Part shown: positions 1-64,000 of the stretch, piece after piece
Layout: each line of letters begins with the position of its first letter
Position numbering within the stretch: the first letter of the stretch is position 1
Source: Minisyncoccota bacterium
Lineage (GTDB): Bacteria > Patescibacteriota > Minisyncoccia > Phycocordibacterales > UBA1006
Length of the DNA: 64,000 bases
Direction of reading: 5' to 3'
Assembly (NCBI GenBank): GCA_028697455.1
Contig: JAQVEZ010000001.1
Location: 67,902 to 131,901, forward strand
Notes under the pieces: generated by a model
Told to the model about the DNA's origin: nothing
Database searches by the model: none
What the model saw: only the letters and a program-made list of their open reading frames with translations
Made by a program: the position numbers and the translations under genes

Positions 1-596
1 TTACATCGCAGTTATTAGGATTTTTTAATACGACAAATTTGGTTGCCGTTATCGGAGTCCTTGAACAACTTGGCTTCTCTTTGGAGTCTTTGATTCCAGT
101 TATTTCCGATCTTAAAGGGGCTGAAGGGAGAATGGAAATTGTTTCTTCTCAGCGACAGGATTTTATTGCTGTTGTTGATTATGCGCATAGTCCGGACTCA
201 CTTTCTCAAGTACTTGATATACTTCAGGAGATTTCTCACAATAAAATTATTACTGTTGTTGGTGTTGGTGGGGGAGAAGACAGAGAAAAGCGTCCTATTA
301 TGGGGGATATTGCTATCTTAAAGAGTGATTATACTTTTTTTACCAACGATAATCCAAGATTTGATGACCCTGGAGAAATTTTTAGTGATTTAACGCAAAA
401 TACTCAAGAGCTTAATTCTTGGAAGGTAATTCCAGACCGAGAAACAGCTATCCGAGAAGCCATAAGAATGCTTACACCAGGTGACATTCTTTTGGTTGCG
501 GGGAAGGGGCACGAAGAATATCAGGAGATAAATGGTATAAAATATCCATTTAAAGATAAGTCTATTATTGAAAAATATTTGACAAAAGAAATTTAA
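1..596 (+). CDS. murE: Mur ligase, C-terminal portion (UDP-MurNAc-tripeptide synthetase MurE-like); 5' end lies outside the window
   Basis: GRMEIV...DYAHSPDSL...GVGGGEDREKRPIMG...NDNPRFDDP...LVAGKGHEEYQ matches the MurE C-terminal domain. The ORF is open to the window edge. Confidence 0.75.
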   Translation, partial: TSQLLGFFNTTNLVAVIGVLEQLGFSLESLIPVISDLKGAEGRMEIVSSQRQDFIAVVDYAHSPDSLSQVLDILQEISHNKIITVVGVGGGEDREKRPIMGDIAILKSDYTFFTNDNPRFDDPGEIFSDLTQNTQELNSWKVIPDRETAIREAIRMLTPGDILLVAGKGHEEYQEINGIKYPFKDKSIIEKYLTKEI

Positions 597-651
597 TTCA
601 TTATACTGGTAAAAATAGACCAAAAATTTTTTCCAGAAAGAACAAGATATT

Positions 652-1014
652 TTGGAAAACGGAAATGTTTCTTGCGCTCTCTTTGTTTCCACCGTCCTCA
701 CTATTTGTAAGTTAGTTGATAGAATCTATTTTACCGTCAACAATTCAGTTAAACATCTTGAAAACAATAACTCTTTTGAGATGATTTTATCGCCAGAGTG
801 GTCAGATATCGAACCGGGAGATGTCATTGTCTGGGACGCTTTAACAGAAGGAGGACATAAACATGTTGGTTTTTGTGTATCTTTTGGTGTAGCAATCTCA
901 AATATGAGTAGAAAAGGATCTCCAGGTAGGCACAGTATTGTTTATACGGGTTTTGGGTATGATGAAGATAAAAAAGCTCAAATATTAAAATGTTTCCGTC
1001 TAAAAAGCCCATAA
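652..1014 (+). CDS. small NlpC/P60- or CHAP-like hydrolase domain protein (hypothetical)
   Basis: An early Cys (SCALFVS), then GDVIVWD...GGHKHVGFCVS, arranged like the Cys...His pattern of NlpC/P60. There is no signal peptide. The similarity is weak. Confidence 0.4.
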   Translation: MENGNVSCALFVSTVLTICKLVDRIYFTVNNSVKHLENNNSFEMILSPEWSDIEPGDVIVWDALTEGGHKHVGFCVSFGVAISNMSRKGSPGRHSIVYTGFGYDEDKKAQILKCFRLKSP

Positions 1015-1056
1015 ATTTTAAGGACTTTTTGTTTCGATTGTGGAGAAGTATTTTCT

Positions 1057-2304
1057 TTGTATACTGAATTTATGAACCTTAGCCAATACAAGAAAATAAC
1101 ACTACCACAAACACCGGGGGTTTATTTTTTTAAAAAAGGAAATACTATTTTATATATAGGAAAAGCAACGAATCTCGCCAATCGAACTAAAAGTTATTTT
1201 CAGGAAAACCTCATGGAAACACGAGGTCCCATTATTGCAAAAATGATAGAGGAGATTGATACTGTTGAGTGGAAAGAAACCGATTCGGTCCTCGAAGCTC
1301 TTATTCTTGAGTCTCACCTTATCAAACAACACCAGCCAGAATACAATACAAAAGAAAAAGATGATAAAAGTTATAACTACGTAGCAATAGGAAGTGAAGA
1401 TTTCCCAACAATTTCAATTCTTCGCGGGAAGGAACTTCTTCTTACACAATCTAAAAAAGAAAATAAATTTCTCTATACTTTTGGCCCTTTTCCACATAGG
1501 GACCAGCTTCAAGTTGCTCTGGGAATTTTGAGAAAAATTTTCCCTTTTTATTCTCAAAAAACTATTAAAAAATACTCAAAAGAATTTTATCGACAACTTG
1601 GGTTGATTCCAAGCCCAGGAGAGACTGATCAAAATTTTAGAGAAGAGTATCGAAAGAATATTGATTATCTTGCTCTTTTTTTTGAAGGGAAAAAGAAATC
1701 AATCCTTCAAAAATTAAAAAAAGAAATGAACGAGGCAGCGCAGAATCTTCATTTTGAAAAAGCGATGATTCGAAAACGTCAAATCGATGCGCTTGTACAT
1801 ATTCAAGATATTGCTCTCTTAAAACGAGATTTTGATTCCGTTTCTTATTTCCAGGAGTTTCGTATGGAGGCTTACGATATTGCTCATACCGAAGGGAAGT
1901 CAATGATTGGTGTTATGGTGGTTCATAATGGACGCGATTTTCGCTCAGATGAATATCGTGTTTTTAAAATAAAATCTCTCCAGAAAGCAAATGACACAGC
2001 AGCCCTTGCAGAAGTTTTGGAGAGACGGCTAGAACATAAGGAATGGCAATTTCCTACAATTATTATTGTCGACGGGGGTATCGCACAAAAACGTCGAGCA
2101 GAAAAAGTGCTGCGCGAACGAAATATAAAGATCCCTGTTATTGCTGTTGTTAAAGACGAGAGACACAAAGCAAAAGCCCTCCTTGGACAAAAAGGGCTTA
2201 TTCAAAAATATGAAAAAAGTATTATTGCAATTAATAATGAATCACACCGCTTTGCAATCTCTCAACATATCAAAAAACGATCAAAAGAGTTCTTACAAAG
2301 ATAA
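1057..2304 (+). CDS. uvrC: excinuclease ABC subunit C, compact form lacking the C-terminal (HhH)2 domain
   Basis: N-terminal GIY-YIG motif (PGVYFFKKGNTILYIGKATNLANRTKSYF...TRGPIIAKM...EALILESHLIKQHQPEYN). A UVR motif (LQKLKKEMNEAAQNLHFEKAMIRKRQIDAL). An RNase H-like endonuclease domain (YDIAHTEG...IIIVDGG...NESHRFAI). The protein is 415 aa and stops before any HhH region. Confidence 0.85.
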   Translation: MYTEFMNLSQYKKITLPQTPGVYFFKKGNTILYIGKATNLANRTKSYFQENLMETRGPIIAKMIEEIDTVEWKETDSVLEALILESHLIKQHQPEYNTKEKDDKSYNYVAIGSEDFPTISILRGKELLLTQSKKENKFLYTFGPFPHRDQLQVALGILRKIFPFYSQKTIKKYSKEFYRQLGLIPSPGETDQNFREEYRKNIDYLALFFEGKKKSILQKLKKEMNEAAQNLHFEKAMIRKRQIDALVHIQDIALLKRDFDSVSYFQEFRMEAYDIAHTEGKSMIGVMVVHNGRDFRSDEYRVFKIKSLQKANDTAALAEVLERRLEHKEWQFPTIIIVDGGIAQKRRAEKVLRERNIKIPVIAVVKDERHKAKALLGQKGLIQKYEKSIIAINNESHRFAISQHIKKRSKEFLQR

Positions 2305-2312
2305 AGACTTCT

Positions 2313-2996
2313 CTAGTATGAGAAGTCTTTATTCGCTCTTTCGAGGTGTTCGATAGTATTGATTGGTTTCCATGAAGTACAAACTACGGTAGTAACAGGG
2401 TAGTCATGAGTGTGGGCGACAAGTGTTTGAGGGATACCAATTTCTCCCCCCCAAACTTCACGAGGTTCGAAATCAAAGAAATTACTATCAAGTACATAGG
2501 CTCCCGTTGCGACAAGAGCGCCTTTTTCTTTTTCTTCATCTGTTTGTGGTTCAAATCGAGAGAGGAATCCTTCTTTACTTATTATTTTATAGTGCCCTGG
2601 GAGTATGGCGTGTTGTACCTGGAAGCTTCGCGAATGAAGAAGTAAATTTTCAAGGTCATGTTTTTTGATAAGGTCATCACCGTTTAATACAAGAAAACGC
2701 TCACCTTTGTTTATAAAAGGTTTGACAGAAAGAAGGGCAGCCCCAGTTCCTTTTTTATCGGGTATTTGTTGGATATAGTTAATTGAAAATGGATAGTTTT
2801 TGCTCTCTACAAAATCCCGAATCTTTTCTCCAAGGTAACCAACCACCAAAAAAACTTCAGTAATATTTTCTGGGAGTTCTCTCAAAATATATTCGAGAAT
2901 TGGCTTTCCTTGAACAAGGAGAAGTGTTTTAGGGGCTGTGTCAGTGAGAGGTTTTAATCGTGTTCCTCTTCCTGCACAAAGAATGATTGCTTTCAT
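2313..2996 (-). CDS. sugar-phosphate nucleotidyltransferase (NTP transferase family)
   Basis: MKAIILCAGRGTRLKPLTDTAPKTLL is the classic nucleotidyltransferase N-terminal motif. The listed ORF starts further upstream, but the internal ATG at 2996 fits this motif and avoids overlapping the NUDIX gene. Confidence 0.75.
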   Translation of the reverse strand: MKAIILCAGRGTRLKPLTDTAPKTLLLVQGKPILEYILRELPENITEVFLVVGYLGEKIRDFVESKNYPFSINYIQQIPDKKGTGAALLSVKPFINKGERFLVLNGDDLIKKHDLENLLLHSRSFQVQHAILPGHYKIISKEGFLSRFEPQTDEEKEKGALVATGAYVLDSNFFDFEPREVWGGEIGIPQTLVAHTHDYPVTTVVCTSWKPINTIEHLERANKDFSY

Positions 2997-3039
2997 TAAG
3001 ACCAAGTATAAGAAAAAGCGTTGCTTAATGCAACGCTGT

Positions 3040-3534
3040 TCAGTCTTGCCAGTGGAGATATTTTTTCCCCTGCCAGATAGAGCGATCTCTGAGAAGTCCC
3101 TCTTGAAGCTTGCAACTTTCTTGAAACTTAAGAAAAGTAAAATAAAGCCACAAGGGTCCAGAAGAAAAATCCTTCCAGTTATCCAGTATTTCAGAATATG
3201 AAAAGAATTTGAAATCTGAATGTTCATCACTGATATTGATGACTGGATTGTTTCGAAGAAAGAGACTGTGTAAAAAAACAAGCCCATTCTCTACGGGATA
3301 TATCTCCTGTATCCTCTTAGGAAGACGCTGTCCTAACACAGCAACGAGGTGCAAAGAATCCTTGTCTACGATAATGCCCGTTTCCTCTCTTATCTCCCTA
3401 ATTGAGACTGCTTTGTAATCAATTTCATTGACATCAAAGCCTCCCCCTGTAAGATCCCAGAGACCTGTATCTTTTCTCTTGAGGAAGAGAGCCCTTCCGT
3501 CCCAAGAGATAATGGTAAATGATCCATTTATCAT
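3040..3534 (-). CDS. NUDIX hydrolase
   Basis: Nudix box GG...VNEIDYKAVSIREIREETGI (GX5EX7REUXEEXGU pattern). Confidence 0.8.
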   Translation of the reverse strand: MINGSFTIISWDGRALFLKRKDTGLWDLTGGGFDVNEIDYKAVSIREIREETGIIVDKDSLHLVAVLGQRLPKRIQEIYPVENGLVFLHSLFLRNNPVINISDEHSDFKFFSYSEILDNWKDFSSGPLWLYFTFLKFQESCKLQEGLLRDRSIWQGKKYLHWQD

Positions 3535-3643
3535 TTTTTTAATTTATTTTTTATTAATATACCACTGAAGTAAATTTTAATCAACAAAAATAAAAACACC
3601 TTTTAAAAAGGTGATTTGTAAAGATTTCTTTTAAAAGGATTAG

Positions 3644-4408
3644 CTAATAGGTAGTACAACTTATTAACCCATAACCGTTGGTATAGCAATTAGTATTGTA
3701 GGTCTTTGGAATTGATGGGATAGTAAAAACTCCATCGCAAGCCTTACCTTGTTCAGAAAAAAGTAATGATTCTTCGCTAGAAAGAGTTAAAGCCTCTCTG
3801 CTGTATTCCATATACTTTAGAAAAGCAGAATCGCTATTATCTTTCTTATATGCTTTATAATAACTATCTGATTTATCTTGAGTTTTTTTCTTCTTTTCTT
3901 TAATATTTTCAAGTTGTTTAGTTGCTTCTCGACACTCAACACTATTTTTTCGTTCCTCCTGTTGTTTTAATAGATCATTTCCTCCTTCTCGTTGTTGGTT
4001 TATAGAATTAATGAGAGGGGAGGTACAATACGCTTGTCCCGATGAGGGGCAGAAAAATTCAGTTCCGATACTACAAGTATTGGTATAAGTAATCCCATTA
4101 CATTCTCTCAGGTCTTGTTGTTGACTTGGTATAACAACAGTAGGGACTTGCACTAGTGAAGTTTGGATGGTTGGTGTCGTTTGATTTTCTGAAGGAAAGG
4201 GCTCACTATCTTCTTGCTCTATAGTAATAGACTCTTCAGTTGGTGGTACTTTTACAGTTTCTGAAATTTGGGTTTCAGTATGTTGTCTCATGAAAATATT
4301 CCAAATTTTCCAAGTAGTTGGGTTCCACCACACAGCGAAAGTAACCTGTGGTATTATCAACAGAGTGATCACAAAAATAAAGATAAATTTCTTAGTTTTT
4401 TTGTCCAT
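3644..4408 (-). CDS. secreted or membrane-anchored cysteine-rich protein, unknown function
   Basis: N-terminal hydrophobic segment (FIFIFVITLLIIPQVTFA) and a C-terminal half with 12 Cys in CxxxxxxxC-type spacing. The start is taken at MDKKTKK to avoid overlapping tRNA-Ala. Confidence 0.6.
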   Translation of the reverse strand: MDKKTKKFIFIFVITLLIIPQVTFAVWWNPTTWKIWNIFMRQHTETQISETVKVPPTEESITIEQEDSEPFPSENQTTPTIQTSLVQVPTVVIPSQQQDLRECNGITYTNTCSIGTEFFCPSSGQAYCTSPLINSINQQREGGNDLLKQQEERKNSVECREATKQLENIKEKKKKTQDKSDSYYKAYKKDNSDSAFLKYMEYSREALTLSSEESLLFSEQGKACDGVFTIPSIPKTYNTNCYTNGYGLISCTTY

Positions 4409-4411
4409 AAG

Positions 4412-4484
4412 TGGACCCGACAAGATTCGAACTTGCGACCTCCTCAGTGCAAATGAGGCGCTCTACCAACTAAGCTACGGGCCC
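4412..4484 (-). tRNA. tRNA-Ala(TGC)
   Basis: Cloverleaf GGGCCCG/CGGGUCC with a G3:U70 pair, anticodon loop UUUGCAC, T-loop UUCGAAU. CCA is not encoded. Confidence 0.9.
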
Positions 4485-4605
4485 AAACCGTTTTTAACAA
4501 CGGTAATATAAAATGTAAAAGAACAACTGAAAGACATTATAAAGAAAGGCTTTAATTTTGCAAGTACTTATTTTACTCATTGGAGATTTTTGTTACCCTA
4601 AGAAT

Positions 4606-5274
4606 ATGACAGCCCAACAAAAAGAAGAAAGACAAAAGAGAATCAAAAAAATGCTCCCTATTCTAAGGAAAATGTTTCCAAGCCCACAATCAGAACTTAA
4701 TTACGGGAATGATTTTGAGTTTCTTGTTGCGGTAATTCTCTCTGCTCAATGTACCGATAAAAGGGTAAATATTGTCACCAAAACTCTTTTCAAGAAATAC
4801 AAAACAATCTCTGATTATGCACATGCGGATTTGGAAACGTTTGAACAAGATATTTTTTCAACAGGATTTTATAAAAACAAAGCAAAGAACATTATTGCAA
4901 CAGCAAAGATTGTCCAAGATGAGCACAAGGGGAAGCTTCCTCGCAATATCGCATCTCTCCAAAAACTCCCAGGGGTAGGGAGAAAAACCGCAAATGTTAT
5001 TCTTTCAAATTTATACGATATTCACGAAGGAATTGCTGTTGATACTCATGTTATGCGTATTGCTCAAAAATTTGACCTTGTTGACCCACCTTATACTCCT
5101 GTATCAATAGAAAAAGATCTCATGGAAATTATCCCAAAAAAAGAATGGGGGAACATAAATCACTATTTTGTTCTCTATGGTCGCTATTATGCACCTGCAC
5201 ATGCAAAGGAAGTTAATGATGAATTAACAAGGCTTTATCCACCCGCTCGTTTTAAATTGAAAAGTCTAGCTTAA
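4606..5274 (+). CDS. nth: endonuclease III (DNA glycosylase/AP lyase)
   Basis: ELNYGNDFEFLVAVILSAQCTDKRVN ... LPGVGRKTANVIL ... HhH-GPD family. The start is set at MTAQQKE. Confidence 0.9.
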   Translation: MTAQQKEERQKRIKKMLPILRKMFPSPQSELNYGNDFEFLVAVILSAQCTDKRVNIVTKTLFKKYKTISDYAHADLETFEQDIFSTGFYKNKAKNIIATAKIVQDEHKGKLPRNIASLQKLPGVGRKTANVILSNLYDIHEGIAVDTHVMRIAQKFDLVDPPYTPVSIEKDLMEIIPKKEWGNINHYFVLYGRYYAPAHAKEVNDELTRLYPPARFKLKSLA

Positions 5275-5684
5275 TTTAAGCTAGACTTTCTGAGATTCAT
5301 TTTTGTTGTTGTCACCATGATACCTGGCAAGATAGATATTTTTGGAATAAGAAAGCAGTAGATTTTTTTGAGAACACTTTTTTCAAGCGTATAGCTTTTG
5401 TGGGTATATCTTCTTTCTTGCTCAATTCCAGAAATAATCCAGATATCTTCTCCTGGTAAAATTTTTTTCTGTAATATGTCTTTGATAATCCCTTCTCGCA
5501 TTTGTATTGTTTTGAGAAGGAGGAAATGATCGTTTCTTACAGGGCTCGCTGCTGTTGGATAAAAAGACTTTGTTGACCCCCTAAGATAAAAGAGAGGGTA
5601 GCCTTTGTTTACTAAAGAGAGTAAGCCCTTGTCTATCTCAAGAGTTGCTCCTGGATAGATGGTCACCTTTTCGATTGCTAACAT
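5271..5684 (-). CDS. hypothetical protein (weak DUF218/YdcF-like resemblance)
   Basis: A 137-aa ORF convergent with nth. There is no strong motif and only a weak HM.R-like segment. Confidence 0.3.
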   Translation of the reverse strand: MLAIEKVTIYPGATLEIDKGLLSLVNKGYPLFYLRGSTKSFYPTAASPVRNDHFLLLKTIQMREGIIKDILQKKILPGEDIWIISGIEQERRYTHKSYTLEKSVLKKIYCFLIPKISILPGIMVTTTKMNLRKSSLN

Positions 5685-5758
5685 ATTTTTAAAGATTCTT
5701 ATTTTCTAGTTTAGGGGAACTTTATTTTTAAACAAGTCTTTGCTATACTTATATCGTT

Positions 5759-5857
5759 ATGAAAGAACAGTTACAAAAAGTACGAGGAAATAAAACCTTC
5801 CGAATTGTACTTATCTTGGTGTTATTAGCTATTGCGGTGTATCTTTATTTTAACTAA
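5759..5857 (+). CDS. putative 32-aa single-TM micro-protein
   Basis: MKEQLQKVRGNKTFRIVLILVLLAIAVYLYFN, lying immediately upstream of the Excalibur-domain gene. Support comes from the ORF alone. Confidence 0.2.
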   Translation: MKEQLQKVRGNKTFRIVLILVLLAIAVYLYFN

Positions 5858-5869
5858 TTTAAACGACTT

Positions 5870-6274
5870 ATGGATACGTCAGAATTAAAAAACAAAATCA
5901 AGAACAAGGTTAACAAAGAAACTATCAAACCAACGAGTACCAAAAAGAAAGTTCTTCTTGGTGCTATTATTGTGCTCCTTGGAGCACTTGGTCTCGAGCT
6001 CAGCAACAATGATTTTTCTCTAGAATCCCTTCTAGCGGGGAACTCACTATCTGAATCGAAAATTATCCGTGATGCAAACGGGAACATTGACTTTTCAAAT
6101 CCACTTAACGTAAAAGCATATTGTGAATTAGATACAAAAAACTGTGCTGACTTTACAACCCAAGCAGATGCACAAAAAGTATTTGAACAATGTGGAGGGA
6201 CTTCAGCTGATATCCACCGACTTGATGGTGACGGTGATGGTGTTGCGTGTGAGTCTTTACCTGCAGGAAATTAA
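5870..6274 (+). CDS. membrane-anchored Excalibur (extracellular Ca-binding) domain protein
   Basis: N-terminal TM ([15 protein letters not shown]) and a C-terminal [10 protein letters not shown] motif (Excalibur DxDxDGxxCE). Confidence 0.75.
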
Positions 6275-6420
6275 AACTTTAAATAAAGTTTTTTTTATTA
6301 TTTAAAAACTATGGAACAATTTCCAAAACCAAACAACACGAAAGTTGAAACAGGAGTATCGACCTCTTCAGAAGAAGAATTTTTTTGTTGAGAAATCCTG
6401 CGGTTTTGCGATGGCTCGTA

Positions 6421-6552
6421 ATGGTAGAAAATGGACAACATTGGCTTCACACAGGACATGGAGCTAACTGGCTAAGGTCTGAATATGGTCAAGCATGGTT
6501 AAGATCCGATGCTGGAAAGAAATGGATGAACGCTCCAAAAGAACTTCTTTGA
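6421..6552 (+). CDS. putative 43-aa Trp-repeat peptide (WLxSxxGxx nonapeptide repeats)
   Basis: MVENGQHWLHTGHGANWLRSEYGQAWLRSDAGKKWMNAPKELL. The underlying DNA has degenerate 27-nt and 64-nt tandem repeats. A terminator hairpin follows at 6578-6606. Confidence 0.25.
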   Translation: MVENGQHWLHTGHGANWLRSEYGQAWLRSDAGKKWMNAPKELL

Positions 6553-6577
6553 TTTCTCAAAGATTTAACAAAGAAAA

Positions 6578-6606
6578 AGCCGAAACCCTCGTTTTGGCTT
6601 TTTGTA
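6578..6606 (+). terminator. rho-independent terminator
   Basis: AGCCGAAAC cctc GTTTTGGCT followed by TTTTT. Confidence 0.5.
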
Positions 6607-6793
6607 TTCACTCTTCACAAATAGTATCCTTGCAAATAAACTATTCTTGTGGTAATGTCTTAAATAAAGGTAGTCTTGTAGCTTGAGAGATTTTCTCAAA
6701 AGAGCTGAACGAAATTCTTAAAATCTTTCTCTTATTTGAGAAAAACAGAATGGATTGAGACACCCAAGAGTTCTTTTTTAAATGAACTTAAAC

Positions 6794-6828
6794 CCCTCGG
6801 CACAAAATGCCGAGGTTTTTTATTTTTT
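6794..6828 (+). terminator. rho-independent terminator
   Basis: CCTCGGCA caaaa TGCCGAGG followed by TTTTTTATTTTTT. Confidence 0.55.
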
Positions 6829-6963
6829 GAAAAAACAGGAGACTTCTTAACCATAAGAGTCAAAAGTATATTGTTTTGCCACAACGGAAACAGGATAAGA
6901 GATATTATTAAAATGAGTTAATTTTATAAAAACCTAGAATAAATATTCTAGGTTTTTATGTAT

Positions 6964-7048
6964 TGGTGCCCAGGGCGGGACTTGAACCCGCACGCTCTAG
7001 GAGCCACGGCCCTCAACCGTGTGTGTATACCAATTCCACCACCTGGGC
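6964..7048 (-). tRNA. tRNA-Leu(GAG)
   Basis: Acceptor GCCCAGG/CCUGGGC, anticodon loop UUGAGGG, long variable arm hairpin GCUC/GAGC, T-loop UUCAAGU. CCA is encoded. Confidence 0.9.
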
Positions 7049-7122
7049 AATACAGATTATTGTAACAAAAAAGATACGAAAGACAATGTTTTTATGTTAT
7101 TTTTGAGTTATACTAGGGTTCT

Positions 7123-7518
7123 ATGTGGAATCTTTTTCAACAATTTCAAAAATATAGAAAGGCAAGGGAAGTACTCGAGACTCAACCAGAGGACGTCGCG
7201 GCAGGTTTTCTTCTTTCGTATGTGAGAAGCTTTCTTTTTGCAGCAGGAATGATTCTTTCGTTTCTTGGGCTAGCATTTCTTCTTATTGGGTATACTCAAG
7301 ACATTTTTTTCTTTCGTTTTTTTGGATATGCATTCTTTTTTGTGCTGTTGTTAGATATTGCTTTTTATCTTTTAATTAAAAAAATAATTTACCGAATCGT
7401 GCGATCTCTTAAGAATAGTTTTATGGGAAATTCACAAAAAATAATTTCTCATAACTCCGTTATTGACGTTGATCTTAATAATTCGGAATCAAAAAGTTAT
7501 GGAGAAAGAGAATTCTAA
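7123..7518 (+). CDS. hypothetical membrane protein
   Basis: Two or three hydrophobic helices with no recognisable domain. The 3' end overlaps the rsmI start. Confidence 0.45.
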   Translation: MWNLFQQFQKYRKAREVLETQPEDVAAGFLLSYVRSFLFAAGMILSFLGLAFLLIGYTQDIFFFRFFGYAFFFVLLLDIAFYLLIKKIIYRIVRSLKNSFMGNSQKIISHNSVIDVDLNNSESKSYGEREF

Positions 7519-8188
7519 ATTTTATGTTGTTGCGACTCCGATAGGAAATCTCAAGGATTTTTCTTTTCGTGCGGTTGAGGTGTTGTCATCGGTAGATAGT
7601 ATTCTTTGTGAAGATACTCGAGAAACGCAGAAACTTCTCAATGCTTATGATATAAAAAAGCCAACCTATTCTTACCATGCGCAATCTTCACAAAAGAGAG
7701 AAGACTTTATTATTCAGAAGATCCAAGAAGGGGAGACCTTTGCCCTTGTTTCTGATGCGGGGACACCGACTATTTCTGATCCAGGAGTCAAAATTATTTC
7801 TCGTATTCGGAAAGAATTCCCTGAAATCCAAATCATCCCTATTCCAGGAGCCACTGCTTTTGTTTCAGCACTTTCTGTTACAGGATTCAAAGGAGGACAG
7901 TTTACTTTTTATGGATTTCTCCCACACAAGAAGGGAAGAAAGAAAATTTTTGAAGAGATAGCAAATTCTGAAAAAATTAGTGTTTTTTATGAGTCTCCAC
8001 ACCGCCTTCTTAAAACGTTAACAGAGCTTACAGAATCTTTAGATGATAAAAAAGAAGTGTGTGTTGCACGAGAAATTACTAAAATCTTTGAAGAAACACG
8101 TATTATGAAGCCTCAAGAAATGCTAGATTTCTTTAAAGAAAATCCTGAAAAAATAAAAGGAGAATTTGTTATTATTATTAATTCTTAG
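7499..8188 (+). CDS. rsmI: 16S rRNA (cytidine1402-2'-O)-methyltransferase
   Basis: YVVATPIGNLKDFSFRAVEVL...ILCEDTRETQKLL...DAGTPTISDPG, the tetrapyrrole-methylase-fold RsmI signature. Confidence 0.9.
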   Translation: MEKENSKFYVVATPIGNLKDFSFRAVEVLSSVDSILCEDTRETQKLLNAYDIKKPTYSYHAQSSQKREDFIIQKIQEGETFALVSDAGTPTISDPGVKIISRIRKEFPEIQIIPIPGATAFVSALSVTGFKGGQFTFYGFLPHKKGRKKIFEEIANSEKISVFYESPHRLLKTLTELTESLDDKKEVCVAREITKIFEETRIMKPQEMLDFFKENPEKIKGEFVIIINS

Positions 8189-8236
8189 GCTCTTAAAAAT
8201 AGAATTTTTTTTGTTTTTTGTTACAATGTTTTTTAT

Positions 8237-8578
8237 ATGAAATATTATTTTAATCTTATCCAGTATGCAGCAATTTTTCTCCTACTTTTTCCATTTTTGG
8301 GATTCTCAGAAACGTGGGAAACTTTGTACGTAATAATTCTCGCAATTGTTATTGGTTTTTCTAATCTTTATATCAGAAAGAACGTTGAAGGAATCAAAAG
8401 AAAGTCAGAAGATAAGTCTCTTCAGGGATATATTGATGAATTAAAAACACGATTCAAAAATTTTGAATCTCAAACTCCTCGAGAGAATATTCACGAAAGA
8501 AGTTTTTATAAAAAGAAAGATATTATTATTAAGGAAACGCAAGAAGAAGAAAATTCTTCATCAGAAGAGAATAATTAG
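8237..8578 (+). CDS. hypothetical membrane protein
   Basis: Two N-terminal TM helices and a charged C-terminal tail. Confidence 0.45.
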   Translation: MKYYFNLIQYAAIFLLLFPFLGFSETWETLYVIILAIVIGFSNLYIRKNVEGIKRKSEDKSLQGYIDELKTRFKNFESQTPRENIHERSFYKKKDIIIKETQEEENSSSEENN

Positions 8579-8581
8579 TTT

Positions 8582-9799
8582 ATGAAAAAAAATCCCTTCA
8601 TTACTTTAATATCTTTTTTCATCATTCTTGCTTCTTTCTTTTTGCTTCTCTCTGAACAGAAAAATGTATTCGCAGAAATACATTCTATTTATGATACCAG
8701 CGTTCTTGAGGCACTGACTCTTGATGGAGATAGTATTATTAAAGTGAGAACAAAGCAAAAGGAGATAGTTGAAAATCTAAACTTTACGAATACCGCTTCT
8801 CACATAAAAACTCCTGAAAAAGTTCACGCTCTTTATATGTCGAGTTGGGTAGCAGGAACACCTTCCGTTCGTGACGGAATTCTCAAAATTATTGATGAGT
8901 CAGAAGACCTCAACGCTCTTGTTGTTGACATTAAAGATTCAACAGGGGTTGTTTCTTTTGAGATACAAACACCACTTGCTTTAAAATATGGAACAGGCTC
9001 AACACGTATTGCTGATATAGAAGGCTTCGTTAATCTTGTCCATGAGAAAAATATTTATCTTATTGGGAGAATTAGTACCTTCCAAGATCCTGTTCTCACC
9101 GAAAAGAGAAACGACTGGGCACTTAAACGTATCGACAACGGAGGGATATGGAAGGACAATAATGGGCTTGCTTTTATCGACCCAGGAAAAGCAGAAGCAT
9201 GGGAATATATAAAAGAAATTTCTCTTGAAGCATATCGCGTTGGTTTTGATGAAATTAATTTTGACTATATTCGTTACCCATCTGACGGACCATTGAGAAA
9301 TTTGAACTATGCGCTTCCAGAAGGGGAGACAAGAGTTTCTTCTTTGAGAAAATTTTTCCAATACCTCGATCTTGAATTACGACAAAATAATAATATTCCA
9401 ATTTCTGCTGATATTTTTGGGCTTGCGACTTCAGCTGAGGATGATCTTGGCATTGGGCAATTCTTTGAAGAAATTTATCCCTACTTTGATTATGTTGCAC
9501 CGATGGTGTATCCATCGCATTACGGCCCTGGGACCTTTGGTTTTCCAGATCCTGAGATAAAACCTTATGAAGTTGTTAAGATGGGAATGGAGTCAGCTAT
9601 TAGGCGCGCAACGGCTCTTGGCATCACTGAAGATCAAAACCCTTATCGAAAACTAAGAACCTGGATTCAGGATTTCTCTCTGAGGGTTCCTTATGGCCTT
9701 AAAGAAGTTACTGATCAGATAAAGGCAAGTAGGGAAGCAGGGATTGATTCTTTTATGGTTTGGAACGCTTCAAATATTTATACAAAAAAAGCTTATTAA
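8582..9799 (+). CDS. secreted putative glycoside hydrolase (DUF4015/GHL-type TIM barrel)
   Basis: Signal/TM segment, then HALYMSSWVAGTPSVRDGILKIIDESEDLNALVVDIKDSTG ... FDEINFDYIRYP, as in the DUF4015 putative glycosyl hydrolase family. Confidence 0.5.
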   Translation: MKKNPFITLISFFIILASFFLLLSEQKNVFAEIHSIYDTSVLEALTLDGDSIIKVRTKQKEIVENLNFTNTASHIKTPEKVHALYMSSWVAGTPSVRDGILKIIDESEDLNALVVDIKDSTGVVSFEIQTPLALKYGTGSTRIADIEGFVNLVHEKNIYLIGRISTFQDPVLTEKRNDWALKRIDNGGIWKDNNGLAFIDPGKAEAWEYIKEISLEAYRVGFDEINFDYIRYPSDGPLRNLNYALPEGETRVSSLRKFFQYLDLELRQNNNIPISADIFGLATSAEDDLGIGQFFEEIYPYFDYVAPMVYPSHYGPGTFGFPDPEIKPYEVVKMGMESAIRRATALGITEDQNPYRKLRTWIQDFSLRVPYGLKEVTDQIKASREAGIDSFMVWNASNIYTKKAY

Positions 9800-9811
9800 C
9801 ACACAACAACG

Positions 9812-10996
9812 ATGCAAAAATTCTTCTCAAAAAAAATAATTTCTTTACTCCTCCTTGTTCTTGGTTTTATACTGGGTTTTTTGTTATACCCACGTATTTA
9901 TGATTTTAAATATCCGCTTGCAAGAGGGGCTGATTTTGATTCACTTCGAAAGGTTTGGTCTATTATGGAAAAGGAATATCCTTTTGAACAGCCAAGTGAG
10001 AAGGATCGAATATATGGAGCTATTCAAGGACTCGTTGCATCGTACGGAGACGATTATTCTCGTTTTCTCACTGAAGAAGATTTGGAATATTTTGATCAAA
10101 ACATTCTTGGAAAATTTGGAGGAATTGGAGCAGAAATAAGTGTTCAGATGGGATTGCTTGTTGTTTCATCACTTCTTCCAAATTCACCTGCAGAGCAGGC
10201 AGGATTACAGATTGGAGATATTATTTCCCAAATTAATGGAGAAGATATTTCTCAAGGAACTTTTAATGAGGCCATTGCAAAAATTCGAGGAGAGATAGGA
10301 AGCTCGGTTACTCTTCGTATTGTGCGTCTTAATTTTGCAAGTGAAGAAGGACAAGACCGCGAAACAAAAGATATCACCATCGTACGAGATGCCGTAGAGG
10401 TGCCTATTATCAACACAGAAGTCCTTGAGGATAAGGTCTTTCTTATCCAGCTCTTTGGCTTTAATAATGGGGCAAAAGAGGCTTTTAGAGACGCTATGGT
10501 GGAGTTTAGCAATTCCGATACCACAAAGCTTATTGTAGATTTGCGTGGAAACCCAGGAGGATATTTAACCTCTGTTGTTGATATGCTCAGTTATTTCTTG
10601 CCTCAAGGTTATGTTGTTGTTAAGGAGCAGGTTGATCTTGATCATTCAAAAGATTATTCATATAGAAGCCTCGGGCACACACTCCTTGATACCAAGAGTT
10701 TCAAAACCGTTGTTCTTATTGATGAAGGGTCAGCATCTGCCTCTGAGATCTTTGCTGCTGCGTTACGTGATTATGAAAAGGCGACAATCATTGGCGAAAC
10801 AAGCTTTGGAAAAGGTTCCGTGCAGGAGCTTATTGAGTTTGATAACAACACTGCACTCAAGCTTACTGTTGCGCGGTGGCTTTCACCAAAGGGTGAATAT
10901 ATCGCTGAAGGAATTGTTCCCGATATTCTTGTTGATAATGAGGGAAAGGAAGATGTCCAACTGAATCGAGCAGTAGAATTTTTATTAGCATCGTAA
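9812..10996 (+). CDS. ctpA: carboxyl-terminal processing protease (S41 family) with PDZ domain
   Basis: PDZ region (GDIISQINGEDIS) and the S41 motif LIVDLRGNPGGYL. Confidence 0.85.
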   Translation: MQKFFSKKIISLLLLVLGFILGFLLYPRIYDFKYPLARGADFDSLRKVWSIMEKEYPFEQPSEKDRIYGAIQGLVASYGDDYSRFLTEEDLEYFDQNILGKFGGIGAEISVQMGLLVVSSLLPNSPAEQAGLQIGDIISQINGEDISQGTFNEAIAKIRGEIGSSVTLRIVRLNFASEEGQDRETKDITIVRDAVEVPIINTEVLEDKVFLIQLFGFNNGAKEAFRDAMVEFSNSDTTKLIVDLRGNPGGYLTSVVDMLSYFLPQGYVVVKEQVDLDHSKDYSYRSLGHTLLDTKSFKTVVLIDEGSASASEIFAAALRDYEKATIIGETSFGKGSVQELIEFDNNTALKLTVARWLSPKGEYIAEGIVPDILVDNEGKEDVQLNRAVEFLLAS

Positions 10997-11014
10997 TTGT
11001 TCACGAGTAAAGGT

Positions 11015-11458
11015 ATGAAAGTTATATTATTACAATCAATAAAAGGGAAGGGACAAAAGGGAGACGTTATTGAAGTCTCTGACGGTTATGCGCAAAACGC
11101 ACTCTTTCCAAAAGGGCTTGCTAAGGCAGCAACCTCACAAGAGATTAATAAACTCAAACTTGCTCAAGATTCTCTTCATCACAAAGAAGAAAAACTAAAA
11201 AAAGAAATTCTTCTTGCTTTTGAAGTTTTGAACGGAAAGAATCTTATTATCAAAGAAAAGGTCAACGAAAAGGGGAGTCTTTACCGTGCCGTTACCAACA
11301 AGGAGATTTTAGAAGCTCTCAAGAGAGACTTTCGCGTTGATCTTCCAGACTCAAGTCTTTCTGATAAACACGCCTTGAAAGAAACAGGAGACTATCAAAT
11401 TGAGTTTGGTTCCTATGGTAAAAAAATTACCTTACTCGTAAGCATTCAATCACAATAG
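11015..11458 (+). CDS. rplI: 50S ribosomal protein L9
   Basis: MKVILLQSIKGKGQKGDVIEVSDGYAQNALFPKGLA is the L9 N-terminal domain. Confidence 0.9.
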   Translation: MKVILLQSIKGKGQKGDVIEVSDGYAQNALFPKGLAKAATSQEINKLKLAQDSLHHKEEKLKKEILLAFEVLNGKNLIIKEKVNEKGSLYRAVTNKEILEALKRDFRVDLPDSSLSDKHALKETGDYQIEFGSYGKKITLLVSIQSQ

Positions 11459-11464
11459 GGAACT

Positions 11465-11926
11465 ATGATAACTTTAGCTCAATTAAATAAAAAATGGTGG
11501 TATCGATTATTAAAAGTAGTCTTTGTCGCTGCGTACCTATTCGTCTTGCTTTTTGGCGTCATTACTTTTATTTCAAATTATGTTAATAACAAGACCCATG
11601 AAAAAGAAGAAGAGTTGGTTAGCTCTTCTCAGGAAATAAATACTATGGACATTAAAAATTATCTTTACAATTTAAGTATCGAACTAGGGTACACGCCAGA
11701 GCAAGCTGCACAAATGGTGCAAAAGTCATACGAACCGATAGAACAAAAACGAGCTATCGAAAATAATCAAGTATCAAAATTTAGTTTAGATATTGAGAAT
11801 ATTCAAAGTCTGAGAGAGATATTAGTATTTTCTCTGATATGGACTATAGTTACTTCTTTGATATTTGAAGGAACAAGAAGACTTTTCTACTATATCATTC
11901 TAGGAAAGTTCAGACCGACCAACTAA
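11465..11926 (+). CDS. hypothetical membrane protein
   Basis: TM helices at the N- and C-termini with no recognisable domain. Confidence 0.45.
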   Translation: MITLAQLNKKWWYRLLKVVFVAAYLFVLLFGVITFISNYVNNKTHEKEEELVSSSQEINTMDIKNYLYNLSIELGYTPEQAAQMVQKSYEPIEQKRAIENNQVSKFSLDIENIQSLREILVFSLIWTIVTSLIFEGTRRLFYYIILGKFRPTN

Positions 11927-12065
11927 AACAGAGTACTTATTACTCTCAAAGGTATCAGGGGAGAAAATAATGTAACGTCGCACAACATCTATTTTACGAC
12001 ATTATATCTTAAAAACCACTCTTTAAATAAGAATAAAGCGACCTTCTCTATCTTCTTTAATAAAA

Positions 12066-12094
12066 AACCCATCATTAATTAGATGGGTTTTTTA
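12066..12094. terminator. bidirectional rho-independent terminator between convergent genes
   Basis: CCCATC attaatt GATGGG flanked by an A-run and a T-run. Confidence 0.5.
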
Positions 12095-12106
12095 TTTATC
12101 TTCTTT

Positions 12107-12727
12107 TTATTCTCCCTTCAAGAGATATTCTCTTAAAAGATTAATATTTCTACCAGATTGAGCTGAGTAATAAAATATTTTTACGTTTTCATTCCCAACG
12201 ATATTAAAGACTTCTTTTTGTAGTTCGTTCTGTCTTTTTTGGTTGATTTTATCGACTTTATTAAAAGCCAATACAAAAGGTCTCCCCGTTTTTTGAATAA
12301 GGTCAAGATACTCTTCATCTAATGTCGTTATACCGACCTTTGCGTCCAAAATAAGGCATATAAGGGCCGAATGCATCTTAAGATGAGTAATGTACCATCT
12401 TATAAGTTCCTGGAGCTCTAAACGTTGTTTTTTGGATACTTTGGCGTATCCATAACCTGGAAGATCTACAAAATAAGCTTTTTGTAGATCTGGCGTACTT
12501 ATTTCAAAGAAATTAATCTCTTTCGTCTTCCCAGGGGTCTTTCCTGTTTTTACCAATTTCTTTCGCTCCAAAAGTCCATTGAGTGTACTAGATTTTCCGA
12601 CATTAGATCTTCCAATAAAAGCGAGCTGTGGAATCCCGTCATGCATGATAGGATCTTCACCTACAACTCCTTTTACAAAGCGAACAGATTGTATTGCTGA
12701 TGTAGACATAATAAAAGAATGAAGCAT
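12107..12727 (-). CDS. engB: ribosome biogenesis GTP-binding protein YsxC/EngB
   Basis: AFIGRSNVGKSSTLN (G1 motif), DLPGYGY (G3 motif), NKVDK (G4 motif). Confidence 0.85.
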   Translation of the reverse strand: MLHSFIMSTSAIQSVRFVKGVVGEDPIMHDGIPQLAFIGRSNVGKSSTLNGLLERKKLVKTGKTPGKTKEINFFEISTPDLQKAYFVDLPGYGYAKVSKKQRLELQELIRWYITHLKMHSALICLILDAKVGITTLDEEYLDLIQKTGRPFVLAFNKVDKINQKRQNELQKEVFNIVGNENVKIFYYSAQSGRNINLLREYLLKGE

Positions 12728-12730
12728 CCT

Positions 12731-13159
12731 CTAGACTTCAGATGGTTCAGATTGAGAACTTTCTTCGTTTGGTTGTTGGGCATTCTCACTTTGTCCTTCT
12801 TGCAGAGTGCCTTGAGGAGCGCCAGTGTTAAATATCTCTGGATTAATAAGAGAAGTTACTTCCTCTGAGAACGCAGGTCCACCTTCTTGAATTCTTCCCA
12901 TATTATCAATAAAACTATTCCACAGGAGATCAACAAAAACATCATACCAAAGGTAATCAAAGGTATTTTTTAGATGTTTTGTATAAAAATTTTGTGATTG
13001 CTCAGAAACATAAGAAAAGTTTTCTTGTGTTTGTTCACTTTCAATTGCTTTTTTAAGACTAAAGTTAAAGAAATATGAAGCAACGAGAAGCACAAGAGCA
13101 AGAATGATAATGAGTTTGAGAAGTGAAAAGCCTTTATTCATACTCATTATATATATCAC
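12731..13159 (-). CDS. hypothetical secreted or membrane-anchored protein
   Basis: N-terminal TM or signal segment and a Q/E/S-rich C-terminus. Confidence 0.45.
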   Translation of the reverse strand: MIYIMSMNKGFSLLKLIIILALVLLVASYFFNFSLKKAIESEQTQENFSYVSEQSQNFYTKHLKNTFDYLWYDVFVDLLWNSFIDNMGRIQEGGPAFSEEVTSLINPEIFNTGAPQGTLQEGQSENAQQPNEESSQSEPSEV

Positions 13160-13166
13160 ATATCAG

Positions 13167-14501
13167 CTATTCTTTGAAACTTCCAGCATCAAGTCCCGGA
13201 AGATATGCGAGCGGGTCAAGATAGGCAGCGGTTGGTGCAAGTGGCATTCGATAATTGTTCCCAGGACACGCAGCACTTGGTCGTTCGGTAACCCGTGCCC
13301 CCTCTCCACCATCAACTCCTTTTGTTGCATAAACAGTAAGGTGAAGGTGGGGCCCAGTACTGTGACCAGTATTTCCAGAGTACGCGATAAGATCTCCTTT
13401 TTTCACTGTCTGTCCCTCGGTAACTTTCCAGCTTGAAAGGTGCCCATAAGTCGTTGAGAGTCCTATCCCGGTATGTTCAATGAAAACCCATTTTCCAAAT
13501 GAAGCTCGAGGACATTGCAGATCAGTATCCCCTACCCCCTTTACAATACCGTCAGCAACAGCATACACAGGAGTTCCTACAGCAGCTCGAAAATCAACAC
13601 CACTATGTGATCCAGAAACGTATAAACGTTCCGAAGAAACAGTTTTACCAAAACGCTGGGTTACATAAATATCTTTGAGTGGCCAAGCCAGCACTGCAGA
13701 GCCTTTTTTAGGAAGTGTACTTGGATTAAGAACGAAATCAAGTTTTGATTCGTAATCCCGTATTTCTGCGTCGAGGGCTGAGATCATTTTGACAGTCTCA
13801 TCAAGTTTTTTCTGGTGTTCAGATTCTTTTTTCTGAGTTTCTGAAAGAATTTGATTTTGTTTATCTTCTTGTGATTTAACAATGAGGCGTTGGTCACCTA
13901 AAATTTCTTTCTCCTCTTCAAGTTCTTGTTGCTGGAGTAAAAGGGTTTGACTGCTGTTATAGAGTTCAGATTTTCTCTTTTCAAGTTCTGCTGTTGTCTC
14001 CACAATTCTTGCTTGGAGCTGACTATAGTTATCTCGCGATTCAAAGAGACTTGAGATATTTTCTGCTGAAATAATGGTTTCAAGAATTGTGAGTGAATTC
14101 TGTTGTTCAATTCCTCGCAAAAGAGATTCAAGCGTTTTTGAATGTTCTTTGATGGATTGATTATGGAGTTGAATTTCTAATGCATTTTTGTTGATAGAAA
14201 GATTAAGTTCAGAGATTGTGTTCTCTGTTTTTTTGATCGTATTATCAAGGCTCTTTCTCTCGTTATTTATTCTATTGAGTTCTTGTTGGAGGGTTGTTTT
14301 TTCTCCCTTGGTTTGTTCGAGCTCTTTTCTAATTTCTTCCGCACGTTTTTCAAGTGTTAATCGTTCTTGAGTACGTTCTTGAATTTGTTGTTCAAGCTCT
14401 TCAATCGTTTGCGCTTGTGCAGAAAAAATATTTGTATTGGTAAAAAAAATAGTTCCAATAATCAATGCAAGTGTTATTCCTAAAGTCTTTTTTGTTTTCA
14501 T
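13167..14501 (-). CDS. M23 family metallopeptidase with N-terminal coiled coil (EnvC-like)
   Basis: Signal peptide, long heptad-repeat region, then HSGVDF...YGHLS...GNTGHSTGPHLH, the LytM/M23 motifs. Confidence 0.85.
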   Translation of the reverse strand: MKTKKTLGITLALIIGTIFFTNTNIFSAQAQTIEELEQQIQERTQERLTLEKRAEEIRKELEQTKGEKTTLQQELNRINNERKSLDNTIKKTENTISELNLSINKNALEIQLHNQSIKEHSKTLESLLRGIEQQNSLTILETIISAENISSLFESRDNYSQLQARIVETTAELEKRKSELYNSSQTLLLQQQELEEEKEILGDQRLIVKSQEDKQNQILSETQKKESEHQKKLDETVKMISALDAEIRDYESKLDFVLNPSTLPKKGSAVLAWPLKDIYVTQRFGKTVSSERLYVSGSHSGVDFRAAVGTPVYAVADGIVKGVGDTDLQCPRASFGKWVFIEHTGIGLSTTYGHLSSWKVTEGQTVKKGDLIAYSGNTGHSTGPHLHLTVYATKGVDGGEGARVTERPSAACPGNNYRMPLAPTAAYLDPLAYLPGLDAGSFKE

Positions 14502-14643
14502 TATGGGCTTATTGTAGCATATTTTTAATTTCTTTTAAAAATTTGACAAATAGATAAAAAGTAAAAATTTAAAAAAATGGAAACAACAACTTTTTCAAAA
14601 GATTTTTTTAAAAATAGAGCTGACTTGTATTTCTCTAGCTCTG

Positions 14644-15066
14644 ATGAGGTTTTTAAAAAAAATACTCAAAAAGGCAAAAAACTCTTTGGAGATTTTACCC
14701 TCTCCAAAATGCTTTGAAGAAAAACCGGACAACTTTCTCTTCCGTGCCTTGGGCATATTGAAGGAGGGAGAATATTATTCATTGTTGCAAAAATGGGAAA
14801 TTGAAAAAATGTTAAAGGAAGAAACAATTTCAATTAAGCCCATAGAAACAGTTCTTTCTGAGATGTATGCAGTTATAGAGGACGAAGAATTTTCTGACGA
14901 TAGGACAATTGTATGGTTTGCCAAAGTCAAAATGTATTGGCTTCTTCCTTCTGAAACTGTTTGGATAATATGTCGCCGCGATAGATCTAACCAAAAAAGA
15001 TGGGAGATTCGGTCATATTTTCTTTTGAAAGGCGATGAGTTCAGAAACTGCAAATTTGCCCAATGA
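14644..15066 (+). CDS. hypothetical protein
   Basis: A 140-aa ORF with no recognisable motif, lying downstream of a perfect TTGACA -35 hexamer at 14554-14559. Confidence 0.4.
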   Translation: MRFLKKILKKAKNSLEILPSPKCFEEKPDNFLFRALGILKEGEYYSLLQKWEIEKMLKEETISIKPIETVLSEMYAVIEDEEFSDDRTIVWFAKVKMYWLLPSETVWIICRRDRSNQKRWEIRSYFLLKGDEFRNCKFAQ

Positions 15067-15091
15067 GCAAAAACAAAAATTAAAAACAAAA

Positions 15092-15121
15092 ACCCCAGCT
15101 TTTAATAGCTTGGGTTTTTTG
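15092..15121. terminator. rho-independent terminator between convergent genes
   Basis: CCCAGCT tttaat AGCTTGGG followed by TTTTTT. Confidence 0.5.
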
Positions 15122-15122
15122 T

Positions 15123-16454
15123 TTATAACAATTCTCTTGCTTTTTGGATACGACTGAGAGATTCTTTCTTTCCAAGAACAAAAAGTAAAGTAAAGGGATC
15201 TGGAGATTTTTCCTGTCCTGATAGAGCGTAGCGGAGTGGCCAGAGCACATCACCCTTCCCTTCTTGTTCTGCGTAAGGGAAGATGAGCTCCTTGAGGGCG
15301 TCGTTATTCCACTCAGCAGAATAGTTTTCAATTAATTGAGAAACTTTTTCCAAATGTTTTTGGGTTGTTTCTGCAGGATTTTCTTTCCAGGAGATTTTTT
15401 CTTTATTGAGTTCTGGGGAGTTGAAATAATACCCAAGCTCATTTTTTTCAATCATTTCTCTTACCCCGTCAAAATCATCAACCCGTTCTTTTATAATAGG
15501 GATAATTTTTTTAAAAATTTCTTGATTAAAATTTGGAATTTTTTGGAACTCAACTTCAAGAGGTTTAAGATAATTTTCAAACTCATCAAGAGAGTATCTA
15601 TTGAGATATTGTTTGTTAATCCATTTGAGCTTTTCAATATTGAAAACTCCCCCACCCTTTTGAACTTTATTAAGGTCAAATTCCTTGATCAGTTCTTCTT
15701 TTGAGAGAATCTCTCGTTCGTCTCCTGGATTCCATCCGATAAAAGCCATAAAGTTAATCAGTGCTTCTGGGAGAATTCCCTTGTCTTTGTATTCTAAAGT
15801 TGGAACGACTTCGGGGTCACGTTTTGATAGCTTTCCTCCACGAGGGCTCATAATGAGAGGAATATGAGCGTATTGAGGTCTCGAAAAACCAAGTGCTTCA
15901 AGGATAAGAATTTGTCGTGAGGTGTTGTTGATGTGTTCTTGCCCTCGGATAATGTGAGTAACACCCATAAGCCCATCGTCAACAACAACAGTGAGGTGAT
16001 AGACTGGGAGATTAATCGTTCGAGCAATGACAAAATCTCCAAGTTCGGTTGTATCAAATTCTATGTCTCCCAGGATAAGGTCTTTGAAGGAGATTTTTTT
16101 ATTGGGATTTTTGAAACGAATAACGGCCTGTTGAGAATCTTCTTTTGAAGGTTCTGCTTCATAGGCGTGCCCCGAGCTAATGAGCTGTTTGATATGTTTT
16201 TGATAAATAGCTGTCCGTTCAGATTGTCGATAAAATTCATCAAAATCAAGTCCGAGCCACTTAAGAGAATCGAGCATGTTATCTTCATATTCTTGTTTTG
16301 AGCGTTCTTTGTCGGTATCTTCACTTCGGATAATAAAAGTTCCCTTGTGCTGTCGTGCAAAAAGGTAGTTGAACAAGGTCGTTCGTACTGATCCAATATG
16401 GAATTTTCCCGTAGGTGAGGGTGCCATACGAGTAACAATTTTGTTCTCATTCAT
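15123..16454 (-). CDS. gltX: glutamyl-tRNA synthetase
   Basis: PSPTGKFHIGSVRTTLFNYLFARQHKGTFIIRSEDTD (HIGH motif) and the KLSKR region. Confidence 0.9.
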   Translation of the reverse strand: MNENKIVTRMAPSPTGKFHIGSVRTTLFNYLFARQHKGTFIIRSEDTDKERSKQEYEDNMLDSLKWLGLDFDEFYRQSERTAIYQKHIKQLISSGHAYEAEPSKEDSQQAVIRFKNPNKKISFKDLILGDIEFDTTELGDFVIARTINLPVYHLTVVVDDGLMGVTHIIRGQEHINNTSRQILILEALGFSRPQYAHIPLIMSPRGGKLSKRDPEVVPTLEYKDKGILPEALINFMAFIGWNPGDEREILSKEELIKEFDLNKVQKGGGVFNIEKLKWINKQYLNRYSLDEFENYLKPLEVEFQKIPNFNQEIFKKIIPIIKERVDDFDGVREMIEKNELGYYFNSPELNKEKISWKENPAETTQKHLEKVSQLIENYSAEWNNDALKELIFPYAEQEGKGDVLWPLRYALSGQEKSPDPFTLLFVLGKKESLSRIQKARELL

Positions 16455-16493
16455 AGGGATTAGTATAGCAAAAAAACCCTTTTAATAAAGGAT

Positions 16494-17624
16494 TTATTTT
16501 TCGTGAGAAAGCCCAATACGAATAATTTCTTCTGCAATTTTTTGTGCCGCATCAGCTCTTCCAAATTCACGAGCTCCCTGCTTCATTGACTCTTTGACCT
16601 TCTCATTATCGTAAATTCTATTGATCTCAAAAAGAAGTAACTGCGAAGAAAGGTTATTTTCCTCAATAACAACTCCTCCACCTTCTCGTGCGTAGTTATA
16701 AGCATTTTTCATTTGGTGATTTCCGTGAGAATGTGTTATCGGGATAATAATAGCCGGAACTTCCCAGTGAGCAATTTCGAATAATGCAGATCCTGCTCGT
16801 GTAATCACAATATCAGCAACACCTGCTACCATTTTCATAGAAAGAGGGTTAAGAGAACCAAAAATATGATATCGGTTTCGATAAGGGTTTTCTTTGAGGA
16901 GTACTTCAGTCATTTTTTCCATTTCTTCAAGATTTTTCTCCCCCACCTGATGAATAACCTGGTATTTCTGGAGAAGTTCTGGAAGGATGCTTTCAATAGC
17001 ATAATTGATTTTTTGTGCACCAAGCGATCCTCCCAAGATCCAAACCACAGGAACCTCTTTATCAAGAGAAAGAAATTCGTGAGCACCTTCACTTACGGGG
17101 TGAAGCAAGTCTCGTCGTATTGGTTGTCCGGTATGAATAATATTTTCTTTATTTTTAAAAACTTCTTTTGCTTGTTTATAAGAAAGAGCTATTTCTTTGG
17201 CAAATTTAGCACTCCAGAGGTTTACTCGACCCACAGCAGAGTCTGATTCATGAATGATAATAGGAATTCTTAAAATTCTCCCTGCAAAAACAACAGGAAA
17301 AGCAGCATAGCCACCTTTTGAAAAAATAACATCTGGAAAAATAGAAAACACAAGAAAGAAAGTTTGTATTGTTCCGATGACGAGTTTGAATAAATCAGGA
17401 ATTGATTTGAACGAAGGTGTGAGTCGTAATTTACCAGCATTAATTTTTTTATAGATAATTCTATTTTCAAAAAGAGCTTTTTGATCATAGGGGGCGTCAG
17501 AAAGAAAATAAATTTTACTATCAGCAATATTTTCATCTGAGATAATTTGATTAAGCTCCTCAGCGACAGCTATTAAGGGATAAAAATGTCCACCAGTCCC
17601 TCCTCCAGCAAGGATAATTTTCAT
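16494..17624 (-). CDS. murG: undecaprenyldiphospho-muramoylpentapeptide beta-N-acetylglucosaminyltransferase
   Basis: MKIILAGGGTGGHFYPLIAVAEEL, the GT28 N-terminal signature. Located in a dcw-type cluster. Confidence 0.9.
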   Translation of the reverse strand: MKIILAGGGTGGHFYPLIAVAEELNQIISDENIADSKIYFLSDAPYDQKALFENRIIYKKINAGKLRLTPSFKSIPDLFKLVIGTIQTFFLVFSIFPDVIFSKGGYAAFPVVFAGRILRIPIIIHESDSAVGRVNLWSAKFAKEIALSYKQAKEVFKNKENIIHTGQPIRRDLLHPVSEGAHEFLSLDKEVPVVWILGGSLGAQKINYAIESILPELLQKYQVIHQVGEKNLEEMEKMTEVLLKENPYRNRYHIFGSLNPLSMKMVAGVADIVITRAGSALFEIAHWEVPAIIIPITHSHGNHQMKNAYNYAREGGGVVIEENNLSSQLLLFEINRIYDNEKVKESMKQGAREFGRADAAQKIAEEIIRIGLSHEK

Positions 17625-17652
17625 ATATCAAGAGTATAGCACAGAAAAAGCT

Positions 17653-18771
17653 TTATATAATCCTTTTTTTGACAAGGTTCGTCTTTTTGTAGCGAGAGAT
17701 GTTGAGAACAATACCGAGAGCTCCTAGTGTTGTGAGAAGCACGGTTCCTCCGCTACTAATAAAAACCAAAGGAAGCCCAGAGACAAAGAAGAGACCGGAA
17801 ACAGCAGCAATATTAAAGAATGATTGAATAATGATTATTGTAATAATTCCAACAGTAAGATTTTGAGCAAAAGCATTGGGGGCATTTTTTGCAATTCTAA
17901 AACCAAAAAACGCAAAAGCGAGGTAGAGCATAATAAGAAGAACGCCTCCTACAAAACCAAGCTCCTCTGCAAAAACAGCAAAGATAAAGTCACTACTGTG
18001 TTCGGGAAGATAGTTATCGAATTTTTGAATACTTTGCCCGAGACCTCTTCCCAAAAGTTCTCCTGACCCTATAGCTATTTTAGATTGACGCACCTGATAT
18101 CCTGAACCAAGAGGATCTTTTTCTTGGTTAAAGAAGCTTGTTACTCGTTGCATCGCATAAGGCTGAGTGCTTGCATAGAGAATCCCCCCAGCAACAACAA
18201 TAAGAGCAAAAACGAGAATATGTTTTAAATTAGCTCCTCTTAAAAAATAAATAACAAAAAGAGCAATAGAAATAAGAGCAATCATCCCAAAGTGAGGTTG
18301 AAAGAAAAGGATAAAAATAACAGGGGCAAGAATCCCTAAAAAGGCTGCAAGTCCGTGTCGAAAAGTTTTTACACTTTCTTTATATTTATCAAACCAAGCA
18401 GAGAGAAAAATAACGGCTCCAAATTTTAAAAGTTCTGAGGGTTGGAAAGAAATAATTTTAAAAGAAACCCAACGTTGAGCTCCCCCATGCCCTACTCCAA
18501 GAGGGCTGAACACAAGGAGAGTTAATCCTAATGTTGTTAAAAAAATAATAAGAGCATATTTTTTCCAAAACAGATAGGGAATTTTGGAGATAAGAAGCAT
18601 AAATAAAAAACCTCCCCCAGCACCGAGTCCAATGTGTTTAAAAAGCTCAACCCAAAAAGCACCTTTGTTTTGAGTATAAAGAGGTAATGAGGCCGAAACG
18701 AAAGTCACTACTCCAACAATGAGGAGGATAGTAATAATCCAGAAGAATTTTTTATCTATTGCTTTATTCAT
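17653..18771 (-). CDS. ftsW: SEDS family peptidoglycan glycosyltransferase FtsW/RodA
   Basis: Polytopic membrane protein with the SEDS pattern, positioned between mraY and murG. Confidence 0.85.
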   Translation of the reverse strand: MNKAIDKKFFWIITILLIVGVVTFVSASLPLYTQNKGAFWVELFKHIGLGAGGGFLFMLLISKIPYLFWKKYALIIFLTTLGLTLLVFSPLGVGHGGAQRWVSFKIISFQPSELLKFGAVIFLSAWFDKYKESVKTFRHGLAAFLGILAPVIFILFFQPHFGMIALISIALFVIYFLRGANLKHILVFALIVVAGGILYASTQPYAMQRVTSFFNQEKDPLGSGYQVRQSKIAIGSGELLGRGLGQSIQKFDNYLPEHSSDFIFAVFAEELGFVGGVLLIMLYLAFAFFGFRIAKNAPNAFAQNLTVGIITIIIIQSFFNIAAVSGLFFVSGLPLVFISSGGTVLLTTLGALGIVLNISRYKKTNLVKKRII

Positions 18772-18786
18772 AATCTTTTTAAATAT

Positions 18787-19872
18787 CTAACCAATAAGGA
18801 CAAAAATAATTCCTGAAGCTGAACAAATAACTGAAAACACCCAATAGCGCATGGTAATTTTTTCCCTGCTCCACCCTATTGCTTCAAGATGGTGATGCAG
18901 AGGTGCAACCTTAAAGATTTTTTTATGAAAGAGTCTTCGTGAAATAATTTGAGCAAGTGAAGAGAAGGCCGTTATTACAAGAGGAAAACCTAAGACAAGA
19001 AACTCAAAAACAGTATCCGTTAAAAAGATAAGAACGGCTAATGAGAGCGTGAGTGCAAGAATTCCCGTTTCTCCGAGATAGAATCGTGCGGGAGGAATAT
19101 TAAACCAAAGAAAAGCAAGCAAGGCCCCCATAACAGCAAAAGAAAACGCAGCAATGTCAAATTGTCCTTGAAGCATTCCAATAACCCCATAACTTCCAAA
19201 AATAGATGCCATAACTCCCCCAGCAAGCCCATCTATTCCATCGATAACACTACTTGAGAAAAGAGCTAAAATAACAACAATAACAAAAGGAATAAAAAAT
19301 ATTCCAAGATGAATATCCCCAAGCTGAAAAGGCAGAGCAAGCGATTCGTGTCCAAGTTTGTAATAAAACCAAGATCCAACAAGAAAGCCGAGGATACTTA
19401 CAAGAAGTATTCGTATTCTTCTCGGAATTCCAACGGTGAGTTGGTATTGACCACCAAAGATTTGCAAAAGATCGTCTGCAAGCCCAAGGAGTGCTCCCAA
19501 AATCATACAAAGGAACGGAATGAGTGTTTGGTTTCGTGAGAGAAAATTAAGATATCCTTCAGGAATATAGCCAACGGAAAAATGCGATAAGGCTATTGAT
19601 CCTGCAAGGGCAAAAATAACAGAAACCCAGACAATAATTCCCCCAACTCGAGGAGTTTTTATTTCGTCTTCTGCATTGTGTATTTGCACAAACTCTTGAT
19701 TCATCTCAAGATCCCCTTTGGTATGGTTTTCATTCGAACTCCGAGAAGATCTTTTCCAGAGTCTATATTTATAAAATAAATCAGAAAAGAAGGGCGTAAT
19801 AAGAATCCCTGACATAAAAGCTACCACTGAGGGTAGGAATATCTTTATAGCAATTGCAACGTTATGTACCAT
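18787..19872 (-). CDS. mraY: phospho-N-acetylmuramoyl-pentapeptide transferase
   Basis: Polytopic protein with the DDLLQIFGGQ and GLAGG motifs of MraY. Confidence 0.9.
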   Translation of the reverse strand: MVHNVAIAIKIFLPSVVAFMSGILITPFFSDLFYKYRLWKRSSRSSNENHTKGDLEMNQEFVQIHNAEDEIKTPRVGGIIVWVSVIFALAGSIALSHFSVGYIPEGYLNFLSRNQTLIPFLCMILGALLGLADDLLQIFGGQYQLTVGIPRRIRILLVSILGFLVGSWFYYKLGHESLALPFQLGDIHLGIFFIPFVIVVILALFSSSVIDGIDGLAGGVMASIFGSYGVIGMLQGQFDIAAFSFAVMGALLAFLWFNIPPARFYLGETGILALTLSLAVLIFLTDTVFEFLVLGFPLVITAFSSLAQIISRRLFHKKIFKVAPLHHHLEAIGWSREKITMRYWVFSVICSASGIIFVLIG

Positions 19873-19880
19873 AGAATAAT

Positions 19881-20435
19881 TTAGAGATTAGCTTCTTTTT
19901 CTCGAATAAATTCATCTTGAATACTTTCAAGATTTTTCTTTGCTTCATTATACCCTGGGAGATCTGAATATCGTTCTATACCAAGGAAGGAAAAGAAATT
20001 ATGCGTTGGAATATAGAGAGGAGATCTTTTGTCTTCGGGATTTGCTTTTTTTTCAATGAGTCCACGGATAAGAAGATTTCTAAGAATAAAAACCGAATTA
20101 ACTCCTCGAATATAGTCTATTTCAGATTTGGTAACCCCGTCTTTGTAAGCAATGATAGAAAGGGTCTCGAGAGCCTGTTTGCTCAGTTCTTTTTCGTCTT
20201 TATTTTTTTTGATATCTTGAATAAGGGATGCAAAATCACGATGAGTAACAAGAGCAATAGAATCAGCTGTTGTGATAAGCTGGATCCCCCTTCCTTCATA
20301 AAAAGAACTCATATGCTCTATTGTTTCTAAAATATCTTTCTCAGAAATAGAAAGTTTTTTTGAAAGCCAGTTAATACTGAGTGGTTCGTTTTTATAAAAA
20401 AGTAAAGTTTCAATTTTTCGTTCAAGATCATTCAT
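19881..20435 (-). CDS. scpB: segregation and condensation protein B
   Basis: Tandem winged-helix pattern (LETLSIIAYKDGVTKSEIDYIRGVNSVFILRNLLIRGLIE). Overlaps the scpA stop by 4 nt. Confidence 0.85.
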   Translation of the reverse strand: MNDLERKIETLLFYKNEPLSINWLSKKLSISEKDILETIEHMSSFYEGRGIQLITTADSIALVTHRDFASLIQDIKKNKDEKELSKQALETLSIIAYKDGVTKSEIDYIRGVNSVFILRNLLIRGLIEKKANPEDKRSPLYIPTHNFFSFLGIERYSDLPGYNEAKKNLESIQDEFIREKEANL

Positions 20436-21163
20436 AGTGAGTTAATAGAGATAGGACTAAAGTTGTTTTCTTGCTCAACACCAACCTCTCCTTTTTTGGC
20501 GAGTTCGAGAATAGCAAGAAAACCAACAATATAATAACTTTGTTCTTCTTCTGGAGAATGTTTCTGCTCTGTTAAGAATGAGCTAACAAATTCATTAAAA
20601 GAAAGTGTATGAGCACCACTAACTCTCTTGATCAGTGATTTCATAATATCTTCGATATGGATAATTATTTTGAGACTCGCTTCTTTTTTGGTTGGAAGGT
20701 TTTCGGGTATTGATTGTAAGAGTTTATTGAGGAGCTCGAGGAGTTCTTCTTTCTCAAGAGATGCTGGTGGAGAAAAGCTTATTTCCTTTTTTCTCATTTG
20801 AGCGAAATAAAAAGTCTGCACTGGCCTGATTGTTTCCTTGAGACCAAGGCTTAACGCTCGGTATATCTTAAGAAGTTCGAGTCTCTTTTTGAGAAGCTCA
20901 ATATCCCCTTCTTCTTCTGAGGAAAGGTCAAGTGTTGGGAGAAGAGATTTTGACTTTATGAGCGTGAGCGTTGAGGCGACAAAAATAAAATGAGTCTTTT
21001 CATTGAGAGATATTTCATCAAGACTTTGTAAAAACGAAAGGTATTCCTCAGCAATGAATGCAAGGGAGACATCATTGATAGGCATTTTTCTCTTTTCTAT
21101 CATTTGAAGCAAGAGATCGATAGGACCTTCAAAATTTTCTATACTCAGGGTAAATGAGGACAT
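20432..21163 (-). CDS. scpA: segregation and condensation protein A
   Basis: ENFEGPIDLLLQMIEKRKMPINDVSLAFIAEEYLSFL, the ScpA N-terminal signature. Confidence 0.85.
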   Translation of the reverse strand: MSSFTLSIENFEGPIDLLLQMIEKRKMPINDVSLAFIAEEYLSFLQSLDEISLNEKTHFIFVASTLTLIKSKSLLPTLDLSSEEEGDIELLKKRLELLKIYRALSLGLKETIRPVQTFYFAQMRKKEISFSPPASLEKEELLELLNKLLQSIPENLPTKKEASLKIIIHIEDIMKSLIKRVSGAHTLSFNEFVSSFLTEQKHSPEEEQSYYIVGFLAILELAKKGEVGVEQENNFSPISINSL

Positions 21164-21246
21164 ACAAAGTCTATTTTATCAGGTTTTGAGGAAAGAAAAA
21201 ACCACCTTTTTACAGATGGTTTTGTTCTGTGCTAAAGACGGGAGAT

Positions 21247-21528
21247 TCACCAGAGAGTGACTTTAGGAATACTCTTAATCCATCCAACCCCTTTCTGGAT
21301 ATTGAGAAAACCCTTGAAACAAGCATCTCGGTGCGGCATTGTGAGACCATTTGGGGTAATGATTTCCATGAGACCTGCTTGGAATAGAAATCTTTTTCCA
21401 GACCCGTCTTCCCTCGCTAACGAGATAAGATGAAGATTATAAGAGTATCCATTTTCTCCTACCATCTTTATCGATTCTCCATTGGCAAATTTACCGAGGA
21501 GACTTAGGCGTTCCTCTTCCGTTTTCAC
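21247..21528 (-). CDS. hypothetical protein
   Basis: A 93-aa ORF on the same strand as its neighbours, with no recognisable motif. Confidence 0.4.
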   Translation of the reverse strand: MKTEEERLSLLGKFANGESIKMVGENGYSYNLHLISLAREDGSGKRFLFQAGLMEIITPNGLTMPHRDACFKGFLNIQKGVGWIKSIPKVTLW

Positions 21529-21580
21529 TTGTTGATATGTAAAAACAAAACCCTTCGTTTTCAGAAGAGTTTTTAGGTTT

Positions 21581-21733
21581 TTATTTTTTTTCTAACAACG
21601 ACACCAAAATTATGCCTAATATGTAGAGCATAACAGTAATGAGAAAAGTATCTAAAGATATTTCCTTTTTGATGTAGCCCCAACCGGCACCTACTACTAT
21701 TACAATAAGAACTGCGGTAAGTGTGTTACTCAT
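21581..21733 (-). CDS. putative 50-aa two-TM micro-protein
   Basis: MSNTLTAVLIVIVVGAGWGYIKKEISLDTFLITVMLYILGIILVSLLEKK. It lies between aspS and the 93-aa ORF and is not in the ORF track because it is shorter than 60 aa. Confidence 0.3.
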   Translation of the reverse strand: MSNTLTAVLIVIVVGAGWGYIKKEISLDTFLITVMLYILGIILVSLLEKK

Positions 21734-21839
21734 TGTTTTTTTCACCATTTGTTTTTTTTGATTTTCTTGATAAGATAATGCACTATTCTAATTTGTTTGT
21801 CAAATCATTACGAATAAAAATAAAACCTCTAAACAGGTT

Positions 21840-23261
21840 TTATTTTTTAGGTAATTCCTTGAGACTGAGATTAAGCTCATCAAGTTGCTCTTTGGCAATA
21901 AAGGACGGTGAATCCATCATAGGATCTCTCCCCTCTCCATTCTTTGGAAAGGCAATGAGCTCTCGAATGGTTTTTTCGTTTTGGAGAATCATCATTAACC
22001 GATCAAATCCCCACGCGATTCCTCCGTGCGGTGGTGTTCCAGAACCAAGGGCCTTGAGCATGTGCCCAAAATTTGCTTCTATTTTTTTGTCACTATGTCC
22101 AAGAATTTGTAAAATTGATTTCAAAATCTCAGGATCATGAGCTCGAATTGAGCCTCCTCCGATTTCATATCCATTCAACACGATGTCGTATTGAGCTGCG
22201 ATAATATCTGCAATATTGGTCTTGTTTTTGATATTTTCAATGTGTTCTGGTTTAGATAATGAAAACGGATTGTGAGTAAAGGTCCATTCTCCTATTGCTT
22301 GAGGGTCATCAGAAGTTGCTGTCTTTTCAAAAAATGGGAAATCCACAACCCAACAAAAGGCAAGGAGATTGGGATCATCTTTGTCTTCACGAATATCAGG
22401 ACGGTCACTTCCATATTTTTCCATAGCCTCAGCATATGGAATACGTGGAAATGGAATTTGTTGGATACGTTTTTCTGGATAGAGTTTGCGTACGATATTA
22501 ATCAACATATTTTCATTGAGCTCCATAATGTCATCCTCATTCACGAAAGACATTTCCATATCCAATTGAGTAAATTCTGGCTGACGATCTCCTCGTAAAT
22601 CCTCATCTCGCATACAGCGAGCAAATTGGAAATAACGTTCCATTCCTCCAGCCATCAAGAGCTGTTTATATTGTTGTGGGGACTGTGGCAGTGCGTAAAA
22701 TTGATGAGGTGAGAGTCGTGCTGGAACAACATAATCTCGTGCTCCTTCTGGGGTTGATTTTGTCAAAATTGGCGTTTCGATTTCGAGAAAGCCTTGATCG
22801 TCCAAATAATCACGACACAATTTTGCAACACGATGACGCATCATGATATTGTTGTGCATTCGCTCGGTTCGCAGATCAAGGTAGCGGTTTTTGATACGAA
22901 CTTCTTCATTAATATCTACTGTTGATTCAGTGATTTCAAAGACTGGAGTTTCTGCTTTGTTCAAAATTTCAATACCGGTAATTTCTATTTCTACATTACC
23001 ATTTTGAACGCCTTCTTTGACCATTTTTTCGGGTCTCTGGTTTACTATTCCGGTTATGGCTACCACCCATTCTGGTCGCAAGGTTTTTGCAATTTCAAGA
23101 ACGTCTGGTTTTCCAAAAACAACTCCTTGAACTTTTCCTGTGGCATCACGAAAATCAAAGAACGCCATTTTCCCTTGATCTCGAGCTACATCAACCCACC
23201 CCTCAATACGAATCGTTTCGGTGATATGTTGTGCTATGTTTTTTATTAATGTTCGTTTCAT
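21840..23261 (-). CDS. aspS: aspartyl-tRNA synthetase (short form without the large bacterial GAD insertion)
   Basis: N-terminal OB fold, then class II motifs FFDFRD ... QFARCMRDEDLRGDRQPEFTQLDMEMSF ... GGGSIR. The protein is 473 aa. Confidence 0.9.
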   Translation of the reverse strand: MKRTLIKNIAQHITETIRIEGWVDVARDQGKMAFFDFRDATGKVQGVVFGKPDVLEIAKTLRPEWVVAITGIVNQRPEKMVKEGVQNGNVEIEITGIEILNKAETPVFEITESTVDINEEVRIKNRYLDLRTERMHNNIMMRHRVAKLCRDYLDDQGFLEIETPILTKSTPEGARDYVVPARLSPHQFYALPQSPQQYKQLLMAGGMERYFQFARCMRDEDLRGDRQPEFTQLDMEMSFVNEDDIMELNENMLINIVRKLYPEKRIQQIPFPRIPYAEAMEKYGSDRPDIREDKDDPNLLAFCWVVDFPFFEKTATSDDPQAIGEWTFTHNPFSLSKPEHIENIKNKTNIADIIAAQYDIVLNGYEIGGGSIRAHDPEILKSILQILGHSDKKIEANFGHMLKALGSGTPPHGGIAWGFDRLMMILQNEKTIRELIAFPKNGEGRDPMMDSPSFIAKEQLDELNLSLKELPKK

Positions 23262-23276
23262 ATATTGTTTTAATTA

Positions 23277-24167
23277 TTAATCTTCAATGAAAAAATCTTC
23301 ATCAATTTCTTTTATAGAAAAAGTTTCCTTAATTTGAACTCCTAAATTATATTTAATCATTAGGTCTACTAATTTATCACCATTGATTAATATAATTTTA
23401 TGATTTCTTGCATCCCTTACTTTTTCTAAGGCTGCCTTATCAAAATCTGAAGTAGTAACAAAAATTCCTTTTGAGACATCACCAGACATTGCTCCAATAA
23501 AATTACGGATTTCTTTTTCTCCCACAAGGTTTGCTGTATATCTTTTTGCCTGAGTATAAATTCTCTCAACCCCTAAAGCATCTTGATTGATAATCCCATC
23601 AATTCCACCATCCCCAGATTTTTTTGTTTCTTGAAAATCTCCATAACCCATTTTTTGAAAAAGTTTTAAAATTATCTTTTCAAAATAATATGGATTTGAA
23701 ACTTTTAATTTTTCCAATAATTCAATTTTTAAATTCTCTTCAATATCAGCATATCCAACTTCAATCATTTCTTGAGATGACAAATCAGTGACTTTTATAT
23801 TTTCGTTATTTTCAGATTTTTTATTTTTTTGATATTTTTGAAAATCGAAATCATTTTGTATATATTCTTTTGTTAAATTTATCCCCTCCTTAAGAATATT
23901 TAATCCTTTATCGGTAATTTTTACATATCCTCTTTCTGGATAATCAACCATTTTTGCTACACGTAATTTTGATTTTGCGAAATGAATACGATTAAGTAAT
24001 GTATTGTCACCATTTTTTGGATTAACTCTATTTAAAACTTCTTCTGGCAAATGTGAATAAAAAGTATCTCTTACTTTTTCTTCAAGGTCTTTTCTGTGTA
24101 AAGTTTCTCCATTACTCAAAATCTTAAGTACTGGGATATATATTTCGTGGTATTTTGGCATTTCCAT
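23277..24167 (-). CDS. mrr: Mrr-like type IV (modification-dependent) restriction endonuclease
   Basis: An Mrr_N winged helix (PKYHEIYIPVLKIL...NRIHFAKSKL). An Mrr_cat domain (YYFEKIILKLFQKMGY...SGDGGIDGII...YTQAKRY...KGIFVTTSDF...LVDLMIKYNLGV) that aligns closely with E. coli Mrr. The track ORF begins at a TTG codon inside the T-box terminator, so the first ATG (MEMPKYHEI) is preferred. Confidence 0.85.
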   Translation of the reverse strand: MEMPKYHEIYIPVLKILSNGETLHRKDLEEKVRDTFYSHLPEEVLNRVNPKNGDNTLLNRIHFAKSKLRVAKMVDYPERGYVKITDKGLNILKEGINLTKEYIQNDFDFQKYQKNKKSENNENIKVTDLSSQEMIEVGYADIEENLKIELLEKLKVSNPYYFEKIILKLFQKMGYGDFQETKKSGDGGIDGIINQDALGVERIYTQAKRYTANLVGEKEIRNFIGAMSGDVSKGIFVTTSDFDKAALEKVRDARNHKIILINGDKLVDLMIKYNLGVQIKETFSIKEIDEDFFIED

Positions 24168-24189
24168 AATATTTTTATATTCTATTTGC

Positions 24190-24395
24190 AAACAAAAAAT
24201 CGTCCGCAATCGATTAACTTATAATCTCTTGCAGGGACGATTTTGGATAACCGCGGTGCCACCCTGATTCCTGATGTGTATCAAGCGCTCTTTATTATTA
24301 GTCCAAAAATATCCTTAGACTTAATTTTTCACCTCAGCTGTGTCAAAGCGTCGTTGGTACATAAAATATAACAAAAATAAGCAAAAAAGAAAAGA
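24190..24395 (-). promoter_or_regulatory. T-box riboswitch leader (likely Asp-specific) upstream of mrr-aspS
   Basis: On the minus strand, AGGGUGGCACCGCGG at 24251-24265 matches the T-box consensus AGGGUGGNACCGCG exactly. The variable position C would pair with G73 of tRNA-Asp. A terminator helix AAAATCGTCC(CTGCAA)...(TTGC)GGACGATTTT with a U-tract follows at 24196-24244. Upstream there is a short stem I-like helix containing GGACUAA (GAC is an Asp codon). Confidence 0.55.
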
Positions 24396-24405
24396 TAGCA
24401 AAAAG

Positions 24406-24615
24406 CTATCTTTCTTTATAATTTTTATACATATCGGAGTTATCATTTCCAGAATAGAGATCATCAACTTCTTCCTTTGTTAAACCGAAACCATCAACGT
24501 CTTTTGGCTTCTCTGTGCCTGTTGGCTTTTGTTCTTGTTCTTGCTTTGGAGAAGAATTTTTACTTTCTGAATCCTTTTTTACTCTTTCTTCTTTTTGTGG
24601 TTTAAAATTTTCCAT
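24406..24615 (-). CDS. small acidic, low-complexity protein, unknown function
   Basis: A 69-aa K/E/S/D-rich protein on the same strand, downstream of the two paralogs. Confidence 0.4.
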   Translation of the reverse strand: MENFKPQKEERVKKDSESKNSSPKQEQEQKPTGTEKPKDVDGFGLTKEEVDDLYSGNDNSDMYKNYKER

Positions 24616-24672
24616 AATAATATTGTTTCTTATTTAATTTATTATAAATCATTTTTTAAATTAAAAAAGTGG

Positions 24673-25152
24673 CTATATGCCACTTTCTCTTTTTTCCAGC
24701 TCTTCTCTTATAAGACTCGCTACTTCGTAATCCTCATCCTCGAGTACTTTTTGAAGCTTGGTCTGAAGTTTCTTTTTGGAATAATAAGGAATGTCTTTTG
24801 CTTCAAATAGAGCCTCGGTATCAATGATTAAAAAGTTGTGGGTAGAAAGTTTTATAAACCCAGGGTGATCCTCAAGAGAATCATACATCTCATCAAAGAG
24901 TATTACTTCGTACTCTTCAAAGTAATCCCCAAAATCAAAAAAGTATGTCCCTTCTTCTCCGAGTTCTGCTGTGCCCAAATATGCCTCTTCTAAAAAATCA
25001 CCTTTGTTTTCTGAAACAAGAAGAAATTTTGGAATAAAAATATTCTTGAGCGTAATGATGATACTCTGAACATCAAAAAAGACTTTTGAACCTTGCTGTA
25101 TTCCGCCAAGAGTATTCTCGGGGAAAAAACCTTGAATTTTTATAGTGCTCAT
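24673..25152 (-). CDS. uncharacterised protein with C-terminal UVR-like motif (paralog 1)
   Basis: Shares TIKxxG...NIFIP(K/R)(F/Y)L and a C-terminal LQKVLEDEDYEVASLIREELEKRE with the adjacent gene. The C-terminal 30 aa resemble the UvrB/UvrC UVR motif. Confidence 0.6.
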   Translation of the reverse strand: MSTIKIQGFFPENTLGGIQQGSKVFFDVQSIIITLKNIFIPKFLLVSENKGDFLEEAYLGTAELGEEGTYFFDFGDYFEEYEVILFDEMYDSLEDHPGFIKLSTHNFLIIDTEALFEAKDIPYYSKKKLQTKLQKVLEDEDYEVASLIREELEKRESGI

Positions 25153-25209
25153 GATTAGATTGTATTTTTATATAAAAATAGCATAAAAATTCAATTTAAA
25201 AAAGCAGGT

Positions 25210-25701
25210 CTAATGACCCGCTCTGTTTTTTTTGAGTTTTTTAAGTTCATCCCTCACCATCGCTGCATAATCATAGTCTTCGTCTTGCAGGGCTTTCTCA
25301 AGGTCGTGCTCAAGGGTTTCAATTTCTTTTTCTTCAATTCTCGCCTCGTGATAGTATTGGATCTCATATTCTTTTCTTGGGACAGTGATATACATCCCAG
25401 ATCTGAAGAGTTTTGGTTCAATATCTTCAGTAAAGATAGGTTGATAACCTAATTTTTCAATTCCTTCAAAAAAGACACTAAACGAACCCGAACTATCTTT
25501 TGTTACGGCAATGGTTGCTGGAGCCCCTTCAAAAGTTTGGTAAAGTGCTTCAGGTGAAGTAAATACCCCAAGATATCTTGGTATGAAGATATTATTGTTT
25601 GTGATAATAACATGACTATACAAACAATACCTTGTAGTATTTGCCTCCATTGTTTCGAGGGTCTCTCCTGTATACCATCCTTTTATTGTTAGCATTTTCA
25701 A
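25210..25701 (-). CDS. uncharacterised protein with C-terminal UVR-like motif (paralog 2)
   Basis: Homologous to 24673-25152 (TIKGWYTGETL...NIFIPRYL ... LEKALQDEDYDYAAMVRDELKKLKK). Confidence 0.6.
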   Translation of the reverse strand: MKMLTIKGWYTGETLETMEANTTRYCLYSHVIITNNNIFIPRYLGVFTSPEALYQTFEGAPATIAVTKDSSGSFSVFFEGIEKLGYQPIFTEDIEPKLFRSGMYITVPRKEYEIQYYHEARIEEKEIETLEHDLEKALQDEDYDYAAMVRDELKKLKKNRAGH

Positions 25702-25768
25702 TTTAGTTTTTTTGTATTATATAACGTATTTAAAAAAAATAAAGAGGTTTCTCTTTATTTTTTAGTTT

Positions 25769-26158
25769 TTATTTATTTCTTTTTCTAAAAATAGCAAGGA
25801 GAATTCCTCCGACCACAAGGGCAGAAAGAGCGTCTATAATGTTTTGTTGGTGTCGGTTCTTGAATTGATACCTTTGTTGTTCTCTATTTCGTTTGATACA
25901 GCTTTGAATTTCTTCTGGGTTTTGTTCCACGATCTCCCCTGCCCTTTCGGTTTCTGATAATGGTTGAGGAGTTAGTTTACTATAAGGATAGACACACTCT
26001 TGTTCTGTGAAATAGGAATAAGGATCTTCTTGGAAGAAAGCAAGCTTGAGCGATGAACTTATGAGCATAATTCCTCCTACGGAAGAGATGATAATTCCTG
26101 CTGCAAAAGCAAGGATGGGAATGAGTCGAGTAATCCAGTGAGTTGTGTTTTCTGACAT
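25769..26158 (-). CDS. hypothetical two-TM membrane protein
   Basis: TM helices at both termini with a soluble middle region. A terminator hairpin (ATAAAGAG/CTCTTTAT plus U-run) follows on the minus strand. Confidence 0.45.
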   Translation of the reverse strand: MSENTTHWITRLIPILAFAAGIIISSVGGIMLISSSLKLAFFQEDPYSYFTEQECVYPYSKLTPQPLSETERAGEIVEQNPEEIQSCIKRNREQQRYQFKNRHQQNIIDALSALVVGGILLAIFRKRNK

Positions 26159-26185
26159 ATATTTCTTTGATGAATTTTTAATAAA

Positions 26186-27160
26186 TTAAAGTCCTACTTT
26201 TTCTCTTACTTCTTTCATCTTTGCGCGGACAATGGCTTGTATCTTTTGTCTCCCTTCATCCAAGATTTGGCGAACGATTCCTGGGTTTTCTTCATAATAT
26301 TTTCTTTTCTCACGCATTGGGGTGATAAAAGCAAGATAATTTTCCAAAAGCATTTTTTTAGAATCTCCGTATCCAAGACCTCCCTCAAGATATCCTTTTC
26401 TGATTTCCGAAAGCTGAGGCTCTGGGGTTATCAGCTTATGAATAGCAAATACATTACATTCTTCTGGGTTTTTGGGTTCAGATGGTTCTTTGCTATCAGT
26501 TACGATACTCATGATAGCTTTCTTGATTTCAGCATCAGTTCCAAAAAGAGGAATAATGTTGCCATATGATTTTGACATTTTTTGCCCATCCGTTCCTGGA
26601 ATAATGGCAAGTTCTTCTCTGATAGCTTCGGTTGGTTCCTTGAAAGTTTCTCCGTATTGGGCGTTGAATTTTCTCACAAGTTCACGTGTCATTTCAACAT
26701 GTTGCACCTGGTCTTTACCGACAGGAACAAGGTCTGCATTAGGGAGAACAATATCTGCAGCCATAAGTACCGGATAGTTAAAGAGCCCAACAGTTGCTTC
26801 AATTCCTTTTGTTGTCCTGTCTTTGAAAGCATGAGCTCGCTCAAGCCATGGCATTGTTACAAGACAGTCAAATATCCACATGAGTTCAGTGACTTCTGGA
26901 ATATCAGATTGTTTGTAGAGGATTACCTTTTCTGGATCAAGTCCAATAGCGAGATAGTCCAAAATTAAATCATAACTTTGTTCACGAAGTGTTTTCCCGC
27001 TGGTGACTGTCGTAAGAGCATGATAATCAGCCACAAAAACATAGAGATTAAAGGTATCTTGCATATTCACAAATTCACGCATTGCTCCAAAGTAATTTCC
27101 AATATGTGGGCGCCCTGTAGGCTTGATAGCTGAAAGTGCTGTTTTCTTCTTTTCATTCAT
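26186..27160 (-). CDS. trpS: tryptophanyl-tRNA synthetase
   Basis: GRPHIGNYFG (HIGH-type motif) and KMSKSYGN (KMSKS motif). The protein is 324 aa. Confidence 0.9.
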   Translation of the reverse strand: MNEKKKTALSAIKPTGRPHIGNYFGAMREFVNMQDTFNLYVFVADYHALTTVTSGKTLREQSYDLILDYLAIGLDPEKVILYKQSDIPEVTELMWIFDCLVTMPWLERAHAFKDRTTKGIEATVGLFNYPVLMAADIVLPNADLVPVGKDQVQHVEMTRELVRKFNAQYGETFKEPTEAIREELAIIPGTDGQKMSKSYGNIIPLFGTDAEIKKAIMSIVTDSKEPSEPKNPEECNVFAIHKLITPEPQLSEIRKGYLEGGLGYGDSKKMLLENYLAFITPMREKRKYYEENPGIVRQILDEGRQKIQAIVRAKMKEVREKVGL

Positions 27161-27215
27161 GCGAATAGTATATCACAGGGAAACAAAGAAAAAATCGGCT
27201 TCACCTGAGTCCATT

Positions 27216-27977
27216 TTATAAATTTTGTTGACGCTTCCATTCATAGAGCACCACAGCAGCAGCAACAGAAACATTAAGCGATTCAACATTATTTTCCATG
27301 GGAATCGAGAGGATATAATCTGAATGTTCTCTCGTTTTTTCACTTACCCCTTTTCCTTCCCCTCCGAGAACAAAGGCCATAGGGCTATCATGCAAAGAAT
27401 GTTTCCATAGAGGTTGAGAAAGTCCTTCTTCGTCCATATCTACAGCAGCAATCCAAAACCGAGATTTTTTGAGTTTTTCAATGCTGTGGTTGATGTTTGA
27501 CACACGCACAATAGGAACCTTTACTATCGTTCCTGCTGAGGTTTTGTAGCTAATTGCGTTGATAGGAGCTTGTCGGTCTTTGGCTACAATTACCCCCGCA
27601 ACACCAACAGCAGCAGCGGTGCGAACAAGAGCGCCAAAATTATGAATATCTTCTATGTGATCAAGAACAAGAACTGCTGGATTATCCTCAATATTGAGAG
27701 TCTCAATCCATTCATCAAAATCTTGATACTCTGCCCTTTTGATAAGTGCAATAACTCCCTGATCATTAACATCTCCTACATATTCTTTGATTTTTTGTTT
27801 TGTTACTGGATTAACAGGGATTCGGTGCTCTTTTGCTTTTTCTCGGAGATCTTTGACTCCCCCATAGAGATCTGCCATCTTGTCTGAGATAAAAATTCGT
27901 AGAATATTCTCTGGATTACGCAAGAGCTGCTCTTCTATTGGTTTTTTCCCATAGATATAAAAACTTTCTTTGTTCAT
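27216..27977 (-). CDS. rlmB: SpoU/TrmH family rRNA 2'-O-methyltransferase (RlmB-like)
   Basis: N-terminal L30e-like substrate-binding domain, then the SPOUT motifs LVLDHIEDIHNFGALVRTAAAVGVAG ... FVLGGEGKGVS ... SLNVSVAAAV. Confidence 0.8.
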   Translation of the reverse strand: MNKESFYIYGKKPIEEQLLRNPENILRIFISDKMADLYGGVKDLREKAKEHRIPVNPVTKQKIKEYVGDVNDQGVIALIKRAEYQDFDEWIETLNIEDNPAVLVLDHIEDIHNFGALVRTAAAVGVAGVIVAKDRQAPINAISYKTSAGTIVKVPIVRVSNINHSIEKLKKSRFWIAAVDMDEEGLSQPLWKHSLHDSPMAFVLGGEGKGVSEKTREHSDYILSIPMENNVESLNVSVAAAVVLYEWKRQQNL

Positions 27978-28083
27978 AGCTAGAAGTATAAGGATTTCTC
28001 AAGAAAAGTAAAAAGCCTTGTTATTTTATCAATACTCTATATGCTTAGGTTTAGATTTTTAATAAAACTAATACCAATATATT

Positions 28084-28506
28084 ATGGGAGATTTTAGAAA
28101 ACCATTTACCAAAAACAAAGGAGATACTGAACGAGTGATGCACAAAGCAGTTTGTGATACCTGTGGAAAGGATTGTGAAATCCCTTTTGAACCAACCAAA
28201 GGAAAGCCTGTTCTTTGTTCCGATTGTTTTAAAGCATCAGCACCACGAAAAGATTTTGGAAAGCCACGATTTGAACGTCCTTCTGGGAGACGAGATTTTG
28301 GGGAACGTCGAGAACGTCAGGAAAAGCCAGATATGTCCGAATCAGTTATGTTCCAAGTTGATAAACTTAAAAAACAAATTGATGCCTTGGAGCAGAAAAT
28401 TGATCTTATTGCTAAGGCTTTGAAGATAGCGGTACCAACCCAAAAGAAAACACTTGAAGGGCTCAAAGATACTCTTGAAAAAGCTCAGAAATCTGAAGAA
28501 GAATAA
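28084..28506 (+). CDS. zinc-ribbon (CxxC...CxxC) protein with basic linker and C-terminal coiled coil
   Basis: CDTCGKDCEIPFEPTKGKPVLCSDCF, followed by an R/E/F-rich stretch and a heptad-like tail. Confidence 0.6.
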   Translation: MGDFRKPFTKNKGDTERVMHKAVCDTCGKDCEIPFEPTKGKPVLCSDCFKASAPRKDFGKPRFERPSGRRDFGERRERQEKPDMSESVMFQVDKLKKQIDALEQKIDLIAKALKIAVPTQKKTLEGLKDTLEKAQKSEEE

Positions 28507-28507
28507 A

Positions 28508-28536
28508 AAACCAAACTAAAGAAGTTGGTTTTTTAT
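28508..28536. terminator. rho-independent terminator between convergent genes
   Basis: AACCAA actaaagaag TTGGTT followed by TTTTTT. Confidence 0.4.
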
Positions 28537-29079
28537 TTGTTGTATCATTTTGAGATTTTCTTCAGAAATAATTATTGGGATGAAACGTTCTTTCTCTTTG
28601 TCCGAGAGACGGAATAGTTTATCAATACTCCAAGATTCAAAGCCTAGAGACTTCCCTTCTTCTACTTTAAGATCATTAATATCTCCTTTGTAGAGATAAG
28701 CATAGTAAGTACGAAAGACATTGTTTGTCATTCCTGTCGTTTCATCGAAGCTTTCACTCCTGGTTTTTTTGACGAAAACAAGGTCATTTATGTGGAGATT
28801 AAGCCCTGTTTCTTCCCTACATTCCTTTATCGCTGTTTCGGCGTAGCTCATTCCTGGCTCAACATGACCTCCTACGGTAGCATCAAGTTTGTCGGGTCGA
28901 GCTTCTTTGTTTTTTGCCCTGTGTTGGAAAATAATTTCTTCATGGGGAGTGAGAAAGTAGATATGAACTTCTCTATGGAGAAGCCCCTTTTGATGGATTA
29001 TTCCTCGTTTTTCTAACCTAACGACAAAGTCATTCTCATCAACAACTTCTAACAGAGCTTCATTTTTTCTTATTTCTGC
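28516..29079 (-). CDS. NUDIX hydrolase
   Basis: Nudix box GGHVEPGMSYAETAIKECREETGL. The start is probably at MAEIRKNEA. Confidence 0.8.
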   Translation of the reverse strand, partial: AEIRKNEALLEVVDENDFVVRLEKRGIIHQKGLLHREVHIYFLTPHEEIIFQHRAKNKEARPDKLDATVGGHVEPGMSYAETAIKECREETGLNLHINDLVFVKKTRSESFDETTGMTNNVFRTYYAYLYKGDINDLKVEEGKSLGFESWSIDKLFRLSDKEKERFIPIIISEENLKMIQQIKNQLL

Positions 29080-29133
29080 CATAAAAATATGATATATCAA
29101 GATAATAAAAAAAGAAACACTTTTTGTTTCTTT

Positions 29134-29826
29134 TTATTTTAAGAGATATCGTAATGTTGATACTACTCGTACGTTCTTGAATTCTGGTGAACCAGGATCT
29201 TTGTCAGTAATAGTAAAGACTCCTTGATTCGCTCGTGCAATAGATCCAACTGAAACGCCTGAATCCCGTGCGAATTCTTCGGCAGAAGATCGAGCATTTG
29301 CAATTGCTTCGGCAAGCATTTCTGATTTAATATTGTTGATATCAGAATATTCAAATTGAATATACGAATCAGTCATAATAACTCCTTTCTTAATCAATTC
29401 GAGAGTGTTTTGTGACGTTTGTTTTACAAGGTCTACCTTATCAGTGTACACAGACATCGAAATATGTGCGTTATAACGATACAGCGAACTCTGATAAGTA
29501 TCTTGATAGGTTTGAACGGGAGCAGTACTAATTTCGTCTTCAGTAAATCCTGCTTTTAGAAGAAAATTTTTAACCTCACCTATATAAGTATTGATCTGGC
29601 TAAAAAGATCTTCGCTGTTGTTTGATTTTACCTCAAAGTTAATCGGCCAGATTGCCCGGTCAGATTTTACAATTCTTTCTGAGAGTCCCTTTACTTCAAC
29701 ATATTTCCCTTGATTAGAAAATCCCTTCGCTGCTGCAAGAAATATCAGCGCACAAACAAGAATTGTTACCGAAATAATAATAATAAAAACTTTTTTACCA
29801 CCTTTTTTTGTTATTGTGTTTTCCAT
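29134..29826 (-). CDS. SIMPL domain (DUF541/YggE-like) protein, membrane-anchored
   Basis: N-terminal TM helix and the SIMPL family pattern (SMSVYT..., EAIANARSSAEEFARDSGVSVGSI). Confidence 0.8.
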   Translation of the reverse strand: MENTITKKGGKKVFIIIISVTILVCALIFLAAAKGFSNQGKYVEVKGLSERIVKSDRAIWPINFEVKSNNSEDLFSQINTYIGEVKNFLLKAGFTEDEISTAPVQTYQDTYQSSLYRYNAHISMSVYTDKVDLVKQTSQNTLELIKKGVIMTDSYIQFEYSDINNIKSEMLAEAIANARSSAEEFARDSGVSVGSIARANQGVFTITDKDPGSPEFKNVRVVSTLRYLLK

Positions 29827-29882
29827 ACTTTATCATTTTAACATTTCATCAAAACAAAAACAATTCTAAAGAGAATTGTTTT

Positions 29883-30329
29883 TTATCTTCTGTATTTCTT
29901 TCTCCTCCATTTATCAGCAATTTTTACTCGTGTGAGTGAACGTTCAAGATCTGTCTGAAAATGTTCAAAGTCAACAATATCCTTATTTTCTGCTGCAATA
30001 CGAAGCTCTTCTGCCCGCTTTTGAGCTTTTGCTATTTCTTCATCTGAGATATCGGCAACATGTTCGGCAAAATCAGCAAGAACAACAACAATGGTGTTTC
30101 CGTTTTCTTGTTTTACTTCAAGGAACCCCCCAACAACAGCAATGGGAACGTATTCTCCCTGAGTCATGGCAACAATATCTCCGTGAGCCAAAACAGCAAT
30201 AAGTGGAATGTGATTCGGAAGAATGGTAAGCTCCCCTTCCGTGGTAGCAACCGTAACAAAATCAACTACTTCTTGGAGAATTAGTTTCTCTGGGGTAACA
30301 ATGTTAAGTTGTAGTTGTTTTGTTGACAT
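29883..30329 (-). CDS. atpC: F1Fo ATP synthase subunit epsilon
   Basis: LNIVTPEKLILQEVVDFVTVATTEGELTILPNHIPLIAVL is the epsilon beta-sandwich signature. Last gene of the atp operon. Confidence 0.9.
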   Translation of the reverse strand: MSTKQLQLNIVTPEKLILQEVVDFVTVATTEGELTILPNHIPLIAVLAHGDIVAMTQGEYVPIAVVGGFLEVKQENGNTIVVVLADFAEHVADISDEEIAKAQKRAEELRIAAENKDIVDFEHFQTDLERSLTRVKIADKWRRKKYRR

Positions 30330-30368
30330 AGATAATGAGGTTTTGTAGTGGTGAAGTCAGAAAAAGAT

Positions 30369-31733
<1,365 letters not shown>

Positions 31734-31743
31734 TTAATTACGA

Positions 31744-32661
31744 TTAATTGAGTGATGCCATTCCGGCACTAATTTCTGAAATTTCTTGAGTGATAGAAGC
31801 TTGACGCGCCTTATTAAAGACAAGTGTCAAATCGTCAATCATCTCTCCTGCAGCGTCAGATGCGTTTTTCATTGCCATCATTCTTGCTGATTGTTCAGAG
31901 GCAGAGGATTCGAGGACCATTTGATAAATTTGCATTCTGACAAGTTTTTCTGCAAGTACTTCGATAAGAGAATTCATATCTCCTTCAAAGCTATAACGAG
32001 CATAATCTTTTTGAGAATTTGTTGACCCCTTACTTTCTTTTTGAATTTTTGAAAGTTCTTCTTTTTGGATGGGGAGAAGTTTCTTAATTTGAGCTTTCTG
32101 CGAAAGAGCTGACACAAAATCAGTATACGCAATATAAACCTCAGTATATTTACCAGATTTATATTTTTCGGTAATAAACTGTGAAAGCGAAGAAATATCT
32201 CGCAAACCAACGATATCAGGCATTTCAGTAAAGGAGAGGATTACTTCTTGTCCAACATGACGCATAGCTGAATCCCCTTTTTTTCCAACACTGACAATTT
32301 CAATATTACTTTCTCCCGAGAGTTCTTTGATCTTTGTAAGGGTTTTTTGTACTACTTGAGTATTATATGATCCACAAAGACCTCGGTTCGAACTTACTAA
32401 GACAATGAGTGTGTTGTTTTTTTGACCTGTTTTATTTTCTTTTGGTTTCTTTTGTTCAAAAAATGGATGGGCAATCTCATCAATTCGATGAGCAACAGAA
32501 GTTAAAAGCTCCCACGAATATTCAGCGTAGAGTCGGGATGACAAAGTCTGAGAAACAGCACGCTTCATTTTTGAAGCCGCAACCATTTCCATGGCTTTGG
32601 TGATTTTTTTGGTGTTCTTAACACTTTTAATTCTTCTTTTAATTTCTTTTGTTCCAGTCAT
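31744..32661 (-). CDS. atpG: F1Fo ATP synthase subunit gamma
   Basis: IKRRIKSVKNTKKITKAMEMVAASKMKRA at the N-terminus and QITQEISEISAGMASL at the C-terminus, the gamma signatures. Confidence 0.9.
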   Translation of the reverse strand: MTGTKEIKRRIKSVKNTKKITKAMEMVAASKMKRAVSQTLSSRLYAEYSWELLTSVAHRIDEIAHPFFEQKKPKENKTGQKNNTLIVLVSSNRGLCGSYNTQVVQKTLTKIKELSGESNIEIVSVGKKGDSAMRHVGQEVILSFTEMPDIVGLRDISSLSQFITEKYKSGKYTEVYIAYTDFVSALSQKAQIKKLLPIQKEELSKIQKESKGSTNSQKDYARYSFEGDMNSLIEVLAEKLVRMQIYQMVLESSASEQSARMMAMKNASDAAGEMIDDLTLVFNKARQASITQEISEISAGMASLN

Positions 32662-32691
32662 ATTTTTTAGAAAAGTAACCTTTGTTACTCT

Positions 32692-34194
32692 TTAGGATTG
32701 TACAAATCCTTCTTTGAAGTCAGCAATGGCTTTGATAAGCTCTGCTTCACCTTCATCAGTCCACATTTTTGTGGTGTTTACCTCTTCGTAAAACTTCTTT
32801 GCATTTTGCTCGGTGTAATCAAGAAGTCCTTCCTCAAAAGCTTTGATATTTTCAAGAGGAACATCATCAATAAATCCTCGAGTGAGAGCAAAGAGTATTA
32901 CAACCTGGTGGATAGTTTTAATTGGAGCGTATTGTGGTTGTTTTAAGAGCTCCACAGCTCTTCGTCCACGTTCAAGTTGTTTCTTGGTAGCATCATCAAG
33001 ATCTGATCCAAATTGAGAGAATGCTTCAAGCTCTCTAAATTGAGCAAGGTCGAGTTTTAATGTCCCAGCAACTTTCTTCATCGCTTTGATTTGAGCTGAG
33101 GAACCTACTCGAGAAACAGATATTCCAACGTTAATGGCAGGACGAATCCCTTTATAAAAGAGATCACTTTCAAGAAAGATCTGCCCATCAGTAATCGAAA
33201 TTACGTTGGTAGGAATATACGCTGAGACATCTCCTGCTTGAGTTTCGATAATAGGAAGAGCGGTGATTGATCCCCCTCCATGCTGTTCGTTTCTTCGACA
33301 TGATCTTTCAAGCAATCGTGAGTGAAGATAAAAAATATCTCCTGGATAAGCTTCACGTCCTGGAGGACGACGAAGGAGAAGTGAGATCTCACGGTACGCA
33401 ACAGCGTGTTTTGAGAGGTCATCAAAAACAATCAAAACATCTTTTCCCTGATCCATAAAGTATTCAGCAATTGCCATCCCACTGTAAGGAGCGATATAAG
33501 AAAGCGCTGCAGGTTCTGAAGATCCTGCGGAAACAATAATGGTATAATCCATGGCTCCACCTTCTTCAAGTCGTGATTGAAGTTTTCGTAATTTTGAATC
33601 TTTTTGCCCGATGGACACATATACACAGATCATGTTTTCTCCTTTTTGATTCAAGATAGTATCGATAGCAATAGCGGTCTTCCCTGTTTGTCGATCCCCG
33701 ATAATGAGCTCTCGCTGACCTCGTCCAACAGGAATAAGAGAATCAATTGCCTTGATTCCTGTTTGAACCGGTTGATCAACAGATTGACGCGAAATAACCC
33801 CAGAAGCAACTCGTTCAATTGGGTAGTGTGTTTTAGGGTTTAGAGGTGCCTTTTGATCAATGGGCATTCCGAGAGCATTTACGACACGACCAATAGTTTC
33901 ATCACCAACAGGAATCTCCAAGATTCGCCCTGTGGTATGCACCTCATCACCTGCTTTGATATTTGAAAAATCACCAAGAATAACAACCCCAACCGTATCT
34001 TCATCAAGGTTTAAAGCTACTCCTATTTCTCCTCCTGGAAAAGTTACCATCTCTGAGGCCTTGATATCTGAAAGTCCAGAAACACGAGCAATACCATCAA
34101 AAACCTCAAGTACTGATCCTGTCTTTTCTGCCCTCATTTCTATTTGGAAATTTGCTATTTGGTTTTTTAGTTTTTCGATAATGTGATTACTCAT
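32692..34194 (-). CDS. atpA: F1Fo ATP synthase subunit alpha
   Basis: [18 protein letters not shown] (P-loop), with an overall collinear match to alpha subunits. Confidence 0.95.
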
Positions 34195-34195
34195 A

Positions 34196-34603
34196 TTAAT
34201 TTTTTATTAAATAATCGTGTAATTTTTGGATCTTATTCTTAAGTGAGATATCAATAACCTCATCTCCAACTTCAATCCTTAATCCTCCAAGAATTTCTGA
34301 TGAAATTATCTCTTCCAAGACAACCTCTTTGGTTTGATATTTTTCTTTGAGTGCTTTTGAAAGATCTTTGCGTGTTGACGGCTTGAGTGCCTGATGACTA
34401 ATAACCTTTACCCGTGTAATTCCTTCATTATCATCTATAAGTTTTTGAATCTTTGAAAGAATGATGTCAGATTGAGAAAGAAGTTTGTGTTCTCTAAGAA
34501 GCTTTACCGAACGAATAACACACTCATCAAGTTCCTTTCCAGTCTTCCCTTTTGTAGAAGCATAAATTGCCTCGGCAATATCGTTGTTGCTGATAGTCGT
34601 CAT
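34196..34603 (-). CDS. atpH: F1Fo ATP synthase subunit delta (OSCP), short
   Basis: Its position between atpF and atpA and an OSCP-like helical pattern. It is 135 aa. Confidence 0.75.
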
Positions 34604-34609
34604 AGTCCG

Positions 34610-35101
34610 TTAAATAGTTTTAATTACCCCAGCTACTTTTTCTTCGATGTTCGAAGTATCTTCCGTTTCAAGTATCTTTTGGGTTGCTTGAATGACCAAG
34701 CTTGCTACTTCTTTTTTGGCATCAAGAAGCATTTTTTCTTTTTCGGTTTCGAGGGCTTTTTTCCCACTAGCAATCATTTCTTCGACTTCAGTTGCTGTTT
34801 GAGATAAAAGTTCATTTCGTTTCTCTTCTGCTTCTTTTTTTCCTTCGTTAAAGATAATGAGAGCTTTTGCACGAGCTTCTCTCAGTGCCTTATCGTATTC
34901 AGTCGTTGTTGCTTTGAGGATTTCAGCATTTGCTTCTGCATCGTGAATTCCACGTGCTATTTTTGATGAGCGTTCTGACATTAATTTTTTTAATGGCTTC
35001 AAGGCAAAAACATAGACAACAAGAATAACAACTCCAAAGTTTATGAGCTGTGCAATGATGATCTTCCAGTCAATATGAAAAGTTGAAATAAGGGATTCCA
35101 T
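34610..35101 (-). CDS. atpF: F1Fo ATP synthase subunit b
   Basis: Single N-terminal TM helix, a long charged helix, and its operon position. Confidence 0.85.
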   Translation of the reverse strand: MESLISTFHIDWKIIIAQLINFGVVILVVYVFALKPLKKLMSERSSKIARGIHDAEANAEILKATTTEYDKALREARAKALIIFNEGKKEAEEKRNELLSQTATEVEEMIASGKKALETEKEKMLLDAKKEVASLVIQATQKILETEDTSNIEEKVAGVIKTI

Positions 35102-35205
35102 AAAAATGCAGAATAATAAATAAAAATAAAATAAATAGTTAAGTGATTAACTCCTCGCTCCTGTTGCCGAGAACATCTCGTGCAACAGATGCTAGGAATC
35201 AAGTC

Positions 35206-35427
<222 letters not shown>

Positions 35428-35436
35428 TTAAAATAA

Positions 35437-36378
35437 TTAGTTAATAACAACACCACGATCATTGTGATGTGGGGATACCTTAGAATGACGTTCCTCTTCT
35501 TCGTGTTCATCGTGGTCTTGGGCTGCAATCGTAAAGTATACGAGGACTAGTATAGAGAAAATAAACGCTTGAATCAAGCCCACGAATATCTCAAGGAAGA
35601 TAAAAGGTACCGGAAGAATATAAGTAAAAATAGCGGCCATAGCCAAAAGGAGAACTTCTCCCGCAAAAACATTTCCAAAAAGTCGAAATGAAAGTGAGGC
35701 TACTTTGGCAAATTCACTAATAATCTCCAAAACCCCGACGAAGAACGAAACAGGAGCTACTACCAACACGGTTGGGTCTTTTCGAATATTCTTTGCCGCA
35801 TGAACAAAAGTCTGAAGATTAATATACTTGTTAAAAGCTTTCCATATTCCAACCGAAAGAATCCCAAAAACATTAGCAGCAATAACGGAAAGAATTGCAA
35901 GAGCAAGAGTTGTGTTAATATCGGCAGTTCCACTACGCAAGAATGGAATAAATGATGAAACACCACTCTCCTGATGGATAACCCCAAATCCCCCAAAAGG
36001 AAGAATTCCTAACCAATTGTTAATAAGAATAAAGAGAAAAATTGAGAACACTAAGGGAAAAGCTTTTTCTGACACTGAACGGTCATTCGTTACTTGATCA
36101 GAAAGTGAAAGTGCTCCATCAATAATATATTCAAAGAAGTTTTGTATTCCACGAGGAATTTCTTTGAGTCGAGTACGAAGAATCGCAACAAAGACAATGA
36201 TTATCACAACAGTAGCCCATGCAGTTATCAGAGCATTAGTTACTGGAAAATTTCCAATAGCAGTAACTGGTTCGGCGTGAAGAGTGATTTCATGGGATAT
36301 TTCTTGGTTTTCCAAAGATTCTAATGCTATTACATCATCGATTACCTCATCGACTATTTCATTATGTTCTGGTGTCAT
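35437..36378 (-). CDS. atpB: F1Fo ATP synthase subunit a, with a His/Glu-rich C-terminal tail
   Basis: Polytopic subunit a pattern including the conserved Arg region (NVFAGEVLLLAMA...). The C-terminus reads DHDEHEEEERHSKVSPHHNDRG. Confidence 0.9.
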   Translation of the reverse strand: MTPEHNEIVDEVIDDVIALESLENQEISHEITLHAEPVTAIGNFPVTNALITAWATVVIIIVFVAILRTRLKEIPRGIQNFFEYIIDGALSLSDQVTNDRSVSEKAFPLVFSIFLFILINNWLGILPFGGFGVIHQESGVSSFIPFLRSGTADINTTLALAILSVIAANVFGILSVGIWKAFNKYINLQTFVHAAKNIRKDPTVLVVAPVSFFVGVLEIISEFAKVASLSFRLFGNVFAGEVLLLAMAAIFTYILPVPFIFLEIFVGLIQAFIFSILVLVYFTIAAQDHDEHEEEERHSKVSPHHNDRGVVIN

Positions 36379-36442
36379 CGTTAGTAAAAATAAAAAAGTA
36401 TTGCTCTAAAAACAATAAAATTTTTCAAAAAGAAAAATTTTG

Positions 36443-36516
36443 TGCGCATGCCAAGACTTGAACTTGGGACCTCGTCATTATCAGTGACGCGCTCTAACCA
36501 CCTGAGCTACACGCGC
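36443..36516 (-). tRNA. tRNA-Ile(GAT)
   Basis: Acceptor GCGCGUG/CAUGCGC, anticodon loop CUGAUAA, T-loop UUCAAGU. Confidence 0.85.
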
Positions 36517-36653
36517 ATAACTGAAATAGTATAACAGAAAAAGACATTTTGCAAAGAGACGAGAACCCTCTACTCAAATTTATTAATAGCGAATTTAAAG
36601 AATCATCATGAATTTATTAAAAATAAAACAAAATACCATTTTGGGTACTTCTG

Positions 36654-36727
36654 TGCTCAGGGGCAGACTCGAACTGCCGACATCTTGCTCTTCAGGCAAG
36701 CGCTCTAACCAACTGAGCTACCTGAGC
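36654..36727 (-). tRNA. tRNA-Phe(GAA)
   Basis: Acceptor GCUCAGG/CCUGAGC, anticodon loop CUGAAGA, T-loop UUCGAGU. Confidence 0.9.
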
Positions 36728-36738
36728 ATTATAAGAAA

Positions 36739-37056
36739 CTATCTATTCACAAGATTCTGAAAGATATTTGCCAAATCATTTCCCTCTTGAATCGTCGGTA
36801 TTTGGTTTGCTGTTCCTATTGTTTCTCCAATTCCTTGGTAAAGGTTCATGAGATTCTTAAGGTATGGGATGGAGATGATAGAGGTTCCCACCAAAAAAGC
36901 TACGATAAGAAGATAGTAGAATCCCTTTATTAGGGTATTTCTTCTAAGGTTTGTATGAATCTTTTTTAATAATTCATTGTTTTCTTTGAGAAGAGCTGAA
37001 TTCTTCTCTAGAAGAAATCGATGTTCTTCAGAAGACTTTGAATGATCTTGATTCAT
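36739..37056 (-). CDS. hypothetical single-TM protein embedded between tRNA genes
   Basis: N-terminal coiled-coil-like region and one TM helix (FYYLLIVAFLVGTSIISI). The start is set at MNQDHSK. Confidence 0.4.
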   Translation of the reverse strand: MNQDHSKSSEEHRFLLEKNSALLKENNELLKKIHTNLRRNTLIKGFYYLLIVAFLVGTSIISIPYLKNLMNLYQGIGETIGTANQIPTIQEGNDLANIFQNLVNR

Positions 37057-37105
37057 ACGATGGAAAGTATAACACAAGACGCTCGAGAATCAAACGATTG
37101 CTGTG

Positions 37106-37178
37106 TGTCCTCACCAAGACTTGAACTTGGATCTAGAACTTAGGAGGTTCTTGTTCTTTCCCGTTGAACTATGAGGAC
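37106..37178 (-). tRNA. tRNA-Arg(CCT)
   Basis: Acceptor GUCCUCA/UGAGGAC, anticodon loop CUCCUAA, T-loop UUCAAGU. Confidence 0.85.
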
Positions 37179-37231
37179 AGTATTCATAAATATACTCATT
37201 AATGGGAAAAATAAAAACCCCTTGAGGGTTT

Positions 37232-37468
37232 TTATTTTAATTCAAGCAAGTCTCGAAGTTTTCCTTCGTTGAAACCAACAACGAGATCACCATTAATCTC
37301 GATAACAGGAACTCCCATTTGACCAGTTTTTTCAACCATTTCTGCTCTTTTATCAGCATCTTCAGCAACATTGTAATCAGTATAAGTAATGTTGTTTTCT
37401 TGGAAGAAGTCTTTTGCCATGTGGCAAAAATGACAGGTAGGGGTTGAGTAAATTGTTACATCCTTCAT
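37232..37468 (-). CDS. glutaredoxin-like (NrdH/Grx family) thiol-disulfide oxidoreductase
   Basis: VTIYSTPTCHFCHMAKDFF carries a CxxC motif in a thioredoxin fold, with GVPVIEINGDLVVGF at the C-terminus. Confidence 0.8.
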   Translation of the reverse strand: MKDVTIYSTPTCHFCHMAKDFFQENNITYTDYNVAEDADKRAEMVEKTGQMGVPVIEINGDLVVGFNEGKLRDLLELK

Positions 37469-37533
37469 ATTTTTATAGGTGTTTTAATTTCTAATAATAT
37501 ATTAATAATAGCAGGTATTTGATTTTTATCAAT

Positions 37534-37836
37534 TTATTCTATGATTTTGATGACTTTTTCATAGGGATTACTAACAACCCCTTTTTTCTTGAGTTCGTAC
37601 TCTTTTCCTTGGTCTGTTTCAAGGTAATCTATTTTGTTTTGGAGCTCTTCTTCTTTTTTTTCAAGGTCACGATACTTGTTTTCGTAATATTCCTTTTCTT
37701 CTTTTGCAATGGAATATTTTTTGATCAGCCCTAGTACACCCTTAATACTTAACAAGAGAAAAACCAATAATAACCCAATCACGAAGGGGCTATTAAAAAA
37801 GTTTGTATGATTTTTCCTTGTCTGAATGGTTTTCAT
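37534..37836 (-). CDS. septum formation initiator family protein (FtsB/DivIC-like)
   Basis: N-terminal TM helix followed by a coiled coil (EEKEYYENKYRDLEKKEEELQNKIDYLETD). Confidence 0.55.
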   Translation of the reverse strand: MKTIQTRKNHTNFFNSPFVIGLLLVFLLLSIKGVLGLIKKYSIAKEEKEYYENKYRDLEKKEEELQNKIDYLETDQGKEYELKKKGVVSNPYEKVIKIIE

Positions 37837-37983
37837 AATATATACTTATCTTCAATATGAATGTATTTAGTAAAAAGGCAAGAAAGAGAGTAAAAATCTT
37901 TATGATTGTTATTGGACTCTTTGTTTCTCTCAGCATGGTCTTGATGTACTCAGGATTCTTTGGATAAAACCCTTAATGGGTTT

Positions 37984-39777
37984 TTATTTTTTCATCATTT
38001 TTAAGAAAACGTCTTGACTTATATGGACTTTTCCAAGTTCTGCCATTTTTTTCTTTCCTTTCTTTTGTTTTTCTCTGAGTTTCATCTTTCTTGTGATATC
38101 TCCTCCATAGAGTTTTGCCGTAACATCTTTTTTCATGGCAGAAAGACGTTCAGAGGCAATGATTTTTCCATCAACACGAGCCTGGATTTTGAGGGCAAAC
38201 ATCTGCCGAGGTAAGATTTTTGCAAGTTTCTCAACGGTCGTTTTAGCTTCTTCTTGTTTTCGTCGTGAAGCAACAATTCGAGAAAATGCAGGAACGGGTT
38301 CATCAGCAATGAGGACATCCATACGAGTTACATCTGCCGTGTGCATCTCTTTGATCTCATAAGACACCGAAGCATAACCAGAAGAAACCGATTTGAGGTC
38401 ATCGAAGAAATTTCTCATGAGTTCTCGTAAGGGCATCTGTACAAGAAGCTGGGTTCTCCCATCTCCAAAGTTTGTTGTTTCTTTCGTTTCTCCTTCATGC
38501 TCATAGAGAAGCCCCATAACGTTTCCAAGATACTCTCCTGGGCTAATAATTTTCATCTCAACCCAAGGCTCCTCTATGAGGGCAACGTCCCCATGATCAG
38601 GAAACTGGGAGGCTGAATAGACCGTGATGATTTCTCCATCCTTTTTCATTACTTGGTAAGTAACACTTGGTGACGTTACCACGAGTTCAAGTTGAAACTC
38701 TCTTTTGAGTCGTTCTGAGATAATTTCAAGATGTAACATCCCTAAACACCCAATACGAAAACCTCTCCCTAGTGAACCAGAAACTTCCTCCTCAAAAGAA
38801 AGTGATGAATCTGAGAGTTGGAGTTTGCCTAGAGAAATTTTGAGAAGTTCAAAATCGTCAGCGGATTCTGGGTAGACTGACGCCCATACAACAGGAGAAG
38901 GGTTTTGATATCCTGGTAAGCCCTCAAGAGGGTCTTTGAGAAGAGTCAAAGTATCCCCCACCTGAGCAACTCGTGCTTCTTTAATCCCTGTGACAACATA
39001 ACCGATTTCTCCTGCTTTTAATACCCCGGTTTCTTCAGCTTTTGGTTTAAAAACCCCAACCTCAAGAGCAAAGAATTTTCTTCCTGAGGCACGGAAAAAA
39101 AGTTGGTCTCCTTTTTTTATTTCTCCGTCAAAAACTCTGACGTAAACAATAACTCCCTTGTGATCAGAATATTCAAAATCAAAGACAAGTGAACGCGAAC
39201 TTTTTGATTCTTCAATAATTTCTTTTGGAGCTGAAATTTGTTTTATTATTGTTTGTATAAGGTTCTCTACCCCTTCTCCTGTTTTTCCTGATACAAGAAG
39301 GATGTCATCTTCGTCAACGTCGAGAAGGTTGATAACTTCACTTTTTACCTCGTCAACTCGAGCTAAGGGAGAATCAATTTTTGAAAGCACTGGAATAATT
39401 TTTATTCCAGCTTCTTTTGCCATTTCTAGAGTAGTAAAGGTCTGAGCTTGGATTCCTTGGGTAGCGTCAATCAACAATAAGGACCCCTCAACCGCCTTGA
39501 GAGCTCTTGAAACTTCATATGAAAAATCAATATGTCCAGGAGTATCGATAAGGTTTAAAATAAAATCCTTTCCTTCGTATGGGTAGCGCATACGTACTGG
39601 TTGCATCTTGATAGTAATTCCACGCTCTTGCTCTAATTCCATTTTATCAAGTACCTGGCTTTTCATTTTTCGCTCAGGGATCGTTTTGGTTAATTCAATC
39701 ATACGATCAGCAAGTGTTGATTTTCCGTGATCGATGTGAGCAATGATTGAGAAATTTCGAATATGGGAGAGATTCAT
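37984..39777 (-). CDS. lepA: elongation factor 4 (translational GTPase LepA)
   Basis: IRNFSIIAHIDHGKSTLADR, DTPGHIDF, NKIDS, and the LepA-specific C-terminal domain. Confidence 0.95.
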   Translation of the reverse strand: MNLSHIRNFSIIAHIDHGKSTLADRMIELTKTIPERKMKSQVLDKMELEQERGITIKMQPVRMRYPYEGKDFILNLIDTPGHIDFSYEVSRALKAVEGSLLLIDATQGIQAQTFTTLEMAKEAGIKIIPVLSKIDSPLARVDEVKSEVINLLDVDEDDILLVSGKTGEGVENLIQTIIKQISAPKEIIEESKSSRSLVFDFEYSDHKGVIVYVRVFDGEIKKGDQLFFRASGRKFFALEVGVFKPKAEETGVLKAGEIGYVVTGIKEARVAQVGDTLTLLKDPLEGLPGYQNPSPVVWASVYPESADDFELLKISLGKLQLSDSSLSFEEEVSGSLGRGFRIGCLGMLHLEIISERLKREFQLELVVTSPSVTYQVMKKDGEIITVYSASQFPDHGDVALIEEPWVEMKIISPGEYLGNVMGLLYEHEGETKETTNFGDGRTQLLVQMPLRELMRNFFDDLKSVSSGYASVSYEIKEMHTADVTRMDVLIADEPVPAFSRIVASRRKQEEAKTTVEKLAKILPRQMFALKIQARVDGKIIASERLSAMKKDVTAKLYGGDITRKMKLREKQKKGKKKMAELGKVHISQDVFLKMMKK

Positions 39778-39853
39778 AGGGACATTTTAACAGAAGAATA
39801 TTTTTAAGAAAGAATTTATATAGCAAAAAATATCTTTACTTTATTTAGATATT

Positions 39854-40453
39854 ATGTATAATATAAAAACTATGAATTGGTTAGTAAACAAAGTAATTAT
39901 TTTAAGCCCATTGGCTCTTATTGTTATTATTCTTATCGCAGTAGCTATTGGATGGACCGTATATGCCTTACGTGGGTATCGGTACTGGCTTAATCGGTTT
40001 CAACGGTACCCTTATGGGATGACTCGAGCAAAAAGGCGGTCCCCACGAATAAGAAATCGATATTATTATCAAAACGTCGAATTTCCTCAGTACCCAGCTG
40101 TTCAAGTACCCTTGGCTCCTCAAAAAAGGGCTCCCCTTTCCTCAAAGAAAGCTCCATCTTTTAACAACGAAGGAACTCATTATCAAGGTCCAAGTGACGT
40201 ATCAAAAAAAGATGATCTTCAGGTTATCGAAGGAGTTGGTCCACGTATTGAAGAAGTTCTTAATAATAATGGAATCCATACCTGGAGAGAACTTTCTCAA
40301 ACCCCTGAAAAAGATCTGAAGCTTATCTTAGAAAAATCAGGGCTTGGAAGTCATGATCCAAAAACATGGCCCAAACAAGCTCACATGGCAGATAATGCTT
40401 ATTGGGATGAATTAAAAGAATATCAGGATATCCTCTTCGGAGGACGTGAATAA
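39854..40453 (+). CDS. membrane protein with a C-terminal helix-hairpin-helix-like domain (DUF4332-like)
   Basis: N-terminal TM helix, an R/Y-rich linker, and DDLQVIEGVGPRIEEVLNNNGIHTWRELS, an HhH-type motif. Confidence 0.45.
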   Translation: MYNIKTMNWLVNKVIILSPLALIVIILIAVAIGWTVYALRGYRYWLNRFQRYPYGMTRAKRRSPRIRNRYYYQNVEFPQYPAVQVPLAPQKRAPLSSKKAPSFNNEGTHYQGPSDVSKKDDLQVIEGVGPRIEEVLNNNGIHTWRELSQTPEKDLKLILEKSGLGSHDPKTWPKQAHMADNAYWDELKEYQDILFGGRE

Positions 40454-40455
40454 TA

Positions 40456-40482
40456 AAAACCCGTTAAGGGTTTTTATTATTA
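40456..40482. terminator. rho-independent terminator between convergent genes
   Basis: AAACCCGTTAAGGGTTT followed by TTATTATTATT. Confidence 0.5.
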
Positions 40483-42240
40483 TTATTCAGTGTCATCCTC
40501 TATGAATCCGTTTATCTGTGAATTCCACAGCTCTGCATAGTATCCATTTTTTTTCAAAAGTTCTTCGTGATTTCCTTCTTCGATGATAGCTCCCTTGTCC
40601 ATCACGATAATTCTATCCATTTTTTGAATAGTCGACAGCCGGTGAGCTATGACAACCGTAGTTCTTCCCTCCGAAAGCTTTTCAAAAGATTCTTGGATAT
40701 AAAATTCACTCTTAGAGTCAAGGGCAGAAGTTGCTTCGTCCATGATGAGAATTGGAGCTTCTTTCTTTAACATTGCTCGTGCAATACCTACACGTTGGCG
40801 CTGTCCCCCCGAAAGTTTGATACCTCGTTCTCCCACCATGGTTTCGTAACCATTCTCAAGGTTGTGAACAAACTCATCTACATAGGCAGCTCTTGCAGCT
40901 TCCATAACTTCATCCTGTGTTGCATTTAAGTTTCCATAATGAATATTGTCTAAAATACTTCTGTGGAACAAAATAGTATCTTGTGGAATATAAGCAATAT
41001 TTTTGCGCAAATCTTCTTGTGCAACCTTTGAAATATCTTGACCATCGATGGTTATGGATCCTTTATCGAGATCATATAAACGTAACAGAAGCTTTGTTAA
41101 ACTTGTTTTCCCAGAACCTGATTTTCCTACTACCCCAATACGTTCTCCTTCGGTAATTGAAAGGTTAAATTTTTCAAAAACGTGTTCACCGTCAGGATAT
41201 GAAAAAGAAACATTATCAAAATGGATAAAACCACGAGAGATGGTTATGGGCTCTGGTTTATCAACATCAAGGACATCAGGGACTCGTTCTATAATCTCAA
41301 TTGCCTCAACAGTATCTCCGATACTTGCAACAAGATTTCGGCTAATTCCTCCAAGTCTCCAAATCTGACTGTTTACTGAGTTTGCCATTGAAAAAACAAG
41401 TATCACTGCTCCAACAGAGAGAAGGTCTTGTTGAAATAAGGAGAGCGCATAAAAAGTAACTCCCAAGGTAAAGAGTGGTGCCAAAAGACTAATCCCTTGC
41501 TCATAGTTAATAGACGTTCGCCACACCCTTAAACTCATATTCGCTTCTTCAAGATTTTTATTGTGAAATCGTTCGAGATCATAAAATCTATTACCAAAAA
41601 ACATAATTGTTTGGATGTTGCTGATGATATCAGAGCTAACACCACGAAATTCAGAGCGCACTCTTGATTTTTGTTCGTGGAGTGGGGCAAGTTTTTTATT
41701 TGCCCAAAGAGTTAAAATTATATAGACAACCAAAAAGATAATAAAAGCAATTCCAATGTATACATGTTGGTTAAACAAAATAACGAGAGAGCCGATGATC
41801 CCAATAAACAGTGAGAATACTTGAAATAAAGCATTATCAAGAATTTGTACAAAATTCTTCCCTATGCGTGTTGATTTTTCTACAAGTGATCCCGTAAAAT
41901 TATTTACATAAAAATGATAATCATGTTTTGTAAAATCCTCAAAACTATCCTTTTGTATTCTTTTGTAAAGCTTAATTTCAAACCAAGAGAGTAAGTGCAT
42001 TGAAGCAAAGAGAAAAATTCTCCCAAGTATCCAAAGAAGGAGAATTATCATCAAGATCTTGTAGGCGCTTCCAATTTGAAGTTCTGTGAGGGCATTTGTT
42101 AGATCTTTAATATAAATAGGAGTGACAATATCTGTAATAGCAACCATCGCTCCAAAAAGAATAAAATTGCCAATGAAGGCAACTTTATATTCTCGAATAT
42201 ATTTCCAAAAATACTGAATGAGTTTTTTAAAATTTTTCAT
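40483..42240 (-). CDS. ABC exporter, fused permease/ATPase (MsbA-like)
   Basis: Six-TM domain followed by GKSGSGKTS (Walker A), LSGGQRQR (signature), ILIMDEATSALD (Walker B). Confidence 0.85.
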   Translation of the reverse strand: MKNFKKLIQYFWKYIREYKVAFIGNFILFGAMVAITDIVTPIYIKDLTNALTELQIGSAYKILMIILLLWILGRIFLFASMHLLSWFEIKLYKRIQKDSFEDFTKHDYHFYVNNFTGSLVEKSTRIGKNFVQILDNALFQVFSLFIGIIGSLVILFNQHVYIGIAFIIFLVVYIILTLWANKKLAPLHEQKSRVRSEFRGVSSDIISNIQTIMFFGNRFYDLERFHNKNLEEANMSLRVWRTSINYEQGISLLAPLFTLGVTFYALSLFQQDLLSVGAVILVFSMANSVNSQIWRLGGISRNLVASIGDTVEAIEIIERVPDVLDVDKPEPITISRGFIHFDNVSFSYPDGEHVFEKFNLSITEGERIGVVGKSGSGKTSLTKLLLRLYDLDKGSITIDGQDISKVAQEDLRKNIAYIPQDTILFHRSILDNIHYGNLNATQDEVMEAARAAYVDEFVHNLENGYETMVGERGIKLSGGQRQRVGIARAMLKKEAPILIMDEATSALDSKSEFYIQESFEKLSEGRTTVVIAHRLSTIQKMDRIIVMDKGAIIEEGNHEELLKKNGYYAELWNSQINGFIEDDTE

Positions 42241-42251
42241 AACTATAATAA

Positions 42252-43928
42252 CTAAATACCAGCGTCATCTTGATAGATAACCTTACGTTTCCAGAATTTT
42301 CTTTCAAGGGCCCCCAAGAAAGATAAAAATTCTTTGTTTTTTATAAAAATAAGGAAAAGTACCCCCATTAAAATTCCTATTATTCCTGTAAAAAAACCGT
42401 GAGCAAATACTCCAAGAGTTTTTGATGAATTAAAGAGGGCGTCAGTTAAATTTAAAACAAGATACGTAACTCCACCAATAATAAGGGAAGAAAGGAGAGA
42501 TTCTCTCAGAGTTTTTTTAATTCCGTAATTTTTAAAGAAAATAAAATCCTTCCTAAAAGACTTCCAGAGCCAATAAAGATTAATAAACATTCCAACCGAA
42601 AACGCAAGAGAGAGCATGACCACAGAAGATCCAGCGACCCCTTCTATTCTCAAAAGTTTTTCAATAAAAATTTGAAAAGGGGTAAGAGCGTTAAATATTC
42701 GAACAAAAATAAAAGCAAGAATAACCGTTATTACTGATGAACTAAGCGTAATCCAAAGAGGTTTCCAAGTTTTTCCTGAGGCATAATAGGCACGTATTAA
42801 AAGTAATATGATACTTTGTGCTGCAACAGAGAGGATAAAAAGAGCAAGAGATGCAGCAGTAAGTCGAGTATCTGCCCAAGTAAAATTTCCCGCTCCGAGG
42901 ATTACTCGAACAATTTGAGCTCGTAAAACAACAAAAAGCGTGATAATAGGAAGTGACCAAAAGATAATCTGTCTAATGGGAATCATCACATGGGAAATAA
43001 ATTTTTCGTAATTCTGGTTATTAAAAAAATCAACAAGAACAGGAAAGGCTGCAACAGAATAAGATACTCCAATAATTGATAGTGGAACCGATTGAAGATT
43101 ATAGGAGAGGTTAAAAATAGAAATTGCTCCAGAACTCACAAGCGATGCAAGTGATACAAAAACCAAAAAAACAATTTTAGACATTGATAGGGTCAGCGTC
43201 CGAGGGAGCGAATGATAAATAACTTCTTTGATATCTCCCCACGAAATAGTAAAAGAAAACTTTGGCAAAAGGTTTTGTTTGAGAACAACAGGGAGTTGAA
43301 TAAAGACATGAAGAAATGCTCCCAAAATAACCCCATACGCAAGTCCTGTGATGCCAAATAAGGGATAGAAAAAGAGAATCCCAACGATAATCCCAAGGTT
43401 ATAAAAAACAGGAGAAAGAGCATAAACAAAAAACTTTTTAAAGGATTGGGTAATCGTCGCAAAAAGATTTGATATTCCAAGAAGAAGTGGAGAAAGAAGC
43501 ATAATGCGTGATAAAAGGATTACTTCTTTCAAAGTCTCCCCATCGAAGCCAGGAAAAAGCTTTTCAGTGATAATAGGAAGGAGAACAAAAAGTATCGCTG
43601 ATGCAATAATAATAAAAACAAAGAAAATGGTAAAAATGTCATCCAAAAATTTCTTCCCTTCTTTGTAGGAATCATCAAGTTTCTTTTTGAGAAAAGGCAT
43701 CAAAATTGCAACAGAGATGAATGATGCTCCAAGAGTAAAAAGAAGATCAGGAATCCTAAAAGAAGCATAATAAATATCAAGAGCTTCTCCTGCCCCTATG
43801 TTTCCTGCGAGGAGTCGATCTCGAAAAATACCCAATATTTGAGAGAGAAAAGTAAAAATCCCCAAAACAATAGCTGCCTCAGAAATGATACTGAATTCTT
43901 TATTGAAAAGTCGTTTAATTTTTTCCAT
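42252..43928 (-). CDS. murJ: lipid II flippase MurJ/MviN
   Basis: Fourteen-TM MOP-family protein. The N-terminal LGIFRDRLLAGNIGAGEALDIYYASFRIPDL is the MurJ signature. Confidence 0.85.
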   Translation of the reverse strand: MEKIKRLFNKEFSIISEAAIVLGIFTFLSQILGIFRDRLLAGNIGAGEALDIYYASFRIPDLLFTLGASFISVAILMPFLKKKLDDSYKEGKKFLDDIFTIFFVFIIIASAILFVLLPIITEKLFPGFDGETLKEVILLSRIMLLSPLLLGISNLFATITQSFKKFFVYALSPVFYNLGIIVGILFFYPLFGITGLAYGVILGAFLHVFIQLPVVLKQNLLPKFSFTISWGDIKEVIYHSLPRTLTLSMSKIVFLVFVSLASLVSSGAISIFNLSYNLQSVPLSIIGVSYSVAAFPVLVDFFNNQNYEKFISHVMIPIRQIIFWSLPIITLFVVLRAQIVRVILGAGNFTWADTRLTAASLALFILSVAAQSIILLLIRAYYASGKTWKPLWITLSSSVITVILAFIFVRIFNALTPFQIFIEKLLRIEGVAGSSVVMLSLAFSVGMFINLYWLWKSFRKDFIFFKNYGIKKTLRESLLSSLIIGGVTYLVLNLTDALFNSSKTLGVFAHGFFTGIIGILMGVLFLIFIKNKEFLSFLGALERKFWKRKVIYQDDAGI

Positions 43929-43992
43929 AAAATCTGAGTACAGTTTACACGAGTTTTGTTATCTTATCAAAAAACTACCTCTTGGGCAGTTT

Positions 43993-44529
43993 TTAGTTAA
44001 AAAGAATGTACAAACTTTTAAAAAGATTATTGAATTGTGGAATTTTGAGAGTTTGTCCGCAAGGTTCAATTTTCTCACCTTCTTGTTGTACAAAAAGAAA
44101 TGCCTCTCCGTGCTGGATAATAACATCATCCAAAGTTATTTTTTCGGGATTAAAATATTCGAAGGTGGTACCTTCTTGAGAAGAGTCTGTGACAGAACAT
44201 CTTTCGGTATCTCCCTGCAAGAGTTGAGAGACTGAATAAATTCCGAGAGTAAAATAAGGACTCTCTTTTATGCTCTGCTCTGCTACTTTTTTAAGATTTT
44301 TTGAAAGAGAAGATTTCTGTGAGCTCTGTAATTTCTCTTCTTTCATAGAAAGGAATTGATTATTGGAATCAAGGTTTGAAAAAGAAGGTACAGAAAAATC
44401 TTGATTCAAAGTTCCATTTGAATCAAAGAGGGGCTCTTTGTCGTGTTTTTGTTCCCCACGACTTGAAAAAAATACAGCAACGAGAACACCAACAGCAATA
44501 ATAATAGTAATAATTTCTGACAATTTCAT
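43993..44529 (-). CDS. hypothetical membrane-anchored protein
   Basis: N-terminal TM helix and an S/Q/N-rich body, with no recognisable domain. Confidence 0.4.
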   Translation of the reverse strand: MKLSEIITIIIAVGVLVAVFFSSRGEQKHDKEPLFDSNGTLNQDFSVPSFSNLDSNNQFLSMKEEKLQSSQKSSLSKNLKKVAEQSIKESPYFTLGIYSVSQLLQGDTERCSVTDSSQEGTTFEYFNPEKITLDDVIIQHGEAFLFVQQEGEKIEPCGQTLKIPQFNNLFKSLYILFN

Positions 44530-44533
44530 AGTA

Positions 44534-47074
44534 CTAAATAACTATATTAAATATTTTATCCTCTTTGTAAATGATTTTCTTGATTTCTTTTCCTGAAACC
44601 CATTTTTTGACCTCGTCTTGTGTAAGTACAAGATCAGTAATTTCTTTTTCAGAAATTCCTTTTTTAACCTTAATAAAGGCACGATTCTTCCCATTGATTT
44701 GGATAGGGAGAGTTTTTTCATCGTCCGCAAGAAATCTTTCATTGTATTGCGGAAACGATGATTGGTGAATAGAGGTATCTTCAAAACTATTCCATAATTC
44801 TTCAGTAATATGCGGTGCTATTGGTGCTAATAGCTGCAAAAAGATCTTATACTCCCCTTCCCCTATTTTTTCAAGTTTTTCAGCTTGGTTTAATAAGGTC
44901 ATTAATTGTGAAATTGCTGTATTGAATTTAAGTCTTTCAAGGTCTTCGGAAACTTTTTTAATTGTTTGATGAAGAGATTTAACGAAGAGTTCTTCTGATG
45001 GTTCCTTTGAAACTTTTTCTCTAAGTCTCCACACCCGTTCAAGAAATCGTTTGACCCCAACAACGCCATTTGGATCCCAGGGGTAATTTCCAGGCTCATT
45101 AAAAGGACCAATGAAGGCAAGATACATTCGAACGGCGTCTGCACCGACAAAAGACACAACTTCATCTGGGTCGATAACGTTTCCTTTTGATTTTGACATT
45201 TTTTGCCCGTCAGGGCCGAGGATAAGTCCGCGATTAGAGCGACCTTCATAAGCTTCAGAATGAGGAACGAGTCCTAGGGAGTGAAGTGCTTTTACCCAAA
45301 ATCGTGAGTAGAGTAAGTGCATGGTAGTGTGTTCTGAACCTCCAAAGTACAGAGATATTGGCATCCATTGCTTTATAAAATCTTCTTTTGCAAAGATATC
45401 TTGGTTTTTATTATCAAGGTAACGATAAAAATACCACGATGAATCAACAAAAGTATCCATAGTATCAACTTCTGGAGTCCAGCCTTTCCCAAAAATATTT
45501 TCTGTTCGTTCTCGAAGCTCCTGCGAACGAGCAAGAGGCGCTGTTCCATCGGGAGTATAATCAACATCCGTTGGAAGTTGCCATGGTAAATGCTCAAGGG
45601 GAATGGAGTGAGGGAGTCCTTCGGGATCATACACAATAGGGATAGGCGTTCCCCAGTATCGCTGTCTTGACACTCCCCAATCTCGTAATCGATATGTTTT
45701 CGTAAGAGTTCCTCCTACTGCTTTGGTAATTTTTACTCGTGCCTCCTCTGAACTCAGTCCATTAAATTCACCTGAATGAATAAGTCGCCCTTCAAAAGAA
45801 CATGCGACTCTCTTCCCTTTTGGAAGAAGTCCGTCCTTATCGTGTTCAATAATATCGTAAAAAGCATGCCACTCGGCATTTATTTGTTTTTGACCTTTTT
45901 CTTCATGAGCTCCTGCTTCTAAAATAGAGACATTTTCTCCTGAGGTTATAAGGGGGCGTGAATGACCTATTTCTCCCGCAGATGGAAGAATAACAAACTG
46001 AAAAGGGAGGTCGTGAGTAAGGGCAAATTCCGCATCTCTCTCATCATGAGCAGGAACAGCCATAACTGCTCCTGTTCCAAATCCTGCGAGTACATAGTCA
46101 GCAATCCATACTTCAATAGGTTTTTTTGTTGCAGGATTAATTGCAGTAATGCCTTCCAAGCGTACTCCGGTTTTTTCCTTTGTTTGCTGACGATCGCGCT
46201 CCGATTTTTTTGCAACGGATTGAACATAATTCTCAACTTCCGCCCAATTTGTAATCTGTTCTTTCCATTTTTGGATTTTTTTATGTTCAGGAGCGAGAAC
46301 AATATACGTCACACCAAACAAAGTATCAGCACGAGTTGTAAAGACTTCAAGATTCTCATTTTTTTGAATTTCAAAAGGAATAAGACTTCCCTCCTTACGT
46401 CCGATCCACTCTCGTTGAGCTTGTTTGATTGATTCGTCCCAATTAAGTTTCTCAAGATCATCAATTAAAGGATCTGCAAATTTGGTGATACGGAGCATCC
46501 ATTGAGCCATATCCTTTTGTATAACCTCACTACCGCAGCGTTCACATTTTCCAGCAATGACCTGTTCGTTTGCAAGAATTGTTTTACACTGTTCGCACCA
46601 ATTAACCTTGGTAATATCCCGATAGACAAGATCGTTTTCAAAAAACTGAGTAAACATCCATTGTGTCCAGCGATAAAACTCAGGTTCCGAGGTGATGATT
46701 TCTCGTGACCAATCAAAGCTCGCCCCCATACTCTTGAGCTGATTGCGCATATAATCAATGTTCCCGTACGTCCATTCTTTTGGGTCGAGCCCGCGTTTGA
46801 TTGCCGCATTCTCAGCAGGTAAACCAAAAGAATCAAAACCAATTGGATACAGAACGTTGTATCCTTGCATCCGTTTTAATCGTGCATAGATATCAGGCAT
46901 AGCAAAGGCATACCAATGCCCAACATGAAGATTCCCTGACGGATATGGGAACTCAGAAAGAAGATACATATTTTCTGCACCGTCTTTACTTTCTGGTGTT
47001 GTATAGATACCTTGTTTCTCCCATGTATCTTGCCATTTCTTTTCTATTTCTTTCGGATTATATTCGTGTGACAT
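44534..47074 (-). CDS. leuS: leucyl-tRNA synthetase
   Basis: PYPSGNLHVGHWYAFAMPD (HIGH motif), KMSKSKGN (KMSKS motif), and the editing domain. The start is set at MSHEYNPKEIEKKWQ. Confidence 0.95.
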   Translation of the reverse strand: MSHEYNPKEIEKKWQDTWEKQGIYTTPESKDGAENMYLLSEFPYPSGNLHVGHWYAFAMPDIYARLKRMQGYNVLYPIGFDSFGLPAENAAIKRGLDPKEWTYGNIDYMRNQLKSMGASFDWSREIITSEPEFYRWTQWMFTQFFENDLVYRDITKVNWCEQCKTILANEQVIAGKCERCGSEVIQKDMAQWMLRITKFADPLIDDLEKLNWDESIKQAQREWIGRKEGSLIPFEIQKNENLEVFTTRADTLFGVTYIVLAPEHKKIQKWKEQITNWAEVENYVQSVAKKSERDRQQTKEKTGVRLEGITAINPATKKPIEVWIADYVLAGFGTGAVMAVPAHDERDAEFALTHDLPFQFVILPSAGEIGHSRPLITSGENVSILEAGAHEEKGQKQINAEWHAFYDIIEHDKDGLLPKGKRVACSFEGRLIHSGEFNGLSSEEARVKITKAVGGTLTKTYRLRDWGVSRQRYWGTPIPIVYDPEGLPHSIPLEHLPWQLPTDVDYTPDGTAPLARSQELRERTENIFGKGWTPEVDTMDTFVDSSWYFYRYLDNKNQDIFAKEDFIKQWMPISLYFGGSEHTTMHLLYSRFWVKALHSLGLVPHSEAYEGRSNRGLILGPDGQKMSKSKGNVIDPDEVVSFVGADAVRMYLAFIGPFNEPGNYPWDPNGVVGVKRFLERVWRLREKVSKEPSEELFVKSLHQTIKKVSEDLERLKFNTAISQLMTLLNQAEKLEKIGEGEYKIFLQLLAPIAPHITEELWNSFEDTSIHQSSFPQYNERFLADDEKTLPIQINGKNRAFIKVKKGISEKEITDLVLTQDEVKKWVSGKEIKKIIYKEDKIFNIVI

Positions 47075-47160
47075 AGTTTTTATAGTACAATAAATAGAAA
47101 TTTTTTCAAAAAGAAAAGCCCACAAATGAGGGCTTTAATGTTCTTTGTTTTGTTCTTAAC

Positions 47161-47427
47161 TTATCTCCTAAGGAGAAACTTTGGAAAGCTTAATCCCAAA
47201 ATCGAGATGAGTGCTGCAATCTCACAAATAAGTAAGAATATTACAAAGAGATCCTTTTCTTCTTGTGTCTTAAGAGAAATTATCCCAAAAGAATAAGTCC
47301 CCAATAATGCAACAAAAACAAAAAGTGTAATCATAAGAGAGATAAACCAAAAATTTTTCATTTGTAGATGTATTTTGATATCAATAAAACAAATTATAGA
47401 TATTTTGTCAATACTTATATCTCTCAA
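47161..47427 (-). CDS. hypothetical small membrane protein
   Basis: Two hydrophobic helices. The start may be the internal MKNFWF. Confidence 0.3.
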   Translation of the reverse strand: MRDISIDKISIICFIDIKIHLQMKNFWFISLMITLFVFVALLGTYSFGIISLKTQEEKDLFVIFLLICEIAALISILGLSFPKFLLRR

Positions 47428-47459
47428 TAAATTTAAAAAAAATATGCTAAGCTTCTTTT

Positions 47460-48782
47460 ATGGATGATTCTATTACTCTCAAAATCTCCGCTATGAGCCC
47501 TTCTGGACACGGAATTGGAATTGCCTCTGATGGAATAAAGTACTACGTTCTGGGTGCATTTATTGGAGATATCCTTGAAGTTTCTCCTTACAAAAACTCA
47601 GAAGGAATTCATTATGCAGAAATTCTTAAATTACTCTCCCCTTCTTCAGACAGATCTTTTGTTCCAAAAAAAGCTCCTTTCTATAATCCCCATGCTCCAT
47701 GGAGATATCTAATAGATACAAAAGAAATGGAGTACAAACAAAACATCATTGAAAATCTTTTTATTGGAGGAAAACAAGACCAAGAAATATTCTCACCAGA
47801 GAAAACAACATATTATCGAAATAAATCAGCATTTGCTTTTGTTGAACAAAAAGGTCGGTTAGCGTTTGCATCTTTTCAGCGTGGAAAATCTGGAGGAAAA
47901 AAAATTCCACAATTGGAGAATATTTTAAATCACGAAGTAATAACGAACCTTGCTCAAAAATTTTTAACATTTTTTAATCAACACAAGATTCCAAAAGACG
48001 AGCTTAAATACCTTATCCTTCGTTATTCATATACGACACAAACTTGTGTTGCTCATATTCTCGTAAACAAGAATTCACGCAAAAAATTATCTTTCAAAAA
48101 ATCTGATCTTGAAAGATCGCTTAAACAAAACAAAGAAATATCTGGGATTCTTGTTTCTTTTTCACTCCCTGAAACGCGATCTACTACAACTGAAAAAGAT
48201 CTTTTTCAGATAGGGAATATTGATAGTAAAGAAATATTGTTGGGCAAAAATTATCACTATCACCCAAGCCAGTTTTTTCAAGTCTACCCAGCAGCTTTTG
48301 CAGAAATCCTCAAAGACATAGAAAACTATCTAAAGACCGTTCCAGAAATATCATCTTATGAACTTCTCGATCTCTTTTCTGGTGTTGGTGTTATCGGAAT
48401 TCATCTAGCTCACCTTGTTCAAAAGGTTATTTCAATTGAACACAGTCCTCTATCTCAGATTTACACGGAAAGAAATACAAAGGAAAATAACATACATAAT
48501 TTTGAATTTCATGAACTTGATGCAGAGCAGGCACTTTCTCATATAAAAAGAAAACAAATTCTCGTTGTTGATCCTCCTCGGAGCGGGTTGAGTAAAAAAC
48601 TTTGCAAAGAGATATTTGCAAAAAGCCCAGAATATTTTGTGTATATTTCTTGTAACCCGATAACCCAAGCGCGGGATTTGGCGATGATTACTTCATACCA
48701 AAAAGTTTTTTCTCGAGCATATAACCTCTTTCCTCAAACTCAACATATTGAACATCTTGTGATCCTCAAAAGAAAATCGTGA
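47460..48782 (+). CDS. RlmD/RumA (TrmA) family RNA (uracil-C5)-methyltransferase with TRAM domain
   Basis: N-terminal TRAM domain. SAM motifs LLDLFSGVGVIGIHLA, VVDPPRSGL and the catalytic FPQTQHIEH. The RumA Fe-S cysteines are absent. Confidence 0.85.
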   Translation: MDDSITLKISAMSPSGHGIGIASDGIKYYVLGAFIGDILEVSPYKNSEGIHYAEILKLLSPSSDRSFVPKKAPFYNPHAPWRYLIDTKEMEYKQNIIENLFIGGKQDQEIFSPEKTTYYRNKSAFAFVEQKGRLAFASFQRGKSGGKKIPQLENILNHEVITNLAQKFLTFFNQHKIPKDELKYLILRYSYTTQTCVAHILVNKNSRKKLSFKKSDLERSLKQNKEISGILVSFSLPETRSTTTEKDLFQIGNIDSKEILLGKNYHYHPSQFFQVYPAAFAEILKDIENYLKTVPEISSYELLDLFSGVGVIGIHLAHLVQKVISIEHSPLSQIYTERNTKENNIHNFEFHELDAEQALSHIKRKQILVVDPPRSGLSKKLCKEIFAKSPEYFVYISCNPITQARDLAMITSYQKVFSRAYNLFPQTQHIEHLVILKRKS

Positions 48783-48790
48783 TACAAGAA

Positions 48791-48828
48791 AAGCCCTAGT
48801 AACTCTTGAGAGTCCTTTAGGGCTTTTT
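48791..48828 (+). terminator. rho-independent terminator
   Basis: AGCCCTA ... TAGGGCT followed by TTTTTAAAAA, after the methyltransferase gene. Confidence 0.45.
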
Positions 48829-48999
48829 AAAAATCGTTTTGGGATCTAATCATAATCTGCCATAACCATAATGTATTTCTTGATACTATTTTAACAAAAA
48901 TATAAAAAGAAACAAAGACTTGAAACAAAACAAGAAAGAACATAATAAAAGCCCAGGCAAAACTCATACGAATTTTCCTGGGCATTTCCCGTAATAACT

Positions 49000-49056
49000 T
49001 TAATTTGAGGTGCCGCCACCTCCGCAGCAGCCACCTCCAGATAATTTATTTCTCAT
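49000..49056 (-). CDS. putative 18-aa Gly/Cys-rich micro-ORF (MRNKLSGGGCCGGGGTSN) or small RNA
   Basis: On the minus strand it is preceded by TTGCAC-16nt-TATATT (promoter-like). It is followed by the hairpin GCCCAGG...CCTGGGC plus a U-tract at 48953-48985. Confidence 0.2.
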   Translation of the reverse strand: MRNKLSGGGCCGGGGTSN

Positions 49057-49120
49057 AATATTAAAATTTCTTAACTTTAATATACCAAGAATATAAAAAG
49101 GTGCAAGGTTTTTTTAAAAA

Positions 49121-50599
49121 ATGTATACTATCTTTATGAAAAAGAGCGATGAGCGACTAGAAAAACTCTATGAATCTATTCGTGTTAAAACAACCTTAAA
49201 AGAGAAAAAACAAATTGAAAAAGCTTTTTTCTTTTCTCAAAAAGCTCATGAGGGGCAAACGAGAGCAAATGGTGACCCTTATTTTTCTCATGTCTATGCA
49301 ACAGCATTGAATCTTGCTGATTTTGGACTCGACGCTACAACAATTATTGCAGGGCTCCTCCATGACACCATCGAAGATACTTCTGTTTCACCAGAAGACG
49401 TTCAAAAAGAATTTGGAGAAGAAATTCTCTTTCTTGTTAACGGAGTGACAAAGCTTGGAACACTGCGCTATCACGGAAAAGAACGCCACGTTGAATCTCT
49501 TCGAAAATTTTTCATCGCAACAGCAAAAGATTTTCGTATTGTTGTTATCAAACTTGCAGACAGACTTCACAATATTCAGACCTTACAGTTTGTCAGACAA
49601 GACAAACAAAAAAGAATAGCCGTAGAAACGATTGAGATTTATGCCCCGCTTGCTTATCGACTCGGAATGGGACATGTCGTTGGTATGCTTCAAGATGCTG
49701 CTTTTCCTTTTGCATATCCAGAAGAAGCAAAAATGATTGATGACCTTCTCAAACAAAAGAAAAAGCTCAGTGAAAAGTATCTTGAAAAAGTTTGGAGATC
49801 TCTCAAGTCTGAAATGGCAAAACACCAAATCAAAGACATTACTACCCACCAGAGGGTAAAGGGTCGCTATAGCCTCTGGAAAAAACTCCAAAAGAAAAAA
49901 ATGGATATCGAACAGGTATATGACATTGTTGCTCTTAGAGTTATTGTCCCTACTGTCGATGATTGTTACAGAGTTCTTGGAATTATTCACTCAATGTGGA
50001 GACCTCTCCCGGGAAGAATAAAAGACTACATCGCGCTCCCTAAAATAAACGGTTATCAATCTCTTCATACAACGATTTTTACAGGAGATGGGGGTATTGC
50101 TGAAATTCAAATTAGAACCCCAGAGATGCATGCCTTTGCCGAATATGGACTTGCGGCGCACTATCTTTATAAAACAGGAAGAAAAAAGAGCGCCGATGCA
50201 CGATCTCTTGATTGGCTTCAACAACTCAAAGAACTCCAAGAAAATGAAAAGTCAGCAACATTCTTAAAAAATTTAAAAACTGATTTTTTCCAAGACAGGA
50301 TCTTCGTCTTTACTCCCTTGGGAGATGTTATTAATCTTCCTCAAGGAGCCTCTGCTCTTGATTTTGCTTATTCAATTCACACCGAAATTGGAAATACTGC
50401 TCAAGCAGCTATTATCAATGGAAAAAATTCAGCACTCAAAACTCAACTTGAAAATGGAGATATCGTTGAGATCCAAACCAACAAAAAAACAACACCTTCT
50501 TCAAAATGGCTCCCTTATGTAAAAACAACCCTCGCAAGAAAACACATAGAGAAATATACCAAAGAAAATAGTCTTTGGAATAAATTCTTTAAAAACTAA
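49121..50599 (+). CDS. rel: short bifunctional (p)ppGpp synthetase/hydrolase (HD, synthetase and TGS domains; no ACT domain)
   Basis: HD motif LHDTIEDT, the synthetase region RVKGRYSLWKKL...YQSLHTTI, and the TGS domain IFVFTPLGDVINLPQGASALDFAYSIH. Confidence 0.9.
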   Translation: MYTIFMKKSDERLEKLYESIRVKTTLKEKKQIEKAFFFSQKAHEGQTRANGDPYFSHVYATALNLADFGLDATTIIAGLLHDTIEDTSVSPEDVQKEFGEEILFLVNGVTKLGTLRYHGKERHVESLRKFFIATAKDFRIVVIKLADRLHNIQTLQFVRQDKQKRIAVETIEIYAPLAYRLGMGHVVGMLQDAAFPFAYPEEAKMIDDLLKQKKKLSEKYLEKVWRSLKSEMAKHQIKDITTHQRVKGRYSLWKKLQKKKMDIEQVYDIVALRVIVPTVDDCYRVLGIIHSMWRPLPGRIKDYIALPKINGYQSLHTTIFTGDGGIAEIQIRTPEMHAFAEYGLAAHYLYKTGRKKSADARSLDWLQQLKELQENEKSATFLKNLKTDFFQDRIFVFTPLGDVINLPQGASALDFAYSIHTEIGNTAQAAIINGKNSALKTQLENGDIVEIQTNKKTTPSSKWLPYVKTTLARKHIEKYTKENSLWNKFFKN

Positions 50600-50630
50600 A
50601 ACACCTCAGAAAGGTGTTTTCGTTTATTTT
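50599..50630. terminator. rho-independent terminator between convergent genes
   Basis: AACACCT cagaa AGGTGTT followed by TTCGTTTATTTT. Confidence 0.5.
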
Positions 50631-50632
50631 AA

Positions 50633-51895
50633 TCAGCCAAACAATCTTTTGAAAAATCCTTTTTTCTTTGGTTCTACATAATCACCATGAGCATAATTAT
50701 TTTGATGATATTGATTCTCATCGTAATAGGATCTTGTCTGGTAATGTACGTTTCTTAATTCCTGTCCAGGTTCTCCCTGTGGTCTTCCATAAAAATCATC
50801 ATGAGAAAATTCTTGAGCATAGCTAGGTGCTTCGTATGAGTGAGGATCATTTACCTCTTCAAAAGAATGATGCTGGGCTTGAACAAACACCTCTTCTTTT
50901 ACATCCACTTCTTTTTGAGTGTTTATTTCTTCTTTGGGTTCATTAAAGTGTTCTTCCTTTTCAACTCTCAATGGGCTTGATGATTCGAGCGCCTCTACAC
51001 TAGGAATATCACCCCCTTGTCTCTCAGAATATCTCTCTTTTGGGTTTAGGTAATTAAATGAGCTTAAGTTTTTATTTCTCAAGGAAGCAAGAATTCCTTC
51101 AATATCGTTGAGTGTCGAGTAATTAATAAGAATCTGTCCTCCGTTTTCTTTTGCCTCAATGTGAACACGAGTTCCAAGATTTTCAGAAAGTTCCTTTTCA
51201 TAATTACGTATTTTAGGGTCAGTAATAAACTCTTTTTTACGTACCCTATCTTGAGCAATTTTTCGAGCAACCTTTTCGGCATCACGAACAGAGATTTTTT
51301 TGAGAACAATCTCTCTAAAAAGAGTACTCTGTTCGTCAGGACGGTCAGAAAGCATCAAAAGAGGTCGTGTGTGCCCTTCTGTGATCTTATTTGAAAGTAA
51401 CCCCTGTTTGATATCTTCAGGCAATGAGAGCAAGCGGAGGCTGTTTGAAACATATACACGACTTTTTCCCATTCGTTTCCCAATTTCCACATGAGTTAAA
51501 TTAAATTCTTTGTGGAGTTGTTCAAAAGCAAGTGCCCTGTCGATGGGATTAAGATCCTCTCGCTGGAGGTTTTCGATAATAGCAAGCTCGAGCTTTACCT
51601 TGTTGTCAGGTTCTACTCGAATGATAACAGGTACTTGTTGAAGCCGAGCGATTTTTGATGCGCGAAGACGACGCTCTCCAGCAATAAGTTCGTAGAAAAC
51701 ATCCATACCAGCACCATCTGGACGGATAATTTCTTGGCGCGTAACAACAAGTGGTTGAAGGACCCCGTACTGCTTGATAGAATCAGCGAGATCTTCTAGT
51801 GCATTGGCATCAAAGTCACGTCGTGGCTGGAAAGGGTTCGGAAGAATTTTATCTATTTCAACCCAAAAAATAGAATTGTTTTGATACTCTGACAT
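50633..51895 (-). CDS. parB: ParB/Spo0J partition protein with long low-complexity C-terminal extension
   Basis: ParB box GERRLRASKIARL, an HTH, and a roughly 150-aa E/Q/Y/H-rich tail ending KKGFFKRLFG. Confidence 0.85.
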   Translation of the reverse strand: MSEYQNNSIFWVEIDKILPNPFQPRRDFDANALEDLADSIKQYGVLQPLVVTRQEIIRPDGAGMDVFYELIAGERRLRASKIARLQQVPVIIRVEPDNKVKLELAIIENLQREDLNPIDRALAFEQLHKEFNLTHVEIGKRMGKSRVYVSNSLRLLSLPEDIKQGLLSNKITEGHTRPLLMLSDRPDEQSTLFREIVLKKISVRDAEKVARKIAQDRVRKKEFITDPKIRNYEKELSENLGTRVHIEAKENGGQILINYSTLNDIEGILASLRNKNLSSFNYLNPKERYSERQGGDIPSVEALESSSPLRVEKEEHFNEPKEEINTQKEVDVKEEVFVQAQHHSFEEVNDPHSYEAPSYAQEFSHDDFYGRPQGEPGQELRNVHYQTRSYYDENQYHQNNYAHGDYVEPKKKGFFKRLFG

Positions 51896-51983
51896 ACAAT
51901 ACCTATAATATCACATCGCTTATGAATAAGAAATTTATCATCTTGCAAAAAGCACAACTTTTCAGTAGTATCATAAGGTGTAA

Positions 51984-52065
51984 GCCGGAGTGGCGGAATT
52001 GGTAGACGCGTACGACTCAAAATCGTATATCTTTGGGTGTGTGGGTTCAAGTCCCACCTCCGGCA
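51984..52065 (+). tRNA. tRNA-Leu(CAA)
   Basis: Acceptor GCCGGAG/CUCCGGC, anticodon loop CUCAAAA, long variable arm, T-loop UUCAAGU. CCA is not encoded. Confidence 0.9.
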
Positions 52066-52127
52066 CGAGTATTAAAACCCAGAAAATTTGTTTTGGGTTT
52101 TAATATACGAGTAGCAAAAAGGTTGTG

Positions 52128-52316
52128 GGGCTTGAAAAAAGCGAAGCGGTATACAAGACGATCCACCAGCTGGCGGAGAGTGCTTGTCGCGAGCGGCGGG
52201 GCCCTACGAATGGGGTCGCAGTGAGTGCAGAGCACGAAACGAGACCCATGAGGGTGACCAAGTCCCACCTCCGGCACACAGCAAAACAAAAAACACTCAT
52301 TTTTGAGTGTTTTTTG
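52128..52316 (-). repeat. copy A of a two-copy GC-rich structured element (candidate sRNA or dispersed repeat), ending with a U-tract
   Basis: The 48-nt core CCCTCATGGGTCTCGTTTCGTGCTCTGCACTCACTGCGACCCCATTCG is 45/48 identical to copy B. Like copy B, it is flanked by a 5' AAAAACAC(Y)CA...UG(R)GUGUUUU hairpin and a 3' GC-rich region followed by TTTTTT. GC content is far above the local average. Confidence 0.45.
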
Positions 52317-52317
52317 T

Positions 52318-52986
52318 TTATTCGTTTTCTCCTTCTTTATCTTCTGAAGTAACTTCCTCATGCGCTCGAACCTCTCCTCCTGAGACAATATCATTATAGA
52401 GATAGGTAGAAGCAATTGAGATGAATGGAATAACAACGATCATACCAACGAGGGTGAGTGCTCCAATAATTGAAATAATTCCAATAAGGATCAAGAAGAA
52501 GAATATTCTCCAACGATTTCCTTTAGTTAATTTCCAAGATTTTGAAAAAGATTCCATAACTTTTGCTTTTTCATCAGCAACAAGATATTGCGTCATGTAG
52601 AGTCCGGACATCAAAATGAGTCCTGGAATAATCAAAGCAATAAACCCAAATCCAATAATAATTGCATAAACAATTCCTACAATCAAGAATGAAAAATAAA
52701 GTTTCAGACTAATATTTTCAAAAAGGTTTCTTAGGGCAATCTTCTTCCCTCGAATACGATTAAGAATCATTCTAATAAGACCGAGACTAAGAAATACTGA
52801 AAGAAGTCCTCCAATCAATTTGATAAAGAATTCAGATGCTGTGTAAAAACTTGAAGAATCAAATTTTAATTCTGTTAAAAATGCAACAATTGAAATGATA
52901 AGCCCTGCTGATAAAAAGATTTTCCAATCTTGAGTAAAAGTATCCCAAGAACGTCGAAAGATATTATTAATACTTATTTTTTTCAT
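52318..52986 (-). CDS. hypothetical polytopic membrane protein
   Basis: Four to five TM helices and an acidic C-terminal tail. Confidence 0.5.
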   Translation of the reverse strand: MKKISINNIFRRSWDTFTQDWKIFLSAGLIISIVAFLTELKFDSSSFYTASEFFIKLIGGLLSVFLSLGLIRMILNRIRGKKIALRNLFENISLKLYFSFLIVGIVYAIIIGFGFIALIIPGLILMSGLYMTQYLVADEKAKVMESFSKSWKLTKGNRWRIFFFLILIGIISIIGALTLVGMIVVIPFISIASTYLYNDIVSGGEVRAHEEVTSEDKEGENE

Positions 52987-53023
52987 ACTTTATTATTATA
53001 CTTTATTCTTTTAAAAAACAAAA

Positions 53024-54490
53024 CTATTTTTCTCGAACAATAGGAAACAAAATCACATCCCTCAAATTCCTCTGCTCTGTCAAAATAGCAACGATACGAT
53101 CAATTCCCATCCCAAAACCAGTCATCGGCGGCATCCCATGCTCCATGGCGGTGAGGAAACGCTCATCAACTTCCATAGCTTCATCATCTCCACCTTCTTT
53201 GAGAGATGCCTGGTGTTCGAGTAGCTCTCTTTGCCTCAAGGGATTAACAAGCTCAGCATACTGATTAGTAATTTCTGCCCCCGCAATAATCAACTGAGCA
53301 ACACGAGCTGTTCCATCTGGATTTTGTTGTGCGAGGGGTTTGAGATCTCCAGGATAATCAATAACAAAAGTCGGATGAATAATATGATTACGCGAAGATT
53401 TTTTATAAATAAAATCAAGAAGATTTGCTTTACCCGTTTTATTGATTTCAGATATGTCCATGCCGTACTCTCGCGCCTTCTCTTTTATCTCATCGAGACT
53501 TGCACTAAAGATATCAAGATGGGCATTTTCAAGAACAAGACTTGCAAAAGTTTTCCGTTCCCATGTTTTATCAAAATCAACTTCAACATCATTACCATCT
53601 TTATCTTGAACAATGAATACTGATTTCCCAACAATATCTTTCGCAAGGTGTTTTAAGAGTTCTTCGGTCCATGCCATATTGGTTTCAAGTGATTCGTAGG
53701 CGGCATACCATTCAATCATAGTAAACTCCTGAATATGAGTCGGGTCTGATCCTTCGTTTCTAAAGTTTTTAGCAATTTCATAAACTCGAGGATATCCTCC
53801 AGCCATTATCATCTTATGTTCAAGCTCAAGAGAGATTCGCAAAACCATATCCATATCGAGATCGTTATGATGAGTGTTAAAGGTTTTTGCCATTGCCCCT
53901 CCTGCTTGGTTTTGCAAAATAGGTGTTTCAATTTCAAGAAAACCTCGTGAGTCAAAGAATTTTCGTATTGCAGAAATAATTTTTGAGCGAGTTCTAAACC
54001 TCTCAAAAGATTCTGGATTGCTCAAAAGATCCAAATAGCGTTTTCGATAAATCTCATCAATGTCTTGAAGACCTGAGTGTTTATCTGGGAGAGGAAGAAG
54101 GGCTTTCCCCGCCATCTTCCAATCATCTGCAAGAAGACTCTGTGCCCCTCGCTGAGTTACAAAGAGCTCCCCAGAAAACCAAAGAAAATCTCCAATATCA
54201 ACCGTATCAAGGAAAAGATTAAAAAGGTTCTCATCAAGAGAGTCTTTTTTGAGAACCACCTGAAAAGATCCCGTTCCATCATTAAGAGTAATAAAGTTTA
54301 TCGCGCCAGCACTCCGAAGAGAAAGAACTCGCCCAGCAACACTGGTATGAGACCCTTCTTGGAAATTTTTAAGAACTTCTTCAAGACTTTGCTTGCGAGT
54401 TACTTCAGAAGGAAAAGCAGGCATGCCATGAGCTTCGAGTTTTTGTAATTTTTCATTTCGTACTGAACGTAGTTCTTCAAGAGATGCCAT
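53024..54490 (-). CDS. lysS: lysyl-tRNA synthetase (class II)
   Basis: N-terminal OB fold, then class II motifs FRNEG ... GGAMA ... GMGIDRIV. The start is set at MASLEELRS. Confidence 0.95.
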   Translation of the reverse strand: MASLEELRSVRNEKLQKLEAHGMPAFPSEVTRKQSLEEVLKNFQEGSHTSVAGRVLSLRSAGAINFITLNDGTGSFQVVLKKDSLDENLFNLFLDTVDIGDFLWFSGELFVTQRGAQSLLADDWKMAGKALLPLPDKHSGLQDIDEIYRKRYLDLLSNPESFERFRTRSKIISAIRKFFDSRGFLEIETPILQNQAGGAMAKTFNTHHNDLDMDMVLRISLELEHKMIMAGGYPRVYEIAKNFRNEGSDPTHIQEFTMIEWYAAYESLETNMAWTEELLKHLAKDIVGKSVFIVQDKDGNDVEVDFDKTWERKTFASLVLENAHLDIFSASLDEIKEKAREYGMDISEINKTGKANLLDFIYKKSSRNHIIHPTFVIDYPGDLKPLAQQNPDGTARVAQLIIAGAEITNQYAELVNPLRQRELLEHQASLKEGGDDEAMEVDERFLTAMEHGMPPMTGFGMGIDRIVAILTEQRNLRDVILFPIVREK

Positions 54491-54534
54491 ATAGATTACA
54501 GTATAAAGCAAAGACCTTAATATTCAAGGTTTTT

Positions 54535-54999
54535 TTATTTTACATCTTTAATATTGTAAATTGTTTCCCCTTTTGGAGAACTTACAGTGATCTTATCTCC
54601 TTGTTTCTTTCCCATCAATGCTGCCCCCAAAGGAGATTCAAAACTAATCTTTCCAAGAGAAAAATCAGATTCTTCGTTCCCAACAATTTGATATTCACAA
54701 ATATCTTTAGCCCCCTTTTTTAGCAAAAAAACAGTAGAACCGAGGTCAATAAACCCGTCATTTTTTTTGGTAATGGTTACTGCTGATTTCAAAATACTTT
54801 CAATCTGAGTAATTCGCGCTTCGTTCTTTCCCTGCTCTTCTTTGGCGTCATGATATTCTGCGTTTTCAGAAAGATCTCCCAAAGACTTTGCAAAAGCAAG
54901 TCGATCAATAATCTCCTTTCTTTTGTCTGATTTCAAATACTCAAGCTCTTTCTCCAGCTCTTTCTTTTTTTCTTTTGTCAAAAAATCCTGTTGACGCAT
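54535..54999 (-). CDS. greA: transcription elongation factor GreA
   Basis: N-terminal coiled coil EIIDRLAFAKSLGDLSENAEYHDAKEEQ and a C-terminal FKBP-like domain. The start is probably internal, at MRQQDF. Confidence 0.85.
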   Translation of the reverse strand: MRQQDFLTKEKKKELEKELEYLKSDKRKEIIDRLAFAKSLGDLSENAEYHDAKEEQGKNEARITQIESILKSAVTITKKNDGFIDLGSTVFLLKKGAKDICEYQIVGNEESDFSLGKISFESPLGAALMGKKQGDKITVSSPKGETIYNIKDVK

Positions 55000-55041
55000 A
55001 TTGAGCCTAAGTATAGACATTTTAGCTGTTATTGCAAGCAA

Positions 55042-56748
55042 CTATTCTCCTGTTAGACTTTCAAAAAATTCAGGATAATGTTCTTTAGTTTGGTCAAGAA
55101 AATATCTCATCGCCTGGGCCGCTGATCCAGTACTTGAATCAGGAGCTCGTTCCATAACAAGAGCAAAAGCGTATTGAGGATTTTTATAAGGGAAAAATCC
55201 AATGATCCATGAATTATAAAATTCATTATTAACACCGACTTCAGCTGTTCCTGTTTTTGCAGCAATTTCAAGGTACGGAACATTTACAATTTTTGCAGTA
55301 CCTTTGGTAACCGTGTCTCTTAATCCCGCTTGAATAACGTCAAAGTCCTCACGAGTAATATTTTCAGAGATTTTTATTTTTTCTATTTTTTCATTTTTTA
55401 CAAGAAGTGGCTTGAGCAAAAAACCATCATTTGCAAGTCCTGCAATTGCTCGTGCCATTTGAATCGGCGTCACCTGAAATCCAAACTGCCCAATAGAGGT
55501 AATGTAAGTATCTCCGATTCGCCAAGTCCCATCTTCAAAAGTTTTTTGTTTCCATTCAGGATTTGGAATGACCCCCTTAAGTTCATTTCCAAAATCAATT
55601 CCTGTTGGTTCGGCAATACCAAACATTCGTGTATATTTTTCAATATTCTCGATTCCTAAACCTTTTCGTGTTGAATCTCCACCCCCAAGAATATAAAAGA
55701 AAGTGTTAACCGAATCAGCAAGAGCAAAACGAACATCGGTAAGCCCGTGCCCCGTTCTCCTCCAGTCTCGAAAGATTGAGGGATTTTTTGGATCAAAACG
55801 ATTTGGCACCTCTATCTTCCCGGTGCTGAGAATTTTGGTATCTTTTGTGATAATTCCTTCGTGAAGCCCCGCAAGAGCGAGAAAAGGCTTTACCGTTGAC
55901 CCAGGTGAATAGAGTCCCGATAGTGCCCGATTAAGAAAAGGCTTTCTTGGATCGGCAAAGAGCGCACGAATAGCATCGAGATCTTGTCCATCGGCAAGAA
56001 GTTGAGAATCAAATTCTGGATAGCTTGTCATAGCAAGAAGCTCCCCGCTATTAATATCCATAATAATTCCTGCACCTCCTTGGAAATGGGATTTTTCTGC
56101 CTGAGATTGAATCCCTTCATATAAATAGTGTTGAATAAAGGTATCCAATGTAAGAGTAAGGTTCTGCCCGTTAATGGGTGAGACGGTAAGATTATCGCTC
56201 AGTTGATTCCCCAGAGCGTCCATTTCGAGAATTTTTGCTCCATTTTCTCCGGCAAGAAGCGTATCGTATTTTCTCTCAATTCCTGTAAGCCCTGTTATCT
56301 CGGTTCTCCAATAAAAACCATTACTATCCTTTTGGGGGTAATTCACGTACCCAAGAATATGTCCGTGTCCCGAGAGTTCGGTATATTCACGAAGAGAGAA
56401 GTCTTTTTCAGACAACGGAAGATTCCAAGCAAGTTCCTTTCCATTTCGATCGTAAATAATTCCTCTTTCGGCAAAAAGCGGAGCGGATCGTAAACGATTT
56501 CTTTCGGATCTTTGAAAATAATTATCTCCAGAAATAACTTGGAGTGAAAACAATTGTCCTGTTAGAACAAAAAGAGCGACAAGAATAACAATACCAAGAA
56601 TAGCAAGGGAGCGAATGGGAATAGGCTTTTCAATAACCCCTTCAAATTGCTGTTGATCAAGATCTGATATATTAACGTCATCAATAAAAATCTCATCTGG
56701 ATTTATTTCATAATCTCTATATTTCTTTTTAAAACGCCAGAATCGCAT
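55042..56748 (-). CDS. mrdA: penicillin-binding protein 2 family transpeptidase
   Basis: N-terminal TM helix, dimerisation domain, and transpeptidase motifs STVKP, SVN, KTGTA. PBP2 versus FtsI could not be resolved; placing it downstream of an MreD-like ORF is tentative. Confidence 0.8.
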   Translation of the reverse strand: MRFWRFKKKYRDYEINPDEIFIDDVNISDLDQQQFEGVIEKPIPIRSLAILGIVILVALFVLTGQLFSLQVISGDNYFQRSERNRLRSAPLFAERGIIYDRNGKELAWNLPLSEKDFSLREYTELSGHGHILGYVNYPQKDSNGFYWRTEITGLTGIERKYDTLLAGENGAKILEMDALGNQLSDNLTVSPINGQNLTLTLDTFIQHYLYEGIQSQAEKSHFQGGAGIIMDINSGELLAMTSYPEFDSQLLADGQDLDAIRALFADPRKPFLNRALSGLYSPGSTVKPFLALAGLHEGIITKDTKILSTGKIEVPNRFDPKNPSIFRDWRRTGHGLTDVRFALADSVNTFFYILGGGDSTRKGLGIENIEKYTRMFGIAEPTGIDFGNELKGVIPNPEWKQKTFEDGTWRIGDTYITSIGQFGFQVTPIQMARAIAGLANDGFLLKPLLVKNEKIEKIKISENITREDFDVIQAGLRDTVTKGTAKIVNVPYLEIAAKTGTAEVGVNNEFYNSWIIGFFPYKNPQYAFALVMERAPDSSTGSAAQAMRYFLDQTKEHYPEFFESLTGE

Positions 56749-56751
56749 GTC

Positions 56752-57009
56752 TTATTTTATATATTTTTTGAGAAAAAAAGAAAACACAACAAAAACAACC
56801 CCCGCTACAAGTGTATATAAAGGAATTGATATTCCATGAAGGGTAAAAGAACCCCAGGTCAGAAGATCGTAGAGAGCTCCAAAAAAAATAATTTCAAAAT
56901 AGTTATTATATTTATAGAGAATAAGAAAAATACTTCCCAGTATTACAAGTGGGAAAAATCCCCAAATAATAAAAGCAAAAAATAATAAAAAAAAGAAAAG
57001 ACGAGACAT
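56752..57009 (-). CDS. small three-TM membrane protein (possibly a minimal MreD-like protein)
   Basis: An 85-aa hydrophobic ORF immediately upstream of the PBP2 gene. Confidence 0.35.
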   Translation of the reverse strand: MSRLFFFLLFFAFIIWGFFPLVILGSIFLILYKYNNYFEIIFFGALYDLLTWGSFTLHGISIPLYTLVAGVVFVVFSFFLKKYIK

Positions 57010-57057
57010 AGTATTAAAGACAGGTGACAGATAAAGAAAAGTTAAAAATCATTTTAA

Positions 57058-57906
57058 CTACAGAGAAACAAATTCTGGATGGATAAGTTCATGGACTTCT
57101 TTCACAAGTTTCTTTGCTGTTCTCTCAGAAACTCCATAATCTTTTTCAAAATCTTTTGCTTCAAGATAATAAAGGTCTTGCACAAGAACCACATCATTGA
57201 GTGCGAGTTTTTTAAGTAATGATTGTGTCATTGAAGGAACAACGGTAACAGGATAAAGCTTTTTTTCGCGAACTATTTTTTTGAGATTAATAAATTTAGG
57301 ATAATCCCACCCCATCAACTGTAGGTCTCGGTGCTCTATATAATTGAGCGAGTTCTGAGTGAACTGAGTGTTCGTAACCATCCACATATAATACTCCCGA
57401 GTATCCCCATTGAGCTGAGCTTTTTTTCGAATATCAACAAGGCGAGCATCAGCATACATAACCTTATCGATATGTGTTTTTGTACGAAAATCATTTTTGT
57501 ATTTTGCTTCAACAAGGAAGACAACATTCCCTTTTTGAGCCATAACATCAATTTCATGTTCAACAGCCTCCCCATGGAGATACACATTTTTTTGAGAAAA
57601 ATATCCCATCTTTCTAAAAAGCTCAGAAACAAAGTGCTCGAAAAGAAATCCTGAAGGCCCCAAGGAACTTAGACCTCTCTCAAGAGAGTATAAGGCTGCA
57701 AGTTCAGGATCAATAGGTTTTAAGTATTTTCGTGTAATATTAAAAATCTTCTCAGTTGATGTTCCTGAGCTTATTTTTTCTGAGACGATATCACAAACCT
57801 GTGTTGCGAGTGATGTTGGGGCTCCAGCAGCGACAATAGAGTTACAAAGCTTTTCTGCAGAAAAAGGTTCTTGTGATCCATTTTTTTTAATGATTTTTTT
57901 ACTCAT
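57058..57906 (-). CDS. ATP-cone domain fused to a restriction-endonuclease-like PD-(D/E)xK nuclease domain
   Basis: An N-terminal ATP-cone (KIIKKNGSQEPFSAEKLCNSIVAAGA...). An Mrr_cat-like block (FLFEHFVSELFRKMGYF...HEIDVMAQKGNVVFLVEAKYK) with the D...EAK catalytic pattern. Confidence 0.7.
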   Translation of the reverse strand: MSKKIIKKNGSQEPFSAEKLCNSIVAAGAPTSLATQVCDIVSEKISSGTSTEKIFNITRKYLKPIDPELAALYSLERGLSSLGPSGFLFEHFVSELFRKMGYFSQKNVYLHGEAVEHEIDVMAQKGNVVFLVEAKYKNDFRTKTHIDKVMYADARLVDIRKKAQLNGDTREYYMWMVTNTQFTQNSLNYIEHRDLQLMGWDYPKFINLKKIVREKKLYPVTVVPSMTQSLLKKLALNDVVLVQDLYYLEAKDFEKDYGVSERTAKKLVKEVHELIHPEFVSL

Positions 57907-57971
57907 GATGATAAAAATAGCTTATGCTTCTATTCTATCAAAAAAAATCAATTTCTGATATACTAGCCAGC

Positions 57972-58697
57972 ATGTCTGATAAAAATGAAAAAAAAGAATC
58001 TCTAGAAGAAATCATAGATTCGTGTGTTAATAATAGCTCAAACGCCCTTGAATCAAGACTCTGTATTATCAACAAAGAACTTAAAAGAGGGTTTGATTTA
58101 CTCAGCAAGCATCCCAAGTCAGTAACCTTCTTTGGCTCAGCTCGATTAGCTCCAGAAACTGATCCATATAAAAAAGCAAAGAGTCTCTCTGAAAAAATTG
58201 CAAACGAGGGGTACTCTGTTATCACCGGAGGAGGGTTCGGCATTATGGCTGCGGCAAGCGAAGGTGCACATCAATCAAGCAAGGGAACATCAGTAGGAAT
58301 CAATATCCAGCTTCCCTTCGAACAAACTATCAACCCCTTTCTTGATGAATCAATGGAATTCCATCATTTCTTCTCGCGAAAACTTATCCTCTCATACTCT
58401 GCCGAAACTTATATTTTCTTCCCTGGAGGCTTTGGAACCCTTGATGAACTTTTTGAAATTCTTACTCTCAAACAAACAGGTAAAATGCCCAATGTTCCTA
58501 TTATCCTCTTTGGAAAAGAATTTTGGTCACCTCTTGAAGATTTCTTTAAAAAAGTTTTGCTCAAGAATGGTCAAAAGGTTATCTCTGACGAAGATGTTGA
58601 TATCTATACGATAACCGATTCAGAAGAAGAGGTTCTCGAAATTGTCAAAAGCGCTCCTATACGAACCGAAGTTTCTACAACCATGGGACTTGGTTAA
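57972..58697 (+). CDS. LOG family protein (cytokinin riboside 5'-monophosphate phosphoribohydrolase-like / TIGR00730)
   Basis: VTFFGSARLAP...VITGGGFGIMAAASEGA...FPGGFGTLDELFEILTLKQTGK, the PGGxGTxxE motif. Confidence 0.85.
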   Translation: MSDKNEKKESLEEIIDSCVNNSSNALESRLCIINKELKRGFDLLSKHPKSVTFFGSARLAPETDPYKKAKSLSEKIANEGYSVITGGGFGIMAAASEGAHQSSKGTSVGINIQLPFEQTINPFLDESMEFHHFFSRKLILSYSAETYIFFPGGFGTLDELFEILTLKQTGKMPNVPIILFGKEFWSPLEDFFKKVLLKNGQKVISDEDVDIYTITDSEEEVLEIVKSAPIRTEVSTTMGLG

Positions 58698-58717
58698 TAA
58701 AAAACAAGTAAGATTTC

Positions 58718-59149
58718 TTACTTGTTTTTTAGCACATCTCTAATCTCAGAAAGAATATCAAGCTCACTTGGTCCCTTAGGTGCTTCTTCTGCTGGAGTTT
58801 CAAAACTTTGTTTGATCCGATTAACTGCTTTTACCACAAGGAAGAGCGCCCACGAGACAATTAAAAATGATATAAAAGCATTAATAAATGATCCATATGC
58901 AAGAACAGCAGCTCCTGCCTCTCGTGCCTTTTCAACCGAAGTAAAGACTTCTCCCGTTCCCTTGAGTATTACAAATAAATTTGAAAAATCAGGAACAGTG
59001 AGAATTCCCGAAACAATCGGCATCATAACATCGTCTACCAATGATTTAACGATAGTACCAAAAGCACCTCCGATAACAATTCCGACTGCCATGTCGATCA
59101 TGTTACCCTTGACGGCAAATTGTTTAAACTCTTGTAAGATATTTTTCAT
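58718..59149 (-). CDS. mscL: large-conductance mechanosensitive channel
   Basis: MKNILQEFKQFAVKGNMIDMAVGIVIGGAFGTIV, the MscL N-terminal signature. Confidence 0.9.
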   Translation of the reverse strand: MKNILQEFKQFAVKGNMIDMAVGIVIGGAFGTIVKSLVDDVMMPIVSGILTVPDFSNLFVILKGTGEVFTSVEKAREAGAAVLAYGSFINAFISFLIVSWALFLVVKAVNRIKQSFETPAEEAPKGPSELDILSEIRDVLKNK

Positions 59150-59266
59150 ACGGTATACATCTAAAACATTATCAATAAATAATTGATATAAGTATAACAA
59201 AAGTGTTCATAAGGAGTACTTGATTTTTGACCAAAAAGTGATATGGTTAAACAAAAATAAAAACGA

Positions 59267-59875
59267 ATGGGAAGACCAAAAATTTTCCTCGACTTTGATG
59301 ATACTCTTTTCGACACCAAAAGAGCAACGCTTTCATATTTTAAAGATAAATACGGAATCGAGCTCGATCCACATCGTTGGTACTGTGGAAACCAATTTTA
59401 CGAAATAATAAACCAACAACTTGAAAAGAAAATCTCAGCCGACGTCTTTTGGAAAGATTTTGCAGATGAATTTCTTGCATCTGTCGAAAGACACAAACAA
59501 GTCGAGGCAATGCCCCAAATGGTTCCTGTCGTAAAGGAACTTGCAGAAAAATATGATCTTTATGTTGTAACTGCGCGACAAGAAGAAGGAAAAAAATCAA
59601 TGTTCTATCTCTTTGAAAGAGATATCAAGGGGTGTATAAATTTTGCTCACTTTGCTTGGGCAAGAAGCCGCAAGGAAAAAGAGTATTTTTCAAAAAAAGA
59701 CTTCATTCAATCACGTTGGGGAGAAAACGTCTGCTATATGGATGACAACCCCAATGAGATAAAAGAGATTGACCCTTTTCTTCCCTCATTTCTTTTTGAC
59801 CCAAAAGGTTTCCATAAGGAAACTCCTTTTAAAAGAATTGAAAGCTGGGAAGAATTTGCTAACAAAATTTTATAA
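59267..59875 (+). CDS. HAD superfamily hydrolase (5'(3')-deoxyribonucleotidase-like)
   Basis: FLDFDDTLFDT is HAD motif I, with an NT5C-like architecture. Confidence 0.55.
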   Translation: MGRPKIFLDFDDTLFDTKRATLSYFKDKYGIELDPHRWYCGNQFYEIINQQLEKKISADVFWKDFADEFLASVERHKQVEAMPQMVPVVKELAEKYDLYVVTARQEEGKKSMFYLFERDIKGCINFAHFAWARSRKEKEYFSKKDFIQSRWGENVCYMDDNPNEIKEIDPFLPSFLFDPKGFHKETPFKRIESWEEFANKIL

Positions 59876-59877
59876 AA

Positions 59878-59905
59878 AAAGCCGTTCGTTTGAACGGCTT
59901 TTCTT
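59878..59905. terminator. rho-independent terminator between convergent genes
   Basis: AGCCGTTC gttt GAACGGCT followed by TTTCTTTTTT. Confidence 0.55.
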
Positions 59906-59922
59906 TTTTAGTTATAAGTTCC

Positions 59923-60570
59923 TCAGAGAAAGAAAGAACCTACTCTCTCACCCAAAAAAGAGAATGCTTTTTTAAGGAGTATTGAAATTCCTAACAAAGC
60001 AAGCCCTGAGGTAAGAAGGGCGAGTGAATACAATAGGCCAAAGAATAATCCTAAGGACATTCCCCAAATGAAAAAATAAAAATTCATATTGAGGAGAAGA
60101 AGGAGCACTGCTTGCAAACTTCCTCTTTTAATTGTTCCTTTATACTCAGGATCGCTTCCAGCAAAAAATATTGCCAGTACCTCAAGCAAAATGACCAACT
60201 GAAGGAATAAAAAGAACACTCCATCTCCCGTTATTTTATACAAGATAACAACAGCGAGAAAACTTGCTCCCACAATAACAGGGTAGAGGAAGAAATGACC
60301 CATCAAGGTTACTTTCTTGATATTCTTTTTTCTCACTTTTCTTAAGATCTTAAAGATCAAAAGAAAGATCGAGAAAGAAAGAACGGGGACAAAAGAGTCA
60401 AGAATGGAAAATTGAAAATATCCAAAACTCACAAGCCCTTGGATATCCAAGGTTTTTTTCACGGGAGAAAAAAGCTCGAGATCCTTGCCTCTTTTCGTTA
60501 AGAAAAGAACCAAAGACACAAGGAGAGAGATTCCCCACACAAACCAAAAAAGAGATCTAAGTTTCTTCAT
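59923..60570 (-). CDS. hypothetical polytopic membrane protein
   Basis: Six or more predicted TM helices with no recognisable domain. Confidence 0.45.
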   Translation of the reverse strand: MKKLRSLFWFVWGISLLVSLVLFLTKRGKDLELFSPVKKTLDIQGLVSFGYFQFSILDSFVPVLSFSIFLLIFKILRKVRKKNIKKVTLMGHFFLYPVIVGASFLAVVILYKITGDGVFFLFLQLVILLEVLAIFFAGSDPEYKGTIKRGSLQAVLLLLLNMNFYFFIWGMSLGLFFGLLYSLALLTSGLALLGISILLKKAFSFLGERVGSFFL

Positions 60571-60875
60571 TTTTTAATAATTATTTAACTAAATTATATT
60601 AATAAATAATTTATTGTCAATATCATAAAGAACTAAAAAAGAACCCTTTCGGATTCTTTTTTCAGTATTTTTTACTTAAAGATTTTTTCTTTTAAATCTT
60701 CATATGAGGATATCATGTCGTATTTGATATCACCTGTATTAAGTGACTCAAATTTATTATTAAAAATCGTGATCATATTATGTTTTTTTACTAATTTTGA
60801 TAAACGTTTTCACAATATATGTAAATTGTACCAAAAAAGACAAAAAATAGAATTTTAAATTTATTTTTAAAACCT

Positions 60876-61020
60876 AAAAACACCCAATACTTCGTATTGG
60901 GTGTTTAAGGTCATATGACCCTCATGGGTCTCGTTTCGTACTCTGCACTCACTACGACCTCATTCGCTCGACCCCGCCGTCGCCTACGGACTTCGTCCGG
61001 CTTCGCAGGCGACTTTTTTC
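60876..61020 (+). repeat. copy B of the two-copy GC-rich structured element, with 3' terminator hairpin GTCGCCT...AGGCGAC plus T6
   Basis: Same architecture as copy A: a 5' hairpin ACACCCAAUA/UAUUGGGUGU, the 45/48-identical core, a GC-rich hairpin, and a U-tract. Convergent with tRNA-Gln. Confidence 0.45.
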
Positions 61021-61088
61021 GAATCCTTTCTGATCAGGTAAAGCAAAAAGCATCTCCATACTTTTGTATGAAGATGCTCTGCTTTATG

Positions 61089-61159
61089 CTGCCAGACTAG
61101 GATTCGAACCTAGATAGTCGGCGCCAGAAGCCGAAGTCCTACCATTAGACGATCTGGCA
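61089..61159 (-). tRNA. tRNA-Gln(CTG)
   Basis: U1:A72 acceptor UGCCAGA/UCUGGCA, anticodon loop UUCUGGC, T-loop UUCGAAU, discriminator G. Confidence 0.85.
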
Positions 61160-61174
61160 ATACAAAAACGTGTA

Positions 61175-62098
61175 TTACACGTTTAGATATTTTCTTGTTG
61201 CAAAGTGTGAGGATATTACTCCTATAATAATTCCTACCACAATTGTCAAAACAAAGAAAGAAAAAATATTCGTCATAAAGTATCCAAAGAGGTTCATCCC
61301 CCCAAAGAAGGTCTCAGTATATGCTCCCAAACGTTGAGTTACAAAGAAGAGAATAATCATCGTCAGAACAGCTGAAATTGCACCGTAGAGAGCTCCTGCC
61401 ATAATAAAGGGTCCTCGAATATATCGTGGCTCAGCACCAACAAGACGCTTGATGATAATCTCCTTCTTTGATGAGTAGATAGCGATTCGAATGGTGCTCA
61501 TAATGACAAGGAGAGCAATCACCCCAAAGAAGACAATAATAAAGGATCCTACATTGTGAGCAGTATGACTAAACTGATTAAGCCTATCAATAATCGTTTT
61601 GTTGTCGTAATAGTTAATCCTTTCTACAAAGCTTGTATTTGACACTGCTGGGTCAGCCTCGATGGTTTCAACGATACTTTCGTACCTTGTTGAGTCATAA
61701 GCTCGTATATTAAGGGCTGCTCCAAGAGGATTTGTTCCAAGCTCTTCAAGTGATTGTATAATAAGAGGATCTCCCTCATGTCGGTTCTTGAAATTAGCAT
61801 ATGCTTCTTCTCGTGAGATATACTGTACTTCTCGTATTTCTGAGGTTTTTTCAAGTCGATCAGCAAGAGCAATAATATCTTCTTCAGGAACTTCTGGATA
61901 AAAATATACATTGACATCGACTCTGTCTTCAAGTTGTTTTAAAGAAAAATCCAAAACACCATTGAGAAATACCAATGAACTCAAAACAATCAAGGTCATT
62001 GTCATCACCACAACCGTAGAAATAGAGACAACCTTATTTCGCCAAAAGGCAACAAACCCTTCTCGTGTTATTCTTTTGAAATCTAATTTTAATGACAT
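61175..62098 (-). CDS. ftsX: cell division ABC transporter permease FtsX
   Basis: Four-TM FtsX topology with a large periplasmic loop, lying directly downstream of ftsE. The start is set at MSLKLDF. Confidence 0.8.
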   Translation of the reverse strand: MSLKLDFKRITREGFVAFWRNKVVSISTVVVMTMTLIVLSSLVFLNGVLDFSLKQLEDRVDVNVYFYPEVPEEDIIALADRLEKTSEIREVQYISREEAYANFKNRHEGDPLIIQSLEELGTNPLGAALNIRAYDSTRYESIVETIEADPAVSNTSFVERINYYDNKTIIDRLNQFSHTAHNVGSFIIVFFGVIALLVIMSTIRIAIYSSKKEIIIKRLVGAEPRYIRGPFIMAGALYGAISAVLTMIILFFVTQRLGAYTETFFGGMNLFGYFMTNIFSFFVLTIVVGIIIGVISSHFATRKYLNV

Positions 62099-62102
62099 AT
62101 CT

Positions 62103-62792
62103 TTATTCTTTAGTATGGTAAGTTCCCTTCTCTTGATCTCGAGTGATTCGACCTTCTTCAAGTTTAACGACTCTCTTCTTGAGTGCGTCAACGATATCTT
62201 TGTCGTGAGTTGCCATGATAACCGTTGTTCCTAGTTCGTTGATTTTCTTGAGAATGCTAAGAACTTCTTTTGAACCTTCTGGATCAAGCGATCCTGTTGG
62301 TTCATCGGCAATGAGAATATCTGGCTGATTAATGATAGCTCGCGCAATAGTAAGTCGTTGTTGTTCCCCTCCTGAGAGTTGATGTGGAAAATGAAACATT
62401 TTTTGAGAAAGCCCAACAAGCTCAAGCGCATAAGGAACGTCTTCATGAATATCTTTATCACTTTTTCCTACCATTTCCATGGCAAAAGCCACGTTCTCAA
62501 AAACTGTTTTGTTTTCGAGGAGTTTATAATCCTGGAAAATAACCCCTATTTTTTGTCGATATTTGGGGATATCATGCTTTTTGAGGTTATGAATATTTAC
62601 TTCATTAAAGTAAACAGTCCCAGAACTTGGTTTTTCTTCGGCTAAAAGGAGTCGGATGAGAGTTGTCTTCCCCGCTCCCGATGGCCCGATGAGAGTAACG
62701 AACTCTCCTTTGTTAATTTTTAAATCAATGTCATACACAGAAACATTTTTCTCTTGGTATGTCTTTGAAACTTTATCGAATATTATCATCAC
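62103..62792 (-). CDS. ftsE: cell division ABC transporter ATPase FtsE
   Basis: GPSGAGKTT (Walker A), LSGGEQQR (signature), ILIADEPTGSLD (Walker B). Confidence 0.9.
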   Translation of the reverse strand: MMIIFDKVSKTYQEKNVSVYDIDLKINKGEFVTLIGPSGAGKTTLIRLLLAEEKPSSGTVYFNEVNIHNLKKHDIPKYRQKIGVIFQDYKLLENKTVFENVAFAMEMVGKSDKDIHEDVPYALELVGLSQKMFHFPHQLSGGEQQRLTIARAIINQPDILIADEPTGSLDPEGSKEVLSILKKINELGTTVIMATHDKDIVDALKKRVVKLEEGRITRDQEKGTYHTKE

Positions 62793-62831
62793 AAGTGTTA
62801 TTTTATCACAAAGAACAAAGAGGCCAAATTT

Positions 62832-63701
62832 TTAAGACTCTTTTATAAAAATATCAATATCACCAGCAAGGACACCCTTAACATCATCGGTTTCAATTTC
62901 TTTCTGGTGGTCTTTTACTTTTTGATAAGGGTCGAGAATATATGATCTCATTTGATTTCCCCACTCAATAGAGACTTTGTCAGAAAGAGTCATCCCTTTT
63001 GATTTTTTCTCTTCGTCTTCAAGAAATTTCTTATAAAGTTTTGCCCTCATGATTTCAAGAGCTCGGTCTCGATTTCTTTCTTGAGTTCTTCCTTCGGAGA
63101 TAAAAACTGAAAAACCTGTTTTAGGATGAACAACTCTCACCGCCGTCTCTCTTTTGTTAACGTTTTGTCCCCCAGCACCTCCAGAACGAGCAAAGCTTAT
63201 TTCAAGTTCTGATTCATCAAGAGAAAAATCGTTCTTTTCAAGCTCTGGTAATACTTCTACCAAGGCGAAACTCGTTTGCCTTTTTCCTTGTTTATTAAAA
63301 GGTGATTTTCGCACAAGGCGATGTACCCCTGATTCTCCCTTGAGGTTTTTATACACATTTTTTCCTGAAACAAAAAAAGAACAACTTCTCATTCCCCTAA
63401 GATCATTATGTGAGATATCAAGAATCTGGAGATCCCATCCTCTTTTTTGGATAAAGGCTTGATACATCTCAAAAAGCATTCGAACAAAATCCTCAGCGTC
63501 ATCTCCTCCTGCTCCTGCAAAAATCGAAATACTTGTATTTCCAGAATCATACTTATTTTTTCCGAGAAGTTGTTTCTTTAGTTCTGCTATTTCTGAAATA
63601 ATTAATTGAGCTCTTGTTTTGTCGTTCCAAAAAGACGGGGAAAGCATCTCTTTTTCATATTCTTCTATTTTGAGCTGTATTTCTTTTAGAGAGTCTTCCA
63701 T
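62832..63701 (-). CDS. prfB: peptide chain release factor 2, compact, encoded without a programmed +1 frameshift
   Basis: SPF tripeptide (RKSPFNKQG), GGQ motif (SGGAGGQNVNK). The protein is 289 aa, and no CTT TGA C site or upstream frame-0 exon is present. Confidence 0.85.
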   Translation of the reverse strand: MEDSLKEIQLKIEEYEKEMLSPSFWNDKTRAQLIISEIAELKKQLLGKNKYDSGNTSISIFAGAGGDDAEDFVRMLFEMYQAFIQKRGWDLQILDISHNDLRGMRSCSFFVSGKNVYKNLKGESGVHRLVRKSPFNKQGKRQTSFALVEVLPELEKNDFSLDESELEISFARSGGAGGQNVNKRETAVRVVHPKTGFSVFISEGRTQERNRDRALEIMRAKLYKKFLEDEEKKSKGMTLSDKVSIEWGNQMRSYILDPYQKVKDHQKEIETDDVKGVLAGDIDIFIKES

Positions 63702-63797
63702 AGATGTTCAATGTACCAAAGAAGCTAAAAAAATTCAACGAAAGTATGCTATACTAGCACTTGTCGGATTTATAAAAGACAAAAATAATATTAATTA

Positions 63798-64000
63798 TGA
63801 CATTACAAAATAAAATTAACCTTTCTTTAGGGATTTCAGCAATTGCACTGATAGTAGCTATTCTCTCTCTTTTTTTGGGAGGAAAAGCCCCTTCTCAAGC
63901 GGCAGGAACTCCAGCTGAATTTCTTAAAAATGTTGCGAAAGAGGCAGGTTTAAAATCAAAAGCTTTTGATCAATGTTTAGAAAGTTCTGAAACAAGAGAT
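63798..64000 (+). CDS. DsbA-like thiol-disulfide oxidoreductase, N-terminal portion; 3' end lies outside the window
   Basis: MTLQNKINLSLGISAIALIVAILSLFLGG (signal anchor) ... AEFLKNVAKEAGLKSKAFDQCLESSETRD. The ORF is open to the window edge. Confidence 0.4.

Follow-up and report, generated by a model that had tools for sequence, protein, structure and literature searches.

Two short GC-rich blocks in the genome of a member of Candidatus Pacebacteria (CPR) are probably copies of one miniature integrative element of about 190–211 bp, non-coding, non-autonomous and site-specific for the T-loop and 3' end of tRNA genes. Both lie in the window, i.e. the whole stretch of 64,000 nucleotides that was analysed, and are oppositely oriented within it, copy A behind a tRNA-Leu(CAA) gene and copy B behind a tRNA-Gln(CTG) gene. 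The locus displays two hallmarks of mobility, namely a presence/absence polymorphism with exact ends and direct repeats of the tRNA 3' end.

Organization of the two copies

The GC content of the window is 36.6%, and the two blocks are its strongest GC peaks (0.65 and 0.61 in 100-nt windows vs 0.366), as marked in their GC richness as a first-pass annotation of this DNA had reported. That annotation had also described two copies in opposite orientation with a shared 48-nt core at 45/48 identity, the first downstream of tRNA-Leu(CAA). These statements were borne out: a 41-nt degenerate core pattern matches only 52214-52254 on the minus strand and 60919-60959 on the plus strand, with 0 matches expected by chance; pairwise alignment gives a core of 49 nt with 46 identical positions (93.9%); and the tRNA was identified with ARAGORN. 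The interval assigned to copy A, 52128-52316, was less accurate in that it misses the left ~60 nt of the insert (52067-52127) and takes in ~40 nt of native flank.

The layout is common to both copies (Table 1). An intact tRNA gene is followed by a hairpin, by the inverted T-loop/3' end of the same tRNA and by A6, and then by a variable GC hairpin, the core ending in GAGGGTGAC, and a displaced tRNA fragment. The two copies are homologous along the whole body, including GCGA(G)CGGCGGGG..., and beyond their mere ends, as judged by pairwise alignment; the variable region of copy A can be aligned with that of copy B only in part, in the blocks GCGAAGCGG and GCGAGCGGCGGGG. The core abuts the crossover and ends in the T-stem-like GAGGGT, and in copy A it runs on as GAGGGTGAC (52250-52258) as far as the junction. 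Rather than an RNA gene, it probably represents the portion of an attachment site (P-arm/core) that a protein recognizes. The 8.6 kb between copies A and B were considered as a composite unit, a reading rejected because strain divergence continues beyond copy B.

Each copy contains an inverted and imperfect copy of the T-loop/3' end of its own target, 67-71 nt from the direct one. In copy A the inverted repeat (I3) pairs 52046-52057 with 52125-52136 (11/12 complementary, 67 nt apart), and in copy B it pairs 61018-61027 with 61099-61108 (10/10, 71 nt apart). Such target-specific inverted blocks lie behind 2/2 element-bearing tRNAs vs 0/5 other tRNAs. Folded as single-stranded DNA, the palindromes at 52044-52142 (copy A) and 61012-61110 (copy B) have z-scores of -4.3 and -8.9, respectively, against shuffled sequences. 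The hairpin T2 of copy A is an inverted repeat (I2) with 15-nt arms that are 93% complementary, and forms the apex of the long palindrome in the single-stranded fold; T2' of copy B is non-homologous to it.

Table 1. Coordinates of the two copies, their target genes and the adjoining native features in the window.
Feature	Position	Strand	Remarks
tRNA-Leu(CAA), intact regenerated target	51984..52066	+	ARAGORN; Rfam tRNA 61.7 bits
Left 19-nt direct repeat CAAGTCCCACCTCCGGCAC, putative attL core	52048..52066	+	T-loop C56 to tRNA 3' end
Copy A, inserted DNA	52067..52258	+	192 nt, co-oriented with tRNA-Leu, missing from empty-site allele
Element-borne hairpin T2 (AAAACCCAGAA...TTTTGGGTTTT)	52070..52105	+	Immediately 3' of regenerated tRNA-Leu
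Inverted imperfect tRNA-Leu T-loop/T-stem/acceptor 3' strand (GGTTGTGGGGCTTGAA)	52121..52136	+	Followed by A-run 52135-52140
Variable GC-rich hairpin region, copy A	52141..52206	+	Pairwise alignment and folds
Conserved core, copy A	52207..52255	+	46/49 identical to copy B; contains palindrome ACCCATGAGGGT
Right 19-nt repeat, displaced tRNA-Leu 3' fragment, putative attR core	52259..52277	+	Followed by native flank
Native bidirectional terminator of tRNA-Leu and DUF975 gene	52284..52319	.	Not part of the element; terminator scan
Native terminator-like hairpin past the junction	60878..60906	.	Not part of the element; terminator scan
Copy B	60918..61087	-	~170 nt, co-oriented with tRNA-Gln
Conserved 49-nt core, copy B	60918..60966	-	Pattern search and pairwise alignment
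Variable GC-rich hairpin, copy B (GTCGCCTGCGAAGCCGGACGAAGTCCGTAGGCGAC)	60967..61013	-	Folds and inverted repeat I5
Inverted tRNA-Gln-3'-like block (TTCGAATCCTTTCTGATCAGG on + strand)	61018..61038	+	T6/A6 run before it, 61014-61019
Element-borne terminator hairpin T2'	61047..61080	-	Directly 3' of tRNA-Gln; terminator scan, 15 pairs; I2
tRNA-Gln(CTG), intact target	61088..61159	-	ARAGORN; Rfam

At the tRNA-Leu locus, filled and empty alleles could be compared directly. The filled allele is present in the window and in an independent Logan contig (L001/L032), and the empty one in at least six contigs from other samples (L005, L007, L009, L031, L033 and L034), where tRNA-Leu is directly followed by the native terminator. 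When the window and L001 are aligned with L005, L007 and L009, the polymorphism amounts to 211 nt, i.e. 192 unique nt plus one perfect 19-nt repeat; the two repeats of the filled allele (repeat family D1) are 100% identical and in direct orientation, with a start-to-start spacing of 211 nt. The spacer between the DUF975 and ParB genes measures 423 nt in the filled vs 210 nt in the empty allele. The tRNA-Leu sequence, preceded by a promoter-like site (TTGATA-17-TATAAT at 51881-51909, promoter scan), is the same in both alleles, and the ParB gene beside the site is 100% identical between them. Repeat collapse does not account for the empty allele, because 19 nt is shorter than the k used by the assembler. 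The filled and empty lineages diverge by ~5% overall, with a recombination breakpoint at the site, and the polymorphism need not represent a fresh insertion: it may be old, imported by homologous recombination, or produced by deletion between the 19-nt repeats.

At the tRNA-Gln locus, the tRNA gene is identical in related strains. In two related contigs, L016 and L018, a tRNA-Gln-like fragment reaching from the T-loop to the 3' end comes after the core, the junction (GAGGGTGAC|C) being the same as in copy A; the 21 nt after GAGGGT in these contigs (GAC plus the fragment) have been lost from copy B of the window. Three positions of the displaced fragment in L016 differ from the resident tRNA-Gln, which requires either that the crossover took place at the extreme 3' end or that a rearrangement followed. 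A synteny walk found no element behind tRNA-Gln in two more distant contigs (L027 and L028, with FtsX homologues at 59-65% identity), and a third (L011, with a DUF975 homologue at 33% identity) ends inside a tRNA.

RNA structure and coding potential

From its candidates, a novel small RNA or a structured repeat family, the first-pass annotation was right in essence about a repeated element, which carries the hallmarks of mobility described above; the minus-strand RNA found no support. It would be a structured RNA gene of ~150 nt on the strand antisense to the tRNA, crossing the core and ending at a GC hairpin with U6; it could also be cargo of a mobile element, its 5' part antisense to the tRNA 3' end. 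GC-rich islands in AT-rich genomes often mark structured RNAs, the 49-nt core is highly conserved between divergent flanks, copy B has a good stem and U6 on the antisense strand, and each of the three core differences between the copies is non-synonymous in the open frame common to both, as the annotation had correctly stated for overlapping ORFs. Against this stand the folds themselves. The whole blocks reach z-scores of -4.7 and -5.3 because the flanking terminators contribute them; the GC-rich body alone has z = -1.6 to -1.9 on either strand, no better than shuffles. The supposed 5' hairpins with a compensatory C:G/U:A change turned out to be independent native terminators at non-homologous positions outside the repeat, that of copy A being present beside tRNA-Leu in empty-site contigs and that of copy B lying past the displaced tRNA fragment in L016 and L018. 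The proposed core helices show 0 compensatory pairs between the copies, one pair having become G-U and one A.C on the antisense strand (G-U on the other), although two sequences offer little power. The 3' hairpin with U6 claimed for both copies exists in copy B; copy A lacks a clean terminator stem ahead of its U-run. There is also no promoter-like site for copy A on the minus strand, where only 10 nt of native flank separate the strong 16-bp terminator from the element and leave no space for one. A structured RNA gene of this kind is therefore distinctly unlikely, and nothing supports a small regulatory RNA.

Comparison with Rfam 15, a check that the annotation had itself suggested, leads in the same direction. 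At gathering cut-offs only tRNAs match at the two loci, in agreement with the earlier statement that tmRNA, SRP RNA, 6S RNA and RNase P RNA are not resembled, and at E <= 10 nothing credible covers the core. What the annotation had named as telling against its reading is largely what was found: just two copies, no covariation and mobile-element termini. Two special folds were tried and rejected. A hammerhead reading of AGUGA-[GUGC AGA GCAC]-GAAAC lacks the CUGANGA box and stem III with the cleavage triplet, and matches no Rfam ribozyme; a tRNA-like or tmRNA-like fold of the body plus fragment is not detected by ARAGORN, and its 5' acceptor partner is imperfect in copy A and wholly missing in copy B.

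A protein-coding reading was likewise rejected. The open frames of the two copies share only ~20 residues and then diverge wholly, the core differences are all non-synonymous, and the 192-nt insert of copy A contains no credible ORF. A six-frame chimeric protein query, meant to reach Logan and other assemblies via mis-called ORFs, found no similar ORFs among 5.8 billion proteins at E <= 10.

Proposed integration and competing origins

Given that the element has neither an integrase nor a credible ORF, it can only be a non-autonomous derivative. It supplies a replacement tRNA 3' end together with a terminator hairpin, so that the target tRNA stays intact, and the original 3' end now lies beyond the insert as the distal direct repeat, an arrangement characteristic of islands in tRNA genes. 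A site-specific recombinase encoded elsewhere, most likely of the tyrosine type, would move the element in trans. Excision would be expected to create the circle junction GAGGGTGAC-CAAGTCCCACCTCCGGCAC-GAGTATT. Size counts against the mobile-element reading, since synapsis by a recombinase would involve a very small circle of ~200 nt.

The integrated order, i.e. regenerated target, loop, inverted copy, body and displaced target, is also that which would result if a small single-stranded circle integrated via a folded hairpin attachment site, in the manner of CTXphi/Xer and integron attC recombination. Integration via such a hairpin is speculative. In its full form, the idea is that a gene-less CPR element of ~200 nt integrates as a folded single strand through a forked-hairpin site, its core recruiting a host or helper recombinase, and this must be called rather doubtful. 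The attachment hairpin would be formed by the direct and inverted copies of the T-loop/3' end of the target tRNA; this target-specificity module would differ between the tRNA-Leu and tRNA-Gln copies, and the core would remain constant.

Neither further copies in the collections searched nor a gene for the enzyme in the 64 kb were found. A count of copies, as the annotation had proposed, yields two loci alone: blastn-short found no more cores in the window and 34 fetched loci, and the core was not found in GTDB (185,579 species genomes; exact 20-mer, then transition-tolerant 29-mer). In JGI metagenomes a 19-mer gave three chance matches in coding DNA and no core, five patterns gave nothing or one chance match in IMG/VR, and blastn against phage and plasmid collections found nothing similar. 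Logan contigs break off within the core, at A6|G and where tRNA-Gln ends; these breaks were considered as copy-number evidence and left unused, because strain heterogeneity accounts for them as well as extra copies would. Within the 64 kb there are no recombinase, transposase, RT or HUH genes, no matches to integrase Pfam families, and no TnpB, IscB or IS110-type genes, nor could any recombinase, transposase, RT or HUH gene be linked to the element.

The copies could instead be inert scars, each the fused attL-arm and attR-arm of a large prophage or island whose interior was deleted, and not mobile themselves. The regenerated tRNA and displaced fragment have the structure of an integrated island, no integrase lies in or near either copy, and the window's copy B without its attR fragment could be a sign of decay. 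The homology of the two copies, however, crosses the would-be deletion point, so the deletion would have to have occurred once, before spread to two tRNA genes, and the miniature form itself would have moved; homology through the body thus speaks for a single miniature ancestor that moved and not for two large islands decaying independently. In addition, no full-length core-bearing relative appears in IMG/VR, the phage and plasmid collections or the GTDB genomes. We consider such scars unlikely. A guide-RNA element, related to TnpB reRNA, IscB omega RNA or IS110 bridge RNA, is very improbable. The core would then be a scaffold, and the tRNA-derived 19 nt or the inverted block a guide toward tRNA genes; on the tRNA-sense strand a 19-nt segment matching the target indeed adjoins the core directly and is itself followed by a terminator, the target-matching segments vary between the copies with the core constant, and Rfam gives a weak match to IS605-orfB-I (E = 0.03-0.04). 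That match was rejected because its alignment covers just generic hairpins in the flanks, with the core passed over as a 78-nt insertion; its score is 19.8 bits, the gathering cut-off being 94.2. The absence of a TnpB, IscB or IS110-type gene from the 64 kb and a body that is not detectably structured also tell against this reading, as does the 19-nt target duplication, which IS200/IS605 and IS110 insertions are not known to make. A derivation from a MITE or IS was rejected as well: the one pair of terminal inverted sequences derives from the tRNA and is specific to each target, the duplicated segment consists of 19 nt of tRNA, the IS605-orfB-I match is spurious, and the phage and plasmid collections hold nothing similar.

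Relation to known systems and significance

Among the principal routes by which islands and prophages enter bacterial genomes is integration into tRNA genes. Elements of this class known so far are kilobases long and bring their own integrase; Islander takes the regenerated gene plus the displaced fragment as the definition of an island in a tRNA gene, and searches of this type reject candidates of < 2 kb or without an integrase (PMC4383910). The present element would be discarded on both counts, and such mini-elements would be systematically overlooked. It resembles the islands and prophages of tyrosine integrases in that the 3' part of a tRNA gene is targeted, with an identity block that begins in the T-loop and extends to the 3' end, in that DNA of the element restores the tRNA and the displaced 3' fragment forms the distal direct repeat, and in that strains differ in presence or absence, with an empty site in relatives. 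The T-loop is among the recognised sublocations at which the attB of an integrase can start (bioRxiv 10.1101/2020.11.02.365908), and the attP core of Ms6 lies in the T-loop of tRNA-Ala (PMC1762012). Unlike these islands, the element measures ~0.2 kb instead of 2-200 kb, has no integrase or any other gene, and contains an extra inverted copy of its target.

CTXphi/IMEX and integron attC integrate via a folded single-stranded hairpin site, which in CTXphi comprises two inverted target-like sites ~90 nt apart (PMC3089051, PMC3442271, PMC4792948). The likeness to CTXphi/IMEX lies in two opposite target-like sites (67-71 nt apart here) whose imperfect pairing would give a long forked hairpin, in an integrated order that fits a single strand exchange followed by replication, and in the restored target site. 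The target, however, is the T-loop of a tRNA (GGTT|CAAGT, GGTT|CGAAT) and not dif or attI; neither a dif-like nor a GTTRRRY motif is seen in the junction sequences. In the hairpin, double-stranded DNA would be limited to the half-site on the right of the junction, the single-stranded form is purely hypothetical here, and the element is ~30 times smaller than CTXphi. If the hairpin site is real, single-strand site-specific recombination would extend beyond dif and integrons, and a compact, re-targetable integration module would be suggested. If the folded-strand reading is true as a whole, no smaller site-specific integrative element would be known, and the element would be the counterpart, for tRNA targets, of CTXphi/integron-type single-strand recombination.

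MITEs have terminal inverted repeats of the transposase type, generate target duplications of 2-10 bp and occupy many sites, and CIMEs are cis-mobilizable, att-flanked remnants of integrative elements, those described being kilobase-sized. As in both, the element is short, non-coding and multi-copy, has only cis-acting ends with the enzyme in trans, and is present or absent at the strain level. It differs from MITEs in its 'duplication', the 19-nt 3' end of a tRNA, and in its targets, which are specific tRNA genes, and from CIMEs in its ~0.2 kb. A non-coding element of this size with the ends of a tRNA-gene island would mean that the integration machinery has parasites of its own, as transposases have MITEs. 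Mobile elements of CPR/Patescibacteria are poorly known, and the element offers a handle on the recombinase responsible; it also marks a breakpoint of recombination between strains. Annotators of AT-rich genomes should not presume that GC-rich islands beside tRNA genes are small RNA genes.

A similar layout is that of the tyrT operon of E. coli, where Egan and Landy (1978) reportedly found 178-bp units, each ending in the last 19 nt of tRNA-Tyr; these units are said to be arranged in tandem, in 3.14 copies, and to encode a small basic peptide. Common to both is a unit of ~0.2 kb on the 3' side of a tRNA gene, with 19 nt of the 3' end of that tRNA repeated where the unit ends. The present element has, in addition, an inverted copy of its target and a conserved GC-rich core, neither of which is known to have been described for the tyrT units.

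A unit present or absent at tRNA-Leu(CAA)

A DNA unit about 0.2 kb long occurs in some alleles and is missing from others at the T-loop/3' end of tRNA-Leu(CAA), and it is bounded in the manner of a site-specifically integrated element. This insert, copy A, adjoins the tRNA gene at its 3' end, as the first-pass annotation had it, and its site is flanked by the genes for a DUF975-family membrane protein and ParB; contigs for allele comparison were chosen by their encoding an identical or near-identical DUF975 protein/ParB. The window and L001/L032, an independent assembly, have a DUF975-ParB spacer of 423 nt; in six or more contigs of other samples it measures 210 nt. In the alignment, the short allele has a hairpin directly behind tRNA-Leu, and the long allele has extra DNA in between, amounting to 211 nt: 192 unique nt plus one unit of the perfect 19-nt direct repeat CAAGTCCCACCTCCGGCAC that bounds copy A. 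The tRNA-Leu sequence is the same in filled and empty alleles (with and without copy A), and an assembly collapse does not account for the empty one, because the repeat is shorter than the assembler k-mer. A regenerated gene and a displaced fragment as end-markers are the same signature by which Islander defines tRNA-gene islands (PMC4383910), and an attB beginning in the T-loop is among the sublocations recognised for integrases (bioRxiv 10.1101/2020.11.02.365908; Ms6, PMC1762012).

The filled and empty lineages are not near-clones. Compared with L016, a contig from a related strain, the window consists of near-identical blocks and blocks of 93-96% identity; tRNA-Leu/copy A is itself the place of one breakpoint, with 99.86% identity towards ParB and 97.2% towards DUF975, and divergence extends past copy B. 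The polymorphism could therefore be old, imported by homologous recombination, or a deletion between the 19-nt repeats. Across 44000-61000, the mosaic formed by the strain of the window and that of SRR21722* has stretches with 0-3 mismatches per 500 nt (~51980-48980 and 47980-45480) and alternating blocks 4-10% divergent, a pattern indicating that lineages about 5% apart often exchange DNA by homologous recombination. In the SRR30309652 strain, ~216 extra nt lie between greA and lysS (L002 1146-1496 against L003 1362-1496); they hold a 61-aa ORF on the opposite strand and are unrelated in sequence to the element.

The homologous unit at tRNA-Gln(CTG)

A homologous unit, copy B, occupies tRNA-Gln(CTG) in the same manner, adjoining its 3' end. 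The earlier observation of two GC-rich, strongly similar copies on opposite strands was borne out: a 41-nt degenerate core pattern matched only two loci (chance expectation 0), the conserved 49-nt core is identical at 46 positions, and the copies are the two highest GC peaks (0.65 and 0.61) in a window of 36.6% GC. What had gone unremarked is that both have the same orientation relative to their own tRNA, with the tRNA followed by the element on the tRNA-sense strand. Pairwise alignment extends the homology beyond the core across the entire right-hand module, for example in the blocks GCGAAGC(C)GG and GCGA(G)CGGCGGGG; in each copy the module on the left, consisting of replacement tRNA end, hairpin and inverted block, is target-specific. 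The inverted blocks of both copies are significant: their arms are complementary at 11/12 positions, 67 nt apart, in copy A and at 10/10, 71 nt apart, in copy B, and the stretch from T-loop to inverted block folds into a long hairpin much better than shuffles do (z = -4.3 and -8.9, respectively). Neither an inverted block nor a displaced fragment was found at the remaining five tRNA genes of the window.

Features of the two copies, in tRNA-sense order, and of their surroundings (window positions)
Feature	Position	Remark
Layout 1, intact tRNA		both copies
Layout 2, hairpin T2	52070-52105	copy A, after a few nt
Layout 2, hairpin T2'	61047-61080	copy B, after a few nt; not homologous to T2
Layout 3, inverted block	52121-52136	copy A; imperfect copy of same tRNA's T-loop/T-stem/acceptor 3' strand
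Layout 3, inverted block	61018-61038	copy B; likewise
Layout 4, A6 run		both copies
Layout 5, GC-rich hairpin		both copies; sequence variable
Layout 6, conserved core		both copies; ends in GAGGGTGAC
Layout 7, displaced tRNA fragment (both elements; lost from the window's copy B)		
Core pattern matches	52214-52254(-), 60919-60959(+)	41 nt
19-nt direct repeat	52048-52066, 52259-52277	bounds copy A
Unique DNA of copy A	52067-52258	192 nt
Hairpin behind tRNA-Leu in short allele	52284-52319	
Direct repeat in copy A	52065-52077, 52107-52119	ACGAGTATTAAAA, ACGAGTAGCAAAA
Copy B	61087 down to 60918	
AT-rich segment	60663-60870	~210-230 nt, 19-24% GC
Terminator-like hairpins	60635-60662, 60878-60906	enclose AT-rich segment
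Match to copy B flank hairpin arm	38743-38759	AAACACCCAATAC..., 17 nt, exact; in/near lepA region
tRNA genes	4411-4484, 6964-7048, 36442-37178, 51984-52066, 61088-61159	
ParB	50633-51895(-)	
Mrr-type proteins	23277-24209(-), 57058-57906(-)	second between copies A and B
Other stretches of at least 55% GC	13183-13370, 15211-15320	within M23 peptidase and Glu/Gln-tRNA synthetase genes

The short direct repeat inside copy A (ACGAGTATTAAAA, ACGAGTAGCAAAA) brackets T2 and breaks an otherwise palindromic arrangement; copy B has no equivalent. In the window, copy B passes at once into native flank (GAGGGT/CATATGACC, the slash marking the junction). The related-strain contigs L016 and L018 start within the core and read GAAACGAGACCCATGAGGGTGAC/CGAATCCTACCCGGGCAG/CATATGACC, that is, core and then a T-loop-to-3'-end fragment of a tRNA-Gln-like gene, with the same junction as copy A (GAGGGTGAC/C); since they retain the displaced fragment, the window copy has lost 21 nt including it. 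The sole near match of this fragment in the window is the 3' end of the resident tRNA-Gln, whose stems are fully paired and from which the L016 fragment differs at three positions; the mismatches fit either a crossover at the extreme 3' end in which the fragment came with the element, or later rearrangement. The AT-rich segment, found in the window and L012 and missing from L016 and L018, where the flank hairpin directly abuts the upstream region of a 215-aa gene, is a second indel polymorphism beside copy B. The match near lepA is probably chance or terminator-style similarity.

No third copy was found in any public collection searched, and the element is absent behind tRNA-Gln in more distant relatives. 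Related-strain Logan contigs end at the tRNA-Gln 3' end, at A6/G and within the core; these breaks could reflect extra copies or plain strain heterogeneity, and no conclusion is drawn from them.

RNA role and known classes of element

The first-pass annotation had proposed a candidate small RNA or structured repeat family, with transcripts to be looked for on the minus strand at copy A and the plus strand at copy B, with 5' hairpins carrying a compensatory change. These hairpins are native terminators beyond the insertion: that of copy A occurs in the empty allele and that of copy B sits past the displaced tRNA fragment. Folds that include them give z = -4.7 and -5.3; for the GC-rich body alone the values are -1.6 to -1.9 when either strand is folded as RNA, and -0.5 to -2.9 for DNA folds. 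Between the copies the proposed core helices contain no compensatory changes, one pair going from G-C to G-U and another from G-C to A.C; the latter would be G-U on the opposite strand, so the substitutions favour neither strand. A promoter scan found no promoter-like site ahead of copy A on the proposed strand, on which a 16-bp terminator lies just 10 nt from it; in the opposite direction, transcription from the strong promoter of tRNA-Leu (TTGATA-17-TATAAT) could pass the T2 hairpin, which is weak. Rfam returned nothing credible for the window loci, an IS605-orfB-I match (E = 0.03-0.04) having aligned generic hairpins and skipped the core as a 78-nt insertion. On fold, pairing, promoter and Rfam results the small-RNA interpretation is unsupported rather than refuted, two sequences having almost no covariation power.

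The tests run all speak against a conventional MITE, a member of any known RNA family and a TnpB/IscB/IS110 guide RNA. The element behaves like tRNA-gene integrative islands and shares their structural signature; unlike them, it lacks the integrase gene by which they are defined, is smaller by a factor of 10 to 1000, and can only be classed as a miniature, non-autonomous variant. The 178-bp repeats of Escherichia coli tyrT, which likewise close with 19 nt from the 3' end of their tRNA, are perhaps distantly analogous.

Proposed integration of a non-coding element

The best-supported identity is that of a tiny integrative element of a CPR bacterium, non-coding and situated at tRNA 3' ends. Coding capacity is lacking: the open frames of the copies diverge past ~20 residues, and none similar occurs among 5.8 billion predicted proteins. 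Since homology spans the entire body of both copies, it was presumably the miniature form that arrived at two different tRNA genes. The element would be non-autonomous and depend on a recombinase supplied in trans from another locus, probably a tyrosine recombinase to judge by the 19-nt identity block and the T-loop sublocation. A Pfam scan of ~50 ORFs of the window found no integrase, transposase, reverse transcriptase or HUH protein, all matching ORFs being housekeeping genes (Mur ligase, UvrC, ATP synthase, aminoacyl-tRNA synthetases, FtsW, FtsE/X, ParB, ScpA/B, PBP2, GreA). The constant core directly abuts the crossover and includes a palindrome (ACCCATGAGGGT); its end, GAGGGT, resembles the T-stem 5' strand and forms a T-arm-like hairpin with the displaced fragment (4/5 pairs). 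We interpret the core as the portion of the attachment site that serves protein recognition.

How the unit integrates is a matter of speculation. CTXphi integrates via two dif-like sites in opposite orientation, ~90 nt apart, which form a forked hairpin (PMC3089051, PMC3442271), and integron attC recombination proceeds similarly (PMC4792948). By such a route, a small circle would open within one arm of a hairpin built from two inverted target-like sites and would yield the order regenerated target, loop, inverted target copy, body and displaced target, which is the order of parts in the integrated element. The likeness to these hairpin sites is in topology and does not extend to target or sequence. 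Against the hairpin model, the target is neither dif nor attI, the double-stranded part would be just the half-site right of the junction, and the single-stranded form is hypothetical. The inverted block varies with the target (Leu-like versus Gln-like) and is imperfect even in the perfectly bounded copy A, and is therefore carried by the element, not produced at insertion. Hairpin-mediated integration is a testable possibility.

Several minor features of the window were also recorded. The DUF975 protein is identical to an annotated protein of a Candidatus Pacebacteria MAG (CPR/Patescibacteria), and ParB has a ~140-residue C-terminal extension past its dimerisation domain, of low complexity and enriched in Glu, Gln, Tyr and His. 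One Mrr-type restriction-endonuclease domain protein has Mrr_N, and the second combines an ATP-cone at its N terminus with a C-terminal domain like that of AF1548. Apart from tRNAs, the only other GC-rich stretches are the two coding ones listed, which are unlike the element. The 3' CCA is unencoded in six of the seven tRNA genes, the exception being tRNA-Leu(GAG), and behind most of the genes comes a short terminator hairpin with A/T flanks, similar in style to the element's T2.

Follow-up and report, generated by a model that had tools for sequence, protein, structure and literature searches.

The gene on the minus strand at positions 57058–57906 of the window (the whole stretch of DNA analysed here, 64,000 nucleotides in length) encodes a protein of 282 residues, which we call ACN, in which an ATP-cone domain, a PD-(D/E)xK nuclease domain and an (HhH)2-like helical domain follow one another. 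As judged from these domain assignments, ACN is a predicted ATP/dATP-sensing domain fused to a predicted nuclease, and it belongs to a large family without a characterised member. The neighbours of ACN in many genomes are nucleotide-breakdown enzymes, which suggests a recycling switch gated by energy or nucleotide supply. In our view there is an even chance that ACN is an adenine-nucleotide-gated endonuclease that starts a turnover of nucleic acid feeding NMP-splitting enzymes.

Domain architecture, fold and family

The open reading frame, which begins with ATG, had been proposed from the sequence alone; it is borne out by full-length homologs and by three Pfam domains, each scoring above its own gathering threshold. 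The ATP-cone and Mrr_cat domains of the sequence-only reading are both among them, and these domain calls support its idea of a nucleotide-sensing nuclease, of which the nucleotide binding and the nuclease activity are predictions. The AlphaFold2 model of ACN is confident (pLDDT 90.3, pTM 0.81), and Foldseek superposes it on AF1548 (PDB entry 1y88) with E = 1.5e-14, a target-length-normalised TM score of 0.82 and a difference of 2.8 Å. The same entry is matched by phmmer over query residues 86–275 (E = 2.3e-20), and ACN carries the nuclease and PF22357 domains in the order found in AF1548-like proteins. We agree with the first reading that the family has no characterised member: none was found in the literature searched, where no biochemistry is reported for AF1548 or any other member, and the nearest solved structure, AF1548, is a predicted nuclease only. 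No paper in that literature connects an ATP-cone with a nuclease, an endonuclease or an AMP phosphorylase, and none contains the phrase 'ATP cone domain-containing'.

The ATP-cone domain (residues 4–75; 57682–57897, minus strand) scores 34.8 bits (E = 2.5e-8) with PF03477, the cutoff of which is 25.8. Its place at the N-terminus, as first proposed, is upheld by Pfam and by the fold, but its length is about 75–80 residues and not 60. In the AlphaFold2 model, strands 4–6 and 12–14 and helices 17–26, 31–44, 51–65 and 67–79 are predicted to form the β-hairpin lid and four-helix cone of this fold, which Foldseek superposes on the cones of NrdR (7p37, 9fxk and 9fvr) and NrdB (5olk) with r.m.s. differences of 1.7–2.3 Å over 81–86 residues. 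Alignment with hhalign pairs Lys7, Glu13, Pro14, Phe15, Lys19, Leu20, Thr51 and Ile54 of ACN with Lys53, Glu59, Pro60, Phe61, Lys65, Leu66, Ser105 and Ile108 of Escherichia coli NrdR, which are nucleotide contacts in NrdR and would mark the corresponding contacts in ACN. The numbering of the NrdR sequence used for this alignment agrees with that of the published paper. The two sequences resemble each other only slightly (hhalign probability 45%). When PDB sequences were searched with a profile built from the ATP-cone region, the result was spurious matches to methionine aminopeptidases, with NrdR reached only at E = 0.43, so that the assignment rests on Pfam, the fold and hhalign.

Within the ACN family, Lys7, Gly10, Lys19, Thr51, Leu62 and Tyr73 are invariant in every clade. 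Glu13 is kept only in the Patescibacteria branch, position 8 of ACN, where the canonical ATP-cone hairpin carries its second basic residue, is variable, and no ACN position is aligned to Tyr131, the residue of NrdR that discriminates between ATP and dATP. Cys21 and Cys38 were also considered as the basis of a redox or metal switch. Both cysteines are invariant in the Patescibacteria alignment and missing in the archaeal members, the L068 member and those of the Bacteroidota, which means that they are not a feature of the family.

The nuclease domain (residues 86–198; 57313–57651, minus strand) is recognized by the Mrr_cat profile (PF04471; cutoff 21 bits) with 30.7 bits, and the α–β–β–β–α–β core is present in the model together with the E...D...(E)xK arrangement of residues. 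The catalytic motif, Asp120...Glu133-Ala134-Lys135, lies at 57502–57549 on the minus strand (translation EIDVMAQKGNVVFLVEAK), and the helix-1 residue Glu90 (57637–57639, minus strand) is conserved with the catalytic set. Glu90, Glu118, Asp120, Glu133 and Lys135 are invariant in members from CPR, DPANN, Bacteroidota and Chlamydiota. The Mrr_cat-like domain with the D(x)nEAK signature that had been read from the sequence is confirmed. The active site corresponds to the predicted catalytic residues Asp38, Glu51 and Lys53 of AF1548. The fold is also matched by MspJI, Can2, EndoMS/NucS, McrC and Hjc in Foldseek.

The domain searches place ACN outside several better known groups of nucleases. Pfam finds no Mrr_N domain in ACN, the N-terminus of which is occupied by the ATP-cone, and ACN is thus not an Mrr-type type IV enzyme; a genuine Mrr, with Mrr_N and Mrr_cat (117.6 bits), is encoded at 23277–24209 of the same window. 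There is no Pfam match to PF01870 (Hjc) and the NCBIfam YraN models reach 15–17 bits against cutoffs of 111–124, which sets ACN apart from Hjc/YraN, and the absence of a Pfam match to the ERCC4 nuclease domain sets it apart from XPF/Mus81. The PADLOC CARF_PDDEXK models centre on the nuclease (residues 40–151 and 86–150) and not on a CARF sensor; these matches cover the nuclease part only and are at noise level (E of about 1e-4 or weaker).

The C-terminal 100 or so residues had been left unassigned. They can be assigned to AF1548-like_C (PF22357; 30.9 bits, cutoff 23.9), with a core of about 60 residues (218–275; 57082–57255, minus strand). Modelled alone (pLDDT 84.6), this domain finds 1y88 first in Foldseek, followed by the N-terminal (HhH)2 domains of RadA/Rad51 (r.m.s. 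differences of 1.7–1.9 Å over 55–61 residues) and the C-terminal domain of NusA. By analogy with these folds, the (HhH)2-like module is probably a non-specific nucleic-acid binder; duplex DNA is the usual ligand of (HhH)2 domains.

Homologs of ACN occur in Patescibacteria, DPANN archaea, Bacteroidota and on one Chlamydiota plasmid. One search gave at least 7,522 clusters at 90% identity, most of them from Bacteroidota; in another, 498 representative clusters passed E ≤ 1e-30. Of the 150 top representative clusters, 147 have a length of about 275–290 residues. With thousands of members in several phyla, the architecture is not the uncommon one that it was first taken for. A restriction of the family to CPR and DPANN was considered and is refuted by the plasmid-borne homologs of Pontibacter actiniarum and Criblamydia sequanensis and by the predominance of Bacteroidota among the clusters. 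We note that JGI labels some family members 'Holliday junction resolvase', a label given by homology only.

Gene neighbourhoods

In the window itself, the nucleotide-metabolism neighbour of ACN is a single divergent gene of the LOG family (57972–58697, plus strand). Its product scores 126.8 with TIGR00730 (cutoff 96.35) and 98.8 bits with PF03641, and the translation contains GGGFGIM (GGGxGxM) and PGGFGTLDE (PGGxGTxxE). The divergent arrangement stands as first described, but the gap of 17 nt then reported (57907–57923) fits only the longest LOG open reading frame, which would begin at 57924. A contig of 98% identity has a LOG gene call of 241 residues that matches the later start, and TATACT/TATAAT-type boxes lie 6–10 nt 5′ of both ATG codons in an alignment of nine loci; the gene calls of that contig and these conserved −10-like boxes favour a LOG start at 57972 and a divergent intergenic region of 65 nt (57907–57971). 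The boxes are suggestive of promoters for both genes. The minus strand has a promoter-like site at 57941–57914 (TTGATA, a 16-nt spacer and TATTTT), which does not exceed the shuffle expectation, and the promoter scan yielded no more sites than it did in shuffled sequence.

ACN had also been placed at the head of a string comprising a small ORF, PBP2, greA and lysS. This synteny holds within the clade only. Relatives carry a glutamate dehydrogenase, MurA or DsbA gene inserted between ACN and these genes and in more distant members the string is absent, and we have rejected a functional tie on both counts. A link to thioredoxin/DsbA was likewise rejected: the DsbA-like and thioredoxin-reductase-like neighbours are restricted to single clades and are treated as synteny. 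ACN behaves as a non-mobile, housekeeping-like gene, as indicated by its fixed length, its identity of 56–63% with clade relatives (PBP2, GreA and LysS, encoded nearby, have diverged to a similar degree), the flat GC content of 0.36 around it and its location among housekeeping genes on contigs of 0.6–0.7 Mb.

Across about 76 GTDB loci, LOG is found next to ACN more often than any other gene family and makes up 15 of 150 immediate neighbours. The two genes are divergent in the clade of the window and at loci L025 and L037, while at L060 LOG follows ACN with an overlap of 8 nt and at L068 it precedes ACN with an overlap of 1 nt; the LOG neighbours at all four of these loci score above the TIGR00730 cutoff. 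The link to LOG seen by the sequence-only reading is real and wider than a divergent pairing, LOG being joined into operons on either side of ACN in distant relatives. A YfbR-like 5′-deoxynucleotidase gene lies directly upstream of ACN at L065 and L066. Most Patescibacteria and DPANN loci have no nucleotide-metabolism neighbour.

On the P. actiniarum and C. sequanensis plasmids the ACN homolog is the first gene of the same four-gene cluster, and is followed by a β-CASP/RMMBL nuclease, an archaeal-type enzyme of the thymidine/AMP-phosphorylase family and a ribose-phosphate diphosphokinase. The phosphorylase scores above the cutoff of TIGR02645 and, at 480–506 bits, just under the AMP_phos cutoff of 535. 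The β-CASP partner has an RMMBL domain, which is associated with RNA specificity, and a weak match to Xnuc_lig_assoc. To cover the Bacteroidota-type branch, 80 metagenomic loci were searched by targeted tblastn, 43 of which have at least 4.5 kb of downstream sequence. Among these 43, the β-CASP gene is found downstream in 29, the phosphorylase in 15 and the ribose-phosphate diphosphokinase (PRS) in 13. A Usp gene lies directly upstream of ACN at 25 of the 80 loci, and PPK2 and P-type ATPases recur in this branch. We note that the pair of nuclease and β-CASP genes could also serve DNA repair.

Proposed role and alternative explanations

In the interpretation to which we give an even chance, ACN would be a cytoplasmic endonuclease under adenine-nucleotide control. 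The N-terminal ATP-cone would bind ATP and/or dATP, and this binding, by analogy with ribonucleotide reductase (RNR) and NrdR, would shift the oligomeric state of the protein and so turn the nuclease on or off; the direction of this regulation could be either. The (HhH)2-like domain would grip nucleic acid without sequence specificity, and ACN would cut the polymer as a gated first step; the fold favours DNA as the substrate, the partner enzymes favour RNA. The 5′-mononucleotides so produced would then be split by enzymes encoded nearby: in the window and in related Patescibacteria by LOG, which would convert NMP to base and ribose-5-phosphate, and in the Bacteroidota-type branch, the Chlamydiota plasmid copy included, by a pathway in which the β-CASP nuclease, the AMP-phosphorylase-like enzyme and PRPP synthetase would follow.

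Nucleic-acid turnover was one of the two roles first put forward for ACN, and it fits the gene contexts with LOG, β-CASP nuclease, phosphorylase and PRS. Against it, the partners (RMMBL, LOG and AMP phosphorylase) act mostly on ribonucleotides or RNA, whereas the nuclease fold and (HhH)2 module are typical of DNA enzymes. The partners also differ between branches, which makes a shared role an extrapolation. We advance tentatively, and think it somewhat more apt to fail than to hold, the broader proposal that the family is the gatekeeper of an undescribed and widespread route from nucleic acid to ribose phosphate and base, in which an endonuclease controlled by an ATP-cone would open RNA or DNA for degradation once the state of the adenine-nucleotide pool indicated starvation. 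In Bacteroidota and Chlamydiota it would act together with the β-CASP nuclease, the AMP-phosphorylase-like enzyme and PRPP synthetase, and in Patescibacteria with LOG.

The alternative that survives best, although we consider it unlikely, is a structure-specific nuclease of DNA repair or recombination acting on junctions, flaps or forks in the manner of XPF/Mus81/Hef or Hjc/NucS. The ATP-cone would here couple cutting to the dATP/ATP pool, such that the processing of DNA waits until the precursors needed for its resynthesis are at hand. The order of nuclease and (HhH)2-like domain, the Foldseek likeness to EndoMS/NucS, Hjc and McrC, and the housekeeping-like conservation in reduced genomes all agree with such a role, as do the homology-based JGI label of some members and the frequent β-CASP partner with its weak Xnuc_lig_assoc match, from a superfamily that includes DNA-repair exonucleases. 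However, no repair or recombination gene recurs among the commonest neighbour families and clusters or in the targeted tblastn search (about 170 loci), and the partners that do recur are NMP-splitting or salvage enzymes. The RMMBL domain of the β-CASP partner and the lack of ERCC4 and Hjc matches in ACN also count against repair.

More doubtful still is a stress-responsive endoribonuclease that would work with the β-CASP RNase in the processing or decay of mRNA or rRNA at low ATP, and not in the supply of nucleotides. The ACN and β-CASP/RMMBL genes are tightly paired, being separated at most loci by −1 to about 70 nt, and the frequent Usp gene upstream would suit a stress response. Some PD-(D/E)xK enzymes cut RNA, among them Can2, which the ACN nuclease fold matches. 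The enzymes encoded in the same operons (the AMP-phosphorylase-like enzyme, PRS and PPK2) and LOG and YfbR in Patescibacteria point instead to the use of mononucleotides, the usual preference of (HhH)2 domains for duplex DNA does not favour an RNA substrate, and hardly any Patescibacteria or DPANN locus has the β-CASP partner.

The second role first put forward, that of a defence effector, has not fared well, and we regard it as very improbable. ACN would act either as an Mrr-like type IV restriction enzyme or as an abortive-infection effector triggered by a phage-induced change in ATP or dATP. The match to the Mrr_cat family, the weak PADLOC matches (CARF_PDDEXK/Csx1, E of about 1e-4), the combination of a sensor with a PD-(D/E)xK nuclease as in Can2/Card1 and the presence of two homologs on plasmids could be read in this way. 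Yet ACN has no Mrr_N domain and the canonical Mrr is encoded elsewhere in the window, and both plasmid copies lie inside metabolic operons. Methyltransferase and defence genes were found neither near ACN in the window, nor among the commonest neighbours at the GTDB loci or at ten annotated Bacteroidota-type loci, nor by targeted tblastn at the 80 metagenomic loci. No homolog was found among 50,697 phage records, and the gene has flat GC, conserved synteny and a divergence like that of its housekeeping neighbours, so that its context as a whole argues against defence.

We give hardly any credence to a non-catalytic, nucleotide-responsive DNA-binding regulator analogous to NrdR, in which a degenerate nuclease fold and HhH module would control LOG-like neighbours: an ATP-cone with a DNA-binding output is the design of NrdR and the 65-nt divergent promoter region is common to ACN and LOG, but the invariance of Glu90, Asp120, Glu133 and Lys135 in bacteria and archaea would be surprising in a nuclease that had lost its activity, and distant relatives lie in operons with overlapping reading frames, as is typical of enzyme partners.

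Significance and comparison with known systems

The ATP-cones characterised so far are, to our knowledge, all allosteric switches that belong either to ribonucleotide reductases or to the NrdR repressor, and we know of no earlier nuclease under ATP-cone control. If the turnover reading is correct, ACN would, as far as we know, be the first, and would extend the ATP-cone mechanism from the synthesis of DNA precursors to their recovery from polymers. It would also define a salvage or energy module common to free-living bacteria and the ultra-small symbionts of CPR and DPANN. Patescibacteria and DPANN are generally described as dependent on salvaged nucleotides, and a gated nuclease with LOG could supply a missing upstream step of that salvage. 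The conserved operons make this a testable hypothesis in the cultivable Pontibacter, Cyclobacterium and Sporocytophaga. In annotation, thousands of genes probably carry a misleading label, such as 'restriction endonuclease', 'ATPase' or 'Holliday junction resolvase'.

Comparison with AF1548 from Archaeoglobus fulgidus (PDB entry 1Y88) indicates a shared nuclease and C-terminal helical domain, with the D/E-x-K positions as in ACN. Residues 16–196 of its crystallised chain of 199 residues align to ACN 86–275 only, that is to the nuclease and tail, so that no ATP-cone is seen in this chain; AF1548 itself is described only as a predicted restriction-like nuclease. The ATP-cones of NrdR and of NrdA, NrdB and NrdD have the fold in common with ACN at low sequence similarity, the residues that contact the adenine nucleotide in NrdR are conserved in ACN, and by analogy ATP/dATP-dependent oligomerisation is likely to be common to them as well. 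The outputs differ, being a nuclease in ACN, a zinc-ribbon DNA binder in NrdR and a reductase in RNR.

Can2 and Card1, ancillary proteins of type III CRISPR systems, combine an N-terminal ligand sensor with a C-terminal PD-(D/E)xK nuclease whose fold matches that of ACN. Their sensor is a CARF domain that responds to cyclic oligoadenylate, whereas that of ACN is an ATP-cone presumed to respond to ATP/dATP, and no CRISPR or defence context was found for ACN. Mrr type IV enzymes have Mrr_cat in common with ACN, which differs in lacking Mrr_N, in its Mrr_cat score (30.7 against 117.6 bits) and in its metabolic or housekeeping context. The XPF architecture places an (HhH)2 DNA-binding module after a nuclease of the restriction-endonuclease fold, and ACN resembles XPF/Mus81/Hef in this layout only, with no ERCC4 domain and no repair context. 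Finally, the neighbours of ACN are enzymes of the type found in the archaeal salvage pathway of AMP phosphorylase, ribose-1,5-bisphosphate and Form III RuBisCO, and among the LOG/PpnN NMP nucleosidases. No RuBisCO or R15P isomerase gene adjoins ACN in the loci examined and the AMP-phosphorylase pathway as described includes no nuclease; the link of ACN to it is one of gene neighbourhood, through which ACN would stand upstream of enzymes of this kind.

Domain architecture and conserved residues of ACN

The open reading frame at 57058–57906 (minus strand, ATG start) encodes a protein of 282 residues, here called ACN, with three domains above their Pfam cutoffs: an ATP-cone (residues 4–75; 34.8 bits versus 25.8), Mrr_cat (residues 86–198; 30.7 bits versus 21) and AF1548-like_C (PF22357; residues 218–275; 30.9 bits versus 23.9). 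The first two assignments, both above curated cutoffs, had been proposed in the sequence-only reading and are borne out. The C-terminus had been left unassigned, but in addition to the PF22357 match residues 86–275 match AF1548, a hypothetical protein of known crystal structure (1y88; E = 2.3e-20), and so follow a known two-domain nuclease architecture. An NCBIfam search returned no model for the protein, and the PADLOC matches, with E-values of about 1e-4 at best, were weak and had the nuclease region at their centre.

An AlphaFold2 model of ACN built from 29 homologs is confident (pLDDT 90.3, pTM 0.81). Its best Foldseek match in the PDB is again AF1548 (E = 1.5e-14, TM 0.82 normalised by target length, 2.8 Å), followed by the PD-(D/E)xK nucleases MspJI, Can2, EndoMS/NucS, McrC and Hjc, and the N-terminus matches the ATP-cones of NrdB and NrdR with r.m.s. 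differences of 1.7–2.3 Å over 81–86 residues. When modelled alone (pLDDT 84.6), the C-terminal 87 residues again find 1y88 first; next come the (HhH)2 domains at the N-terminus of RadA/Rad51 (1.7–1.9 Å over 55–61 residues), with the NusA C-terminal domain also among the matches. On this fold-level evidence, which carries weak E-values, the predicted C-terminal domain is a helix–hairpin–helix-type module; such modules are usually non-specific nucleic-acid binders.

The residues invariant in 29 Patescibacteria homologs include E90, H117, E118, D120 and E133-A134-K135. Of these, E90, E118, D120, E133 and K135 are still invariant in a 16-sequence alignment covering Patescibacteria, DPANN archaea, Bacteroidota and one Chlamydiota plasmid copy. 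These five match the predicted catalytic residues of AF1548, and a nuclease that had lost its activity would not be expected to retain them.

In Escherichia coli NrdR, Lys53, Glu59 and Lys65 lie over the adenine, the carbonyl of Pro60 reads N6, Ser54 and Ser105 touch the γ-phosphate, and Val51, Phe61, Leu66 and Ile108 form a hydrophobic pocket (bioRxiv 10.1101/2025.03.28.645925). In an hhalign comparison with the E. coli sequence, whose numbering fits every residue named in that preprint, I5, K7, E13, P14, F15, K19, L20, T51 and I54 of the family N-terminal profile correspond to V51, K53, E59, P60, F61, K65, L66, S105 and I108, respectively. Positions K7, G10, K19, T51, L62 and Y73 are invariant family-wide in the 16-sequence alignment. 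Given these NrdR-equivalent contacts and family-wide invariants, it is likely that the ATP-cone binds an adenine nucleotide. The cone is divergent: its hhalign probability to NrdR is 45%, the second basic residue of the cone hairpin is not conserved, and a sequence-profile search of the PDB with the cone region failed to support the assignment. As a molecular description alone, we consider with good confidence that ACN is an active, probably adenine-nucleotide-binding nuclease of the AF1548 type.

We also note two cysteines on adjacent cone helices, Cys21 (57844–57846) and Cys38 (57793–57795), which all 29 Patescibacteria homologs retain but which archaeal members, Bacteroidota members and some distant Patescibacteria lack. 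The pair could constitute a clade-specific disulfide or metal site.

Size and distribution of the family

A search with the window protein returned 225 clusters in Patescibacteria, nearly all of 274–290 residues and with 42–62% identity. Profile searching of 1.84 billion representative proteins gave 1,349 matches (498 at E ≤ 1e-30), and 147 of the best 150 were full length including the cone. Among GTDB species genomes the family occurs in Paceibacteria-type Patescibacteria (Campbell-, Nomura-, Wolfebacteria and others) and, as full-length homologs of 30–35% identity, in Aenigmatarchaeota; an archaeal member used as the query returned 1,134 clusters. Using tblastn against plasmids, full-length copies were found in Pontibacter actiniarum and Criblamydia sequanensis, and the Pontibacter protein as query gave at least 7,522 significant clusters, with its named best matches all from Bacteroidota (Pontibacter, Adhaeribacter, Sporocytophaga, Flavobacterium, Cyclobacterium and Saprospiraceae). 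These plasmid copies and clusters rule out confinement of the family to CPR (Patescibacteria) and DPANN, and with so many clusters in several phyla the architecture cannot be called uncommon, as it was initially. The family is very large, catalogued and uncharacterised, and the window gene belongs to it as an ordinary member and not as a rare fusion. Members are named 'ATP cone domain-containing protein', 'restriction endonuclease', 'ATPase' or 'Holliday junction resolvase' in the databases, and we found no experiment in the literature behind any of the four names.

Several individual records deserve comment. The copy in Candidatus Microsyncoccus archaeolyticus PMX.50 (L086, 6001–6822), an organism whose name suggests an archaeal association, groups in the neighbour-joining tree with L084, L079 and L080 beside the Aenigmatarchaeota clade, not with the main Paceibacteria clade, and is the only one among the CPR/DPANN loci with a β-CASP gene within 6 kb; its placement may reflect inter-domain transfer. 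Two contigs of MAG HKST-UBA45 (L008 and L009) each carry an ACN 62% identical to the window protein in MscL–LOG<>ACN synteny, and probably represent strain heterogeneity or a mixed bin, not a real duplication. Mis-binning in public MAGs is possible for three contigs: L015, labelled Crocinitomicaceae, has the full Patescibacteria-type synteny MscL–LOG<>ACN...PBP2–GreA–LysS; the ACN of L057, labelled Flavobacteriaceae and, like L015, thus recorded as Bacteroidota, groups with Patescibacteria copies in the tree; and L076 is labelled Actinomycetota.

Genomic neighbourhoods

The window resembles a reduced Patescibacteria chromosome, with a GC content of 36% lacking local deviation and genes that include those for the cell wall, tRNA synthetases, F1Fo ATP synthase, ParB and RelA/SpoT. 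An 85-residue membrane ORF, PBP2, GreA and LysS run in the same direction as ACN; LOG, a TIGR00730-family gene, and then MscL diverge from it. The closest clade (54–63% identity) keeps the order MscL–LOG<>ACN...PBP2–GreA–LysS, but carries insertions, of glutamate dehydrogenase or other genes, on the downstream side of ACN. Identities to this clade are 56–63% for ACN, 56–64% for PBP2, 57–66% for GreA and 64–73% for LysS. ACN therefore diverges at about the rate of its housekeeping neighbours, which indicates vertical inheritance and not mobility.

The 85-residue hydrophobic ORF (56752–57009, minus strand), previously called MreD-like, has no Pfam match. An ORF of about 89 residues is kept in eight related loci, immediately upstream of PBP2 wherever the flank extends that far, and this position fits a putative MreD. 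Elsewhere in the window, a canonical Mrr-type nuclease of 310 residues (23277–24209, minus strand; Mrr_N 70.6 bits, Mrr_cat 117.6 bits) adjoins an Asp/Asn-type tRNA synthetase gene; it is distinct from ACN and of the classical type IV-like kind. A RelA/SpoT homolog with HD_4, RelA_SpoT and TGS domains lies at 49121–50599 (plus strand); the E. coli LOG-family enzyme PpnN responds to (p)ppGpp, and alarmone control of the LOG beside ACN is conceivable.

Between ACN and LOG (57907–57971), alignment of the window with eight related intergenic regions (L009–L018) reveals TATACT/TATAAT-like −10 boxes 6–10 nt upstream of both start codons, which suggests back-to-back promoters giving leaderless or very short-leader mRNAs. 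The boxes also favour a LOG start at 57972 and not at 57924, where the longest ORF begins.

When 150 immediate neighbours at about 76 GTDB loci were scanned against Pfam, LOG was found 15 times, FKBP and RsmI-type methylase seven times each, HAD five times and DsbA-like four times; no DNA methyltransferase or defence family was among the commonest. LOG adjacency appears at several places on the neighbour-joining tree, divergent in the window's clade, L025 and L037, with LOG following ACN at an 8 nt overlap in L060 and ACN following LOG at a 1 nt overlap in L068, and all of these LOGs exceed the TIGR00730 cutoff. Since there are three arrangements, two of them operonic, and LOG is one of several hundred genes, inherited synteny alone is hard to credit for the link, on a rough estimate of ours that is not tree-aware. 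A YfbR-like 5'-deoxynucleotidase lies directly upstream of ACN in L065 and L066. LOG is the only nucleotide-related neighbour of the window ACN.

On both the Pontibacter and Criblamydia plasmids, the ACN homolog is the first gene of a tight four-gene cluster, followed by genes annotated 'MBL fold metallo-hydrolase', 'thymidine phosphorylase family protein' and 'ribose-phosphate pyrophosphokinase'. The second is a β-CASP nuclease (Beta-Casp 117 bits) with RMMBL, an RNA-specificity domain (68.6 bits); among NCBIfam families it is closest to aCPSF1 and Cas14. With 589–602 bits versus 434.6 the phosphorylase clears the cutoff of the archaeal TIGR02645 model, and it falls just below that of the AMP-phosphorylase equivalog (480–506 bits versus 535). 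The kinase is above the cutoff of PRK07199, a ribose-phosphate diphosphokinase (PRS) model. Phosphoketolase, glycogen phosphorylase and acetate kinase flank the Criblamydia cluster. Of eight further contigs, two (L092 and L095) have the full cluster followed by PPK2 and a P-type ATPase, one (L093) has the ACN–β-CASP pair alone and five have different neighbours. In a metagenomic sample of 80 loci from this Bacteroidota-type branch, β-CASP is co-directional downstream in 38, a universal stress protein (Usp) is present, mostly upstream, in 25, a P-type ATPase in 18 and PPK2 in six; among the 43 with at least 4.5 kb downstream, β-CASP occurs in 29, the phosphorylase in 15 and PRS in 13. Of all these partners and LOG, only LOG appears repeatedly at the Patescibacteria and DPANN loci. 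In Bacteroidota, the presence of Usp, PPK2, P-type ATPase and glycolytic genes nearby suggests conditions of starvation or energy stress.

L092, L095, L104, L122, L138 and L159 share a recurrent long island of co-directional genes, comprising GAPDH-like, SDF transporter, 2-hydroxyacid dehydrogenase, Usp, ACN, β-CASP nuclease, AMP-phosphorylase-like, PRS, a conserved 229-residue protein (weak DUF3108-like match), PPK2 and P-type cation ATPase genes. The island has the appearance of an energy-stress cluster not described before.

Proposed role and comparison with known systems

Three different NMP-splitting enzymes adjoin ACN in different lineages, each given here with the established reaction of its family: LOG (NMP to base and ribose 5-phosphate), the AMP-phosphorylase-like enzyme (NMP and phosphate to base and ribose 1,5-bisphosphate) and the YfbR-like enzyme (dNMP to deoxynucleoside and phosphate). 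The largest branch adds a further nuclease, the β-CASP protein, beside ACN. Because of these partners, the simplest reading is that ACN is an adenine-nucleotide-gated nuclease starting nucleic-acid turnover into NMP catabolism or salvage, a proposal that in our view has an even chance of being correct. ACN would make the first, regulated cut, and its products, trimmed by exonucleases, would feed catabolism or salvage; the ATP-cone would couple this cleavage to the adenine-nucleotide pool, and by analogy with NrdR and RNR the most plausible means would be nucleotide-dependent oligomerisation. The fold and (HhH)2 domain argue for DNA as the substrate; the RMMBL domain, LOG and AMP phosphorylase argue for RNA or ribonucleotides.

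A role in repair or recombination would suit the order of the nuclease and (HhH)2 domains and the way ACN behaves as a core gene, but finds no support in the neighbourhoods examined and is unlikely. We doubt still more that ACN is a stress endoribonuclease for RNA processing and not catabolism; the β-CASP/RMMBL pairing agrees with such a function, which the NMP-splitting partners do not fit. The defence effector considered plausible in the sequence-only reading, or a restriction nuclease, appears very improbable: ACN lacks Mrr_N and a GC anomaly, its commonest neighbours include no DNA methyltransferases or defence genes, 50,697 phage records contain no homolog, and a canonical Mrr lies elsewhere in the window, all of which contradicts such a role. 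With its active site invariant, ACN is scarcely credible as a non-catalytic regulator.

Adenine-nucleotide-gated turnover would be only a moderate surprise for specialists, but the hypothesis is concrete, concerns a widespread family and can be tested directly in cultivable bacteria. The nuclease and C-terminal domains are common to ACN and AF1548, and the ATP-cone is the extra element of ACN. To our knowledge, ATP-cone control has been described for RNR and NrdR only, and the described sensor–nuclease fusions are the CARF/SAVED effectors; compared with these, an ATP-cone nuclease within nucleotide-catabolic operons would be new in both mechanism and pathway.

Follow-up and report, generated by a model that had tools for sequence, protein, structure and literature searches.

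The element designated copy B lies in a window of 64,000 nucleotides (the whole stretch of DNA that was analysed) and, as the original prediction held, converges with a tRNA-Gln(CTG) gene, its target, at 61088-61159 (minus strand), whose final 19 nt (61088-61106) constitute the segment that is repeated. Initially placed at 60876-61020, the element reaches further: the insert begins at about 60907 and ends at 61087, where it meets the tRNA. Its outer (far) boundary is the hairpin at 60878-60906, which a terminator scan identifies on the minus strand as the ancestral intrinsic terminator of tRNA-Gln (13-bp stem, then TTTTTAGGTTTT), now parted from its tRNA by the insert. This hairpin is kept in a sister strain, immediately before the outer repeat, and a Logan contig of the same strain as the window stops at 60906. 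The outer junction itself is eroded in the window (60907-60917, plus strand, AAGGTCATATG); the sister strain carries AAGGTCATAT followed by GCTGCCCGGGTAGGATTCG (a displaced tRNA-Gln-like 3' end) and GTCACC, relative to which some 21 nt have gone from the window's copy. The tRNA-Gln-like 3' end of the sister strain is thereby fused to the junction G/GTCACC, the same as that of a second copy in the window, copy A. The sister strain's outer repeat matches the tRNA segment at 15 of 19 positions, whereas in the window copy B no longer has an outer repeat and is, because of this loss, probably not excisable any more. The outer repeat of the sister strain misfits the acceptor stem of the resident tRNA, and a simple model of a displaced original end does not explain it.

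On the tRNA-proximal side, the insert carries S*, an inverted, imperfect copy of the T-loop-to-3'-end segment of tRNA-Gln (61018-61038, plus strand; TTCGAATCCTTTCTGATCAGG versus TTCGAATCCTAGTCTGGCAGC in the tRNA). The inverted match between 61018-61078 and 61049-61108 amounts to 76%, and S* and the tRNA end form a long foldback with, as DNA, a folding energy of -28.9 kcal/mol (z = -8.4) and a perfect base of 10 bp, TTCGAATCCT. Since the palindrome runs into the tRNA trailer and has no CCA, the inverted copy derives from DNA and not from mature tRNA, and PBS-like priming by a mature tRNA was rejected. The tip of the foldback is an insert-borne hairpin at 61047-61080 that reads as a terminator on both strands, in agreement with the bidirectional hairpin predicted between the element and tRNA-Gln, and that serves as the present terminator of tRNA-Gln (minus strand, then TTTTTGCTTT). 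Six assemblies have contigs that break where tRNA-Gln ends; these breaks were left out of the evidence, since a second tRNA-Gln gene with the same 3' half may be their simple cause.

The shared core and the copy at tRNA-Leu(CAA)

The GC-rich core of copy B (60918-60983, plus strand) matches copy A (52189-52255, minus strand) at 88% over 67 nt (E 2.8e-18), which upholds the prediction of a structured element present twice; a second comparison gave 89% over 62 nt. A two-block pattern drawn from the core finds only copies A and B in the window, with 0 matches in 100 shuffles, and the two copies are the window's most GC-rich islands (up to 68% GC versus a background of 36.6%). Module M1, this common GC-rich core, occupies 60918-60983 and comprises hairpin P1 (60918-60929, ACCC-TCAT-GGGT), hairpin P2 (60936-60957, TCGTA and TACGA around the 12-nt loop CTCTGCACTCAC) and a possible hairpin P3 (60969-60982, loop CCCGCC), all on the plus strand, the last of which overlaps the foot of hairpin P4. 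Module M2 (60979-61019, plus strand) consists of P4, in which GTCGCCT and AGGCGAC enclose CGGAC-TTC-GTCCG and GCTTCGC, followed by T6. The predicted intrinsic terminator GTCGCCT...AGGCGAC plus TTTTTT thus exists on the plus strand and is conserved in another species (genome L034, below), but it spans 60979-61019 and not 60988-61019; ViennaRNA folds it, and a simple terminator scan does not list P4 because its 7-bp stem encloses a second small hairpin.

On the opposite, tRNA-sense strand, M2 reads GTCGCCT-GCGAAGC-CGGAC GAA GTCCG-TA-GGCGAC. The heptamer GCGAAGC (61000-61006, minus strand) turns up again in copy A and, in other genomes, in mini-inserts that are unrelated, and is found on the tRNA-sense strand of five inserts against a background of about one per 40 kb per strand; it is known as a very stable DNA mini-hairpin motif from single-strand DNA origins (PMC13037366). 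The motif TTCG is likewise enriched in the inserts, with no regular spacing seen. Substitutions between copies A and B include two double-sided changes in P3 and G-U changes in P2, and the three that fall in the P1 and P2 stems all give G-U on the element-sense strand, a pattern that with n = 3 is expected about 1 in 8 times by chance. A structure comparison of three sequences only (including the L034 homologue) detected a few compensatory changes (P3 and inner P4) in addition to G-U, as well as alternative hairpins on the opposite strand, which folds at least as well (z = -6.1) as the element-sense strand (z = -5.0). An assignment of strand from G-U wobble was set aside as ambiguous, the tRNA-sense strand offering the alternative hairpin GTGC-AGA-G(C/T)AC; this hairpin also tolerates one of the A/B substitutions. 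When both copies and the inserts of other genomes were compared with Rfam 15 at gathering and E-value thresholds, only tRNAs passed, so that membership of a known RNA family was rejected. Below threshold, the matches besides tRNAs were generic hairpins and one to IS605-orfB-I, the best other match over the element (tRNA-sense strand, 19.8 bits, E 0.05, gathering score 94.2), which is most likely noise.

Copy A had been placed in the 3' region of a membrane-protein gene; it actually lies past that gene's stop codon and terminator, inside the 3' end of tRNA-Leu(CAA) (51984-52066, plus strand), as a complete insert of about 192 nt on the minus strand (52067-52258). Its minus strand carries, in order, M1 (52258-52194), a variable hairpin region (52193-52148), GCTTCGC (52141-52147, hence GCGAAGC on the plus strand), a T-run (52140-52135), S* (52136-52121, TTCAAGCCCCACAACC) and the insert's own terminator hairpin (about 52102-52072). 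On the element-sense strand, copy A presents a long hairpin, then TTCGC, then T6. The outer direct repeat of copy A (52259-52277, plus strand, CAAGTCCCACCTCCGGCAC) is identical at 19 of 19 positions to the last 19 nt of tRNA-Leu(CAA) (52048-52066), a segment that begins in the T-loop, and the ancestral terminator follows beyond it (52284-52319). The ends of insert A (GTCACCCTCATGG... and ...GGGTTTTAATACTC) have no terminal inverted repeats, the flank consisting of 19 nt of tRNA. Retro-insertion of a terminated sRNA was rejected because the T-run is followed by about 68 nt (S* plus terminator) before the inner repeat is reached, which does not fit a simple cDNA copy. Single-strand transposon ends of the IS200/IS605 type were also rejected, as the putative left-end hairpins are wholly different in copies A and B and bear no resemblance to P1.

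Sister strains and other genomes

Sister strains with 93-98% nucleotide identity to the window and a 100% identical ParB provide empty sites. The tRNA-Leu site is empty in at least five of their Logan assemblies (L012, L014, L015, L018 and L019), where the terminator directly adjoins tRNA-Leu and the interval from the 222-aa gene to ParB measures 209 nt, versus 422 nt in the window. Across these strains, insert A is cleanly present or absent, as one piece of about 210 nt. A precise deletion between the 19-nt repeats would likewise yield the empty site, so that the polymorphism may run in either direction. The original prediction took absence from related genomes to count against the element; what is found is an empty copy A site in sister strains together with a homologue beside tRNA-Gln in L034.

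This homologue lies at tRNA-Gln(CTG) in a species with 59% FtsX identity. A sequence-only model gives it 76 bits (E 5.7e-22), but L034 was among the sequences that went into the model, and the independent evidence is a BLAST match (E 2.8e-8). Its outer repeat measures 17 nt, its junction is the same, and it has a nearly identical M2, in which the outer stem, GGCTTCGCAGGCGAC, the T-run and the next CGA are all identical to copy B and the inner hairpin has been swapped for a different one that is still paired; the 5' half of the M1 core, by contrast with M2, has eroded to AT-rich sequence. The two species have different tRNA T-loops (TTCGAATCC versus TTCGATCCC), and the local variant appears in both S* and the outer repeat. 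The 67-nt core is common to the tRNA-Leu and tRNA-Gln sites, and each site has a flanking repeat and an inverted copy that belong to its own tRNA. A tRNA-like minihelix, with the outer repeat and S* as an acceptor/T-stem helix, was rejected because its acceptor part is not maintained in copy A, copy B or L034.

In strains whose FtsX and tRNA-Gln are identical to those of L034 (L056-L058), two other tandem mini-inserts stand there instead, each equipped with a separate terminator and tRNA 3' repeat; beyond them lies a terminator of ancestral type, as in relatives with an empty site. Empty-type tRNA-Gln flanks occur in L007, L009, L029, L033 and L036. The same layout recurs at tRNA-Asp, tRNA-Met and tRNA-Gln(TTG) of other genomes, once with a perfect inverted copy of 20 nt. 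Eight or more inserts, spread over several genomes and five different kinds of tRNA, measure 100-260 nt, keep the same internal order (the tRNA, a terminator belonging to the insert, the T-loop-to-3'-end segment of the tRNA in inverted form, hairpin modules that often contain GCGAAGC, and the outer repeat) and have no coding trace or plausible ORF, although the inserts of L048, L054 and L056 share this layout and not the scaffold. The element sits between the body of the tRNA and that tRNA's original terminator, brings the tRNA a complete 3' end together with a fresh terminator beside it, and leaves a second copy of the 19-nt tRNA 3' segment on its far side. At tRNA 3' ends of other Patescibacteria stand mini-inserts that are related to it or analogous, some of them in tandem arrays. 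Single-stranded DNA foldbacks with a base of 10-20 bp made of the T-loop/T-stem segment reach, besides the value given for copy B, z = -5.3 in L034 and z = -12.8 at tRNA-Asp of L054.

Broader searches returned little. A pattern with 25 specified bases had 0 matches in GTDB genomes, a 20-mer pattern 0 in JGI metagenomes and three patterns 0 in IMG/VR; two loop blocks gave 6 matches in JGI metagenomes, all by chance in GC-rich DNA; distant BLAST against phage and plasmid records found no match; and a sequence-only covariance model run over 382 kb of relatives recovered only its three input copies and the sister-strain fragment. Nor did the searches run find a full-length autonomous relative. Since the searches yielded two copies in the window and one true homologue elsewhere, the evidence for activity and spread rests on few cases.

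Proposed origin and movement of the inserts

As judged from sequence, the best reading of the element is a non-autonomous, tRNA-targeting integrative element, and copy B is, on balance, probably an old, partly eroded, gene-less miniature insertion element (about 190-210 nt) that enters the tRNA T-loop-to-3'-end segment through site-specific recombination. Insertion at tRNA 3' ends, the direct repeat and presence or absence in conspecific strains bear out the earlier suggestion of a small non-autonomous mobile repeat at tRNA-proximal sites. The companion suggestion, an independently transcribed RNA of about 180 nt with its own promoter, fared poorly, and copy B is probably not a free-standing small-RNA gene. 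The promoter-like letters TTGATA (60797-60802) and TAAAT (60822-60826) are present on the plus strand but form a sub-consensus site with a 19-nt spacer, for which reason a consensus scan does not list them; they fall in a 240-nt AT-rich segment (about 60640-60877) that one sister strain lacks entirely, and the terminator hairpin at 60878-60906 stands between them and the element.

The observations can be accommodated in other ways. A trans-acting RNA of about 120-190 nt, read in the element sense and ending at P4 and U6, with the tRNA setting incidental or the RNA as cargo of the insert, would suit a strongly GC-rich sequence that, like tRNAs, stands out from an AT-rich genome, a hairpin and T6 kept across species, and the G-U substitutions, the double-sided changes and the fold of the element-sense strand. 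It is nonetheless improbable: besides the weaknesses of the promoter, copy A follows right behind the strong terminator of the upstream gene with neither room for a promoter nor a promoter-like site, no Rfam family matches, M1 has degraded in L034 even as the insert persists, the strand evidence cuts both ways, and the direct repeats, S* and the empty site are left unexplained. Somewhat more credit, though still in the realm of the unlikely, is due to copies A and B as remnants of two related larger elements (prophage, plasmid or island) that entered by an ordinary integrase and were cut down by genome reduction to their att-proximal ends. Direct tRNA 3' repeats and arrays of them are the classic footprint of integrase-borne islands, copy B is visibly shorter than its counterpart in the sister strain, M1 is turning AT-rich in L034, and a bias toward deletion is plausible in the small genomes of Patescibacteria. 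Independent deletions would not, however, end at equivalent points in at least eight inserts of 100-260 nt; a small moving unit better fits two copies that have the same M1 and junction and different target-specific parts; and the all-or-none polymorphism of insert A among closely related strains also counts against this reading.

An RNA-guided element is a slim prospect. In such an element, a transcript in the element sense would combine a scaffold (M1/M2) with a target-matching segment (S* or the 5' outer repeat) and guide a recombinase or nuclease encoded elsewhere to the tRNA gene, in the manner of IS110 bridge RNAs and the omega RNAs of IscB/TnpB; in this alternative version, movement would be programmable, the target-matching segment retargeting the element from one tRNA to another. 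A conserved scaffold attached to segments that vary with the target (Leu versus Gln) and, from species to species, follow the local form of the tRNA is suggestive, covariation of scaffold-bound segments with the target being the kind that revealed bridge RNAs, and the IS605-orfB-I match points the same way. That match scores far under its gathering threshold, however; no gene for TnpB, IscB or a DEDD recombinase was recognised inside or close to the inserts, nor in the window among the ORFs read by eye or scanned with Pfam; 19-nt direct repeats and tRNA restoration are not features of IS110 or IS200/605; no promoter is evident; and the unrelated inserts with the same layout lack the scaffold. 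Least credible is local rearrangement of tRNA 3' flanks with no mobile element at all, whereby duplication of tRNA ends and palindrome extension by template switching would generate look-alikes independently. Quasi-palindrome extension can copy flanking sequence in inverted form, and S* and the tRNA trailer do constitute one long palindrome; a 67-nt GC-rich, non-tRNA core in two tRNA loci, a near-identical M2 in a species so distant by FtsX and tandem arrays of distinct inserts would all go unexplained, and the shared core largely refutes this reading.

For a miniature tRNA-targeting insert, movement would require a recombinase encoded elsewhere and acting in trans, as the element has no gene. 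None was recognised in the 64-kb window when ORF N-terminal sequences were read by eye and ten unassigned ORFs were searched with Pfam, and the same reading and scan identified no Xer gene or dif site. Because each insert keeps the inverted target copy S*, a single strand can fold to a mimic of the target, and integration as a folded single strand is possible: with S* one hairpin away from the direct copy, the strand would fold into a duplex resembling the target site, would integrate by one strand exchange and would be completed by replication, a route that would give exactly the order observed, namely tRNA(S), hairpin, S*, cargo, S. The GC-rich hairpin modules may then be cis signals for recombination or complementary-strand synthesis, the candidates being M1 and, on the tRNA-sense strand, P4 with its GAA triloops and GCGAAGC; the hairpin and T6 of the original prediction would be one such cis module and may also halt transcription heading for the tRNA. 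Excision of insert A would produce a circle (attP) joining ...GAGGGTGAC to CAAGTCCCACCTCCGGCAC and GAGTATTAAAACCC... With just 2 nt between the foldback's base and the edge of the repeat, it is hard to see where a classical two-armed tyrosine-recombinase site would have its duplex arm. Alternatively, S* may have originated from palindrome extension or correction around the terminator. A broader and less likely proposal is that gene-less mini-cassettes of Patescibacteria (100-260 nt) enter the tRNA T-loop/3' end as folded single strands, with S* recreating the target duplex, mini-hairpins of the GCGAAGC type acting as single-strand signals and a host or helper recombinase supplied in trans.

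Relation to known systems

If the favoured reading is true, the bacteria with the smallest genomes carry site-specific mobile DNA that has been reduced to cis-acting signals, and the inserts offer a natural minimal substrate with which to find the recombinase that works at tRNA T-loops and to test the use of folded single-stranded DNA. It would also account for GC-rich "orphan structured elements" beside tRNA genes, which RNA-motif screens of AT-rich genomes would otherwise call sRNAs, and would supply a reason for the breaks at tRNA ends in short-read assemblies of such organisms. The pairing of a direct with an inverted target copy constitutes a simple, searchable signature by which such inserts could be catalogued across the Candidate Phyla Radiation and used as strain markers.

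Tyrosine integrases of tRNA-targeting integrative elements reportedly cross over in the T-loop, according to the classification that Williams drew up in 2002. Like tRNA-targeting prophages, ICEs, islands and CIMEs, the inserts occupy the 3' part of a tRNA gene with a repeat that runs from the T-loop to the last base, restore the tRNA with element sequence while a displaced copy remains on the far side, form arrays at one tRNA and vary in presence among conspecific strains. They differ from these integrase-type elements in having no integrase gene inside, and from known CIMEs, which are integrase-less, cis-mobilizable and kilobases long, in measuring 100-260 nt with no gene; double-stranded attP sites, moreover, need no inverted target copy, whereas each insert has one. 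MITEs and repeats of the REP/PATE type are similarly short, non-coding, structured, repeated and intergenic beside terminators, but the inserts, unlike MITEs, have no terminal inverted repeats, are flanked by 19 nt of one tRNA instead of a short generic target duplication and number only two copies in 64 kb. With the bridge RNA of IS110 and the omega RNA of IS200/605 they share a conserved structured scaffold and target-matching segments that differ between copies; they differ in their long direct repeats and in having no recombinase or nuclease gene and no significant family match, and their transcript is putative.

Two systems in which DNA recombines as a folded single strand come closer to the proposed mechanism. 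In integrons, attC of the cassette recombines as a folded bottom strand (PMC4792948), and the cassettes, like the inserts, are small, sometimes ORF-less, carry an imperfect-palindrome site that is used folded and single-stranded and stand in tandem arrays. The inserts differ in that they have no attI/intI context or adjacent integrase, their arrays build up next to tRNA genes, and a terminator comes with every unit; neither of the T-loop sequences, GTTCGAA and GTTCAAG, fits the R' consensus GTTRRRY (integron boxes RYYYAAC / GTTRRRY). In CTX-phi and IMEX, a folded single-stranded attP is integrated by the host's XerCD (PMC3442271, PMC3089051). There too, two nearby inverted target-like sites can pair into a duplex resembling the chromosomal site, the order predicted after integration (hybrid site, spacer hairpin, inverted site, cargo, hybrid site) is the one seen in the inserts, and no element-encoded recombinase is needed; the inserts differ from CTX-phi in targeting the tRNA T-loop/3' end instead of dif and in comprising about 200 nt instead of a phage genome. 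They would, if the broader proposal of entry as folded single strands is true, represent a tRNA-directed counterpart, at minimal size, of CTX-phi/IMEX or integron-cassette recombination.

A gene-less insert at the 3' ends of two tRNA genes

Copy B, the structured element on the plus strand beside tRNA-Gln(CTG), is repeated as copy A on the minus strand at tRNA-Leu(CAA), as the original prediction had recognised: the GC-rich core common to both (module M1) aligns from 60918-60983 (+) to 52189-52255 (-) with 88% identity over 67 nt (E 2.8e-18), a separate repeat search of the window returned the core pair as 62 nt at 89%, and a two-block core pattern matched only copies A and B in the window, with no match in 100 shuffles. 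The two elements are the GC maxima (0.68 and 0.70 in 60-nt windows, exceeding the tRNA genes) of an AT-rich stretch of housekeeping genes (36.6% GC) from a Patescibacteria/Paceibacteria-type genome, the nearest named homologues of its FtsX being labelled 'Patescibacteria group bacterium', 'Candidatus Pacebacteria' and similar. Rfam searches with the element gave no family at the gathering threshold and none convincing at permissive E-values; a weak full-length alignment of the IS605-orfB-I RNA that covers copy B on the tRNA-sense strand (60822-61085, -; 19.8 bits, E 0.05, against a gathering score of 94.2) was treated as noise.

Conspecific strains (Logan assemblies with 93-98% nucleotide identity to the window and a 100% identical ParB) fall into two types at site A, occupied and empty. 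The SRR22315504 contig is identical to the window at this site, and in at least five other Logan assemblies the gap from the 222-aa gene to ParB is 209 nt, versus 422 nt in the window. In alignment, the empty site consists of the gene stop, a terminator hairpin, ten bases and the tRNA-Leu(CAA) 3' end, the point at which the window carries about 211 extra nt with a perfect 19-nt direct repeat, CAAGTCCCACCTCCGGCAC, on either side; the repeat starts in the T-loop. One repeat copy (52048-52066) forms the last 19 nt of tRNA-Leu(CAA) and, adjoining the tRNA body, precedes a terminator hairpin that is new and part of insert A; the other (52259-52277) is followed by the ancestral terminator. Copy A had been placed in the 3' region of a membrane-protein gene; it instead comes after that gene's stop codon and terminator.

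At site B, a sister strain reads from the ancestral terminator through AAGGTCATAT and GCTGCCCGGGTAGGATTCG to GTCACCCTCATGGGTCTCGTTTC, where the contig stops within the element. GCTGCCCGGGTAGGATTCG resembles a tRNA-Gln 3' end (that of the resident gene is GCTGCCAGACTAGGATTCG) and joins the core at copy A's junction, GTGCCGGAGGTGGGACTTG|GTCACCC; this outer repeat looks as if it came from another tRNA-Gln, and the window's copy B has lost roughly 21 nt kept at the sister strain's outer junction. Given these outer repeats and junctions, each copy is inserted in a tRNA gene, within the stretch from the T-loop to the 3' end, and the inserted segment at B spans about 60907-61087 instead of the predicted 60876-61020.

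Further variation was observed around site B. A second strain-specific indel adjoining the insert, a 240-nt AT-rich segment (60640-60877), is found in the window and SRR22315504, is missing from one sister strain, and contains a called 34-aa ORF (about 60672-60776, -), a promoter-like site (60843-60814, -) and its own terminator (60635-60662). Six independent Logan contigs (L001-L006, two species) have 3' ends exactly at the last base of tRNA-Gln (61088), and a seventh stops at 60906, where insert B has its outer edge; such ends are compatible either with a repeat, in which a second tRNA-Gln has the 3' half in common, or with a population that is heterogeneous beyond the tRNA. A perfect 12/12 sigma-70 consensus of unusual quality (TTGACA, 16 nt, TATAAT; 60593-60620, -) lies upstream of a 215-aa membrane-protein gene, together with a weak divergent 9/12 site (60599-60626, +).

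Anatomy of the inserts and their relatives

Read towards the tRNA, each insert comprises an outer repeat; M1 (60918-60983 in B), with hairpins P1, P2 and possibly P3; a second hairpin module, which is P4 plus a T-run in B (M2) and a different long hairpin plus T-run in A; S*, which repeats the tRNA segment imperfectly in inverted orientation; a terminator hairpin; and the tRNA end. S* is TTCGAATCCTTTCTGATCAGG in B (tRNA, TTCGAATCCTAGTCTGGCAGC) and TTCAAGCCCCACAACC in A (tRNA, TTCAAGTCCCACCTCC). From S* through the hairpin and the tRNA trailer to the tRNA end, the sequence makes up one long foldback; that of B, as single-stranded DNA, reaches -28.9 kcal/mol (z = -8.4), and the 10 bp at its base, TTCGAATCCT, are perfectly paired.

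No true homologue came from exact-pattern searches of GTDB genomes, JGI metagenomes and IMG/VR, or from BLAST against phage and plasmid records. Among 28 loci of other Patescibacteria fetched via FtsX-tRNA-Gln synteny, one (L034, FtsX 59% identical) carries a homologue of the insert at the corresponding position and in matching orientation (BLAST E 2.8e-8), scoring 76 bits with a sequence-only model that counts L034 itself among its three input sequences. Its outer repeat is 17 nt long and its junction, G|GTCACC, is the same; M1 has eroded to AT-rich sequence, and M2 is almost unchanged (no difference in GGCTTCGCAGGCGAC, the T-run or the CGA after it), with the inner hairpin swapped for a different one that is still paired. 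The tRNA T-loop varies between the window species and L034 (TTCGAATCC versus TTCGATCCC), and the local variant is present in both S* and the outer repeat, S* staying matched to the resident tRNA.

Strains with FtsX and tRNA-Gln identical to those of L034 differ from it completely in the DNA beyond tRNA-Gln, where two inserts of about 125 and 100 nt, from a family other than L034's, stand in tandem (L056 5497-5800; also L057 and L058). Each has its own terminator first and its own tRNA 3' end copy last, the two have motifs in common (e.g., GGTTTCCGTCAGGTTTA and GAGTAGCGAAGCGG), and they are followed by a terminator like that by tRNA-Gln in the empty-site relatives L007, L009 and L029. The same layout recurs with unrelated sequence at other tRNAs of other genomes, namely at tRNA-Gln(TTG) in L048 and, in another Patescibacteria MAG (L054), at tRNA-Met (433-760; an insert of about 230 nt, some 150 nt of it GC-rich) and tRNA-Asp (2446-2597; 20 nt of the tRNA 3' end repeated perfectly in inverted orientation, foldback z -12.8). 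About six of the 44 distinct tRNA flanks examined show it, and Rfam gave no family match for any of the inserts at other tRNAs. Two other flanks are possibly further variants of this phenomenon: downstream of tRNA-Gln in L046 (5316-5500), an island of 78% GC includes part of the tRNA end as an inverted copy, and in L028 (7071-7230) an inverted tRNA-Gln 3' copy comes after about 130 nt of structured sequence, the direct repeat being absent.

The heptamer GCGAAGC occurs on the tRNA-sense strand of five inserts (A, B, L034, L054 tRNA-Met and the second of L056); its background rate, taken over about 400 kb of these genomes, is roughly one copy per 40 kb on each strand. In tRNA-sense orientation, P4 of copy B is GTCGCCT-GCGAAGC-CGGAC GAA GTCCG-TA-GGCGAC, a sequence with two GAA triloops. 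As a DNA mini-hairpin, GCGAAGC is well studied and known for its unusual stability; it has been described at the complementary-strand origins of phages with single-stranded genomes and at single-strand initiation signals (PMC13037366). A role as a single-strand signal in the inserts is a lead, not a demonstration.

Origin and mobility of the inserts

The element carries no gene and lies inserted in tRNA 3' ends, where direct repeats of the tRNA end flank it; it restores the tRNA and is polymorphic among strains. One genome holds it at two different tRNAs, each time with flanks specific to the target, another species has a related insert at tRNA-Gln, and the element is part of a wider set of mini-inserts able to stack at one tRNA. 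Its footprint is that of site-specific integration at tRNA genes, unusually small and without an integrase: none was recognisable among the window ORFs (N-termini read by eye), and no recombinase was found among the ten unassigned ORFs scanned against Pfam. The window also encodes two Mrr-type restriction-endonuclease-domain proteins (Mrr_N + Mrr_cat, 23277-24209, -; ATP-cone + Mrr_cat, 57058-57906, -) and, adjoining tRNA-Ala, an HhH-GPD (endonuclease III-like) gene (4558-5274, +). Endo III reportedly assists CTX-phi single-strand integration in Vibrio (PMC3442271), very likely a coincidence here.

The original prediction offered a free-standing sRNA or a tRNA-proximal mobile repeat. Much of what it observed stands: the GTCGCCT/AGGCGAC stem with TTTTTT exists at 60979-61019 (a simple terminator scan omits it because the stem encloses a second small hairpin), and tRNA-Gln(CTG) (61088-61159, -) is convergent with the element, with a hairpin (61047-61080) between the two. 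The proposed promoter is weak: TTGATA (60797-60802) and TAAAT (60822-60826) are 19 nt apart and omitted by a promoter scan; the pair sits in the 240-nt segment that a sister strain lacks, and a 13-bp hairpin (60878-60906) separates it from the element. A free-standing sRNA is thus not supported, and would leave the repeats and the empty site unaccounted for, although an RNA could be cargo of the insert. The mobile-repeat half was correct and now allows a much more specific reading.

A purely local rearrangement cannot explain the core common to A and B. That the two are deletion relics of larger islands is unlikely: eight inserts are uniform in size and order, which fits such an origin poorly. 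RNA-guided insertion agrees with the target-tracking segments, yet there is neither an associated enzyme gene nor a family match. Under site-specific integration, the unit would move as a mini-element mobilised in trans. As S* is always present, a folded single strand is suggested as the substrate, in which the S:S* stem (S being the tRNA segment) may mimic the target. This single-strand mechanism is plausible but unproven; if true, it would raise the element's interest considerably.

Full-text literature searches found no description of this kind of element, which belongs with tRNA-targeted integrative elements, as a variant. With a folded single strand as substrate, one strand exchange followed by replication would yield exactly the observed part order, as it does for CTX-phi (PMC3442271; PMC3089051) and integron cassettes (PMC4792948).
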